Part shown: piece by piece, positions 1 through 39,645 of the stretch | How the letters are laid out: each line of letters begins with the position of its first letter | Position numbering within the stretch: the stretch's first letter is position 1 | DNA from: a virus | Taxonomy: Duplodnaviria; Caudoviricetes | DNA length: 39,645 bases | Direction: 5' to 3' (one strand) | IMG/VR virus record: IMGVR_UViG_3300012921_000082 | Made by a program: the position numbers and the translations under genes | Notes under the pieces: model-generated | What the model was told of the DNA's origin: nothing | Database searches by the model: none | The model's input: only the letters and a program-made list of their open reading frames with translations

Positions 1-1176
1 CTAGGCTGCGGTGAGGTAGACAGACTCTCCGAACGGCGTCTTTGCCGCCAGATCATCGAACGTTCGACTGTCGCCAAACACCGCCCAGATCACCGGGCAA
101 TTCGGAGCCTTGCCGAAATCATGAACGTAGAGGTCGGTGAAGAAAACGACTGCGGATGCGTCACCGGCATTCTTCGATATCCACTCGAAGACGCCAGAGA
201 TCGCGGTACCGCCGCCGCCTTTTGGATCGAGTGCAAGCTCGTCACCGGCTTCATACGTCTCGACGCGCTGCACCTTCGTGTCGGCGTAGATCACGGTGAT
301 GCGATCGACCATGCCGTCGCCGAACGCGCCATTGATCTCGGATGCAAAGGCAGTCAGCGCCTTGGCGTCGATCGAGCCCGAGGTGTCGACGCACACCACC
401 AGATGAGCAACGCCATCCGATATGACGCCAGGCAGCACCATGTTCTGGTGCAAGAACCGGCGGTTCGGCCGCGCCCACGAGAAGTCCTTCACGTTGCTCT
501 CGTCGATGAAACGCCGCAGCACTGAGCGCCAGTCGATCACGGGCCGGGTCAGGCGATTGATCAGCCGCTTCAAGCCGGCCGGCATATTGCCCGCCATCTT
601 CCCGTTGGCGATCGCCGCCGCCTGCCGCACCCTCGTCTCGATGTCGGCCTTCGCGTCGGCCAGGCCGGCCTCATCGAATGGCGAGCACGCGTCGATCACG
701 CCGCCGCATCCGCCCGGGTCGTTGCCCTGCTGCTGACCGCCGCCGCCATTCTGTTGCGCTTCCTCTTCGAGGATACGACACACCTCCTCTGCACCCATGC
801 CAGTGAAGCGCGGATTGAGCAGGCCGCCCTTGGGCATGGAGCCGACATTGGTCTCGGACAACTCACCGTTGATGCAGTAGTCCGCCGCGATGTTCCAAAG
901 CCGAGCGTCGCGCATCTGCCGGCGAATGTGGTGCTGCAGCGCGTTGTGCATCACCTCGTGCGCCAGAACGAAGATCAGCTCCTGCTTGGTCAGGCTCTCC
1001 ACGAACGGGCCGTGGACGTAGAGCCGCTTCCCGTCGGTGGCCATCGTGTCGATGCGCGGATCGCCCGTGGCGTCGACCAGTTCGAGCTGGATGGCGAGCG
1101 TGGCGAAGAACGGATGATCCCACAGCAGCGACGTGCGGGCGGCGAGCAATTTGTCTTCGACTGCTTTGCTAAGCAT
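1..1176 (-). CDS. Putative metallopeptidase + VWA domain protein (DUF2201-like), MoxR partner
   Basis: N-terminal HEVMH (HEXXH) followed by WNIAADYCIN; Q/G-rich linker; C-terminal VWA with MIDAS DTSGS, GGGT and FTD motifs; ATG at 1176 with AAGGA SD, overlapping the upstream stop. Confidence 0.88.
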   Translation of the reverse strand: MLSKAVEDKLLAARTSLLWDHPFFATLAIQLELVDATGDPRIDTMATDGKRLYVHGPFVESLTKQELIFVLAHEVMHNALQHHIRRQMRDARLWNIAADYCINGELSETNVGSMPKGGLLNPRFTGMGAEEVCRILEEEAQQNGGGGQQQGNDPGGCGGVIDACSPFDEAGLADAKADIETRVRQAAAIANGKMAGNMPAGLKRLINRLTRPVIDWRSVLRRFIDESNVKDFSWARPNRRFLHQNMVLPGVISDGVAHLVVCVDTSGSIDAKALTAFASEINGAFGDGMVDRITVIYADTKVQRVETYEAGDELALDPKGGGGTAISGVFEWISKNAGDASAVVFFTDLYVHDFGKAPNCPVIWAVFGDSRTFDDLAAKTPFGESVYLTAA

Positions 1177-1477
1177 CGGGATATTCCTTCTCAACTTGCT
1201 GATGGATCATGAACGCGACAGCGGCGGAAACTTCGGCAGCGGATAGCCGAGACTTCAGTAGCGTCGCGCAGGAGAGCTTTGACCAAGTGCTCGGTTGCTG
1301 ATCGGCGCGGCACGTCAACACCAGCCAACAACGATCACGGCCACGGAGATAGAGATAGTATCGGCGGTCTCCTGACATGCGCCCGAATTGCCAGAACATC
1401 GTCGGACCCAGGCTTGTCGAAAACGACGTGGTGAACCCTGTCGGAACAAGGTGCGAAAGCCATTGCGCCCGGGTCAC
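1169..1477 (-). CDS. Small paralogue family member A (hypothetical)
   Basis: GTGA overlap with upstream stop; motifs FWQF, RYYLYLRGRDRCW and C-terminal LKSRLSAAEVSAAVAFMI shared with neighbours. Confidence 0.75.
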   Translation of the reverse strand: MTRAQWLSHLVPTGFTTSFSTSLGPTMFWQFGRMSGDRRYYLYLRGRDRCWLVLTCRADQQPSTWSKLSCATLLKSRLSAAEVSAAVAFMIHQQVEKEYPDA

Positions 1478-1752
1478 GACAGCCCTCCCTCGCGGATCGA
1501 AGCCGCCATGCAGGCAGCGATCTCCGAAGGCAGGAGCATTAGCTTGAGAATTGCCACCTGACGGTCGTTGACCGCATACCTCCTCACGTGACCACCGGGC
1601 GTGAACCGCTCACATCGGTATGCCGTGAACCCGCGCTCGCTCTCCCAATAGCGGAGTTCATAGAAGACCAGAGGAGCAACTTGGCCGGGCTTCTTGAGGT
1701 GCCATTGGAAACGACCGGCATGCTGGCACACCGTGTAGTGCTTGAGCTTCAT
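1474..1752 (-). CDS. Small paralogue family member B (hypothetical)
   Basis: Start MKLKHY at ATGA overlap (1752); FQWHL, FYELRYWESERGF, LKLMLLPSEIAACMAASI. Confidence 0.75.
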   Translation of the reverse strand: MKLKHYTVCQHAGRFQWHLKKPGQVAPLVFYELRYWESERGFTAYRCERFTPGGHVRRYAVNDRQVAILKLMLLPSEIAACMAASIREGGLS

Positions 1753-2072
1753 GACTGATCTCGCGGATCGTAGATCGAGGCGGCCATGCAGCGGGCAAGC
1801 AATTCTGGTGGCAGGGCCGCCTGGAACGCATCGACCGTATCTGCTGATACGGGTCCCCGGAAATCTTCCCAGCTCCCTCGGCGAGAACGAATGAAACGGA
1901 TGCCGAGCGCGAAAAACCGATGTGGTGGAGAGTAGATCAGTTCGTACGTCCAGCGAGGATAATCCCAGCCACGGGTATGCCAACGGAACCTGAACTGATC
2001 GCCTTTGCAGCGCGGTCCGAACAGTTCGCGACGGATGGTTTCGGCATCAATGCACTCGATCAAATTGGGCAT
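1749..2072 (-). CDS. Small paralogue family member C (hypothetical)
   Basis: Start MPNLIE with AGGA SD; FRWHT, TYELIYSPPHRFF, FQAALPPELLARCMAASI. Confidence 0.75.
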   Translation of the reverse strand: MPNLIECIDAETIRRELFGPRCKGDQFRFRWHTRGWDYPRWTYELIYSPPHRFFALGIRFIRSRRGSWEDFRGPVSADTVDAFQAALPPELLARCMAASIYDPRDQS

Positions 2073-2101
2073 GATGGGTTCCTGTTTCACCAGCGGCAAT
2101 C

Positions 2102-2401
2102 TCAGAACGGAAGGTCTTCCTCTTCCGGCGGCGGCGCAGTCATCGCCCTCCGCATGCATCCGGCAACATCTTCATCGGAGAGCATTCCTTGGAAGGCTTG
2201 GCGCTGCTCAGGATCATCGATGCTGACGACCTCAACTACTTTTTGCCGAGAGAGTAAGAAGCGCCTCTCCGACAACATGAAGGTGAGGAAGTAGCGGTGT
2301 TCCAGGGCCGGCGACTTCCACTTGATCGGCTCGAACCACCAACGATTGACATCCACCTTCTTGATTTCGAAATATTCATTGATGAACTCTTGCGTCATCA
2401 T
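2102..2401 (-). CDS. Small paralogue family member D (hypothetical)
   Basis: ATGA overlap; RWWF, RYFLTFMLSERRF, FQGMLSDEDVAGCMRRAM; acidic EEEDLPF tail. Confidence 0.78.
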   Translation of the reverse strand: MMTQEFINEYFEIKKVDVNRWWFEPIKWKSPALEHRYFLTFMLSERRFLLSRQKVVEVVSIDDPEQRQAFQGMLSDEDVAGCMRRAMTAPPPEEEDLPF

Positions 2402-2724
2402 CGTCCGTGTCTCCTATGAAATTCGAGTGCCAGGCGGGTGGCCTCGGCTATGTCTTCGGGCTTGAGTTTGGCGCGCAGCATGGGTGTGACGCGACCGCTC
2501 AATGGTGGTGTTGCAACCGGCAGCGCAGCCAGTTTCGCGGCCTTCTCTTCATCGCCCGGATGGCCGGGCAATGCTTTCGTGCTGAACCGACGGCTGTCGA
2601 ACCAGAAGGCGAGATGCCAGCGTGCGTACTCGCCGTTCGTGCGCAGGCCGGAAAAGCTCCACGCCAGCCGATCTTCGCGACAGGTTTTGCTGCTCGGGCC
2701 CCAGATGACCTTAATCTCAGCCAT
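2398..2724 (-). CDS. Small paralogue family member E (hypothetical)
   Basis: Start MAEIKV at TGATG overlap; WGP, LAWSF, RWHLAFWFDSRRF, LRAKLKPEDIAEATRLAL. Confidence 0.78.
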   Translation of the reverse strand: MAEIKVIWGPSSKTCREDRLAWSFSGLRTNGEYARWHLAFWFDSRRFSTKALPGHPGDEEKAAKLAALPVATPPLSGRVTPMLRAKLKPEDIAEATRLALEFHRRHGR

Positions 2725-3110
2725 CAGCGTACCGCCTTCATTGCGAGACGGGCGGCAAAGGCGATGTCCTCTTTCGACAGGCGAGGTTTCAGGATGTCGA
2801 GGTAAGTCCGGCCGTAGAGCATGGGCTTGTCCGGAACATACGCATCGACAAAGGCGGGGTCGAGCAAGGGCTTCTCCCACTTCCCGCCGACCTTGATGGC
2901 CTCGGCCATCGGCAGGGCGAAAGCAGACCATTCTCTTTCCCGGACCTTGAACCGCACGCACCAGCGGCCCATCGAATTGTCCTCGCGGATGCCGAAGAAA
3001 TGCCAATCAACCTGTCGGACCCAACCATGTGGCGGGTTGACGACAGCCTGACCTACTCGATCTTCCGACCGCCCGAACGGTCCATAGAGGGCGCGGAGGA
3101 AGACAGTCAT
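2724..3110 (-). CDS. Small paralogue family member F (hypothetical)
   Basis: ATGA overlap; YGP, VDWHF, RWCVRFKVREREW, LKPRLSKEDIAFAARLAM. Confidence 0.78.
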   Translation of the reverse strand: MTVFLRALYGPFGRSEDRVGQAVVNPPHGWVRQVDWHFFGIREDNSMGRWCVRFKVREREWSAFALPMAEAIKVGGKWEKPLLDPAFVDAYVPDKPMLYGRTYLDILKPRLSKEDIAFAARLAMKAVR

Positions 3111-3454
3111 CCTTGCCGCCTCCCCGTGATGCCAAGGGCGGTGGCAAAGCCAATCTCCGCCGCCGGCAGCATCGCCTTGAGAGCGGTGAGTAAATCGCCA
3201 CGAGGCAGGTCGCTGCGCCCAATGGCGACGTGCTGGTAGAAGCGCCGGATTGTTGAGACGTGCGCTTGATCGCCGATATCCGATTTCAGCGCCTGGACGG
3301 TGAACTTCCGCGTCTCAGCCTTGTATCGCAGCCGGTAGCGCAAAAGCTGCTGGTTGCGGTTTTCGGCCACGAACTCCCACGCCAGGTCGAAGGCTGTATA
3401 TTTGCCCTCGTAGTACCGCGTCGGGCCGGCAATCCATATGATTGGCGCACTCAT
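3107..3454 (-). CDS. Small paralogue family member G (hypothetical)
   Basis: Start MSAPII at ATGA overlap; AGP, LAWEF, RYRLRYKAETRKF, LKAMLPAAEIGFATALGI. Confidence 0.78.
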   Translation of the reverse strand: MSAPIIWIAGPTRYYEGKYTAFDLAWEFVAENRNQQLLRYRLRYKAETRKFTVQALKSDIGDQAHVSTIRRFYQHVAIGRSDLPRGDLLTALKAMLPAAEIGFATALGITGRRQG

Positions 3455-3672
3455 GACGGTTGCCTGTTCTGCTGTTGCCACCAGTGGAGATAGCAGTTCC
3501 GCTGCTCCGCCTTCGGACACCCTTCCCACCACAGCCGGCACGTCCCCGGCCCGGCTTGTGGATCACGGCCGCAGGTCTTGGCGCCCTTCCGAACCGGTCG
3601 GTATGACCATGTCGACTGCAGCGGGTCATCGAACAGGCGGGGCTCACCCGCCTGCTGTGCGTTCTTGTTCAT
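3451..3672 (-). CDS. Small Cys/Trp-rich hypothetical protein
   Basis: ATG 3672 with GAGG SD just after the AAA gene; C-x10-C-x6-C-x7-C-x2-H; stop overlaps next start. Confidence 0.6.
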   Translation of the reverse strand: MNKNAQQAGEPRLFDDPLQSTWSYRPVRKGAKTCGRDPQAGPGTCRLWWEGCPKAEQRNCYLHWWQQQNRQPS

Positions 3673-3683
3673 CACCGGCGACC

Positions 3684-4676
3684 TCAGTTGAAGGTGACGT
3701 CCTGATTGCGGACGGCCCAATCCGTGAACACCTGCGTATGAGAAAGCTTGTTGTCGCGCCGGACCGCATCGACCGTGAACATGATCTCGAACTCGCGACC
3801 TTGGATACGCTGTGCGTAGATCATGCCGTTCTCGAAGCTCTTGGCATCCACCTTGCGGGCCAGGCCGGAAGCCATGGCGTACTTGGCGGCAGGCTCAGAT
3901 GGCACCGGTGCAGAGTTCGGATTAGCAAGCACCAGATCAAGCGAAGGAAGCTGCTGGTAGACGCGAATGAACCCCTCGAACTCGGCCGCGGCGCCATCAC
4001 CAACAATTCCCCTCACCGCCTCACTGCGCAGCGCTTCGGGAGCTTTGATCACCTTGGCAACGCTCTCCCAGGCACGCGGCGTCGGGAACGCACGTAGATC
4101 GGCCGCGCCTTCCATGTTGTGCAGGAGCGCCGGCCGAAAACGCAGAAAGGCAAGCAGCAGCGGATCCACGTCGATATCGATGAAATGCTGAACCGTGGTG
4201 TCGACATCCGGGTCGATATCGATGTGAGCGAAGCGGTTGGCCAGAGCGGAAGGCATACGCTGCGCAGCCGCCTTGTCGGACTGCCGGTTGCCTGCTGCAA
4301 TGATGCGCCAGCCGGGAGGCATCGTGTATTCGCCGACCTTCCGGTCCAGCACGAGACCGAAGGCTGCAGCCTGCATCGAGGGAGCCGCAACGTTCAGTTC
4401 ATCCAGGAAGAGAAACCCGCGCTCGCCGTCGCGCTCCACTTGCGGGAACTCATCCGGCACCTTCCATTTGGCAGTCTCACCCTCGACCGAGGGAATACCC
4501 ATCAGCGCGACCGGGTCACGTGTCGAGCAGCGAAAGTCGATCACGTTGACGCCCTGCTCTTTGGCGAGCTGTTTGATGAGCGAGGACTTGCCCACGCCCG
4601 GCATGCCCCACAGGAATGCGGCGAGATCGGCGTAGATGTAGAGCGACAGCAGTTCTTTGGCGCGCTTGAGGTTCAT
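3684..4676 (-). CDS. MoxR-like AAA+ ATPase (AAA_5 type)
   Basis: Walker A GMPGVGKS, Walker B FLFLDE, AAGN sensor I, ALANRF arginine finger, TPRAW sensor II; GGAGA SD. Confidence 0.92.
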   Translation of the reverse strand: MNLKRAKELLSLYIYADLAAFLWGMPGVGKSSLIKQLAKEQGVNVIDFRCSTRDPVALMGIPSVEGETAKWKVPDEFPQVERDGERGFLFLDELNVAAPSMQAAAFGLVLDRKVGEYTMPPGWRIIAAGNRQSDKAAAQRMPSALANRFAHIDIDPDVDTTVQHFIDIDVDPLLLAFLRFRPALLHNMEGAADLRAFPTPRAWESVAKVIKAPEALRSEAVRGIVGDGAAAEFEGFIRVYQQLPSLDLVLANPNSAPVPSEPAAKYAMASGLARKVDAKSFENGMIYAQRIQGREFEIMFTVDAVRRDNKLSHTQVFTDWAVRNQDVTFN

Positions 4677-4685
4677 TGATAGAGT

Positions 4686-4712
4686 TCTCCATTATTTGCC
4701 ATGCTTGGCGGG
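4686..4712 (-). promoter_or_regulatory. Pre-SD hairpin motif copy 1
   Basis: CCC-GCCA-AGCA-TGGC-7 nt-GGAGA before the AAA gene. Confidence 0.7.
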
Positions 4713-5000
4713 TTGGGATGAGGCTAGGAGTGGGGGCAGCGGCTCCAGACGCGGAAACGGCTGTCCTATCTTGTTGAATTCGATAGTGACCCGGCGGAGG
4801 GGGTAACCCCGCGACCGTGATCGGTCCTCCCGGATCGCGTCGATCTGCGCTTGCACGTAGATCCAGCGCTCGCCGTTATCGACGCGGGGTTTGTTGTCTT
4901 CCGAATGTGTGATCAGGAACCACGCATCGGAGATTAGCTCCTTGTGTATTTCGCCGTCGATCTCGCGGCGGACGTACTCGCCGATCGATTCTCCTGGCAT
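4692..5000 (-). CDS. Hypothetical protein
   Basis: 102-aa ORF packed in the operon, 3 nt from the upstream stop. Confidence 0.6.
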   Translation of the reverse strand: MPGESIGEYVRREIDGEIHKELISDAWFLITHSEDNKPRVDNGERWIYVQAQIDAIREDRSRSRGYPLRRVTIEFNKIGQPFPRLEPLPPLLASSQPAKHGK

Positions 5001-5003
5001 TGG

Positions 5004-5396
5004 TCAGAACCAGACGCGGCGGCGGAAAAGCACTGCTGGTCCGCAGATAGGTGGCATGGTTGCGGCGTCGTAGTTGTCCGGGTCGTGAGTGCGGATGTTG
5101 TTGTGATAGATGTCCGTCGCACGGACGTTCCGGATCATCTTGCCGTTGATCGCCGAGCGGTCCCCGACGAACATGTCGACATATTCGCCATCCACGAACA
5201 CCCGGACGCGTTCCATGCGCTCTCCGGCGAGATGCGGCTCGATCACAGCACGAAGGGCATCGAGGCTTGGCCGAGCCGTCAACTGGGTTTGGCGCTGCTG
5301 CACCTCCCCTATCTCGGGAATGACAAAATAGTCGGTCAACATGTCGGCCGCCCAAGCAACGAGCCAGTTGGGATCGACTTCGCTAAGGTGAGGCAT
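5004..5396 (-). CDS. Hypothetical protein, possibly DUF3846-like
   Basis: LDALRAVI..., N.RAT.IY and ICGPAVLF pattern recalled from this phage family; start uncertain. Confidence 0.55.
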   Translation of the reverse strand: MPHLSEVDPNWLVAWAADMLTDYFVIPEIGEVQQRQTQLTARPSLDALRAVIEPHLAGERMERVRVFVDGEYVDMFVGDRSAINGKMIRNVRATDIYHNNIRTHDPDNYDAATMPPICGPAVLFRRRVWF

Positions 5397-5400
5397 CGCA

Positions 5401-5586
5401 TCACTGCACCAGCGGTTGGTTGGCATCAATCTTGGCTTGGATACGAGCGATCCGCGCGTCATCTTCCGGTGTCGAACCGAAGAACGCGCAGTCGTCTCGC
5501 AAAGTATCCAGCCAGAGGCGCAGATCGGATATCTCGTGGAGCTCTAACCGGCCCTCTCGATCGAGCAGTTCCTGCAGGTGGCTCAT
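5401..5586 (-). CDS. Hypothetical protein
   Basis: 61-aa helical ORF, ATGA-coupled to the upstream gene. Confidence 0.6.
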   Translation of the reverse strand: MSHLQELLDREGRLELHEISDLRLWLDTLRDDCAFFGSTPEDDARIARIQAKIDANQPLVQ

Positions 5587-5792
5587 TGGATCACCGGCTG
5601 GTTGGCGACGATCGTCACATCCGCGTTCGTGGCGAGGTCGATCACGCGGATGCCCTCGATGCCGTCGACCTGGTCGTCAGCAAGCGTGGTCTGGTCGGCG
5701 TGATAGGCTGCGAGTGCAGCGGCGGGTGATGCAGCTGTGACGACGTGATACTCCGTGCAGCGCGTCGACACGGCGACGTGGTAGCGTTTCAT
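5583..5792 (-). CDS. Hypothetical protein
   Basis: Start MKRYHV with AGGAGA SD, upstream hairpin motif and ATGA overlap. Confidence 0.7.
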   Translation of the reverse strand: MKRYHVAVSTRCTEYHVVTAASPAAALAAYHADQTTLADDQVDGIEGIRVIDLATNADVTIVANQPVIQ

Positions 5793-6061
5793 AACGGGTC
5801 TCCTTTTTTCGCATGATTGCGGGGCGTGCCTGGGTGGCACGGATGGTGGCTCACTCCGGTGAAGTGGCGCCCGTTTCGATTGCCCCAGTGCCAAGCTTTG
5901 CAGCCTAGGCAGTAAAAGATGCCGACGGGCGCAAACAAACCGAGCATGCCAACTGTGCGAAGCGCCCAAACGGCGTTCACTGCGTCAGCAGGGGTGGCGT
6001 ACGGGACTTTCGGAGTACGCCGGCACTGCTTGCGCCGCTTTCCAAGAAAGCCGAGCGGCAT
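5789..6061 (-). CDS. Small putative Zn-binding phage protein
   Basis: C...K.PYAT..DA...YCLGCKAWH pattern; start 1 nt after the upstream stop. Confidence 0.62.
   Translation of the reverse strand: MPLGFLGKRRKQCRRTPKVPYATPADAVNAVWALRTVGMLGLFAPVGIFYCLGCKAWHWGNRNGRHFTGVSHHPCHPGTPRNHAKKGDPL
5799..5824 (-). promoter_or_regulatory. Pre-SD hairpin motif copy 2
   Basis: CCC-CGCA-ATCA-TGCG-6 nt-GGAGA. Confidence 0.7.
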
Positions 6062-6062
6062 G

Positions 6063-6386
6063 TTACCGGCCCTTCGCCTTCGCAAGAGCCGCATGGCCGG
6101 CGTCGGAAAGTACTTTCAGCCCTTTCCAGTTCTCGTTTAGGCCGCTGGTCTGCCGCTCGTCTATCTCGATGTCGATCTCATGCAGGATTGCCCCGAGCGC
6201 CGCGCGCATCTCCTTTGCGGCTGACAGCAGATAGGCGTTGGCAAGCGCGTCTCCGTTCGCCTTGCCACCCTTTGAGCCGATGCGGTGGACACCGCAGATG
6301 ACGACTGCCGGGGTGGTGAGCGCTACAATGCGGACGAGGCGTCCATTGCTCACCGACCACGTGCCGTCCGTGGGTTGCGATTTCAT
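6063..6386 (-). CDS. Hypothetical phage protein
   Basis: GGAGA SD and hairpin motif; T.G.W start and ANAYLLSAAKEM...AALAKAKG, a variant of the common phage ANARLIAAAPEL motif. Confidence 0.75.
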   Translation of the reverse strand: MKSQPTDGTWSVSNGRLVRIVALTTPAVVICGVHRIGSKGGKANGDALANAYLLSAAKEMRAALGAILHEIDIEIDERQTSGLNENWKGLKVLSDAGHAALAKAKGR

Positions 6387-6391
6387 CGTGT

Positions 6392-6416
6392 TCTCCATGA
6401 TCGCATGATTGCGGGG
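6392..6416 (-). promoter_or_regulatory. Pre-SD hairpin motif copy 3
   Basis: CCC-CGCA-ATCA-TGCG-5 nt-GGAGA. Confidence 0.7.
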
Positions 6417-6432
6417 TTTGGAGGCGGCTGCT

Positions 6433-6693
6433 TCAGCCGCCGCCGGTATCAATTTCGATTGATCTGGGAGTCATTTCCTCGTCCACCCAAAACAAATCGT
6501 CTTCGCCGCAAGCGACATAAAGCACGCAGTTTGGAAGGATGGTGGGTAGAAAATTACCTTTGGCATCGATCGATGTTACGCCACAGAATGGCTGATGATC
6601 AGTGCTCGATTGCGAAAACTGACGGCGGAGACTGTCCCGGGCGCAGTTTAGAAGATCAAGGTATTGCTCGCCGGTCATACGCATCGAGGTCAC
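6433..6693 (-). CDS. Hypothetical protein
   Basis: 86-aa ORF with GTGA overlap to the upstream stop; visibly more AT-rich than its neighbours. Confidence 0.55.
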   Translation of the reverse strand: MTSMRMTGEQYLDLLNCARDSLRRQFSQSSTDHQPFCGVTSIDAKGNFLPTILPNCVLYVACGEDDLFWVDEEMTPRSIEIDTGGG

Positions 6694-7598
6694 GCCAAAA
6701 AACCGGAAACCTGATCGAGGATCTTCTTCGCCTCGGCCGCCACATCCTTGCGGACACCTTCGTTCTCGCGCAGCACTTGCGCGTCCCAGGCGGCGAGCGG
6801 ACGCAGGCGATCGACCATGGCGGTCAGTTCCGGATCACCAGTGATGTTCAGCATCGGCAGCACTTCGATCAGGTCGCGGACGTTGAGGACGAGCGAGTCG
6901 CGGAAGGCGCCTTCCGTCTGGTCTCCTTTACGCGCGGCGGGGCGGTAGGCGGTAAGCCGTTCCGCCATCCTGCCGGCGACATCGGCGACACGGCGATAGA
7001 CATCACGGACCGCGGTGGCCGCACCCTCGCGCACCTGGCGCTCGATATCCGCCCGGATGACGTCCGCTTGAGCTTCGGACATTGAGACACGGAAGTCTTC
7101 CGGCGTCGGCACGGGCAGCTTGCGCAACTCCATGCTGTAGCGATCGCGCAGTGAGTCGACCGTTGGATAGTCGGCGTCCTTAAACAGGCCGGACATCCGG
7201 TCCGGAGCGCTGCGGACCAGTTCCGGATATGAGGCGATGAACTCGCCCACGGCGTCCATGAATTTCTGCTTCTGGAGCGACAGCCAGCGGTCGTTCGCCA
7301 TGATCGCGGCCGCATTCATGATCCGGCCGCCGCCATCCATCCAAGGCAGAGTGCGCTTGTCGAACTCGGCGCGCGTGGCGCTGACGATCGACTGGATCGG
7401 TTGCAACGCCTCCTTCGGCAGCAGCAGCTTGTTGAACCGGCCGGCGTCGGCAGACGCACCATGCTCGCGGTTCACTTCGTCGGTGATCTGGCGATCGAGG
7501 CGACGGCCAGACCACTGCGTGATGTGCAGCGACACGACCACGGCGCGCGCAGCGAGTGTGGCGGTGACGGATGACGGAATACGGGCATGAGCGTTCAT
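6690..7598 (-). CDS. DUF3150-like protein
   Basis: Start MNAHAR with GGAGA SD; WSGRRLD, K.LL, TLPW..GGRI, DYP..D.LR.RY, LNITGDPEL pattern recalled from DUF3150-like mobile-element proteins. Confidence 0.7.
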   Translation of the reverse strand: MNAHARIPSSVTATLAARAVVVSLHITQWSGRRLDRQITDEVNREHGASADAGRFNKLLLPKEALQPIQSIVSATRAEFDKRTLPWMDGGGRIMNAAAIMANDRWLSLQKQKFMDAVGEFIASYPELVRSAPDRMSGLFKDADYPTVDSLRDRYSMELRKLPVPTPEDFRVSMSEAQADVIRADIERQVREGAATAVRDVYRRVADVAGRMAERLTAYRPAARKGDQTEGAFRDSLVLNVRDLIEVLPMLNITGDPELTAMVDRLRPLAAWDAQVLRENEGVRKDVAAEAKKILDQVSGFLA

Positions 7599-7606
7599 GC
7601 TTCTGG

Positions 7607-7632
7607 TCTCCATGGGTGCCATGATTGGCGGG
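7607..7632 (-). promoter_or_regulatory. Pre-SD hairpin motif copy 4
   Basis: CCC-GCCA-ATCA-TGGC-6 nt-GGAGA before the DUF3150-like gene. Confidence 0.7.
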
Positions 7633-7690
7633 GTTAAACGACAGAGCGACCTATCGCTTGACGAGAACGTGCCGTGAACGTGGCACGGAG

Positions 7691-8065
7691 TCAAGGCGCT
7701 TCTTTGTACCGTGGCGTGTCAGGCAGCACGCCGACCATGCGCACGCGCGTGGCGTCGGCAATATCCTCACCTGTCAGCAGCGAGATCGCGGCGTCCACCA
7801 GCCTGTCACCCTTGAAGCGCGGGAAATCGAGCGAGGGATAGGCGTAAATATCGGCAGGGATTTTGTATCGCTCGAAATTGGATGAATACGTCTGTGGCAC
7901 GTCAAAGTATGGACGTGAACGCGCGGCGGCGCGGCGTGTGACCGCGTCGACCGTTACCTCTTGACGGCTCTGGAATCCGGCTTCGCCAATGAAGACGAAC
8001 CAGAATTTCAGTTTTGAGGCTGTCACCTGCCGCGCGTAGGGACCAATCAAGAGATGTTCCATCAT
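7691..8065 (-). CDS. Small paralogue family member H (detached, most divergent)
   Basis: IGP, FWFVF, RQEVTVDAVTRRA and C-terminal ISLLTGEDIADATRVRM resembling member E. Confidence 0.68.
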   Translation of the reverse strand: MMEHLLIGPYARQVTASKLKFWFVFIGEAGFQSRQEVTVDAVTRRAAARSRPYFDVPQTYSSNFERYKIPADIYAYPSLDFPRFKGDRLVDAAISLLTGEDIADATRVRMVGVLPDTPRYKEAP

Positions 8066-8304
8066 GGCTGGCTCGGGCGCAGCTCAGTCGTCTTCATGAA
8101 CTCGATGAGACGCAGGCGCTCTTCCCGCTCCGTGTCCGTCTCGACACGCGGTCGCTCGAGCCAGGCAAGGACCATGGCGCGGTGTTCCTCGCTGTATGGG
8201 CGGCCATCCTCGAAGAAAAACGAGAACATGCAGGCGCCGGGGTCACCGGCGCGCAGATAGGAACCGTAGGCGGAGGCCGCGCCGTAAGCGTGGCGGCGGT
8301 TCAT
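8062..8304 (-). CDS. Hypothetical phage protein
   Basis: Start MNRRHA at ATGA overlap; GDPGACMFSF...DGRP..EEHR. Confidence 0.65.
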   Translation of the reverse strand: MNRRHAYGAASAYGSYLRAGDPGACMFSFFFEDGRPYSEEHRAMVLAWLERPRVETDTEREERLRLIEFMKTTELRPSQP

Positions 8305-8648
8305 TGGTTGCAACCCTCCACCACGATCACTTCCCGCGGATTGGGAGGCACTACCGCGCCAGTCATGGCGTCCGAAAACGTGTCGCCCTGCCCGACGACA
8401 TATTCGTCGCCTGTCCAGTCCACGGCCGAGACCGTGCAGACGGGCGCATGCATGACAGTCCACCACGCTTGCGCGGCCATGGTGGATACGATGACAAGCG
8501 CGGCGACAAGCGAGCCGATAAGAATGATGGAGGCGCGCTGCGCTCGGATTTCGCGCAGGCGCTGGCCCTCGAACTCGCCAACGAAGAACGGATTCCGGCC
8601 TTCAAGCGAAGCGGTATCGTTCACGGGAACACGGTCGGGATTCAGCAT
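8301..8648 (-). CDS. Hypothetical single-pass membrane protein
   Basis: Hydrophobic IILIGSLVAALVIVSTMAA segment; start overlaps upstream stop. Confidence 0.65.
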   Translation of the reverse strand: MLNPDRVPVNDTASLEGRNPFFVGEFEGQRLREIRAQRASIILIGSLVAALVIVSTMAAQAWWTVMHAPVCTVSAVDWTGDEYVVGQGDTFSDAMTGAVVPPNPREVIVVEGCNQ

Positions 8649-8839
8649 GGCCAGCCGCTTTCGAGAACGCGGGCAGACTGGAGACGGGTGCGCTGCGCGC
8701 GGAAGAAATCGCATTCGCGCGCGAGATCTTCCTCGAACTCGCGGCGGTCGCGTTCACGTGGCGTTTCATACGCAGGATGATGCCGGAAGGCGGCAGCGCG
8801 CGCGGTGCGCCTGTCGTCCGGCTGGAAGACGGATTGCAT
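8642..8839 (-). CDS. Hypothetical protein
   Basis: GGAGA SD and hairpin motif precede the ATG; 65 aa, charged. Confidence 0.62.
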   Translation of the reverse strand: MQSVFQPDDRRTARAAAFRHHPAYETPRERDRREFEEDLARECDFFRAQRTRLQSARVLESGWPC

Positions 8840-8848
8840 GACGGATTC

Positions 8849-8874
8849 TCTCCATTGGTGCCATAAGCGGCGGG
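8849..8874 (-). promoter_or_regulatory. Pre-SD hairpin motif copy 5
   Basis: CCC-GCCG-CTTA-TGGC-6 nt-GGAGA (G-U closing pair). Confidence 0.65.
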
Positions 8875-9123
8875 AAAAGGCAGTTTACCGACGTGCCAAG
8901 GTCCGGGCGGAATCCTACCGCCATGGCTTCCTCACATTGCCCTTCAGCGGGCTATCTGCGTTGCGCTGGTGGCGTGGCGCGCAGCTTTCCGGCTTGCTTT
9001 ATCCCTCGCCCGGCGACGAGTCCGCGTGCGTCGTGGCGGTTGTTGAGGCTCGACCCTTCCACGCGATTTCGGCCATGTGGCCGCGTCTGGACGGATTCCT
9101 CCCGTCCACACGTAGCGACATGC

Positions 9124-9154
9124 AAAAAAGGCCGCGCGACAGAAGCCGCGCGGC
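9124..9154 (-). terminator. Intrinsic terminator after first early gene
   Basis: Minus strand GCCGCGCG-8 nt-CGCGCGGC followed by CTTTTTT. Confidence 0.8.
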
Positions 9155-9179
9155 TGGAGTGATGGATATCAGGCGAGGA

Positions 9180-9878
9180 TTAGGCAGCTGCGCTGGCCAG
9201 ACGGTCGGACGCTTCACGGTCAACCTTGATACGCTTGATCGTGGAAGCGGGCGCAGCGTCCTTGTCGGATTCCGGCTTGGCGACCTTCGGACGGCTGGCC
9301 TTCGGCGCGGCTTCCTTGGTCTCCTCGCCTTCCACTGGCTTGGTTTCGGCCTGCTTGATCTCGACCACGTTCGAGGTTGCGGCAGCGGGCTTCGCCTTGG
9401 CCGTCATCTCGCGGTATTTCTTGATCTGGGTGGCCATGAACAGGGCGAAGTTCTTGTCGTCCTGACCCGCGTCGTCGTCGTCAAGCGTGGCGTCCGCAAT
9501 CTTGCCAATACGGTCGACAAGCGGTGCCTTGGCCTTGGCTTCGGTCGATTTCTTGTCCTTTTCATAGTCCGCCGGCGACGTGGTGAATGCGGCCGGAAGG
9601 TCGGATTTCTTGCCCTTGGCATAAGTGAACACCAGCTTGACCGCGTCAAACGCGACCTTGCCGAACGCGGTCATCCACTTGACGACGGCGGCGCGGTAAT
9701 TCTTGGGCGTGGCCGAGTAGATGGCGTTGCAGTAAATCGCGTCGTGATGTTGCTCGACGTGGTTCAGCGCCGAATAGGCAAGCTGGTGCGTCTTTTCGGT
9801 GAAGGTGGCGGCGGTCTTGCCGTAGCTGGCAACGGCGGTCTTGAGGGACTTGCCGGTCAGGATTGCGAAAGCGGTCAT
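9180..9878 (-). CDS. First early protein, with Lys/Ala/Glu-rich disordered C-terminus
   Basis: Start MTAFAI with GGAGA SD and hairpin motif; N-terminal pattern (H...H.D....N.I...P...R....KW...FG) recalled from early genes of other phages. Confidence 0.75.
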   Translation of the reverse strand: MTAFAILTGKSLKTAVASYGKTAATFTEKTHQLAYSALNHVEQHHDAIYCNAIYSATPKNYRAAVVKWMTAFGKVAFDAVKLVFTYAKGKKSDLPAAFTTSPADYEKDKKSTEAKAKAPLVDRIGKIADATLDDDDAGQDDKNFALFMATQIKKYREMTAKAKPAAATSNVVEIKQAETKPVEGEETKEAAPKASRPKVAKPESDKDAAPASTIKRIKVDREASDRLASAAA

Positions 9879-9885
9879 GTTCATT

Positions 9886-9911
9886 TCTCCGTAGGTGGCA
9901 TAATTGCCGGG
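9886..9911 (-). promoter_or_regulatory. Pre-SD hairpin motif copy 6
   Basis: CCC-GGCA-ATTA-TGCC-6 nt-GGAGA. Confidence 0.7.
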
Positions 9912-10005
9912 TTTCGGTCTCAAGCGACCGTGACAGGCGCGTTCAGCGCCGCACCTGTCAGAGTGGCTTGAGTGTGACGCCGCGCAGCTCGCACCGCGCG
10001 GCGTC

Positions 10006-10028
10006 TCTCCTTCTTTGCCATGATTGGC
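10006..10028 (-). promoter_or_regulatory. Pre-SD hairpin motif copy 7 (in leader, no clear ORF)
   Basis: GCCA-ATCA-TGGC-6 nt-GGAGA followed by a long GCGA-tetraloop stem rather than an ATG. Confidence 0.6.
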
Positions 10029-10470
10029 GATTTGCGGTCTTACCGTTGCCAGCGTGACCGCATTCATTTGCGAGATTGAAATCTGAATTGTTCTTTCTCG
10101 AACGACTCGCCCTTGCGAGTTGCTAGCCTTCCGGGGACGGCGGGCCGCTTGGTGGCGTCCCTTCAAGCGGGGTCGTTTAACCCTCGCACCGCGCATTTGT
10201 TCCCGTGCGCTCTACCGTCTCGCCTGCCCGCTTCGTTGCGCGGCGTACCTTGGTAGCCCCATTGTTTCGATAAGTCGGCGCAATGGGAGCGCCCGTACGG
10301 CTGGCCTAGTGAGTCACCACTGGCATCGGACCGTCTGCTATAGGTTCAAGGCCGCGCCCCCTCGCCTGCCTGCCAATCGTCCAGCCTTGCCAGCCTGCCA
10401 TCCAGAAGGATGACCGCTTGACGTTGCCAGCAACCGGCAAGCCCGAAGGCCGCTTGTCCTGTCACCACTC

Positions 10471-10496
10471 TGTCAAAGAACTCGGCGAACTCGCCG
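10471..10496 (-). promoter_or_regulatory. boxB-like hairpin + boxA-like antitermination element
   Basis: CGGCG-AGTT-CGCCG hairpin followed by GTTCTTTGACA, resembling the boxA consensus GCTCTTTAACA, about 20-45 nt after the predicted TSS. Confidence 0.6.
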
Positions 10497-10520
10497 CACC
10501 GCTAGGAAGCGATGGCCAAC

Positions 10521-10570
10521 ACATAGAGGCATGCCGTCACCATGTCAATATGCTTTTGCTATTTTATTCA
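10521..10570 (-). promoter_or_regulatory. Sigma70 early promoter with UP element
   Basis: ATTGAC (10549-10544)-N17-CTATGT (10526-10521), matching the rhizobial CTTGAC-N17-CTATAT consensus; A-rich TGAATAAAATAGCAAAAG upstream. Confidence 0.75.
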
Positions 10571-10633
10571 TTATCCAGCCATCACGGCTTTATACATACC
10601 CCGCGCCTCATGCAAAGACCGTGTGCCTGGCAT

Positions 10634-10678
10634 CGCATTGTCATGCTGCTACCCCTCGCCCTGCACCGCATTGTCATG
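10634..10678 (+). repeat. Direct repeat CGCATTGTCATG x2
   Basis: Exact 12-mer at 10634 and 10667, 33 bp apart. Confidence 0.8.
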
Positions 10679-10822
10679 GGTAGCCAATGGCCCGCTAGCC
10701 TGCCCTATCCCTGCCCATTGATGCGGCCCTGCCGCCTCTCCAGCCTGCCTGTTCATCGAGCATCGAAGTGCAACGACAACTGGCCGCACGACAGGCCAAG
10801 CCCCTCGCCTCGCCGGTCAGAA

Positions 10823-10896
10823 GGGAGGGGGGGCTAAATCTCTACGGGTCCATTGGGGGTGCCACCGCTGCGGGGTCAGGTTCACAAAATTTTTTC
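10823..10896 (+). other. Putative cos (packaging initiation) region
   Basis: GGGAGGGGGGGCTAAATCTCT...CCGCTGCGG...AAAATTTTTT, resembling signatures around cos in HNH/Terminase_1 phages; non-coding and upstream of the packaging genes. Confidence 0.5.
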
Positions 10897-11027
10897 CGAC
10901 AGGAGGAAGATTCGCGAAAAGCGGGTCAGAGCGACCGAAAAAACAGGGCAAAAACCCAGCATTTAGTACTGGTCCAATGAAAATTGTCAGGGCCGCGAAA
11001 TTGATGGGTATTTTTGAAATTCACCTA

Positions 11028-11222
11028 AGCGGACAAATGCCGGACACCAGCCGGACAGATGGCGGACAAATGGCGGTTTTTGCCATTTGTCGATTTCGCA
11101 AAGCGCTGGACCAATTGAGGTTGTCAGCGTTCGGCCGGACAAAAGCCGGACAAACGGCGGACAAGTGACGATTCCGCCATGATCGATGGAACGGACAAAC
11201 GGCGGACAAATGCTGGACATTT
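11028..11222 (+). repeat. Helically phased 11-bp repeats (consensus GSCGGACAAAT)
   Basis: GGAC cores at 11031, 11042, 11053, 11064, 11108, 11137, 11148, 11159, 11193, 11204 and 11215. Confidence 0.9.
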
Positions 11223-11443
11223 GGCGGTTCTACGCGTGTGCGCACGGCCTTCAGCTATAACCTGAGAAGTAGGAGGCCCTCATAGGCCGACCTATCTTCG
11301 TCTCCCGTTAGAGCCCGTCATCGGAGGTTGTTGGGGGATGGCTGCTGCGCGCCACCCCGTTGACAGTCCCCCGCGTTTACGGTCAATTCCAGCCGCTGGC
11401 GAGAAAACCGCCCGGCTCCTCCCCTTCACAATCGAGCATTGGC

Positions 11444-11779
11444 ATGGTCCGAATGTTGAGACCGGCGATTCCTGTCGCCGATCTGCGCATAGCCCGGCCG
11501 CGCGAGAAGCGCGTCGATCCGGAGCTGAACACCCAGGCGTACAAGCGCTGGGCTGACGAGGTGAAACGTCGGGCGGGATACCGCTGCGAATATGTCAACG
11601 GCGGCCACCGCTGCCCAAGGTCCAGTGCCGACGGCGACAGGATGATCGCGGATCACATTCGCGAGCGGAAAGATGGCGGCGGGCTGCTCGATCCCAAGAA
11701 CGGTCAATGCCTTTGCGTCTCCCACAACACCGCGAAGGGCATCGCCGCCCGAGCGGCGCGCATGAAGGAACAGTTCTGA
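11444..11779 (+). CDS. HNH endonuclease (packaging-associated)
   Basis: YRCE...RC, ADHIRERKDGG...NGQCLCVSHN; upstream of terS; start uncertain. Confidence 0.88.
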   Translation: MVRMLRPAIPVADLRIARPREKRVDPELNTQAYKRWADEVKRRAGYRCEYVNGGHRCPRSSADGDRMIADHIRERKDGGGLLDPKNGQCLCVSHNTAKGIAARAARMKEQF

Positions 11780-12033
11780 TGCAGATCGGAATGATAGAGG
11801 GTGCCACACGCATCCTTGGCAAATCGCAAGGCTACGCTGGCCTACCTCTACGTGACGAGATGACCAACTGCAGCGTCGGCGGCGAGAACACTCCTGCGAT
11901 GATCACCGCCTGGCTCCCGACGCCGAAAGAGCTCGAAGCTCTCAATGCCGGCGCCGCGGTGCATGTCCGGCTGATCGGAACGGGGCATCCGCCTATCATG
12001 GTGGAAGTCGGCCCGGTACCGGGCGAGCACTGA
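11779..12033 (+). CDS. Hypothetical phage protein
   Basis: TGATG overlap; LPLRD...TAWLPTPKELEALNAG...GTGHPP pattern. Confidence 0.75.
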   Translation: MQIGMIEGATRILGKSQGYAGLPLRDEMTNCSVGGENTPAMITAWLPTPKELEALNAGAAVHVRLIGTGHPPIMVEVGPVPGEH

Positions 12034-12034
12034 C

Positions 12035-12490
12035 ATGTCCACCGTCAAGCGAGCGCGAGGTCGGCCGCAGTTCAAGCCGTCCGCCACCCAACGTCGCACC
12101 GTCGAGCAGATGGTGTCCTGTGGTGACAGCAAGCGCATGATCGCGCGCGCCCTCAAGATCGACGAGGACACGCTCAACAAGCACTTCGTCGAGGAGTTAG
12201 AGAACGGCGCGGCCAGGAAACGCCGCGAAGTGATCGACATGGTCTACAAGGGGGCGAAGAAGGGAAACGCCACCCTGATCAAGCGCCTCGAGGAGATGAC
12301 GCGGATCTCGGGCGCAAAGGAAGACCTCGACCAGCCTGAAAATCCGAAGGGCAAATCGGCGGCACCGACATCGCCGCGTGCGCCAAAGCGCGGCAAGAAG
12401 GAAATCCAGCGCGATGAGGCGCTGCTCGCTGGTCAAAACTCCGAGTGGGGTGAAGATCTCGCTCCGCTGCCGGGTACCAGGCCGAACTGA
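12035..12490 (+). CDS. terS: Terminase small subunit
   Basis: N-terminal GRP and HTH (IARALKIDEDTLNKHF); GKKE...W C-terminus; coupled to terL. Confidence 0.8.
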   Translation: MSTVKRARGRPQFKPSATQRRTVEQMVSCGDSKRMIARALKIDEDTLNKHFVEELENGAARKRREVIDMVYKGAKKGNATLIKRLEEMTRISGAKEDLDQPENPKGKSAAPTSPRAPKRGKKEIQRDEALLAGQNSEWGEDLAPLPGTRPN

Positions 12491-14397
12491 TGACTTGGTC
12501 GACCGCGCTTCCTGATTGGGAAGCGCGCATCGCTGCGCACAAGACCCTGATCCCGGATGGGCTGCCGATCGATGAACAGCGCGCCAATCGCGCGCTACGC
12601 ATCTTCAAGCGGCTTCGGGTAACCGACATCCAGGGCATGCCGACCCTCGGCGAGGTCAGCCCGGAATGGATCTTCGACCTGGTCCGTGTCGTGTTCGGCG
12701 CGTTCGACTGCGAGCGGAAGCGCCAGCTGATCCGGTCGTTTCTCGTACTGATCGCGAAGAAGAACGCCAAGTCAACCATCGCAGCGGGTATCATGGTCAC
12801 GGCCCTGATCATGAACGAGCGCCCCATGGGCGAGTATCTGATCCTGGCGCCGACGAAGGACGTCGCTGACAACAGCTTCCTCCCGGCCTACGGTATGATC
12901 AAGAACGACTCGGAGCTGTTCAAGCGCTACAAGCCTTCGGACACGACGCGCGAGATCGTGAACCGCTTGGACGGCGCAACGCTGGCGGTGAAGTCGGCCG
13001 ACGCAGATGTCGTGGGCGGTCAGAAGTCGATCAGCCGCTTCATCGACGAGCTCTGGCTCTTCGGCAAGAAGAGGGGCGCCGCCAACGTCCTGTCGGAAGC
13101 GGAAGGCTCCGCCGCCTCGCGGCCGGAGGGGTTCACGATCTACGCGTCGACGCACTCCGACGAACCGCCAACTGGCGTGTATCTGGAGAAGCTGACCTAT
13201 TTCCGCTCGGTGCGCGACGGCAAGGTGGAGGACCGCACGTCCCTGCCGCTGATCTACGAGTACCCGGACTCGATGCTGAAGGCGAAGGCCTGGCAGAATC
13301 CGCAGACGTGGCACATTCCGAACCCCAGTCTTGGCTATTCGGTAGACCACGAGTGGCTGACCACCGAGTTGCGGAAGAAGGAGATCGAGGGAACATCTGC
13401 CCTCAGCATCTTCGTTGCGAAGCACTTAAACGTCGAAGCTGGCATCGGCCTGAAGTCCGGGAGCTGGGCCGGCGCTGAGTTCTGGCTCGTCAATCCGAAG
13501 ACCGGCGTCTCCAATGTCGATGCGACCCTGACTTTTCGTGAGGTGTTGCGCCGGTCGGAGGTCATCACGATTGGAATCGACGGCGGCGGACTGGATGATC
13601 TGCTCGGCCTCGCCGTCCTCGGCCGCGAGGCTGGAACGGGCAAGCTGCTGCTGTGGTGTCATGCGTGGGCGCATGAGATCGTGCGGGAGCGCCGGCCAGA
13701 GATTTCTTCTAAGCTCGATGAACTCGCCGCGCCCCCGCGCGAATTGGGGATGCCGCCTGAGCTTACCTTCGTCAAGAACCCCGGCGACGACGTTTATGAG
13801 CTGGCAGATATCGTCCGGACCGTCGAGCGATCCGGAAAGCTGGCGGAGAAGGAGGCGATCGGCGTCGACACCTTCGGTATCGCGGCAATCAAGAAGGCGC
13901 TGCAGAGTGAAGATGGCGGCTCCATCGCCGATGAGCGCATTGTAGGCATCCCGCAAGGCTGGAAACTGAACGGCGCGATCAAGGATACCGAGCGGGATCT
14001 TGCCGGCAACGTCATCCTGCACAATGGCGGCGCCCTCATGCGCTTCGCGGTGGGAAACGCCAAGGTCGTTCCGCGAGGCAACGCGATCGCAATCGACAAA
14101 CAGGAATCCGGGTCAGCCAAGATCGACCCTCTGATGGCGGCGCTGCACGCGAAGGTACTCATGGGTCTGAATCCGCAGCCCACCGTTCGATCAGGCTGGG
14201 ACACAGACGATGTTGAGGGACTGGAGGCCAGGATCGCAGCCGAGGTCGCAAGGTTGGCGCGAGACGACCAGGAGCGCATAGCGAGCGCTGCCGAGAAAGA
14301 CCCCGATGAACTCGCTCGAAGGCGAGCGGCCGACGCCGCGCGCGCAGAAGCTTTCGAAATAGCCCGCCTTCGCGAAGCCGGCGTCGGCATCTACTGA
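12490..14397 (+). CDS. terL: Terminase large subunit (Terminase_1 type)
   Basis: Walker A IAKKNAKST, Walker B FIDELW, nuclease GIDGGGLDD, KIDPLMA. Confidence 0.95.
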   Translation: MTWSTALPDWEARIAAHKTLIPDGLPIDEQRANRALRIFKRLRVTDIQGMPTLGEVSPEWIFDLVRVVFGAFDCERKRQLIRSFLVLIAKKNAKSTIAAGIMVTALIMNERPMGEYLILAPTKDVADNSFLPAYGMIKNDSELFKRYKPSDTTREIVNRLDGATLAVKSADADVVGGQKSISRFIDELWLFGKKRGAANVLSEAEGSAASRPEGFTIYASTHSDEPPTGVYLEKLTYFRSVRDGKVEDRTSLPLIYEYPDSMLKAKAWQNPQTWHIPNPSLGYSVDHEWLTTELRKKEIEGTSALSIFVAKHLNVEAGIGLKSGSWAGAEFWLVNPKTGVSNVDATLTFREVLRRSEVITIGIDGGGLDDLLGLAVLGREAGTGKLLLWCHAWAHEIVRERRPEISSKLDELAAPPRELGMPPELTFVKNPGDDVYELADIVRTVERSGKLAEKEAIGVDTFGIAAIKKALQSEDGGSIADERIVGIPQGWKLNGAIKDTERDLAGNVILHNGGALMRFAVGNAKVVPRGNAIAIDKQESGSAKIDPLMAALHAKVLMGLNPQPTVRSGWDTDDVEGLEARIAAEVARLARDDQERIASAAEKDPDELARRRAADAARAEAFEIARLREAGVGIY

Positions 14398-14409
14398 ACG
14401 AGGACCGAC

Positions 14410-14631
14410 ATGCGATTTGTCTCGGCCGCAGGACGCGGCTTGCGCCGCGCCGGCGTCGTTGCTGCGCGCGCCGTGCCGTCACTGTTCCGTGACTCGATTG
14501 GCTTGGTTGGAGCCGGCGCCTTCGTGTTCGGCGTTTGGCAGATTCACGTGCCGTCGGCATGGATCGCGGGAGGCATGATGCTGATGGTTGTGGCTTTCCG
14601 CCTCGCGGCCTCGTCCGCGGGAGATCGCTGA
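14410..14631 (+). CDS. Small two-TM membrane protein
   Basis: GAGGA SD; two hydrophobic segments; typical position between terL and portal. Confidence 0.75.
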   Translation: MRFVSAAGRGLRRAGVVAARAVPSLFRDSIGLVGAGAFVFGVWQIHVPSAWIAGGMMLMVVAFRLAASSAGDR

Positions 14632-15953
14632 TGCGCGGACTGTTCGCCGCCCTCACCTCACCCCGAGGGGAACGCAAGGACGATAGCCGCTACGGCCTCG
14701 TTGACGAGATGTGGGCCGATTTCTTTGGCGGCCTGCGCGCCTCGAAATCTGGCGTATCGGTGAATTGGAAGTCGGCACTTTCGGTGACGACCGTGCTGGC
14801 ATGTTGCCGCGTCCGCGCTGACGGCCTGGCCACGGTTCCGTGGAAGCTCTATCAGCGGACCGAAAAGACGGTGAACGGTAAAACGGTCGCTGGCCGACAA
14901 GAGGCTCGCGATCATCCGCTCTACGATCTCCTCGCAACTGCTCCCAACGAGTGGATGACCAGCCTGGAGTTTCGGGAGACGCAGAACTTCCATGTCGACC
15001 TCGCAGGCCATTCGTACACTTTCAAGAATTGGGTGCCTGGCCTCCACAGCGGGCCGTACATCAGCGAGATGATCCTACTGGATCCGGCCCGAGTGACGCA
15101 TCGGCAACTCAACGATGGGTCATTGGAGTATACGCTTCGCGGTCTGGATGGGTCCACACAGACGCTGACACGCCAACATATTTGGCACGTCAAAGGTCCG
15201 TCCTGGGACACGATCGACGGCCTCAACATCGTGAATTTCGCCCGTGAGGCGATCGGCTTAGCCATTGCAGCCGAAGACAGTCACTCGTCATTCCATCGCA
15301 ACGGCGTGAGGCCGAGCGGCATCATCGCGGCGGATGGCTCGCTGGATGAACCGCAACTGATCCGCCTTGCCGCTTGGGTTCGGCGGCATTTCGGCGGCGC
15401 TGACAACACCGGCAAGCTTCTCGTCCTCGACAAAGCGGCAAAATTCCAGCCCACGCAGATGACTGGCGTAGACAGCCAGCATCTCGAAACGCGAAAGTTT
15501 CAGGTCGAGCGCATCTGCGAAGTCCTTCGTGTAATGCCAATTATGATCGGTTTCTCGGGCGACAAGAACGCCACCTTCGCGTCTGCCGAGCAGATGTTTC
15601 TCGCCCACCTGGTGCATACCGTCAGACCCATCCATCGCCGATTTGGTGGTTCTGGTGACTTGTTCCTTCTCTCGAAGGACGAACGAAAGAAGGGCTACTA
15701 CACCGGGTTCGTCGACTCCGATTTCTTGAGCCCGAGCCTCGAAGCCAAGGCCAAATACAATCAGATCGCGCTCGGCGGCCCCAACAATCCGGGCTGGCTC
15801 ACACAGAACGATGTTCGCGGCTGGGATGAGATGGATGCGATGGAAGGCGCCGATCGCCTCTTCGCTCCCTCAGGTATGGCCGTCTTGGACGAACACGGAA
15901 AGCTTGTCCCGATTGTCGCGCCGTCGGCGCCTAAATCCCCTACTGGAGCGTGA
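14631..15953 (+). CDS. Portal protein (HK97 family)
   Basis: VLACCRVRADGLA, HPLYDLL..PNEWMT, NGVRPSG, EQMFLA, WLTQNDVR motifs. Confidence 0.95.
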   Translation: MRGLFAALTSPRGERKDDSRYGLVDEMWADFFGGLRASKSGVSVNWKSALSVTTVLACCRVRADGLATVPWKLYQRTEKTVNGKTVAGRQEARDHPLYDLLATAPNEWMTSLEFRETQNFHVDLAGHSYTFKNWVPGLHSGPYISEMILLDPARVTHRQLNDGSLEYTLRGLDGSTQTLTRQHIWHVKGPSWDTIDGLNIVNFAREAIGLAIAAEDSHSSFHRNGVRPSGIIAADGSLDEPQLIRLAAWVRRHFGGADNTGKLLVLDKAAKFQPTQMTGVDSQHLETRKFQVERICEVLRVMPIMIGFSGDKNATFASAEQMFLAHLVHTVRPIHRRFGGSGDLFLLSKDERKKGYYTGFVDSDFLSPSLEAKAKYNQIALGGPNNPGWLTQNDVRGWDEMDAMEGADRLFAPSGMAVLDEHGKLVPIVAPSAPKSPTGA

Positions 15954-16651
15954 GCATGGAGCACCTTCTGTCCGGCCTCACAGAGGTCAAGTTCGCTGCC
16001 GGCGCCAAGGACGGTGTGTTCTCAGGCTACGGGTCGATCTTCGGGAACATCGATTCTCACGGCGATATCGTCGAGAAAGGCGCGTTCACCAAGACCCTGC
16101 GCGAATGGGAAGAGAGGGGCAAGCTCCCCAAGATGCTGCTCCAACACGGCGGCTTCTTCGGTCCGGTCGATGACATGTTGCCGATCGGCAAATGGACCTC
16201 GATGGAAGAGAACTCCAAGGGCCTGAAGGTCGAGGGCGAGTTGTTCGCGCTGAACACCGATCGCGGAGCGCTCATCTACGAGGGCCTGAAGAGTGGCGAG
16301 CTCGACGGCCTTTCCATCGGCTACAAGACCGTGAAGTATCGCATGGGAACCAAGCCGCAAGATCCGACACGCTGGCTCGAAGAACTCAAACTCTTCGAAG
16401 TCTCGGTTGTGACGTTCGGCTCCAATGACAAAGCGACCATCGGCCAGGTCAAAGCCGCCAATCTTCTCAATCCTCGCGACCTCGAGCGCGAGCTCAAGAC
16501 CATTCTCTCCGCGAACGACGCCGTGAGGGCCGTCGCTATCGTGAAGAAGCACCTTCAGCGTGAGGCTGAGGGCCACCCGTCCACCGATCCTCGTGATGAG
16601 GAAGCGGCGATGGAACTGCTCAACACGCTGAAGAAGCTGCGGGCAGCCTGA
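15950..16651 (+). CDS. Prohead maturation protease (HK97 family)
   Basis: FSGYGSIFGNID, MLLQH, GLSIGY, EVSVVTFGSN. Confidence 0.95.
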   Translation: MSMEHLLSGLTEVKFAAGAKDGVFSGYGSIFGNIDSHGDIVEKGAFTKTLREWEERGKLPKMLLQHGGFFGPVDDMLPIGKWTSMEENSKGLKVEGELFALNTDRGALIYEGLKSGELDGLSIGYKTVKYRMGTKPQDPTRWLEELKLFEVSVVTFGSNDKATIGQVKAANLLNPRDLERELKTILSANDAVRAVAIVKKHLQREAEGHPSTDPRDEEAAMELLNTLKKLRAA

Positions 16652-16678
16652 CCCAACCCTACATCGCAGGAGGGCGAA

Positions 16679-18061
16679 ATGCCCGAGTTGAAGGATGTGC
16701 TGGATGATGTCCAGCGCGAGATGAAGAAGTTTGGCGAGGACACCAAGTCCGCGCAGGAATCCATGATGAAGGACCTCAAGGAGGTCCGAGAGCTTGCCGA
16801 AAAGGCAGGCAAGGCAGCCGGTGACGGAACCCAGCTCAAATCAGACCTGGACGCCCTGTCTCGCGGCGTCGAGGAAAAGCACGCCGCCATCGAAGCCAAG
16901 GTCAAGGATATTCTGGAGAAAGCGGCGAAGGAAGCCGATGCCATCCTGGAAATCCAGAAGAAGATTGGTCGGCCGGGCGGTGGTGGAACCTCCGACGATC
17001 AGGCCAAGTTCCTGAAGGAAGCGCTCGACTTCAAGCGCGTTGCGATGTCCCGCCGCGGCGAGCTGAAGACAACCACCATCCTGAAGCCCGAAGACGTCAA
17101 CGCCGACGAATACAAGGCATATCAGGAAGCCTTCCGGATGTCGCTTCGGCGCCAGGAGAACCAGCTCTCCCAGGACGAGCAGAAGGCCATGTTGGTTGGG
17201 TCGGACCCGGACGGTGGATATCTGGTCCCCACCCAGACGTCTTCGCGCATCATCACCAAGGTCTGGGAAACGTCGCCGATCGATGAACTCGCCTATCACG
17301 AGAGCGTTTCGACCGATGCTCTCGAAATCGCGATCGACGCGGATGAAGCCGGCGCTGGTTGGGTCGGCGAAACGGAATTGCGCCCCGAGACCAGCACGCC
17401 CCAGACCGGTGTGCAGCGCATCCCGGTCCACGAGATCTATGCAAAGCCCAAAGCCACGCAGCAGCTTCTCGAAGACGCAGGTATCGATGTCGAGGCTTGG
17501 CTTGCCAGCAAGGTCGCCGACAAGTTCGGCCGCATGCGTGCGACGGCCTTCATCATCGGCAACGGCATCAAGAAGCCGCGAGGCATCCTGACTTATCCGG
17601 CTGGCTCGAACGGTGTCCGTGGCACCATCCTGCAGGTGAAGTCCGGTCATGCCACCCAGCTTACACCTGATGGCTTGATCACGCTCACGTTCTCCATCAA
17701 AGACAAGTACCTCGCCAATGCGAATTGGCTGATGAAGCGTGGTACCGTCGGCGCCGTCCTCCTCTTCAAGGACGCGCAGGGTCAGTACATCTGGCGGCCG
17801 GGCCTTCAGGCCGGAGCTCCCTCGATACTCCTCAGCTACAACGTCCGGCGCGCCGATGACATGCCGACCGTGGGTGCCGGCACTTTGCCGGTGGCCTTCG
17901 GCGATTTCCGCGCCGGTTACACCGTCGTCGACCGTCTGGGCATCCGGACTCTTCGTGATCCGTATTCCTCGAAGCCGTTCGTCGAGTTCTACACGCGCCA
18001 GCGTGTGGGTGGCGACGTCGTCGACTTCGAGGCCTACGCCCTGCAGGTGGTCGGCACCTGA
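16679..18061 (+). CDS. Major capsid protein (HK97 fold) with coiled-coil delta domain
   Basis: DGGYLVP, AGWVGE, G.G.KKPRGIL, FGDF..GY..VDR, RVGG; GGAGG SD. Confidence 0.96.
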   Translation: MPELKDVLDDVQREMKKFGEDTKSAQESMMKDLKEVRELAEKAGKAAGDGTQLKSDLDALSRGVEEKHAAIEAKVKDILEKAAKEADAILEIQKKIGRPGGGGTSDDQAKFLKEALDFKRVAMSRRGELKTTTILKPEDVNADEYKAYQEAFRMSLRRQENQLSQDEQKAMLVGSDPDGGYLVPTQTSSRIITKVWETSPIDELAYHESVSTDALEIAIDADEAGAGWVGETELRPETSTPQTGVQRIPVHEIYAKPKATQQLLEDAGIDVEAWLASKVADKFGRMRATAFIIGNGIKKPRGILTYPAGSNGVRGTILQVKSGHATQLTPDGLITLTFSIKDKYLANANWLMKRGTVGAVLLFKDAQGQYIWRPGLQAGAPSILLSYNVRRADDMPTVGAGTLPVAFGDFRAGYTVVDRLGIRTLRDPYSSKPFVEFYTRQRVGGDVVDFEAYALQVVGT

Positions 18062-18081
18062 TCCACATCGTCTGAACCAAG

Positions 18082-18105
18082 GGCGCGGCGCTAGCCGCGC
18101 CTTTT
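18082..18105 (+). terminator. Intrinsic terminator after capsid gene
   Basis: GGCGCGGC-GCTA-GCCGCGCC-TTTT. Confidence 0.65.
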
Positions 18106-18147
18106 CCCATTCGCTGCTCGGATACGGGCATTTCAACGGAGGGTCCC

Positions 18148-18576
18148 ATGCGGGACATCATCTCGAATCTTCATCTCGTTGCCGCCATTCCGCCGGCAGC
18201 GACGGCTCCGGCCGACAACACCCCTATCGTCTCGACTATCCTGGATCGTATGGGCTTCGAAAGTGTTGCCCTTGCCATCGTCGCCGGCACGCTTGTCGAT
18301 GCCGATGCGACCTTCGCTGTCACGCTCGAACACGGCGACCAGGCCAACCTTTCTGACGCATCGGCGGTGCAGGCGGACATGATGAACGGCGGCCTCGTGA
18401 ACGCTGGCTTCACGTTCGCGGCCGACAACGCTTGCCGCAAGCTCGGCTATGTCGGCGCAAAACGTTACGTTCGCGCGACAATCACGCCCGCGAACAATAC
18501 CGGTGCCGCGCCAGTGGCTGCGCTGTGGATGCTCTCCCATATGAACCAGGCGCCGACCGCCAATCCCCCGGCATAA
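18148..18576 (+). CDS. Putative head decoration protein
   Basis: Small beta-rich protein directly after capsid gene; GY.G.KRYVR motif. Confidence 0.65.
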   Translation: MRDIISNLHLVAAIPPAATAPADNTPIVSTILDRMGFESVALAIVAGTLVDADATFAVTLEHGDQANLSDASAVQADMMNGGLVNAGFTFAADNACRKLGYVGAKRYVRATITPANNTGAAPVAALWMLSHMNQAPTANPPA

Positions 18577-18595
18577 TCCACCCTTCCGAAACCGT

Positions 18596-18623
18596 GGCCG
18601 GCGCTATCGTCGCCGGCCTTTTT
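18596..18623 (+). terminator. Intrinsic terminator
   Basis: GGCCGGCG-7 nt-CGCCGGCC-TTTTT. Confidence 0.7.
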
Positions 18624-18645
18624 CAATCCTGATGGAGGCCGCGCT

Positions 18646-19272
18646 ATGCGCAAGGCTGTCGTTATCAACGCGTTCCCGTTCGCCTTCGATGGCATCAACA
18701 TTCAGTTTCTGACCAAAGGCAGCACTTTCCCTCCCGATGGACAGCCTGCCGTGGCGGACTCCTCGCTCGATGGTCTGGTGAAGGCCGGATATCTGGAGGA
18801 AATCGATGGCGTCGTGATGGTTCCCGAGGAAGACGCCGCCATGAACCGCGCGATCATCGTCTCGATCGACAAGCGATTGACCGACGCTTCCGATGAAGAA
18901 CTCATGAGCATCGTTGCAAGGTCAGGCGCACCTTTCAGCGGCAATCTTATACGCGCAGAACTTGTTCTGGCGGCCAAGCGTCAGGTGGTCGCGGAAGCCC
19001 AGGGTGCCTCGCCGGTACTTGGTATGAAGGATGCGTCCGACGCTGACACGTCACAGGCACCGGTATCGGAGAAGGTCGAACCTCAGTCCGGTGGTGATGG
19101 TGTCAAGGAAAGTGGCACCGGCGAAACAGGGCCGACGAAGGTCGATACCGATCTCGATCTCGACGGCCTCAAGAAGGACGAACTCGAAGAGATCGCCAAA
19201 GACAAGGGAATCGACATCTCCGATGCGAAGACCAAGGCCGATATCGTCGCTCTGATCAAAGCCGCCGACTGA
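18646..19272 (+). CDS. Hypothetical protein with C-terminal HeH/Rho-N-like motif
   Basis: LDGLKKDELEEIAKDKGIDISDAKTKADIVALI; GGAGG SD. Confidence 0.7.
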   Translation: MRKAVVINAFPFAFDGINIQFLTKGSTFPPDGQPAVADSSLDGLVKAGYLEEIDGVVMVPEEDAAMNRAIIVSIDKRLTDASDEELMSIVARSGAPFSGNLIRAELVLAAKRQVVAEAQGASPVLGMKDASDADTSQAPVSEKVEPQSGGDGVKESGTGETGPTKVDTDLDLDGLKKDELEEIAKDKGIDISDAKTKADIVALIKAAD

Positions 19273-19298
19273 CTGTCGTGTTTGCCTGGAGCGGCCCG

Positions 19299-19952
19299 AT
19301 GCGATCGAAGTTCGAAGTTGTCGTGGCCGCCACCGGCACCCTGCTGTCCATTGCGCAGCTTCGAACTGCGGCTGGCCTGTCCGGCACCGACACTAGTCGC
19401 GACACCGAGCTTCAGGATCTCGGCAAACGTGTTGCTGCCGAGATCGCTATCGCCTGTCGCGTTCGCGGAGATGGCGTCGCTGAACCAACGCTTCTGGCGG
19501 AGACCGTGAGAGACACGTTCCGCGAGACGGGATGCGACACCGATCTGTTCCTTTCCAGGCTGTTCGCCTCGAGCATTTCTTCCATCGTCGAAGCCGGCAA
19601 CACACTCGCGGCCACCGACACATATGTCGATGGCGGCGCCGGCATTGTGCGACGCATATCGGGTACACGCGACCTCAGATGGAGGCGCGGCGAAATTGTG
19701 ATCGAGTACGTCGCCGGCTTTACGACAGTACCCTCCGATTTGATCGGCATCGCAATGGATCTTTGCCGCCTTCGCCTATCGGCCGATGCCGTTGATCCGC
19801 TCGAGCGCGCCACCACCATCACCATTCCCGACGTCGAAACCCGTCGCATCGAGAGGTGGGTGGGTGCTGTTCCAGGTTCTTCAGCAGGTCCATTGCCAGA
19901 CGACATCATGAACCGGCTTGGACGATACATCACGCCGTCGTTTGCTGCCTGA
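19299..19952 (+). CDS. Head-tail adaptor
   Basis: Synteny; IEYVAGF..VPSDL motif; GGAG SD. Confidence 0.75.
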   Translation: MRSKFEVVVAATGTLLSIAQLRTAAGLSGTDTSRDTELQDLGKRVAAEIAIACRVRGDGVAEPTLLAETVRDTFRETGCDTDLFLSRLFASSISSIVEAGNTLAATDTYVDGGAGIVRRISGTRDLRWRRGEIVIEYVAGFTTVPSDLIGIAMDLCRLRLSADAVDPLERATTITIPDVETRRIERWVGAVPGSSAGPLPDDIMNRLGRYITPSFAA

Positions 19953-20284
19953 TGCCCAATCTCACCCCTGCCCAGCAGATCGCCGACCTCGATGCCGCGC
20001 TTGCGCGCCGGGGCACGTCGATCCAGCTTCGCAAGACGAATTCTGCAACCGGCCAGGTGACGGTTCCGGCGAAGTGGCGCGGTTATCTCCCTCAAGAGGT
20101 GATTGGCATCATCCAGGCCGGCGACACGAAGGTCATTGTTTCGCCAACCGGGCTGGAGGCGTTTGGTATCCCTCCGCAAAACGGGTTTGCAGTTCTCGCT
20201 GGCATCCCTCGCCGCATCATCGCTCCCACGCCCATTTACGATGGCGGCGTGCTCGTCCGGATCGAACTGGCGGTTCGCGGCTGA
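19952..20284 (+). CDS. Head closure protein
   Basis: TGATG overlap; GIIQAGDTKVIVS; synteny. Confidence 0.7.
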   Translation: MPNLTPAQQIADLDAALARRGTSIQLRKTNSATGQVTVPAKWRGYLPQEVIGIIQAGDTKVIVSPTGLEAFGIPPQNGFAVLAGIPRRIIAPTPIYDGGVLVRIELAVRG

Positions 20285-20958
20285 TGGCTCGGCTCCAGTC
20301 TGTCGGCGAGCTGTTCAAGATCGCCATGCAGGAAACGCTGGGCGAGACACACAGGCTGCTGATCAATACGGCGAAGCGCGAGCATGCCCGCGTCATGGAA
20401 ACCGATCCGCGGCCGTCGAATTTCCGTCGCATCGTGGACGGACGGTCGGGTGAAGCGGAAGAAGCGGTGAAGCCGGCCGGCATCATCGTCTACCAGTACC
20501 CGCGCATCGAACAGGTCGTTCAATTCGCGATGGAGACCCTGTTCGATCGCTCGCCTGTCGACAGCGGCGACTACCGCAACGCTCACATGATCTTCATCGA
20601 GAACTCGCCGGCGCGGAACCTCGAAGAACTGCGCCCCAGCGATCAGGTGACGATTACCAATCCTCTTCCCTACGCACGGAAGATCGAGGTCGGCGCGATG
20701 ACCATGCGCGTTCCGGGCACCGATCAGGTCTATCAGCAGGCGCGTCAGATTGTGGCCTCGCGCTGGGGCAATGTGGCGAAAATCAAGTTCACATTCCGGG
20801 CGATCATCGGCGGCCATGTGGCCATCCAGGAACGCGCTGCAGCCCGGGGCCGGTATGTAGGCCGGCCAGCAACGGGTGACTTCGAACGGCAGTTGGCGCC
20901 GGCACTGCACAACCGCGCGGACCTCCGCTTTCCGGCGCTCGTAATTTCGGAGCTTTGA
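20284..20958 (+). CDS. Neck/tail completion protein (HK97 gp10-like)
   Basis: SPVDSGDYR and NPLPYARKIE motifs. Confidence 0.72.
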   Translation: MARLQSVGELFKIAMQETLGETHRLLINTAKREHARVMETDPRPSNFRRIVDGRSGEAEEAVKPAGIIVYQYPRIEQVVQFAMETLFDRSPVDSGDYRNAHMIFIENSPARNLEELRPSDQVTITNPLPYARKIEVGAMTMRVPGTDQVYQQARQIVASRWGNVAKIKFTFRAIIGGHVAIQERAAARGRYVGRPATGDFERQLAPALHNRADLRFPALVISEL

Positions 20959-20959
20959 C

Positions 20960-21454
20960 GTGCCAGAAGTCGCCGCCGACGGTCCTATCCGCACCTTCTT
21001 TGAGGCCGGCTGGGGAGCTACCACGCGCGTTGCGTACGAAAACGAGCCACCTGCCGCGCCGTGGCCGCCGGTCAACGGCGCGAGCGAGCTGGTTCCTTGG
21101 GCCTTCCTCGAAATCGTGGTCACCGGCAGCGAGCTGGCGGGAGCCACAGGGCTTAAGGGTCGTCGCCTTTGGCGCGACTATGGCCTGATCCACGTACACG
21201 TCTTCGTGCCGATCGGTAGCGGGAAGGTAGCCGCGAACAGTCTGGCAAAGGATGCCGGCGAGATTTTCCGAGCTGCTGCATTCCATGAAGGACCTGATGG
21301 CCGCGCGATCCGGACACTTGCACCCATGGTGTCCGCCGGCGGCTCGGCCGGCGATGACCAACGGCTCGGCCAGATCACCGGCACCAACAGCATTCACAGC
21401 GACTGGTTCCGGGCAACCATGACTGTCGAGTTCAATTACTTCTACCGCGGCTAG
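20960..21454 (+). CDS. Tail terminator
   Basis: VAYENE, G..HVHVFVPIGSG; directly before tail tube. Confidence 0.72.
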   Translation: MPEVAADGPIRTFFEAGWGATTRVAYENEPPAAPWPPVNGASELVPWAFLEIVVTGSELAGATGLKGRRLWRDYGLIHVHVFVPIGSGKVAANSLAKDAGEIFRAAAFHEGPDGRAIRTLAPMVSAGGSAGDDQRLGQITGTNSIHSDWFRATMTVEFNYFYRG

Positions 21455-21486
21455 CCGCTCAATCCACAATCTGACGGAGAACGACG

Positions 21487-22719
21487 ATGACCGGCTACGC
21501 CGAGCAGTGGAATGCCTATGTCGCGTACAAGGCGCAGGCCGCCCGAGGCACCCAGGCATCGGGTGCTGGCGCATTGATCCTGCCGCAGGCCGGCGGCCAG
21601 GGCGGCCGCCTGACCAAAAACACGATCGCAGACCCGATTATCCGTCGTGACGCGATGCAGATTCGTGGCCGCCATGGTTCGCAGAAGACGGCCGGCACCT
21701 ATAACGGTGCCGTTTCGATCGGTGCTCTCGATCCAATCTTTGCCGCGCTTATGCGCACAGCTTGGTCAAGCGCGGATCTTGCCATCACTCAGGCCGATAT
21801 GACGTCGGTCACCACCACGGCGAACACCATCGTTGCGACTTCCGGTGACTGGATCGCGCGGGGCCTCCGCGTCGGCAATGTCATCCGCGCGACCGGCCTG
21901 CCGGATGCCGCCAACAACGGCAAGAACCTACGCATCACCGGCCTGACTGGCTCCACGATCACCGTCGCGGAAACGCTTGTGGTCAATGCGGCGGCCGACA
22001 CCACCTTCACGATCACGCGTCCCGGCCGGGTGCTCACCAATCCCGGCGCCGGCGCTCTGGTGAAGACCTACTTCACCGTCGAGGAACACGAGTACGATCT
22101 CGATGCTTCTGAGGTGTTCACCGACTGCGTGTTTTCGCGGCTCCGGATCTCGATGAACCCCGATGGCGTGCTGACCACGGAACTCGGCTGGACCGGCACC
22201 GGCAAATTCGAGACGAAGTCCGGTGTCGATGCTCCGTATTTCACCGCTCCGACAGAGCCGTCCGGTCTCTCTCTCGCTGCGGTCGACGCAACACTGCGCG
22301 TCGGCACCGAAGATATCCTCGAGCTCACATCGTTCGACATAACCGTCGATCTCCAGCCGAACGCTCCGTCGGTCACCGGTCCGAGCAAGTACGCACCGGA
22401 TGTGTTCCTCGGAGTGCAGATGATCTCGATGAATCTGACCGCGCTGCGCAAGGACTTGCTCGACGTTGCGGACTTCATCGCCGAGACGCCGCTTTCTCTG
22501 CATTTCCTGGCTCAGGAGAACGAAGCTTCGCCGGCCGACTTCTTCGCACTCACCATCCCGAACTTCACATATGGCGGCGTCGACAAGTCGGCGTTGTCGA
22601 AGCAAGGCGGCCCGCGAACGGTCACCCGCAACGTGCCGTCCGATCTGGTCGGCATCGATACGCGCGGCGGTGCGTTCCCGGCCACGCAGATTACGATGCA
22701 GGTTTCGAACGCAACCTAA
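21487..22719 (+). CDS. Major tail tube protein
   Basis: 410 aa, Thr/Ala-rich with an inserted beta domain; synteny; GGAGA SD. Confidence 0.85.
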   Translation: MTGYAEQWNAYVAYKAQAARGTQASGAGALILPQAGGQGGRLTKNTIADPIIRRDAMQIRGRHGSQKTAGTYNGAVSIGALDPIFAALMRTAWSSADLAITQADMTSVTTTANTIVATSGDWIARGLRVGNVIRATGLPDAANNGKNLRITGLTGSTITVAETLVVNAAADTTFTITRPGRVLTNPGAGALVKTYFTVEEHEYDLDASEVFTDCVFSRLRISMNPDGVLTTELGWTGTGKFETKSGVDAPYFTAPTEPSGLSLAAVDATLRVGTEDILELTSFDITVDLQPNAPSVTGPSKYAPDVFLGVQMISMNLTALRKDLLDVADFIAETPLSLHFLAQENEASPADFFALTIPNFTYGGVDKSALSKQGGPRTVTRNVPSDLVGIDTRGGAFPATQITMQVSNAT

Positions 22720-22729
22720 GGAGAAACGG

Positions 22730-22942
22730 ATGTCCCAGAAGGAAAAGGCGGTGCGCGAGGCCGCCAGCGCATTGTCGGCCGCCATCGCCGAGGCCCGCTC
22801 GGCCGGGCTGCATGTCCAATGGCCCCACTCCCACGAGGGCCTTCTCGCCATCGCTATCAGCGAGACGAAAAAAGCCACCGAGGAGAAGGCCGACACGGCC
22901 CCGACGAAGGCCAGCGAAAAAAAGGCCGGACCGGCGGCTTAA
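22730..22942 (+). CDS. Small hypothetical protein
   Basis: AAGGAG SD; 70 aa. Confidence 0.65.
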   Translation: MSQKEKAVREAASALSAAIAEARSAGLHVQWPHSHEGLLAIAISETKKATEEKADTAPTKASEKKAGPAA

Positions 22943-23042
22943 CGGAATCCCGTCCCACCGGGCAGCAACAGCGGCGCCGCTCGGCGGCCGGTGCGTGGGA
23001 GCATCGGCCGCCACCTGTCTCCCACCAGAAGGAATTGCCCCA

Positions 23043-23495
23043 ATGACTGTCAAAACTGACAGCCCTGCCATCGACATCACCAATTTTCTCCCGACGCACG
23101 ATTTCCGGCTACAGATCATCGCGCCGAACGGCGTGCCCACCGGCTGGTGGTGGACGCTGGCAGCGGCATCGCACGAGAAGAACGTCGGCTTCACCGAGGC
23201 TCGTGCGGCCAAGAACCTTGAACGGGCGAAAGTTATCCGCGAAGCGCAGTTCAACGGCCAGCGGTACGAGGCCGAGGCCAAGACCCCGGAGCAGGATCGG
23301 CGCGAGGACGTTCAGTGGATCGTCGCCCGCACGCTAGACTTCACCCCCATTAGGATCGGGGATGGGTTGTTCAACTACAGCGACAAGGCAGTCGAGGACC
23401 TGTTGATCCGTCCGGAGCTGACGTTCGCTGCCATGCAGATCATCAAGGCGCTCAACGACGACGCCCGTTTTATCAAGCGCTCCGAGGCTCCCTAA
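23043..23495 (+). CDS. Tail assembly chaperone (G-like)
   Basis: AAGGA SD; position between tail tube and tape measure. Confidence 0.8.
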   Translation: MTVKTDSPAIDITNFLPTHDFRLQIIAPNGVPTGWWWTLAAASHEKNVGFTEARAAKNLERAKVIREAQFNGQRYEAEAKTPEQDRREDVQWIVARTLDFTPIRIGDGLFNYSDKAVEDLLIRPELTFAAMQIIKALNDDARFIKRSEAP

Positions 23496-23860
23496 AGAGC
23501 TACGCGGAGCGCTCTTTCGCGCTTGATGCGAAGGCGCCTGACGGCGTCTCGCAACGCCAGAGGCTGGAGGGCCTTCTGGAAAGGACACGCCGCCCTGAAC
23601 AGCGTGCCAGATACGAAGCTGAACTTCAGCTTCCACGAATGCCGGTCGAAGTGGCTTACGTCTGGGCGATGTTCTGGCGGCTGCGCAACAGGGTGCGCAA
23701 CGTCAACACGCACCAACCGATCACCTGGGACGATATCTACAAGTACCGGGATCTTGTGATGGCTCATATCGGGCCATTCGAAATCGAGCTGATCGAACTG
23801 CTCGACGATCTTTTCCTGAAAGCACAAGCAGAAGCGAAAAACGAGGAAGGAGGCGACTGA
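23468..23860 (+). CDS. Tail assembly chaperone frameshift extension (T-like, -1 frame)
   Basis: -1 frame open from the TTTT at 23468 (FYQALRGSLKSYAERSF...VWAMFWRL...) to 23860. Confidence 0.72.
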   Translation, partial: FYQALRGSLKSYAERSFALDAKAPDGVSQRQRLEGLLERTRRPEQRARYEAELQLPRMPVEVAYVWAMFWRLRNRVRNVNTHQPITWDDIYKYRDLVMAHIGPFEIELIELLDDLFLKAQAEAKNEEGGD

Positions 23861-23861
23861 A

Positions 23862-26800
23862 ATGAACACCGTCGTCACCGAACTCGTCATCGATGGTCGC
23901 GGAGCCGAAGTCGGCTCCGCGGCGTATGTGCGCGCCATGCAGATTGCGCAGGCGGCCGTGGATCGGCTGCGCGATCGCGAGGAAGCGCTGAAGACCGCCA
24001 GCGATGCCAACGCGGCCTCGATGATCTCCGCATCGACCTCGACCCAGCGCGCGGCCTCCGCTTTTGATCGACTGAAAGCATCCATCGACCCCGCCTTTGC
24101 AGCAGCCAAGGGCCTCGAGCGGGACATCCTGACGCTTGACCGCGCGGTTACTCGACTTGGCGTGACCGAGCAGGAAGCCGCGCGACTGATGGACATGGTT
24201 GTCCTGAAGCACGATGCGGCCGCGCAAGCCGCTAGGCGCCAGACAGAAGAGTACCTTCGCCTGGCAGCTGCCGGCAGAGAGGCACAACAGGCCGACCGCG
24301 CGCAGGGAGCCTACAACCAGAATTTGGGCGTCCGTGATCCGGCCAGCTTCGTGGGAGCGGCGCGCGCTTCCGCCGGCACCTTTTCGACGGAACTTGACCG
24401 GCTGGATGAGATCAGTCGGCAAAAGGCACAGCAGATCGGGCTCAACTTCGCGCGCGATCTTGATTCCTCGCTTGTCGCCGGCACAGGGAAGTCGGCTCGC
24501 GATGCCGCCACCGTGTTTTCCGCCGAGCTCGACCAACTGGACGAGATTGCCAGACTGCGCGCGCTTGAGGCCGGCTCCGCGTTCACCGCCGGCCTGAACG
24601 CGCGTCTCGGAATTGGTGCGAATGCTGGCTCCGCTCGCGATTCGGCCGGGGTCTTCGCACAGCAGGCCCGCGAAACTGAGGATTATGGGCGCCAGGTGGC
24701 GATGGTCCGCGCGCAGATCGATCCACTCAGCGTGGCCATCGAGCACCTGAACAATGAACTCGCGATGTACGCGACGATGATGCAGCGTGGCGATCTCACG
24801 ACGCAGCAATTCGCCGCCGCCCAGCGAATGGCTCAAGCCCGCATGGACGAGTTCCGCATGCACGCAGAAGCCGGCCGACGCAGCCAGGCTTTGGGTGGCA
24901 ACATGATGTCTTCGATCAACGCCGCGCAGCAGTTGCAGGACATCGCTATTACCTCCGCCATGGGCCAGTCGATTCCGACAATCGCCCTGCAGCAGGGAAC
25001 ACAATTTGGCATGGCGGCCATGATGACCGGTGGCGGTGGCAGCGCAGTTGGCCTGTTGAACTCGATCAAGTCCTCGTTCGCGACACTTGCCAACCCTATC
25101 ATGCTCGGCAGCGTCGCCTTCACGGCCGTCACAGCCGCGGCGATCCAGTTTTTCTCCACAGGCCGCGAGGGCGCGAAAGACCTGACTGCTCTCCTGAAGG
25201 AGCACAATGAAGCCCTCAAGGCATCGGAAGACGGGTACAAGAAGCTCGACAACGTCGCGCGCGGGACGGGTCGGCCATCCCAACTTGTCTCAGGCTTCCA
25301 GTCGCAGCAAGCGATCGAAGCGCTGCGCAAGGGTTTTTCGCGTGATTCGGCGCTCGGAACCCTCGATCCTCAGCTTCTGATCGCTCGCGACCTTCCTGGT
25401 CCGTTCAGCAGCGACCCGACCGCCGTCAAATATATGGTGCAGGCATCCGATGCTGCGCTCGGCCTTGAGGACGTCCTCACCAGGCTGATGAAGGGCATCG
25501 AGGCCGGGAATGCCCCGGTGGCAAAGTTCAATGACGAGCTTGCAGCCATGGGCCAGGCTCCGGGCGCGTCCAAGGAGTTGAAGACTCGCATCGCCGAGAT
25601 CCTGGAGATCACGAAGGCGCTGGGTGAAGCGCAACTGGCAATTCAGGCTTACGACCGCAACTTTGGCCCCGGTGGCTTGCTGCGCGGCGCCAGCGAGTTC
25701 AATCAGAAGGACATGCAGGCGCTGGAGCGCTTTCGCATGGAGGAGAACAGCCGCCTCACTCAGATGCGCCGTCAATACGACGCTGATGTCGGTGGGATCG
25801 GTGCAAAATCACCGGATCAACTCGCGGCGGCCGCGCGAGCCCGGGAGAGCGCGACCTTCAACATGGATGAAACCGCATCCGTGCGGCGGCTCAGGATCGA
25901 GAATGCGGCCACACTCGAGCGGGCTCGTGCTGAACAAGACCTGAAGGATTCGCAGGAGAGCCGTATCCGAGGCTACGAGCAGTCGCTGTCGCAGCAGCGC
26001 GAAGAAATCGCCCTGATCGGGAAGACAGCGAGCGAGACCGCCTCGCTCCAGTTCCAGACAAGCGCGCTCCAGAACTTGCGCGAGGAGGCGGCCCGCAACG
26101 GGATCACCACCGAGGAGGAATTCCTCAAGTATTTCGGCAAAGAGATCGAGCTCATCGACGAGGCCGCCGCCAAGCTGAAGGTCTATGTGGAGTTGCTGGG
26201 CAAAGCGCGTCTTCGCGACGATTTGGGTTTTGACACTCGCCAGCTTGGGCGCTCCGAACTCGACCAGTCGGTTGCCGGCAAGCTCAAGCAGTACGGCTTG
26301 TCCGAAGACCTCGACGGCCAGGATGCCGCGCTAGTTCGCTCGAACGAACTGTTGAAGAAGCAGGTTGAGCTCTGGAAGGACATCCGCAAGAGCGGGATGG
26401 ATGCCTACAGCGACATCTTCGATCTGGCTATCGACGGCTTCGACAATTGGCAGGATCGTCTCAGCGATATCGCTAAGGACATGGCGAAAAACCTGTACAA
26501 CATGTCGATCAAGAACCCGTTCATCAACGAGCGGTACCCCGAGGCAAACCTACCCACTCTGAACCAGACTGGCGGTATTGGCGGCTTCTTTTCCACCATG
26601 CTCGGATTGACGCCGAATCCTGCCGCCGGTGCGCAGAGCGTCGGCGCCATGACGGTCAACGCAGGCTCCGTCATCGTCACAGGATCGATCGGCGCGAGCG
26701 GCGGCGACGGCCTGTTGAAACGCATTTTCTCGCCGGCAAACGGCAATGGCGGTGGCCTCAAGTCTTCCGACTTCGCGCCTATGTCACTGTCCGGGATTGG

Positions 26801-27827
26801 ATCGCCTAGCGGCTCCGCCTACGGGACCGATCTCGCCTCGAACATTCGCTCGCTTGCCTCCAATATAGGAGCAAAGCCGCGCGAGCTCGCAGCGCTAATG
26901 TCCTTCGAAAGCGGCCTCCGTTCCGACGTCTGGGGTGGTGCCGGAAAGAATTACTATGGCCTGATCCAGGCTGGTGAGAGCGAACGTTCGTCATACGGGA
27001 TCAATCCAGGCGGGTCGCTTGCCGACCAATTCGCCGGCATCGAGCGGTTCTTCAAGGGCCGCGGCTTCAAGCCCGGCATGTCCGGGCTCGATCTTTATTC
27101 AACGGTCAATGCCGGCAGTCCAGGTCGATACAATGCATCCGACGCCGCGAACGGCGGTACATGGGGCACTGTTGCCGACAAGTGGAACCTCCAGATGGGG
27201 CCGCATTTCGCGAAAGCGGATGCGCTGCTCGGCTCATCAAATCGCGCCGCTCAGGCGCTCGACAATCTTGCGACCAAGTCCGTCGACCTCAATGGCGGGT
27301 TTGACCTCCTTGGCAAGGGATTGATGGGGCAGAACGGGCAAGGCGGCATATTGTCCTTCCTCGGAAGCGCCAACTTCAAACCGAACACCACCCTGTCCGC
27401 CTATCTTGGTTACGGTGGCCAGCAGCAGAGCGGAGGCGGGTTTCTGGGCGGCATTTTCGGCATCTTGGGCAAGCTATTCGGGCTGCCGGGATTTGCCGTC
27501 GGCACCGATTTTGCACCAGGCGGCCTCGCGCGCATCAATGAACGAGGCCTGGGCGAGATTGTCGACCTCCCGCGCGGGTCGCGCGTCATTCCGCACGACG
27601 TGTCGATGCGCATGGCCTCGCAACCAACGCAAGTCGTCAACACCATCCAGGTCATCAACAACGCCGGTGCCAGCATCCGCCAGGAGCAAGAGGATGATGG
27701 TCAGGGTGGGCGCCGCACGCAGCTCATCATCGAGGAGCGTGTCGGTAGCGCGATCGCGCGCAAGGGCGGCGCCGCGAACAAGGCTTTGGCCAGTATGGGC
27801 CTTGCCCGGCCGATGAAGGTGCGCTGA
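23862..27827 (+). CDS. Tape measure protein with lytic transglycosylase-like domain
   Basis: 1321 aa helical and Ala-rich; QLQDI...QQG motif; LMSFESG/YGLIQ; C-terminal FAVGT..GG.A.INERG.GE. Confidence 0.93.
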   Translation: MNTVVTELVIDGRGAEVGSAAYVRAMQIAQAAVDRLRDREEALKTASDANAASMISASTSTQRAASAFDRLKASIDPAFAAAKGLERDILTLDRAVTRLGVTEQEAARLMDMVVLKHDAAAQAARRQTEEYLRLAAAGREAQQADRAQGAYNQNLGVRDPASFVGAARASAGTFSTELDRLDEISRQKAQQIGLNFARDLDSSLVAGTGKSARDAATVFSAELDQLDEIARLRALEAGSAFTAGLNARLGIGANAGSARDSAGVFAQQARETEDYGRQVAMVRAQIDPLSVAIEHLNNELAMYATMMQRGDLTTQQFAAAQRMAQARMDEFRMHAEAGRRSQALGGNMMSSINAAQQLQDIAITSAMGQSIPTIALQQGTQFGMAAMMTGGGGSAVGLLNSIKSSFATLANPIMLGSVAFTAVTAAAIQFFSTGREGAKDLTALLKEHNEALKASEDGYKKLDNVARGTGRPSQLVSGFQSQQAIEALRKGFSRDSALGTLDPQLLIARDLPGPFSSDPTAVKYMVQASDAALGLEDVLTRLMKGIEAGNAPVAKFNDELAAMGQAPGASKELKTRIAEILEITKALGEAQLAIQAYDRNFGPGGLLRGASEFNQKDMQALERFRMEENSRLTQMRRQYDADVGGIGAKSPDQLAAAARARESATFNMDETASVRRLRIENAATLERARAEQDLKDSQESRIRGYEQSLSQQREEIALIGKTASETASLQFQTSALQNLREEAARNGITTEEEFLKYFGKEIELIDEAAAKLKVYVELLGKARLRDDLGFDTRQLGRSELDQSVAGKLKQYGLSEDLDGQDAALVRSNELLKKQVELWKDIRKSGMDAYSDIFDLAIDGFDNWQDRLSDIAKDMAKNLYNMSIKNPFINERYPEANLPTLNQTGGIGGFFSTMLGLTPNPAAGAQSVGAMTVNAGSVIVTGSIGASGGDGLLKRIFSPANGNGGGLKSSDFAPMSLSGIGSPSGSAYGTDLASNIRSLASNIGAKPRELAALMSFESGLRSDVWGGAGKNYYGLIQAGESERSSYGINPGGSLADQFAGIERFFKGRGFKPGMSGLDLYSTVNAGSPGRYNASDAANGGTWGTVADKWNLQMGPHFAKADALLGSSNRAAQALDNLATKSVDLNGGFDLLGKGLMGQNGQGGILSFLGSANFKPNTTLSAYLGYGGQQQSGGGFLGGIFGILGKLFGLPGFAVGTDFAPGGLARINERGLGEIVDLPRGSRVIPHDVSMRMASQPTQVVNTIQVINNAGASIRQEQEDDGQGGRRTQLIIEERVGSAIARKGGAANKALASMGLARPMKVR

Positions 27828-28246
27828 TGGCTTTACCTCTCTATCCCAGCGAACTGCCGGCGCCTTTGCGCGATACCTATCAAATCGGGTTCGGTGAGGG
27901 GCGGTTCAAATCCAAGAACGATGCTGGCCCTGGCAATGTCCGCGGCCGATTTTCGTCCACTGTGCATTCGGTCCCGTTTTCGACCCTTCTCGACACCACG
28001 CAGGTCGGCCGCTTCCGCTACTTCTATTTTGAGGAAACGAAAGAGGGGAAATTGCCGTTCCTGATCCCCGATCATTCTGGCGACAGCTATGTGTGGTTGG
28101 ACGATGATGAAACGTCGTTGCTCTACGAGGATGGAACTCCGATCCTGATGGCGGAGACGTGGTTGGTGCTGTTCGACAGTCTGCCAACCATCAAGCCACG
28201 CGACATCTACTGGACTGTCTCTTTCACGTTGGTGGTGATGCCGTGA
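27827..28246 (+). CDS. Distal tail protein
   Basis: P.ELP.PL, G...VRGRFS, G.LPF; follows tape measure. Confidence 0.72.
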   Translation: MALPLYPSELPAPLRDTYQIGFGEGRFKSKNDAGPGNVRGRFSSTVHSVPFSTLLDTTQVGRFRYFYFEETKEGKLPFLIPDHSGDSYVWLDDDETSLLYEDGTPILMAETWLVLFDSLPTIKPRDIYWTVSFTLVVMP

Positions 28247-28770
28247 GCCGAGCGATCTCGCTGAATGCCGCGCGCCAGATCGACGCATTGGCGACCGATG
28301 CTGTTGCGGTCTTCCTGGTCATCATCGAGCATATCGATCTTGAAGAGCCGCTGCGGATTTCGTCCGACAATGCTGAACGCCTTTCCACGGAACCACTGAC
28401 CTACGGCACGCGATCGACCTACGGATCAATCGATGGAACCCCCAGGCCGTTCTACTTCACCGGCATGCAGGTGATCCCACCCGATGATGAGGAGGATGGC
28501 GAGCCGACGGCGACGCTCGTTTTGGACGTGCTGGATACCGACATCGTGGGGCTCCTGACATCGACCACGATCCCAGCGACGGGGCGGATTGCCATCGTCA
28601 TGGCCGACACGCCCAACCTGATCGAATTCGAGACTGCCGGGCTTAGCCTGAAGGGCGCCAATGGCGATTGGGGACAAGTCGCACTGAGGTTATCGATGAA
28701 GGATCTCTACGACGAGCCATATCCGGCGACACGCATGTCGAAGGAGCGCTTCCCGGGGTTGCACCGATGA
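28243..28770 (+). CDS. Tail tip protein (DUF1833-like)
   Basis: GTGA overlap; EPYP..RM...RFPGL C-terminus. Confidence 0.75.
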   Translation: MSRAISLNAARQIDALATDAVAVFLVIIEHIDLEEPLRISSDNAERLSTEPLTYGTRSTYGSIDGTPRPFYFTGMQVIPPDDEEDGEPTATLVLDVLDTDIVGLLTSTTIPATGRIAIVMADTPNLIEFETAGLSLKGANGDWGQVALRLSMKDLYDEPYPATRMSKERFPGLHR

Positions 28771-29165
28771 ACTGGGCAGCCCCCTTCGTTGGCATTCCCG
28801 ACCTTTCCAAGGGTCGGTCACATGCTGGTGCCGATTGCTGGGGTCTGGCGATGCTGGTCTATCGCGAGGTCAAAGGCCTCGAACTGCCGGATTACGCCGC
28901 CGAGTATCTGAGCGATCGCGACCATGCCGAGATCGGCGCTATTGCGCGGCGGGAGAAAGCCGCCGCGCGCTGGCGTTTGGTCGCTGAGGTAAAGGAGTTC
29001 GACCTCTTGCTGTTCGTAGTTGCCCGACACGACAGCCATGTCGGCATCCATGTGGGGCCGGGTCAGATGCTGCATGTCGTCAAGGACGACCACGCCAAGA
29101 TCGGCCGGTACGACGCCGCGCCGTGGGCCGGCCGCCTTGTCGGCGCATACCGTTGGGTCGGATAG
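28767..29165 (+). CDS. NlpC/P60 tail tip protein
   Basis: GADCWGL catalytic Cys; HVGI...MLH. Confidence 0.9.
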   Translation: MNWAAPFVGIPDLSKGRSHAGADCWGLAMLVYREVKGLELPDYAAEYLSDRDHAEIGAIARREKAAARWRLVAEVKEFDLLLFVVARHDSHVGIHVGPGQMLHVVKDDHAKIGRYDAAPWAGRLVGAYRWVG

Positions 29166-29171
29166 CCACTC

Positions 29172-32100
29172 ATGAATGATCTGACCGAGAAGTCAGGCGT
29201 GCCCGTCACGCTGGCACCCTATGCCATGGACTTGGATCGAGGGCGCGAAGAGATCGTCGTGCCGGCGGGCTTGACCGTGGCGGAGATCGTGGCTGTCGTA
29301 CTGCCCGATCTACCATATGCCGCACTTCCACGTGTTCGCGTTGCGCTGGTATCGTCGAAGGGCAGCGCCATCATTCCGCAAGCCAATTGGCATCTGGTGC
29401 GGCCCTATCCGAGCACCAGGGTCGTCATCACCATCGGGCACGGCGCAGGCGCGCTGACGCTACTGGTGCAGATTGCGGCCTCCGCCATCTCGAATGCCCT
29501 TGGCGGTGTTCTGGCGGGCACGTTTGGCCTCAGCGCGGCGACGTGGGCCAGCATCATCGGTTTCGGCATCACCGCCATTGGCGGTATTCTGATCAACGCC
29601 CTCTTCCAGCCGAAAAAGCAGTCCAACAAGGACAGGGACAGCTTCGTCATCGACAGCTGGCAGAACGAGTACCGCCAGGACGAACCGATCCCGGTCCCGC
29701 TCGGAGAGCTCAGGCATTCCCCACCCTTTGCCGCCGCGTCCTACATCGAGGTCGTTGGCGACATCCTCTACAATCGCGCCGTCTTCTGTCACGGTCTAGG
29801 GACGCAGGAGCTTTGGGATCACAAGATCGGTGATACCTCAATCACGGACTACGATGAGTTTCAGATCGAGCACCGCGGGGCGGTGGGATATCCCGACAGC
29901 TCGGTACCATTCACGCTCTACACCCAGCAGGTGATCGAGGATTCGATCGGCACGGATTTGGTGCTGGAGTGGGAGCGTGACGACGCCGGAAATATGCTGC
30001 GCTCGGAGACGTTGCAGCCTGCCAAGACCGTGAAGCGGACCACCGGGCTCAATGCAACACACGCCATTGTCATCTTGCAGTTTCCAAGCGGTCTCGGAAA
30101 GATCACGAATAAGGGTAAGCGCAGCTCGCAAACAGCAAAATTCAGAGTGGGGATCCGCAAAGCCGGCACCTCAATCGTGATTCCCAAGCCGGACATTTCG
30201 GTTACGAACCTGAAGTTCGCCGGGTTCTATCGTGCGGTCAGGATCGACTTTCCCGAGCGAGGGGCATGGGAAATTCAGATCACTCGCCTGACCGTCTCGG
30301 AGCCACTGGAATGGGACGATGATACGCTTGCGCTGACCTGCACGTGGGCAGCTCTCCAGACTTTCCGGCCGGAATATCCATTCAACACGTCGACCCCTCT
30401 GTGCCTGACGGCAATGAGGGTCAAGGCCACCCACCAGATGAACGGTCAGGTGCAGACCTACAACTGCATGACGCGCCGCGTCACAGATGGTTTCGGCCAT
30501 GGGTGGCCGACGAACGTCCCGCGCAACCCAGCCATATCTGCACTCTACGTGCTGCTGGGACCTGGGCTCTACACGGCTGAGGCGCCTAGCAAAATCGATT
30601 GGGCGAAGTTCGCCGAATGGCGTGACTTCTGCACGCTCAAGGGACTGAAATTCGACCTCGTCATTGGCAACCGCCAATCGCTTGGTGACACGCTGAAGAT
30701 GATCGGTGCTGCCGGTCGCGCGCGGGTCTACTTCGACGGATCTTGGTGGACCGCGGTCATAGACAAGCCTCGCACCGTCCCGATCGATGTCATCACGCCA
30801 CGCAACGCATCGAACGTGAAATTCGAGGTTGCGTATGCCGAACTACCCGACGCGCTGCGCATCAAATTTCAAGACGGCACGAACAATTTCCAGCCGGCCG
30901 AGCGTATCGTTCGTCGCCCTGGATTGGCCGGCGCGATCGTGACAACCGAAGCCATGGAGATGCCAGGCAAGACCGATCCAGACGAAATCTACCGCGAGGC
31001 TGTCCGCCGCTTCTATGAACTCCAGTTTCGCAACGTGGCCTACAGCGCGACACAGGACGGCTATGCGCGCTCGGCAACACGGGGAGATCTTGTCCTGGCG
31101 TCGAAGGACATCCTTCGCCGGGCGATGGCCTCTGCCCGCGTCAAGGCTGTGCGTGGGAACCTGATCGAGATCGATGAAGCCTGGCAGATCAAGAACGGCG
31201 TCACCTATGCCGTCGGTTTCCGTGTGCTCGGCGACGAAAGCTCGTCATTGGGGCAACATGTGGTGCGACAGATCATTGCACTCCCGGGAGAGACGCGGGC
31301 AATCGTTTTGAAAGGAGACGGCTTGCTCCCCGATGCTGGGGCCATCATCATGCTTGGGGAGTACGGTTCGGAGAGCATTCCGTTGATCCTGGCCGGCATT
31401 CAGCGGCGCGACGACGGCGGCTCCGACCTGACTCTGCTTCCCTCGGCGCCGGAGATCGACCAACTCACCGATGCCACCACGATCCCCGCATGGGAAAGCA
31501 AGGTCGGCGATATCGTCGATCAATCAGGCATCGTACCCAGTGCGCCTAAGATCGTCTGGGTTAGATACGACGCCGGCTCGTCAAAGACGTTGGTGCGGCT
31601 GGAGCCTGCGCCGACCAATGTGGTGGAACTGTCCAGCTACACCGTTCGCCATCGGCCGGCTGGTTCGCCCACATGGTCAACGGCAACATCGCCAGTATCT
31701 AGTGCCAGTGTCGAACTGGTCGGGTATGTCGTCGGTAACCAGATCGAGCTGCAGGTGCAGGCCACATCGGCATGGGGAACCGCCGGCACGTGGAGCGCGA
31801 TCGTTGCGGTTACTATCGCCGGTACATCACTGCCGTCGTCGTTGCCCGCTTCGAGCATTCAGATCGTCGGCAAGCTTGGCCAGGCAGAGATCACATTTGC
31901 GACCGGCCCAGACCCGAACACGGATGAGGTCCGCATCTATCGTGATGGTGCCGCGCTGCCAGCGACTGTTCCGGTCTCCCCGAATGGATCGTTTGGCAGG
32001 ATCGATGGAGATTCGACGCGCGCCACGCTCGCCACGAACGGCAGCTTTGATGCTGACGCGAACTGGGCCAAGGGAACGGGCTGGGCGATTGCCAGTGGCC

Positions 32101-32483
32101 AAGCGACGAAGACGGCGGGAACAGCTTCCGATTTAAGCCAAGCCGCCGCAATGACCGCTGGCAAGGTCTATCGTGGCGCCGCTACTGTTTCGGGAAGGAC
32201 CGCCGGCACGATCACGCCCAAGCTCACGGGCGGGGCTACTGCGTCCGGCCCCGCCGTCGCTGCGAACGGACAATTCCTATTCCGGCTCACGGCCGGTGCT
32301 TCTCCGACCACGCTGGTTTTCAGCGCCGATAGCACGTTCAACGGATCGATCGATGACGTCGTTCTTTTCGAAGAGACGGCAGCTTGCCTCACGCAGGGCA
32401 TCCATACCTACAAGCTCGAACCGCTAAACGCTGACCGCAGGGCCGGGCCTCAGTCTGCCGACAAAACTGTCGCGGTCATCTGA
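29172..32483 (+). CDS. Central tail fibre / host specificity protein (J-like)
   Basis: 1103 aa; PIPV.LGE, RNPA, FN3-like segment and C-terminal carbohydrate-binding-like beta domain. Confidence 0.88.
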   Translation: MNDLTEKSGVPVTLAPYAMDLDRGREEIVVPAGLTVAEIVAVVLPDLPYAALPRVRVALVSSKGSAIIPQANWHLVRPYPSTRVVITIGHGAGALTLLVQIAASAISNALGGVLAGTFGLSAATWASIIGFGITAIGGILINALFQPKKQSNKDRDSFVIDSWQNEYRQDEPIPVPLGELRHSPPFAAASYIEVVGDILYNRAVFCHGLGTQELWDHKIGDTSITDYDEFQIEHRGAVGYPDSSVPFTLYTQQVIEDSIGTDLVLEWERDDAGNMLRSETLQPAKTVKRTTGLNATHAIVILQFPSGLGKITNKGKRSSQTAKFRVGIRKAGTSIVIPKPDISVTNLKFAGFYRAVRIDFPERGAWEIQITRLTVSEPLEWDDDTLALTCTWAALQTFRPEYPFNTSTPLCLTAMRVKATHQMNGQVQTYNCMTRRVTDGFGHGWPTNVPRNPAISALYVLLGPGLYTAEAPSKIDWAKFAEWRDFCTLKGLKFDLVIGNRQSLGDTLKMIGAAGRARVYFDGSWWTAVIDKPRTVPIDVITPRNASNVKFEVAYAELPDALRIKFQDGTNNFQPAERIVRRPGLAGAIVTTEAMEMPGKTDPDEIYREAVRRFYELQFRNVAYSATQDGYARSATRGDLVLASKDILRRAMASARVKAVRGNLIEIDEAWQIKNGVTYAVGFRVLGDESSSLGQHVVRQIIALPGETRAIVLKGDGLLPDAGAIIMLGEYGSESIPLILAGIQRRDDGGSDLTLLPSAPEIDQLTDATTIPAWESKVGDIVDQSGIVPSAPKIVWVRYDAGSSKTLVRLEPAPTNVVELSSYTVRHRPAGSPTWSTATSPVSSASVELVGYVVGNQIELQVQATSAWGTAGTWSAIVAVTIAGTSLPSSLPASSIQIVGKLGQAEITFATGPDPNTDEVRIYRDGAALPATVPVSPNGSFGRIDGDSTRATLATNGSFDADANWAKGTGWAIASGQATKTAGTASDLSQAAAMTAGKVYRGAATVSGRTAGTITPKLTGGATASGPAVAANGQFLFRLTAGASPTTLVFSADSTFNGSIDDVVLFEETAACLTQGIHTYKLEPLNADRRAGPQSADKTVAVI

Positions 32484-32509
32484 CCATTCTCTGAACATCG
32501 AGGTTTATC

Positions 32510-34471
32510 ATGAGCATAGATGGCATCCGCGCCGTCGATAAAGAGCCTTTGGCTGCCGTCGACTACCTGTTCGGGTTTTCCGCGGCCAATGGCCAGCGCA
32601 TCGGGCCGAGACCGATCGGAATGCAGGCGATTTCCCAGCAGGTTGCGTCGTCGCTGCCGCTTGGGACAGTGAAGTCCTATTCGTCTGTTGCAGCCATGAA
32701 TGCCGATGTCACGCCCACGGTCGGAACCCTCGCCTATGCCGAGTGGAAGACCTACAGGAAGACTACGGCATCAGGCTCGACTGGATGGGAAGTGTTTCTG
32801 AACTTCATTCCAGGCACGCAGGTGATCAACGCAGTGGTGACGGGTGGCACGGCGAGCGCCGTTGTTGCCATCTCAGCAATCCCGGTTTCGGCGACCCCGT
32901 ATATTCAGTTCATCGTCGTTGGCCCTTTCACCGCCGCTAGCATCGGCCCGATGACGCTTGCCATCAATGGAGATACACCGCGCGCACTCGTCACCAATGT
33001 CGGAGAGGCGATAACTCCCGGCTACATCAAACGCGGCATGGCGGCCATCGTTCATATCGACAGTGCTGGTAGCTACCGGTTTTTCAGCTATGGCGATGCG
33101 ACCGCGATCCAGGCGGCGGCAGAGGCAGCCATGACTTCGGCTCAAAAGTGGGCAGAAGGAACCGTGCCGGGCGGGGCGGGAACGAAATCGGCGAAAGAAT
33201 GGGCGGATGCCGCGCTGGCGGGAGGAATATTCAACATCCCTGCCGTCGCGATCGTCGGTGACGGTGTCAGGACTCGGTTCCCCTTGGGGTTGGTGCCGGC
33301 GAGCAAAAACAATGTCTTCCTGACCGCGACGGGGCTGGTGCAGCACGTCGGTGAGTATTCCGTCGATGGGACCGATCTGGTGTTCGCCATCGCGCCGCCC
33401 ATTGGCTATGGCGGCGAGGCCCGCATTCTGGCAATTACACGGGCAATTCCTTACGCAGGCGACGGCACCATTACCCCGGCCTCTTTCTCGGAGGAGGCGA
33501 CACGGTTCATCGGCGGCACGCGTGGTAACATCAGGCCCACAGTCGAGGGCAGCTCGGTCGTTGGAACTGCCACCTACACAACCCAGCGCGGCCAGTATCG
33601 CCTCGCCAACGACTGGGTCAAGTTCACGGCGGAGATCGATTGGACCGGGGCAACGGGCACCGGCGATACCTACATTCGCCTGAACAATGTGCCGGCCTCC
33701 GCCTTCATCAACACGCCGGTCGCAATTCAAGCCTCTGCGATCGATTACGGCGTCGGAAAAGAGCTACAGGGCGTTATCCTGGCCGGAACGAACGTTGTCC
33801 TGCTACAGGCACGGACTGGGTCGGGGGCAGGCTCGACCGCCGTCCCCGTCGACCCCGCAGGCACGATCCGAATTGTGGGCAGCTATCCGGCCGCATCCGA
33901 TGCCTTTTCGGACATTCTGTTCATGGGCGACTCGATAACCTTGGGCGTCCGGCCCGGTGTCGGTGAATACGACACCTTCCGACACAAGGTGCAGAACGCA
34001 CTGGGCTGGGCCATGGCGCACAATTCCGGCGTTGGCGGAGAGAACGCAAGCGAGCAGGAGGCCCGTATGGCTGCGGCCCTGGCGGCCTCGGGCGCCAGGG
34101 CCGTTTGCATCATGACCGGCATCAACGACTTCTTCGATCCGCTGCCCTACGCGACAATGGGCGCCAAGATCACGTCGATGATCACGATGGCGCAGGCTGC
34201 CGGAGCAAGGGTCACGCTTTGCTCGCCGTCGGCAACGCAGGACGCCGGCATGATCGCCAATTTCGGTCCGTGGCTGAACACCATCCAGACCTGCGGCGCA
34301 CTGCCGGGGGTTGTCTATGTGCCGGTCTACGAGCGGTTCGGATTCCTGCGCGCGACCATGCCGCCGGCCAGCTATGCCGCGCTTTTCGTGGATGTGCAGC
34401 ACATTGGCCCTGCCGGCCACGATATTGTCACGGCGCTCATGGCCGCCACCCCTGGCGCCTGCCGGCCTTAA
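32510..34471 (+). CDS. Tail fibre/spike with C-terminal SGNH hydrolase
   Basis: FMGDSIT, NSGVGG, GIND and DVQH blocks; mosaic fibre N-terminus. Confidence 0.82.
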   Translation: MSIDGIRAVDKEPLAAVDYLFGFSAANGQRIGPRPIGMQAISQQVASSLPLGTVKSYSSVAAMNADVTPTVGTLAYAEWKTYRKTTASGSTGWEVFLNFIPGTQVINAVVTGGTASAVVAISAIPVSATPYIQFIVVGPFTAASIGPMTLAINGDTPRALVTNVGEAITPGYIKRGMAAIVHIDSAGSYRFFSYGDATAIQAAAEAAMTSAQKWAEGTVPGGAGTKSAKEWADAALAGGIFNIPAVAIVGDGVRTRFPLGLVPASKNNVFLTATGLVQHVGEYSVDGTDLVFAIAPPIGYGGEARILAITRAIPYAGDGTITPASFSEEATRFIGGTRGNIRPTVEGSSVVGTATYTTQRGQYRLANDWVKFTAEIDWTGATGTGDTYIRLNNVPASAFINTPVAIQASAIDYGVGKELQGVILAGTNVVLLQARTGSGAGSTAVPVDPAGTIRIVGSYPAASDAFSDILFMGDSITLGVRPGVGEYDTFRHKVQNALGWAMAHNSGVGGENASEQEARMAAALAASGARAVCIMTGINDFFDPLPYATMGAKITSMITMAQAAGARVTLCSPSATQDAGMIANFGPWLNTIQTCGALPGVVYVPVYERFGFLRATMPPASYAALFVDVQHIGPAGHDIVTALMAATPGACRP

Positions 34472-34482
34472 GGACCGCTGAC

Positions 34483-35340
34483 ATGACGACACTTCTTAAC
34501 CCGAACCTCATCGGTCAAATCACGGCCATAGGCAAATCGCTGCTCACGGCGGCCAACTCAAGCGCCGCCAGAGATGTTCTGGAACTCGCCTACGGTACGG
34601 CTCCCTATCCGCCGGGGCACCTTAACGGTCTCGAACTGTCCAACAACACAGCCGATGCGGTGAACGACATCGACGTGGCGGCTGGTGTCTGTTCGGACAG
34701 CACAGGGATCGCCAACATTGTGCTTGGCGCCATGACGAAGAGGATGGATGCCAACTGGTCCGGTGGAAGTGGCAACGGCGCTCTGGATACGGGAGCGCTT
34801 GTCGATGGCTGGTATCATGTCTTCGCCATCCTGAAGCCGACGCCAGCTACATCCGATCTGCTGGTTTCCCAATCGGTAAATGCGCCAACGCTCCCCACCG
34901 GCTACACCATGTTTCGCCGGATTGGCTCGGTGCTGCGCGATGCCGGTTCCCTGGTCAAGTTTCGGCAGTGGGGAGACATCTTCAAGTGGGACGTGCCGCG
35001 CCGCAGTTTCACGAACACTGCCGCGGTGGCGCTGGGGCCTTTGGCGCTCGACGTGCCGCCCGGTGTTCGCGTCAGCCCGATCCTGTCGTCAAACATACTG
35101 CTGTCGGCCGTAGGCAATGCGGTCCAGCTGATGGGCGACGGCGAGGGCACGACAGCGGCCATGGCCATCTGCCGGGCCAATATCGCGTCAAGCAACACCT
35201 TCACCAACCTCACCGGACCTGGTGCGTTCCTAACCAACACGGTCCGGCAAGTTCAGTTTCAGCAACTGCTGACGACGGGAACGCTTGGTTCCTCCACCGT
35301 CGATGTGATGGGTTGGCGCGATCTGCGCGGCAGAGGGTAG
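34483..35340 (+). CDS. Second tail fibre protein
   Basis: AGGA SD; GKSLL.AA..SAAR..L repeat, GLELSNN, WYHVFAI, LPTGYT.FRRIGS, GW.D C-terminus. Confidence 0.75.
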   Translation: MTTLLNPNLIGQITAIGKSLLTAANSSAARDVLELAYGTAPYPPGHLNGLELSNNTADAVNDIDVAAGVCSDSTGIANIVLGAMTKRMDANWSGGSGNGALDTGALVDGWYHVFAILKPTPATSDLLVSQSVNAPTLPTGYTMFRRIGSVLRDAGSLVKFRQWGDIFKWDVPRRSFTNTAAVALGPLALDVPPGVRVSPILSSNILLSAVGNAVQLMGDGEGTTAAMAICRANIASSNTFTNLTGPGAFLTNTVRQVQFQQLLTTGTLGSSTVDVMGWRDLRGRG

Positions 35341-35354
35341 GCAACGTTTATTCG

Positions 35355-35876
35355 TCATTCAACTACTTCTATGGAAAACCACGTTCCATTATTTCCGTAA
35401 ATCTTAGTTGGCGAACCCGTTAATTTTGGGCGTATATGCCACGCCTGTAATTGAAACGTGTCTCCAGTTTTTACGGGAATGACTGCTGTCGATACGTTTT
35501 GATCGGGAGTAGTACCAAAAGTTGCTCGTCCGTTCTGGGCAGCATAGCCGTCGAAAAGCGCATTGTTTTTAGTAATGAGTGTCTGCCGTGAGCCCTTAGC
35601 GTCGTGGTCCCATACTATTTGTCCCGAGAGACGAACAAATTGTACGCCATCAGGAATTACGAATTGATGGTTTTCTGCGTCCCACAAGCCGCTCGTGTCG
35701 TATTCGACCTCAGGGAATTCAACCTTCACCCACTGTGTGACTGAATAGCTATTCGGAACGATCTGTTCGGCATCGGCGGTCTTGTGAACCATCGCGCCGC
35801 GAAAATCCCCTGCCGCCACGGCCGACGAAAAGAATGTGAAAGCAGCGGCAACGCTGGATGCGATGATTTTTTTCAT
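35355..35876 (-). CDS. Exported C1q/TNF-like beta protein (moron)
   Basis: Signal peptide MKKIIASSVAAAFTFFSSAVAA; F..VEYD..G.WD...H.FVIP, V..GDTFQLQA, TWFSIE; AT-rich; opposite strand. Confidence 0.72.
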   Translation of the reverse strand: MKKIIASSVAAAFTFFSSAVAAGDFRGAMVHKTADAEQIVPNSYSVTQWVKVEFPEVEYDTSGLWDAENHQFVIPDGVQFVRLSGQIVWDHDAKGSRQTLITKNNALFDGYAAQNGRATFGTTPDQNVSTAVIPVKTGDTFQLQAWHIRPKLTGSPTKIYGNNGTWFSIEVVE

Positions 35877-36013
35877 TCCCCAGTCCATTGTTTTTTTGCA
35901 GTAGCGGCAAAGTAAACAGGAACATCGCCGATGGGCAAATCCGGGGCTGAACTTTTCGTTGGATCCAATTTACCGTTACGCCCTGCGCTGGAGCGGGTAA
36001 TAGTTAAGTCTCT

Positions 36014-36274
36014 TCAGCGAACCCCGTGCCACGTTTCGTCATCAACCGATTCCACTTCGGTAAAGGGCCGGTAGGTCCAAGAGCCGTCTTGAAACCGCCT
36101 CATGCAGTTGCCTTCGATCAGATTGCCGGCCTCATCGCGGATTTTTCGTCCGAACGGCATATAGGGCGACCACTCGAAAGGGTCGGTCCGCCACCACATC
36201 CACCAGCGCTTCGGATGCGCTAGCTGCCAACGGTCCAGCCGCTGGCAGAGAAGTTCGTATAGGTTTTCGGGCAT
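36014..36274 (-). CDS. Trp-rich hypothetical protein (moron)
   Basis: Start MPENLY with GGAG SD; MRRF.DG.W.YR motif. Confidence 0.55.
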   Translation of the reverse strand: MPENLYELLCQRLDRWQLAHPKRWWMWWRTDPFEWSPYMPFGRKIRDEAGNLIEGNCMRRFQDGSWTYRPFTEVESVDDETWHGVR

Positions 36275-36394
36275 GCACGCTCCCCAATCTGATCGGGGAG
36301 TTGGAAAGCCATCATGTGTGAAAGCCGCATGCGTCTTTAGGCGCAAGCCCTGGACATACGCGCATGCCTCCCCGACCGAAGATCGAGAAAGAAA

Positions 36395-36428
36395 CGCCCT
36401 CCGACCTGAATCGGAGAGCGCTCTTTTT
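36395..36428 (+). terminator. Possible terminator before lysis cassette
   Basis: Imperfect stem CGCCCTCCGA/TCGGAGAGCG followed by CTCTTTTT. Confidence 0.35.
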
Positions 36429-36539
36429 GGGTTTTATCCCAACACATGATGGGGTTTCCACGCCCCAGCCCCCTCAAAACGTGAGCCGACAGCAGAAATA
36501 AGCCGAAAATCGGCTTCCTGCAATCTGAAAGGAAAGAAC

Positions 36540-37241
36540 ATGACCAGCAACGTGCCCACCGGCGCGGCGACTACTGTTGCGCGGACCAAGTGGCGTCTCG
36601 CACGCAGCTTGGCGGTGCTGCGTGACCAGATCAATGCGCTCTCTCCGAACCGGTCGAAGGTCGCCGATGGTACAGTCGGCGACACCGCCCACTCGGCGCG
36701 CCGGTCAGACCATAATCCGAACGCCCTCGGAGTGGTGCAGGCCATCGATCTGACCGATGATCCATCGCACGGCGTTGACAATCGCAGGCTCGCGCAAGCT
36801 CTGCTCGACAGCCGCGATAGCCGCATCAAGTACGTGATCGCCGACAGCGAGATCGCATCGGGCGCTGCCGGCCCTTCGCCGTGGATCTGGCGGAAATACG
36901 TCGGCACCAACGCGCACCGGCATCATGTTCATATCTCGGTCGCCGACGATCCGAGGCTTTATGACGATGCGTCTGCATGGAACCTCCCGGGTTTCGATGT
37001 AGCGCCGGCGCAGGCCGCGAAGCCGGTGACGAAGCCAGTCTATCCGGTGCTCGCCAAGGGCACCAAGGGAACCGACGTCGAGCGCCTCCAGAAGCTGCTC
37101 AACGACAAGGGTGCGAAGCTCATTGTCGATGCAGATTTCGGCGATCGCACCGAGAGGGCCGTGCGCGCCTTCCAGAAGGCCGCACGTCTGACCGTCGATG
37201 GTCGCGTTGGCCCTCAGACCTGGGAAGCACTGCTTTCCTGA
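36540..37241 (+). CDS. Endolysin: Zn-peptidase (M15/LAS-like) + PG_binding_1
   Basis: GD.AH...SDHNP...AID...HVHIS; C-terminal LQKLLN...D.DFG..T..AV..FQ....L.VDG.VGP.TW. Confidence 0.85.
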   Translation: MTSNVPTGAATTVARTKWRLARSLAVLRDQINALSPNRSKVADGTVGDTAHSARRSDHNPNALGVVQAIDLTDDPSHGVDNRRLAQALLDSRDSRIKYVIADSEIASGAAGPSPWIWRKYVGTNAHRHHVHISVADDPRLYDDASAWNLPGFDVAPAQAAKPVTKPVYPVLAKGTKGTDVERLQKLLNDKGAKLIVDADFGDRTERAVRAFQKAARLTVDGRVGPQTWEALLS

Positions 37242-37292
37242 AGCAATCCCGCGCCGGCCGGGCCCGTCGGCATTTTCAAGAAGGAAGTGAAG

Positions 37293-37568
37293 ATGTCTTG
37301 GTCGTACAACAAGCTGGGTAGAGCCGGCAAGCTGGCCGAAGTCGTCAAGCAGCAGGTTGCTGGCGTCGGAGGCTGTCCGAAAGGTTCGGCGGAGGAATCC
37401 GCCAAGAACCAGGTGGGCGAAATGCTCGAAACGCTGGTGATGAGCCTGCCGGCGGAAAAGATCGTGAAGATCGAAGCCAGTGGGTCCGCGTGGAATCAGA
37501 GCGATGGTTCGGCACTTAGTCAGAACCTGAAGATCGAACTCACCACCATCGGCGATCTCGTCGAGTAG
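37293..37568 (+). CDS. Hypothetical protein
   Basis: 91-aa ORF with AAGGA SD in the lysis region. Confidence 0.7.
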   Translation: MSWSYNKLGRAGKLAEVVKQQVAGVGGCPKGSAEESAKNQVGEMLETLVMSLPAEKIVKIEASGSAWNQSDGSALSQNLKIELTTIGDLVE

Positions 37569-37677
37569 CGCCAACCCGAGCCCGGCCGGGTGAGCCGGGC
37601 ACTCTCTGACGCTTCAGTTTTTCGGCGAACAGTCCCGAGACACTTCAGTCGTCTCACCACCTCAAAAGGAAAACACC

Positions 37678-38187
37678 ATGTTCTCGCTCCTTTCAGCGAG
37701 CGCACTGCTTTGCGTTGCGCTCTTCGCCTTCCGTCGTTTCCTGATCATCCCGTGGTTTGTCTGCACCGTCGTCGACTACGTCACCTGGCCTCTCGGCTGG
37801 CATCGAGGCAAGTTCGGCGCCGACGCCATCCACTTCGTCCGTCGCGATGCCAATGCCAAGCGCCTTACAAGGCTGAAGCCTCACCGTGGTGGCTCGCTGT
37901 TCGCGCTCGCTGCCGTCATGCTGGTCGTTGCCGGCTGCCAGACCAGCCAGCTCGATGGCAGCCTCCAGAAGAACCTGCCAGCGATCTGTACAGCCTCCGA
38001 GCAGGCGCACCGCTTGTATCTGCTCGCCGTCGCCGCCGACCGTGTGTCGGAGAGGACGCAACGGCGCGTCGACACCGCCTGGGTGTCGCTGCAGCCTGTC
38101 TGCGCTGACCCTTCCAAACAGACCGCCGTCGACATCATCACCGCCGCGTTCGCCGCCTACCTGACAATCTCGGCGGCCACCCACTGA
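37678..38187 (+). CDS. Putative lipoprotein / spanin-like protein
   Basis: AAGGA SD; N-terminal hydrophobic segment, internal lipobox LVVAGC, hydrophobic C-terminus. Confidence 0.55.
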   Translation: MFSLLSASALLCVALFAFRRFLIIPWFVCTVVDYVTWPLGWHRGKFGADAIHFVRRDANAKRLTRLKPHRGGSLFALAAVMLVVAGCQTSQLDGSLQKNLPAICTASEQAHRLYLLAVAADRVSERTQRRVDTAWVSLQPVCADPSKQTAVDIITAAFAAYLTISAATH

Positions 38188-38214
38188 TCAACCTCGAACA
38201 AAAGGAACACGACG

Positions 38215-38556
38215 ATGTTGAAGTCGATCGCATCCATCTTCACGACATCGGCGCCGGTCGGCGTCGCCTTACGTTATCTGGGCACCATCCTCGGGACGGT
38301 GCTGACCGTCGCCGGTGTTCTCGGCTTGCTCGACCAGGCGCAGATCGACGCGCTGCGCAATGAGATTCCTGGCTTCGTCTCGGCACTCTCTGCCCTGGCA
38401 ACCGCTGCCGTCGCGATCTACGCGATTTTCACCAAGTCGAGCTCGGACAAGGCGGCCGAGGTCGCCAAGCAGGTCGATGCCAAGGTTCCCGCCGACGCCC
38501 TAGTCATCGTCAAGACGCCGGCAGGACAGCAGGACATAGTCGTCCACCCAAAATAG
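38215..38556 (+). CDS. Putative holin
   Basis: 113 aa with two TM segments and a charged C-terminus; lysis cassette. Confidence 0.68.
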   Translation: MLKSIASIFTTSAPVGVALRYLGTILGTVLTVAGVLGLLDQAQIDALRNEIPGFVSALSALATAAVAIYAIFTKSSSDKAAEVAKQVDAKVPADALVIVKTPAGQQDIVVHPK

Positions 38557-38628
38557 CACCGCGCTTCATCGCCCGGCCGGATCGCCCCCGGCCGGGCCAA
38601 CTCAATGCATGGAATAGGGCACGGGCTG

Positions 38629-39219
38629 ATGGATGACACGATGGTGAACCCAATGAACGAGGCTCCGCGGCCTACGTCTCCCGATCCGAATTGGGGTGCG
38701 TTCAGCGAGCGGATCACCAACCTCAACCGTCGTCAGACTGATTTCGAGGCCGAGACGCGCGCCAGCTTCCGCTCCGTGGAATCAGCCATGGACAAGATGG
38801 CGACCGAAATGCGTTCGGGATTGGCCAACCTTTCGACCAACCTCGCCGACAGGAACAGGCCGCAATGGACAGCGATCAGCGTCGCGCTGAGTTTCGCGGT
38901 GATAATCGGCGGAATGGCCTATTGGCCCATCCGCGAGACCACCAGCGACCTCAAAGCAGCAATTCTCGAACAAGCAAAGCAGACGGCGCAGAATATCAAG
39001 GACCTCGATGTCAACACAGTTTCCCGCCAGGAGATGGACTGGCGATCATCACGATCCATTGAGGATCGCGCCCGAATTGAAGGTGCGATAGCCGATATCA
39101 GGGCCAACCTCGTGCCGCGCACGGAGAATGAACGCGTCTGGCAGTTCTACGAACAGCGTCTTGCCGATCAACAGCGTCAAATCGACAGAATTCGCGAGGG
39201 GCGAGGTTCGCCGCCATAG
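38629..39219 (+). CDS. Coiled-coil protein with a central TM helix
   Basis: WTAISVALSFAVIIGGMAYW between helical regions; start uncertain. Confidence 0.7.
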   Translation: MDDTMVNPMNEAPRPTSPDPNWGAFSERITNLNRRQTDFEAETRASFRSVESAMDKMATEMRSGLANLSTNLADRNRPQWTAISVALSFAVIIGGMAYWPIRETTSDLKAAILEQAKQTAQNIKDLDVNTVSRQEMDWRSSRSIEDRARIEGAIADIRANLVPRTENERVWQFYEQRLADQQRQIDRIREGRGSPP

Positions 39220-39242
39220 TCCCGAATAGGCTGATCATTTTT

Positions 39243-39273
39243 GCCCGCCCCGGTTCGCCGGGGCGGGCTTTTT
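39243..39273 (+). terminator. Late operon terminator
   Basis: GCCCGCCCCGG-TTCG-CCGGGGCGGGC-TTTTT. Confidence 0.9.
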
Positions 39274-39645
39274 CTATTTCTGCCTAGGGCCATCCAGCCG
39301 ACAACCATAGGCCGCAACCACAATGTTTGCCTTGCCCCTGCATTCGTAGCAGGGATCGTCGCAGCGGCCGCCTTCCCCGCGCCGGCAGATCATCAGAGCG
39401 ACCTCGTCCCGCGTTGGCTTCTCGTGGCACTTGCTGAGTTGGTGCGCCACGATATGCGCCGTTGGCGGCGAGAGGATCACCCGCTTGCTCATGGCGGCCC
39501 GCTCGGAGATCCAGCACGCGAGCTCGAATAGATCGCGCCAGCGGCGGTTCTCTGCCGGCGCCGGCGTCTCCCTTACGAGCGATGCGGCTACGCGCGCAAC
39601 TTCGTCCGGTCTTAGTCCAGGCTCTCTTCTCGGGTTGTGACTCAT
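39274..39645 (-). CDS. Hypothetical protein with C-x7-C-x3-C-x2-C motif
   Basis: 123-aa ORF converging on the late terminator. Confidence 0.62.
   Translation of the reverse strand: MSHNPRREPGLRPDEVARVAASLVRETPAPAENRRWRDLFELACWISERAAMSKRVILSPPTAHIVAHQLSKCHEKPTRDEVALMICRRGEGGRCDDPCYECRGKANIVVAAYGCRLDGPRQK

What the first reader, a model, noticed from the sequence alone, without database searches (positions are those of the whole stretch)
1..8065. Candidate phage-encoded modular protein remodelling/degradation system: AAA+ ATPase + Zn-peptidase-VWA + adaptor array + DUF3150-like protein
Established: MoxR AAA+ ATPases work with VWA partners (RavA-ViaA, CbbQ-CbbO, NorQ-NorD), where the VWA MIDAS engages the substrate. 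Seen: the VWA partner here also carries an intact HEXXH motif; the AAA and VWA genes are separated by about 2.5 kb holding the paralogue array and a Cys-rich ORF; the last paralogue's stop overlaps the VWA start; the eighth paralogue is next to the DUF3150-like gene; the AAA and DUF3150-like genes share the same pre-SD hairpin. Inference: an early-expressed machine in which interchangeable adaptors deliver different host proteins, such as defence systems, for unfolding or cleavage.
Basis: partly seen in the sequence, partly recalled or inferred. Interest (0 to 1): 0.85.

Follow-up and report, generated by a model that had tools for sequence, protein, structure and literature searches.

The report
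Small-protein array inside phage ATPase-protease operon
A prophage carries eight diverged copies of an undescribed small protein, seven of them packed between the genes of a widespread ATPase and its protease-like partner; they likely steer this machine to host proteins (one copy ends in a tail like that of the host's single-stranded-DNA-binding protein), but binding is untested.

Summary
The anatomy is real. The trio is a tight mobile-element module: 63 of 70 distant DUF3150-like loci hold all three, and none of the 70 has the array. The array sits in the AAA-VWA gap in 21 of 21 loci of one rhizobial prophage clade, so it is conserved but probably one gain. The paralogues are old position-linked subfamilies under purifying selection, mostly basic, with no known fold. 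One ends in an SSB-tail mimic that, in this genome, only host SSB shares. A same-family ATPase of phage Bas54 is needed, with a 99-aa protein, against defence DS-28. Corrections: the hairpin precedes seven early genes, not two, and the Cys-rich ORF is not conserved. The adaptor role is plausible (about 0.4) but unshown; independent nucleic-acid-binding or host-takeover proteins are nearly as likely. The scan found this system and the hairpin before on other DNA.

The parts
1..1176 (-). Zincin (HEXXH) + VWA (intact MIDAS) protein, 391 aa, DUF2201_N + DUF2201, PHROG 1314
1169..1477 (-). Paralogue o1 (102 aa, GTG start), most diverged; stop overlaps the VWA start by 8 nt
1474..1752 (-). Paralogue o2 (92 aa)
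1749..2072 (-). Paralogue o3 (107 aa)
2102..2401 (-). Paralogue o4 (99 aa, acidic) ending in an SSB C-terminal-tail mimic (acidic residues, then Leu-Pro-Phe)
2398..2724 (-). Paralogue o5 (108 aa); AF2 model: four-strand meander plus three helices, pLDDT 89
2724..3110 (-). Paralogue o6 (128 aa)
3107..3454 (-). Paralogue o7 (115 aa); its subfamily comes first after the AAA gene in 14 of 21 loci
3451..3672 (-). 73-aa ORF with 4 Cys; no homologue in related loci, probably incidental
3684..4676 (-). MoxR-type AAA+ ATPase, 330 aa, PHROG 1297, catalytic motifs intact
4698..4709 (-). Pre-SD 4-bp hairpin ahead of the AAA gene
6690..7598 (-). DUF3150-like protein, 302 aa, third core component; helical model (pLDDT 93), no specific fold match
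7618..7629 (-). Pre-SD 4-bp hairpin ahead of the DUF3150-like gene
7691..8062 (-). Paralogue o8 (123 aa); its subfamily lies just upstream of the AAA gene in several relatives

Best explanation
The three large genes are a conserved mobile-element module that likely forms an ATP-driven protein-remodelling or proteolytic machine, and the eight small paralogues, added in one prophage clade, likely act as its targeting factors against host proteins. Predicted mechanism, by analogy with MoxR-VWA pairs (recalled knowledge): an ATPase hexamer docks the zincin-VWA protein, which grips a client through the MIDAS site and unfolds, releases or cuts it, with the DUF3150-like protein as scaffold or co-factor. 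Each small protein would use its shared C-terminal helices to dock on the machine, and its variable sheet face or tail to catch a different client; o4 would catch SSB-interacting DNA-repair or replication proteins. Shown: genes, intact motifs, linkage, family, selection, SSB-type tail. Inferred: complex formation, proteolysis, adaptor role, targets, early expression. Step odds: trio is one unit 0.85; it acts on host proteins or defences 0.6; the paralogues target it 0.4.
For: Trio linkage: 67 of 70 DUF3150-like viral loci have the AAA gene, 65 the VWA gene, 63 both; compact trios on plasmids. Array: members in the AAA-VWA gap in 21 of 21 clade loci, 3-7 copies in 20 and one detected in L039; about 225-420 bp of gap per member in those 20, so the gap holds little else; genes chained by stop-start overlaps into the VWA gene. 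Reverse direction: 22 of 27 non-self family clusters share a longest-contig length with a VWA or DUF3150-like homologue or a trio locus (against 51, 55, 74, 94; indirect); 7 of 7 contigs found with the o8 subfamily are trio contigs (training sequences). dN/dS 0.11-0.50. SSB tail: 2 of 53,602 frames in the genome end so, host SSB and o4; kept in relatives and on a second subfamily body. Bas54's ATPase is PHROG 1297, 28% identical, E 6e-31, and is required with the 99-aa bas54_0140 against DS-28 (10.1101/2025.11.20.689424, passages; size). An unrelated three-copy array sits between the DUF3150 and VWA genes in phage MinM2.
Against: 0 of 70 distant trios, and none of 7 further distant loci or 4 annotated records, have the family, including close ones with AAA 52-54% identical. 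Array-bearing loci form one clade (VWA tree 0.98; the AAA and DUF3150 trees include 2-3 array-less loci), so co-occurrence is about one event. 32 of 116 members lie outside the gap, some about 8 kb away. Paralogue pairs are no commoner inside distant trios (3 of 70, one an apparent HNH pair) than elsewhere in those loci (4 of 70), and Bas54 has small-paralogue families far from its ATPase, so arrays are ordinary in accessory regions. 78% of 115 members have pI above 9 and the best fold rows are PUR repeats (Z 5.2, rmsd 1.8, 47 residues), which fits nucleic-acid binding as well. bas54_0140 is unrelated to this family, and Bas54's peptidase gene is not named in the main text among the genes required.
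Confidence: 0.4

Rival explanations
1. The paralogues are independent small host-takeover or nucleic-acid-binding proteins (a PC4/PUR-like sheet, possibly hetero-oligomeric, with o4 supplying an SSB-type tail that recruits or sequesters host DNA enzymes). They expanded in a well-expressed slot of the early operon and do not touch the ATPase machine.
For: Median pI 9.6; PUR-alpha tops two fold lists and SpoVG aligns over residues 2-93, both weak (Z 4.5-5.2); Atlas leads to arm-type DNA-binding domains at 0.79-0.80, below its bar; SSB tail; trio complete without the array in 70 of 70; single clade; dispersed copies.
Against: 84 of 116 members sit between two genes of one machine and the gap holds almost nothing else; the fold scores are in the chance range; only 1 of 8 copies has the SSB tail and it is the acidic one.
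Confidence: 0.33
2. The paralogues are regulators or own substrates of the machine (inhibitors, timers, or proteins that it activates by unfolding or cleavage) rather than adaptors for host clients.
For: The same linkage and translational chaining; basic small proteins beside acidic VWA (pI 5.2) and AAA (pI 5.7).
Against: Does not explain the SSB-type tail or the upkeep of several old subfamilies.
Confidence: 0.1
3. The paralogues are RNA-binding regulators that read the pre-SD hairpin of the early genes.
For: Hairpin common in array-bearing loci (117 in 408 kb) and rare in array-less loci (11 in 1008 kb); basic sheet proteins.
Against: Array-less L055, L056 and L064 have the hairpin (5, 2, 3 copies), and array-bearing L019 and L038 have none in the stretch held; one short motif does not need eight divergent readers.
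Confidence: 0.07
4. The AAA-VWA/peptidase pair is a virion-assembly chaperone, as proposed for jumbo phages, and the small proteins are assembly co-factors.
For: PMC7824862 (passages) proposes this role for the MoxR + metallopeptidase-vWA pair.
Against: The genes lie in the arm opposite the head and tail genes; the compact trio occurs on plasmids (146 plasmid records match the AAA); the Bas54 ATPase knockout shows a defence-specific need.
Confidence: 0.06

Closest known systems
N4 gp24/gp25-type phage pair (PHROG 1297 ATPase + PHROG 1314; Pfam DUF2201_N + DUF2201); MoxR + metallopeptidase-vWA pair of jumbo phages (PMC7824862, passages)
   Same: Same two families, intact motifs; 835 phage records match the AAA and 713 the VWA protein.
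   Different: The paper proposes virion assembly, which plasmid trios argue against.
Phage Bas54 MoxR ATPase bas54_0063 + bas54_0140, anti-DS-28 (10.1101/2025.11.20.689424, passages)
   Same: ATPase in PHROG 1297, 28% identical; the genome also encodes the PHROG 1314 protein bas54_0055, 26% identical; a small protein is needed for the same phenotype.
   Different: Lytic coliphage; the genes are not adjacent; bas54_0140 (PHROG 12072) is unrelated to the array family; no mechanism given in the passages read.
Vcrx089-Vcrx090 anti-type I restriction module of IncC plasmids (PMC7498323, passages)
   Same: Mobile-element AAA_5/CbbQ-type ATPase with a defence-evasion phenotype.
   Different: Vcrx089 has a CbbQ_C domain, not found here; its partner has no Pfam domain; no array. 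Not compared directly.
MoxR-VWA chaperone pairs (RavA-ViaA, CbbQ-CbbO, NorQ-NorD; recalled) and MoxR-vWA ternary conflict systems (PMC7159879, search listing only)
   Same: MoxR ATPase plus MIDAS-bearing VWA partner; works-like model.
   Different: Intact HEXXH here; mobile-element location; small separate paralogues in place of a large third component; bpMoxR match below cut-off (E 0.0096).
Bacterial SSB C-terminal tail (SSB-Ct; PMC5872125 and PMC10164576, abstracts in listing)
   Same: o4 ends in the same acidic-then-Pro-Phe motif as the host SSB.
   Different: Carried on an unrelated 99-aa body with no OB-fold family hit.

Membership tests
PHROG 1297/1314 (N4 gp24/gp25-type) pair | AAA matches PHROG 1297 and partner matches PHROG 1314 over full length | tested here: met
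   E 1e-87 and 1.5e-98
PHROG 1297/1314 (N4 gp24/gp25-type) pair | Partner has DUF2201_N + DUF2201 with HEXXH and MIDAS | tested here: met
MoxR-type AAA+ ATPase | Walker A/B, sensors, Arg finger, and linked VWA partner | tested here: met
   Motifs conserved (names recalled); AAA_5 above cut-off; partner linked
MoxR-type AAA+ ATPase | Hexamer that binds the VWA partner and remodels a client | not testable with these tools
   No experiment; this pair was not modelled
Active zincin protease | Zinc-dependent peptide cleavage | not testable with these tools
   Only motif conservation (H73 E74 H77, D99 invariant)
DUF3150 (PF11348) | Score above Pfam gathering cut-off | tested here: not met
   14.4 bits against 24.9; filed as DUF3150-like only
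DUF3150 (PF11348) | Close homologues carry PF11348 | tested here: met
   6 of 120 listed homologues; Atlas clusters with 12-17% carriers
Vcrx089/090 hde module | CbbQ_C domain on the ATPase | tested here: not met
   No PF08406 among 17 families at E up to 0.1
PC4/PUR/SpoVG-like nucleic-acid-binding fold (paralogues) | Significant structural match covering sheet and helix | tested here: inconclusive
   Z 4.5-5.2, mostly the sheet only
Substrate adaptor of the machine (paralogues) | Binds a machine subunit and a client | not testable with these tools
   Needs experiment; see Tried and rejected for the one modelling job
SSB-Ct motif (o4) | Acidic residues, hydrophobic residue, Pro-Phe at the extreme C-terminus, conserved | tested here: met

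The most novel reading that the evidence does not exclude
A phage-encoded, reprogrammable targeted-degradation system: one AAA+/zinc-protease core served by a cassette of small substrate receptors, each a shared docking scaffold with a different bait. One bait mimics the host SSB tail and so delivers host DNA-repair, replication or SSB-sensing defence proteins for unfolding or cutting. Other phage lineages would have recruited unrelated small families for the same job.
Probability: 0.3. Interest if true: 0.85.

Novelty: new variant of a known kind. Interest (0 to 1): 0.55.

Why it matters
The ATPase/zincin-VWA pair is in hundreds of phage genomes (835 and 713 records) and on plasmids, yet has no mechanism in the papers found; one homologue has a defence-specific phenotype. 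This locus supplies candidate specificity factors and one concrete handle, the SSB-type tail, so the question of what the machine acts on becomes testable with a pull-down and trap mutants. If the adaptor model holds, phages have a modular way to remove chosen host proteins.

Tried and rejected
Complex prediction of VWA-peptidase with o7: no answer (score 0.00 twice, controls not folded); it is no evidence either way, and AAA or DUF3150-like partners were not modelled. Family look-ups for the paralogues: nothing credible in Pfam, PHROG (53 members each), NCBIfam or PADLOC (window copies) or PDB sequences (best E 0.18). Fold searches: no Foldseek match at E 0.001 in PDB or BFVD; VIA best Z 4.8 and 5.2. 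DUF3150-like fold: only generic helical bundles, Z up to 9.5. A shared C-terminal docking module in proteins near distant trios was suggested by eye (L075) but rejected: best plus-strand score 8.3 bits, no more than host controls. MinM2 triplet and bas54_0140 are unrelated to the family. General enrichment of paralogue arrays inside distant trios was not seen. Order-wide genome samples were nearly blank: AAA 0 of 60 relatives; family 1 weak hit in 400; these are samples, not proof of absence. Rfam: no family for the hairpin. Literature: 'DUF3150' gave 1 paper, 'DUF2201+AAA+phage' 1, 'vWA+MoxR+metallopeptidase+phage' 5, 'MoxR, von Willebrand, phage, anti-defense, adaptor' (4 of 5 terms) 7, 'paralogous, small proteins, prophage, MoxR, vWA' (4 of 5) 2; none describes the array in title, abstract start or the passages read. 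The library is open-access only, and the bioRxiv supplements, which may hold data on bas54_0055, were not seen.
Full report
Setting. The window lies at C1:1247693-1287337 of a 6.02-Mb, two-contig genome. From 12490 rightwards it encodes terminase, portal, major head, tail and tape-measure proteins. Leftwards of the window lie ParB-like and beta-clamp genes, and by eye primase- and helicase-like genes. It is therefore part of a prophage, and the finding sits in the oppositely transcribed accessory arm. 'Early' is an inference from position; there are no expression data.

Observation. The VWA protein (1-1176) matches DUF2201_N and DUF2201 and PHROG 1314 (its 'HNH endonuclease' label does not fit these domains). 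HEXXH and MIDAS residues are invariant in 97 sequences. The AAA protein (3684-4676) matches PHROG 1297 with conserved catalytic motifs. Between them are seven ORFs of 92-128 aa and a 73-aa ORF, chained mostly by 1- to 8-nt overlaps; an eighth copy lies upstream of the DUF3150-like gene. Similarity inside the window alone is patchy. Profiles built with relatives recover all eight, nothing else in the genome, and nothing among 5680 reversed ORFs. The family has 277 representatives at 50% clustering and no credible family hit. The o5 model is a four-strand meander followed by three helices, pLDDT 89, with no significant fold match.

The core. Of the 80 best DUF3150-like viral loci (of 562 found) I dropped the 10 already known to carry the array. 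Of the other 70, 67 have the AAA gene, 65 the VWA gene and 63 both within 7 kb; most misses are short or cut loci; none has the array family. Two plasmids inspected carry the compact AAA-DUF3150-like-VWA trio. The pair without the third gene is widespread: 835 and 713 phage records match AAA and VWA, but 3 match the DUF3150-like protein. So the trio is a real module and does not need the array.

The array. After removing duplicates (L018, L022, L024, L027, and three of four copies of the window) and partial loci (L015, L032), 21 loci of the close clade hold both AAA and VWA. All 21 have members in the gap: 3-7 in 20 loci and one detected in L039. In total 84 of 116 members are in the gap, and gap length tracks copy number. 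A FastTree tree groups members by type rather than by genome; the o7 type is first after the AAA gene in 14 of 21 (support values not inspected). Whole-gene dN/dS is 0.11-0.50 against 0.08-0.14 for the core (one pair saturated). In the reverse direction, 22 of 27 non-self clusters share a contig length with a trio gene or locus, and four of the five misses are contigs under 4 kb (indirect, and some are training sequences). But these loci are one clade, so the linkage counts as about one evolutionary event. Close array-less trios exist (L055, L056, L058, L062). An unrelated triplet sits inside the MinM2 trio, yet paralogue pairs are not enriched inside the 70 distant trios.

Functional handles. 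Of 53,602 stop-to-stop frames in the genome, two end in [DE][DE][ILVM]PF: a protein that reads as the host SSB (identified by eye) and o4. The tail is kept in L020, L021, L025, L026, in variant form in L030, and on two proteins of another subfamily. The SSB tail is the docking site for SSB-interacting proteins (PMC5872125, PMC10164576; abstracts in listing). (2) In Bas54 a MoxR ATPase and one unknown gene are specifically required to overcome DS-28 (10.1101/2025.11.20.689424; passages). I show that this ATPase is PHROG 1297, that Bas54 also encodes the PHROG 1314 partner, and that the second gene is a 99-aa protein unrelated to the array. That fits 'ATPase plus small specificity factor', but two independent functions fit too, and the peptidase gene is not named in the main text. 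(3) A more distant mobile-element AAA, Vcrx089, protects IncC plasmids from type I restriction (PMC7498323; passages) and is associated with phage infectivity in a panel (10.64898/2026.02.22.706922; passages); it lacks direct comparison here. PMC7824862 (passages) proposes virion assembly for the pair; plasmid trios and gene position argue against that.

The hairpin. A 4-bp stem with an NNYA loop lies 5-7 nt before a GGAG site at 7 genes of the window; 9 of 17 genome-wide matches are in this prophage arm. Without requiring complementarity, the second pair is Watson-Crick in 103 of 103 hits in 21 loci (58 G-C, 40 C-G, 5 T-A; 65 distinct strings), and both outer pairs hold in 80 of 103 against a shuffle mean of 27; 7 of 44 host hits pair (loci are related). 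It is a real structured signal of an early regulon, consistent with co-regulation but not specific to the two genes named.

Mechanism and verdict. I commit to a host-directed remodelling or proteolytic machine with clade-specific targeting factors (0.4). The main rival is independent, basic, nucleic-acid-binding or host-takeover proteins in a favourable operon slot (0.33). Genes, motifs, linkage, selection and the SSB-type tail are shown; complex formation, proteolysis, adaptor function and targets are inferred. The core pair is known; the three-gene module and the array family were not found in print by the searches listed under Tried and rejected. The scan has reported this system and the hairpin on other DNA; those notes are unchecked leads, not support. 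New variant of a known kind, interest 0.55.

Noticed in passing
window minus strand, stems starting at 4709, 5821, 6413, 7629, 8871, 9908, 10028; G000 C1:1247484 and 1244734: Covarying 4-bp hairpin with mostly ANYA loop just ahead of SD sites, conserved through the prophage clade; A or G opposite T at the inner pair suggests RNA; reader unknown. Start-associated sequences of cluster K mycobacteriophages are a lead (listing only).
   Followed up: yes
window 2102-2122 (minus): SSB C-terminal-tail mimic on paralogue o4; other members carry different long tails after the conserved helix (L007, L008, L009).
   Followed up: yes
   Followed up: partly
window 5004-5390 (minus): ORF b is conserved between the DUF3150-like and AAA genes in most clade loci and has no family hit; possible fourth clade-specific component.
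   Followed up: partly
window 9180-9878 (minus): PHROG 1448 protein, conserved upstream of the trio in nearly all clade loci and preceded by the hairpin.
   Followed up: no
window about 11028-11229: Clustered short direct repeats in the non-coding divergent region between the accessory and structural arms; possible origin, packaging or operator array.
   Followed up: no
window 9932-10005 (+): Sub-threshold Rfam match to sRNA P6 (31.9 bits, cut-off 50).
   Followed up: no
L002:13568-17012 (minus): The prophage arm left of the window encodes a beta-clamp-like and a ParB-like protein.
   Followed up: no
L030:7973-8611: A 212-aa ORF that looks like an HNH homing endonuclease by eye occupies the slot of the window's Cys-rich ORF in the closest relative.
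   Followed up: no
L133:211-8189 (phage Bas54): Several small-protein paralogue families lie near the anti-DS-28 gene bas54_0140; candidates for the same specificity-factor test.
   Followed up: partly
PHROG 1314: The family is labelled 'HNH endonuclease', but its members here are zincin-VWA proteins; the label has spread to many phage records.
   Followed up: partly

What the first reader, a model, noticed from the sequence alone, without database searches (positions are those of the whole stretch)
1169..3454. Tandem array of seven highly diverged small paralogues between a MoxR AAA+ ATPase and a peptidase-VWA gene
Seen: seven 92-128 aa ORFs, linked (except one 29-nt gap) by ATGA/GTGA/TGATG overlaps, share three ordered motifs. 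(i) A W-x-F-type strand: FWQF, FQWHL, FRWHT, RWWF, LAWSF, VDWHF, LAWEF, often preceded by GP. (ii) [YW]-x-[LV]-x-[YFL]-x4-R-x-[FW]: RYYLYLRGRDRCW, FYELRYWESERGF, TYELIYSPPHRFF, RYFLTFMLSERRF, RWHLAFWFDSRRF, RWCVRFKVREREW, RYRLRYKAETRKF. (iii) A C-terminal helix [LF]-x3-L-x3-[ED]-[IV]-A-x-[AC], e.g. LKLMLLPSEIAACMAASI, FQGMLSDEDVAGCM, LRAKLKPEDIAEATRLAL, LKPRLSKEDIAFAARLAM. The loop between (ii) and (iii) varies in length and sequence. Neighbours are most alike (B/C CMAASI, C/D AFQ..L....A.CM, E/F L..EDIA.A.RLA), suggesting serial duplication. Inference: a diversified family with a conserved scaffold and docking helix plus a variable surface, as expected for target-recognition adaptors or anti-defence effectors. 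I do not recognise the family.
Basis: partly seen in the sequence, partly recalled or inferred. Interest (0 to 1): 0.92.

Follow-up and report, generated by a model that had tools for sequence, protein, structure and literature searches.

The report
New paralogue array inside phage MoxR-VWA
A group of prophages carries one to seven very different copies of an unnamed small, positively charged protein right after an ATP-driven remodelling enzyme (MoxR) gene and before its peptidase partner, and these copies likely act as interchangeable target-recognising parts that help the phage disarm its host early in infection.

Summary
Confirmed. The seven ORFs, plus an eighth at 7691-8065, are one unnamed family. 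Each scores 29-57 bits against a profile lacking its close relatives, versus under 10 for shuffles. There are 261 clusters at 50% identity and no Pfam, PHROG, NCBIfam or PADLOC name. All 22 loci with this MoxR clade carry 1-7 members directly after the ATPase, usually translationally coupled; 0 of 4 loci with distant MoxR-VWA pairs do. Two AlphaFold models share a four-strand meander plus two C-terminal helices. No fold match is clear (best Z 5.1); Pur-alpha, SpoVG and ssRNA-phage coats recur weakly. The conserved helix covaries with the hydrophobic sheet face, so it is core rather than a shown docking helix. The other face is variable and basic. Types G, E, F and H are old orthologue groups in shuffled order, not recent serial duplicates. 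New: a covarying 4-bp hairpin sits just upstream of ribosome-binding sites across this operon, including the ATPase's. Best guess, untested: specificity modules for an early anti-defence MoxR/peptidase-VWA remodeller (0.35).

The parts
1..1176 (-). DUF2201 metallopeptidase-VWA protein (391 aa; HEVMH at 73, DTSGS at 264)
   Evidence: PF13203 E 4e-45, PF09967 E 1e-22; phrog_1314; motifs
1169..1477 (-). Family member A (most diverged, short type)
   Evidence: 29.4 bits leave-group-out vs shuffle max 8.7
1474..1752 (-). Family member B (short type)
   Evidence: 39.1 bits
1749..2072 (-). Family member C (short type; modelled, pLDDT 85.1)
   Evidence: 35.8 bits; model
2102..2401 (-). Family member D (the only acidic copy here, pI 4.9)
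   Evidence: 35.2 bits; pI; dN/dS 0.23 vs L035
2398..2724 (-). Family member E (conserved orthologue group; modelled, pLDDT 82.8)
   Evidence: 56.4 bits; model; tree
2724..3110 (-). Family member F (conserved orthologue group)
   Evidence: 56.9 bits; alignment
3107..3454 (-). Family member G (type that comes first after the ATPase in 13 of 22 loci)
   Evidence: 50.0 bits
3451..3672 (-). 73-codon Cys-rich non-family ORF coupled to G; may not be a real gene
   Evidence: no tblastn match in 32 loci; no NCBIfam or PADLOC hit
3684..4676 (-). MoxR-like AAA+ ATPase (330 aa; GMPGVGKS, LFLDE, NRF)
   Evidence: PF00004/PF07728, phrog_1297 E 1e-87, tblastn to annotated phage MoxR-like ATPases
4698..4709 (-). 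Start-associated hairpin (4-bp stem, 4-nt loop) upstream of the ATPase Shine-Dalgarno; heads the ATPase-array-VWA unit
   Evidence: covariation across loci
6690..7598 (-). DUF3150-like gene, preceded by the same hairpin (7618-7629)
   Evidence: PF11348 only E 0.024, below its cut-off; homologue in most related loci
7691..8065 (-). Eighth family member H (conserved GPYARQ type), outside the array
   Evidence: 28.8 bits; hhalign with G-type 96.5% and F-type 92.6%
5810..10028 (-). Further copies of the hairpin at 5810-5821, 6402-6413, 7618-7629, 8860-8871, 9897-9908 and 10017-10028 in the same leftward operon

Best explanation
The array encodes a family of small basic beta-sheet proteins whose genes sit directly after, and mostly overlap, a prophage MoxR ATPase gene ahead of its peptidase-VWA partner, and they likely serve as interchangeable specificity modules that bind nucleic-acid or acidic nucleoprotein targets for that machine to remodel or cut in early anti-defence. 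Shown: family membership, linkage, gene overlaps, purifying selection, basic charge, and old core types (G, E, F, H) plus a variable distal set. Predicted: the fold, a four-strand meander with two helices on one face and a variable K/R-rich opposite face. Inferred and untested: early expression, co-translation, nucleic-acid binding, any contact with the ATPase or VWA protein, and an anti-defence role.
For: 22 of 22 loci of this ATPase clade have 1-7 members right after the ATPase, and 85 of 118 hits lie there; 0 of 4 loci with distant ATPases have any. Family-anchored scans returned only contigs already found through the ATPase: 8 of 8 and 6 of 6. The one other genus genome with strong hits (G535) also has the array between ATPase and VWA. 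The first member starts -8 to +12 nt from the ATPase stop in 17 of 19 loci, and none of 102 listed members follows one of 125 hairpin-marked starts. Median pI is 9.7 (n=102) against 5.0 for 23 other small operon ORFs (sequences not independent). The variable strand face has 26% K/R, 8% D/E and entropy 3.4 bits, against 1.9 bits and 79% hydrophobic on the conserved face. Array genes diverge faster than their flanks: 55-74% identity (G, F, E, D) vs 87% for ATPase and VWA against L035. A phage MoxR ATPase is required to overcome the DS-28 defence (PMC13716836, passage). The operon also holds an N6-methyltransferase-like gene, ParB and a beta-clamp.
Against: 33 of 118 hits lie elsewhere in the operon, away from the ATPase-VWA interval. 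Related MoxR ATPases occur in 835 phage records (their neighbourhoods not examined), and MoxR-VWA pairs in L009-L011 and L041 lack the family, so the machine does not generally need it. The conserved positions map to the predicted core, and no conserved exposed patch for a shared partner was found. Fold matches are at background level (Z up to 5.1). A published proposal gives the phage MoxR/peptidase-vWA pair a virion-assembly role instead (PMC7824862, passage). Whether the Bas54 ATPase belongs to this clade was not tested. D is acidic.
Confidence: 0.35

Rival explanations
1. The paralogues are independent early effectors, each binding its own host target or nucleic acid. They sit behind the ATPase only because that is a well-expressed, duplication-tolerant spot.
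For: 33 of 118 hits lie outside the interval. H-type is a strongly supported separate group and lies upstream. No shared exposed patch was found. MoxR-VWA pairs occur without the family. Other genes also insert here: an HNH-like ORF in L035 (read) and the 73-codon ORF in the window.
Against: The position is kept in 22 of 22 loci, including hosts from four named families, with stop/start overlaps in most. No member was found in an element lacking the ATPase (small sample).
Confidence: 0.3
2. The proteins are PC4-like or coat-protein-like RNA binders, possibly heterodimers, that recognise the start-associated hairpins and tune translation of the early operon, including their own coupled unit through the hairpin before the ATPase.
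For: The hairpin occurs 4-10 times, only on the coding strand, in 17 of 21 family loci, against 0-1 in 4 control loci. Both outer stem positions pair in 126 of 187 sites chosen without regard to pairing, against 43.8 +/- 5.1 permuted (sites related). 16 of the top 50 rows for model C are ssRNA-phage coats, and Pur-alpha is the top three for model E. A review groups Pur-alpha, PC4 and MS2/PP7 coats as one beta4-alpha fold (PMC7549692, passages). The loop resembles the MS2 operator ANYA loop (recalled).
Against: L024 and L037 have members but no hairpin, and L007 and L039 have one each. Control phages L009 and L010 have a different start-associated palindrome and no family. One hairpin class does not need up to ten divergent binders. 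Fold scores are at background and mostly cover the sheet only.
Confidence: 0.15
3. G, E and F (with others) form one hetero-oligomeric assembly, and the ATPase/VWA pair is its assembly chaperone rather than its user.
For: Core types are retained and coupled across phages. The long helix is small or hydrophobic at most positions. MoxR-VWA pairs are described as chaperone-cochaperone systems (PMC7824862, passage).
Against: No single type is present in all loci: G is missing in several, L040 has one member in the interval, and order and number vary.
Confidence: 0.1
4. The fold is an RWD/UBC/Crl-like protein-binding adaptor that acts on host proteins such as transcription machinery, with no nucleic-acid binding.
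For: Most Foldseek rows for model C are E2/UBC chains, with Crl at ranks 2, 4 and 6. Kinetochore chains recur.
Against: All E-values are 0.09 or worse, TM about 0.3 and rmsd 8-16 A. The strong basic bias favours an acidic ligand.
Confidence: 0.1

Closest known systems
Phage MoxR AAA+ / metallopeptidase-vWA pair (phrog_1297 + phrog_1314; jumbo-phage pair in PMC7824862; N4 gp24/gp25 label recalled)
   Same: Same two domain architectures with intact Walker A/B, HExxH and DxSxS motifs.
   Different: Here the two genes are separated by a variable array of an unnamed family. This was not seen in four distant loci or in the passages read.
Bas54_0063, a phage MoxR ATPase needed against the DS-28 defence (PMC13716836; preprint 10.1101/2025.11.20.689424)
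   Same: A phage MoxR-type ATPase with an anti-defence phenotype.
   Different: Different phage and host. The passages read name no paralogue array, and homology to this clade was not tested.
PC4-like beta4-alpha domains (PC4, Pur-alpha, YdbC, T5 factor, MS2/PP7 coats; PMC7549692) and SpoVG
   Same: Four-strand antiparallel meander followed by helices and a basic sheet face; these are the recurring weak structural neighbours.
   Different: Z only 3.5-5.1, mostly over the sheet. There is a variable insert and an extra short helix before the long helix, no sequence similarity, and the swapped dimer is untested.
Start-associated sequences (SAS/ESAS) of Cluster K mycobacteriophages (PMC3203893)
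   Same: Short repeats just upstream of start codons of many phage genes, function unknown.
   Different: Unrelated sequence. Here it is a covarying 4-bp stem with a 4-nt loop, not a fixed 13-mer or 17-bp inverted repeat.

Membership tests
One homologous family (A-H) | Profile similarity above shuffles without close relatives in the profile | tested here: met
   28.8-56.9 bits vs shuffle max 9.9; control ORF -1.7; hhalign G/F 98.4%, G/H 96.5%, F/H 92.6%
One homologous family (A-H) | Same predicted fold | tested here: inconclusive
MoxR AAA+ / peptidase-vWA pair (flanking genes) | AAA+ with Walker A/B next to a zincin-peptidase + vWA protein with MIDAS | tested here: met
PC4-like fold | [quoted passage not shown] | tested here: inconclusive
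   Element order fits with an extra helix; Pur-alpha Z 4.5-4.8, rmsd 1.7-2.6, 45-54 residues, sheet only
PC4-like fold | Helix-swapped dimer | not tested
   The complex-prediction queue was full; covariation cannot tell cis from swapped packing
PC4-like fold | ssDNA/RNA binding on the sheet | not testable with these tools
   Only indirect: basic charge and K/R-rich variable face
AP2 / integrase arm-binding domain | Three-strand sheet plus one helix, sequence or fold match | tested here: inconclusive
   Atlas feature score 0.80, at chance level; models show four strands; not among listed fold rows
RWD/UBC/Crl-like | Superposable alpha-beta4-alpha2 fold | tested here: inconclusive
   Foldseek E 0.09 or worse, TM about 0.3, rmsd 8-16 A
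Any named Pfam/PHROG/NCBIfam/PADLOC family | Significant profile hit | tested here: not met
   No hit for A-G, and only E 0.041 for H; in 149 homologues no Pfam family hit more than 2 members; in 57 members no PHROG hit more than 1
Start-associated hairpin as a known RNA family | Rfam match | tested here: not met
   Window 1-12500 gave one sub-threshold match (P6, 31.9 bits vs 50)

The most novel reading that the evidence does not exclude
These prophages encode a modular ATP-driven targeting machine. A MoxR/peptidase-VWA core is programmed by up to ten swappable PC4-like nucleic-acid-reading subunits that may combine as heterodimers, and some of them read a repeated ANYA-type hairpin beside the ribosome-binding sites of the early operon: a coat-protein/operator-like RNA code in a dsDNA phage, coupled to an AAA+ remodeller.
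Probability: 0.12. Interest if true: 0.93.

Novelty: new variant of a known kind. Interest (0 to 1): 0.74.

Why it matters
Tandem expansions of very divergent paralogues are unusual in compact phage genomes (own knowledge) and often mark an arms race. What phage MoxR-VWA pairs act on is open: one paper proposes virion assembly and another shows an anti-defence phenotype. A family that is always found with one clade of the pair, and varies in number and type, gives direct baits to find its clients. It also supplies at least 261 sequence clusters of an unnamed small fold and a repeated, covarying translation-start hairpin that can be tested with simple reporters.

Tried and rejected
Name searches (Pfam, PHROGs, NCBIfam, PADLOC) and PDB sequence searches (best E 0.03-0.09, Rai1, a short stretch) gave nothing. 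The ESM Atlas gave scores of 0.80 or less, at chance level. Foldseek against PDB and BFVD had no E<=0.001; VIA best Z 5.1 and 4.8. These absences do not show a new fold. The homodimer prediction could not be run because the queue was full, so dimer or partner binding has no verdict. No isolated phage or plasmid match was found. No fused or longer forms were found among 7994 candidates (weak). The two long hits (P0085, P0119) are repeat proteins and were dropped. Genome searches: 0 of 150 relatives with the first profile, 1 of 201 other genus genomes, and 4 weak partial hits in 400 order genomes. Three of those four were fetched and looked spurious, with no ATPase nearby. RNA runs gave scattered short contigs that cannot show expression. 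The promoter scan was at chance. The 100% pairing comes from sites chosen as paired and is not used as a test. The hairpin pattern was derived from these sites, so its 12 vs 0.14 enrichment is partly circular. Literature searches listed no paper describing this array or hairpin. Earlier-finding look-ups were empty.
Full report
Setting. The window is part of a temperate siphovirus-like prophage at G000:C1:1247693-1287337. Terminase, portal, capsid and tail genes lie on the plus strand from about 12 kb. An integrase, an S24-type repressor-like gene and primase-related genes lie to the left of the window. The finding sits in a long leftward operon: DUF3150-like gene (weak, E 0.024), MoxR-like ATPase (4676-3684), the array and a DUF2201 peptidase-VWA gene (1176-1), followed outside the window by HNH, N6-methyltransferase-like, ParB and beta-clamp genes. 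That this is an early operon is inferred from gene content. Named relatives are Hyphomicrobiales prophages.

Observation. The seven ORFs, their motifs and their junctions are as reported, and an eighth member H lies at 8065-7691. Pairwise similarity is patchy: 11 of 28 pairs reach p<0.05 and 4 reach p=0.001. Profiles built from 110-237 of 245 homologues, after removing the window's proteins and each query's close relatives, score all eight at 28.8-56.9 bits against shuffle maxima under 10; a neighbouring control ORF scores -1.7. Subfamily profiles align at 92.6-98.4% probability. Against L035, dN/dS is 0.11-0.50 for six array genes (two of them, B and C, uncertain orthologues) and 0.09-0.14 for ATPase, VWA and the DUF3150-like gene.

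Family and distribution. A profile of 57 sequences found 261 clusters at E<=0.001 among 1.84 billion representatives. Of the best 150, 148 are 88-154 aa and two are repeat-protein artefacts. No library names the family. I scanned 26 loci after dropping six duplicates (L023, L027, L028, L029, L034, L038; for the first four) and L012 (short match only). All 22 with the close ATPase clade, including L001 which is the window's own element, carry 1-7 members directly after the ATPase and up to 10 in the locus. The 4 with distant ATPases carry none. 85 of 118 hits are directly after the ATPase and 33 are elsewhere in the operon, all on the coding strand. L022's three hits include two pieces of one broken gene, and L025, L026, L030 and L031 are close kin. 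Family-anchored scans gave only contigs that also hold the ATPase (8 of 8, 6 of 6). The element is rare: 1 of 201 other genus genomes and no convincing hit in 400 order genomes. The first member starts within -8 to +12 nt of the ATPase stop in 17 of 19 loci.

Evolution. A quick tree of 102 members (126 columns, many open forks) groups G, E, F and H with counterparts in other phages; H has 99% support and the others 84-93%. A-D fall in a more diverse short-type set. Order varies (GFE, GEF, GxxEF, FE, EF). L008 holds an E-start/F-end chimera, read as a deletion between paralogues. So the array is old and still rearranging, not a recent serial duplication in this genome.

Structure. Models of E (pLDDT 82.8, pTM 0.68) and C (85.1, 0.76) both give four consecutive strands, a variable insert, a short helix and a long helix. 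I could not superpose them. One strand face is conserved and hydrophobic and the other is variable and basic. Covariation in 245 sequences links the helices to the hydrophobic face (F40-A99 z 10.8, R45-A99 6.9, F24-L83 4.4, W22-A95 3.4), in cis or swapped. Members are far more basic than other small ORFs of the same operons (median pI 9.7, n=102, vs 5.0, n=23). No fold search gave a clear match: Foldseek had none at E<=0.001 and the best VIA Z was 5.1 for C and 4.8 for E. The recurring weak neighbours are Pur-alpha, ssRNA-phage coats (16 of 50 rows for C) and SpoVG. PMC7549692 (passages) places Pur-alpha and MS2/PP7 coats in one PC4-like class of swapped-dimer nucleic-acid binders; SpoVG was not among its search-listed terms. 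E2/UBC and Crl dominate the Foldseek list for C at equally weak scores. The dimer test could not be run because the queue was full.

A second feature. A repeated element lies a few bases upstream of Shine-Dalgarno sequences on the coding strand: CCC, a 4-bp stem and a mostly A-N-C/T-A loop. One copy heads the ATPase-array-VWA unit (4698-4709) and the next lies 205 nt left of the window. It occurs 4-10 times in 17 of 21 family loci, once in two and not at all in two, never on the other strand, and 0-1 times in 4 control loci. Among 187 sites chosen without regard to the outer stem, both outer positions pair in 126, against 43.8 +/- 5.1 (max 63) in 10,000 permutations (sites are related, and 36 have a C-A outer mismatch). 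Rfam does not know it. None of 102 listed members follows such a site among 125, though one weak L040 member does. Control phages L009 and L010 have a different palindrome in the same position, so start-associated repeats may be a general trait of these operons, like the SAS/ESAS of PMC3203893 (passages). The likeness to the MS2 operator loop is recalled, not tested.

Mechanism. Constant position, coupling, faster evolution than the flanks and a variable basic face fit specificity modules for the MoxR/peptidase-VWA pair, binding nucleic acid or acidic nucleoprotein. A phage MoxR ATPase has a shown anti-defence role (PMC13716836 and its preprint, passages), while PMC7824862 (passages) proposes virion assembly for such pairs in jumbo phages. 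Against the adaptor view are the scattered copies, the absence of the family beside other MoxR-VWA pairs and the lack of a conserved exposed patch. I put adaptor at 0.35, independent effectors at 0.30, hairpin-binding translational regulators at 0.15, a chaperoned hetero-oligomer at 0.10 and a UBC-like protein adaptor at 0.10.

Novelty and verdict. Nine literature searches (listings only, except the papers named above) showed no description of this array or hairpin. The library lacks most subscription papers, and I read no supplements; those of PMC7824862 and PMC13716836 may bear on gene neighbourhoods. The flanking pair is a known kind; the family, its array and the hairpin appear undescribed. 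Verdict: real, new variant of a known kind, interest 0.74.

Noticed in passing
window 4698-10028 (minus strand) and G000:C1:1236-1247.5 kb; 17 of 21 family loci: Covarying 4-bp-stem, 4-nt-loop hairpin preceded by CCC, just upstream of Shine-Dalgarno sequences throughout the leftward operon; no Rfam match.
   Followed up: partly
L009 (e.g. before 2699, 3768, 6024) and L010 (e.g. before 3947, 6392, 7665, 8745): Distant MoxR-VWA phages without the family have a different start-associated palindrome, TGTGAC...GTCACA, resembling a CRP-type site (recalled), before many genes.
   Followed up: no
window 10548-10521 and 10520-9870 (minus strand): TTGACA with a -10-like hexamer seen by eye (not reported by the scan), followed by about 650 nt without a long minus-strand ORF and with several hairpins; possible main promoter and structured leader.
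   Followed up: no
window 11028-11229: Five imperfect 40-nt copies built from GGACA-containing 11-nt units just before the packaging genes; possible cos or origin-associated repeats.
   Followed up: no
L008:9362-9628: Chimeric gene with an E-type start fused to an F-type end, lacking the middle strands.
   Followed up: partly
L035:8007-8607: An HNH-like ORF (read by eye from the translation) occupies the gap between the ATPase and G, where the window has a 73-codon Cys-rich ORF.
   Followed up: no
L022:6097-6431: E-type gene split over two reading frames.
   Followed up: no
window 9869-9180 and 5402-5004 (minus strand): Two unnamed genes conserved in most related loci; the first matches phrog_1448.
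   Followed up: no
G000:C1:1216000-1219600: MerR regulator, pyridine-nucleotide disulphide reductase and small membrane ORFs just outside the integrase end; looks like a mercury-resistance cluster.
   Followed up: no
window 32510-34471 (+): Tail-region protein with a C-terminal GDSL esterase domain, a possible tail-spike deacetylase.
   Followed up: no
window 1000-10600: Held in full by 17 public runs with very mixed labels, and as scattered near-identical fragments in RNA runs; may reflect a common contaminant organism.
   Followed up: no
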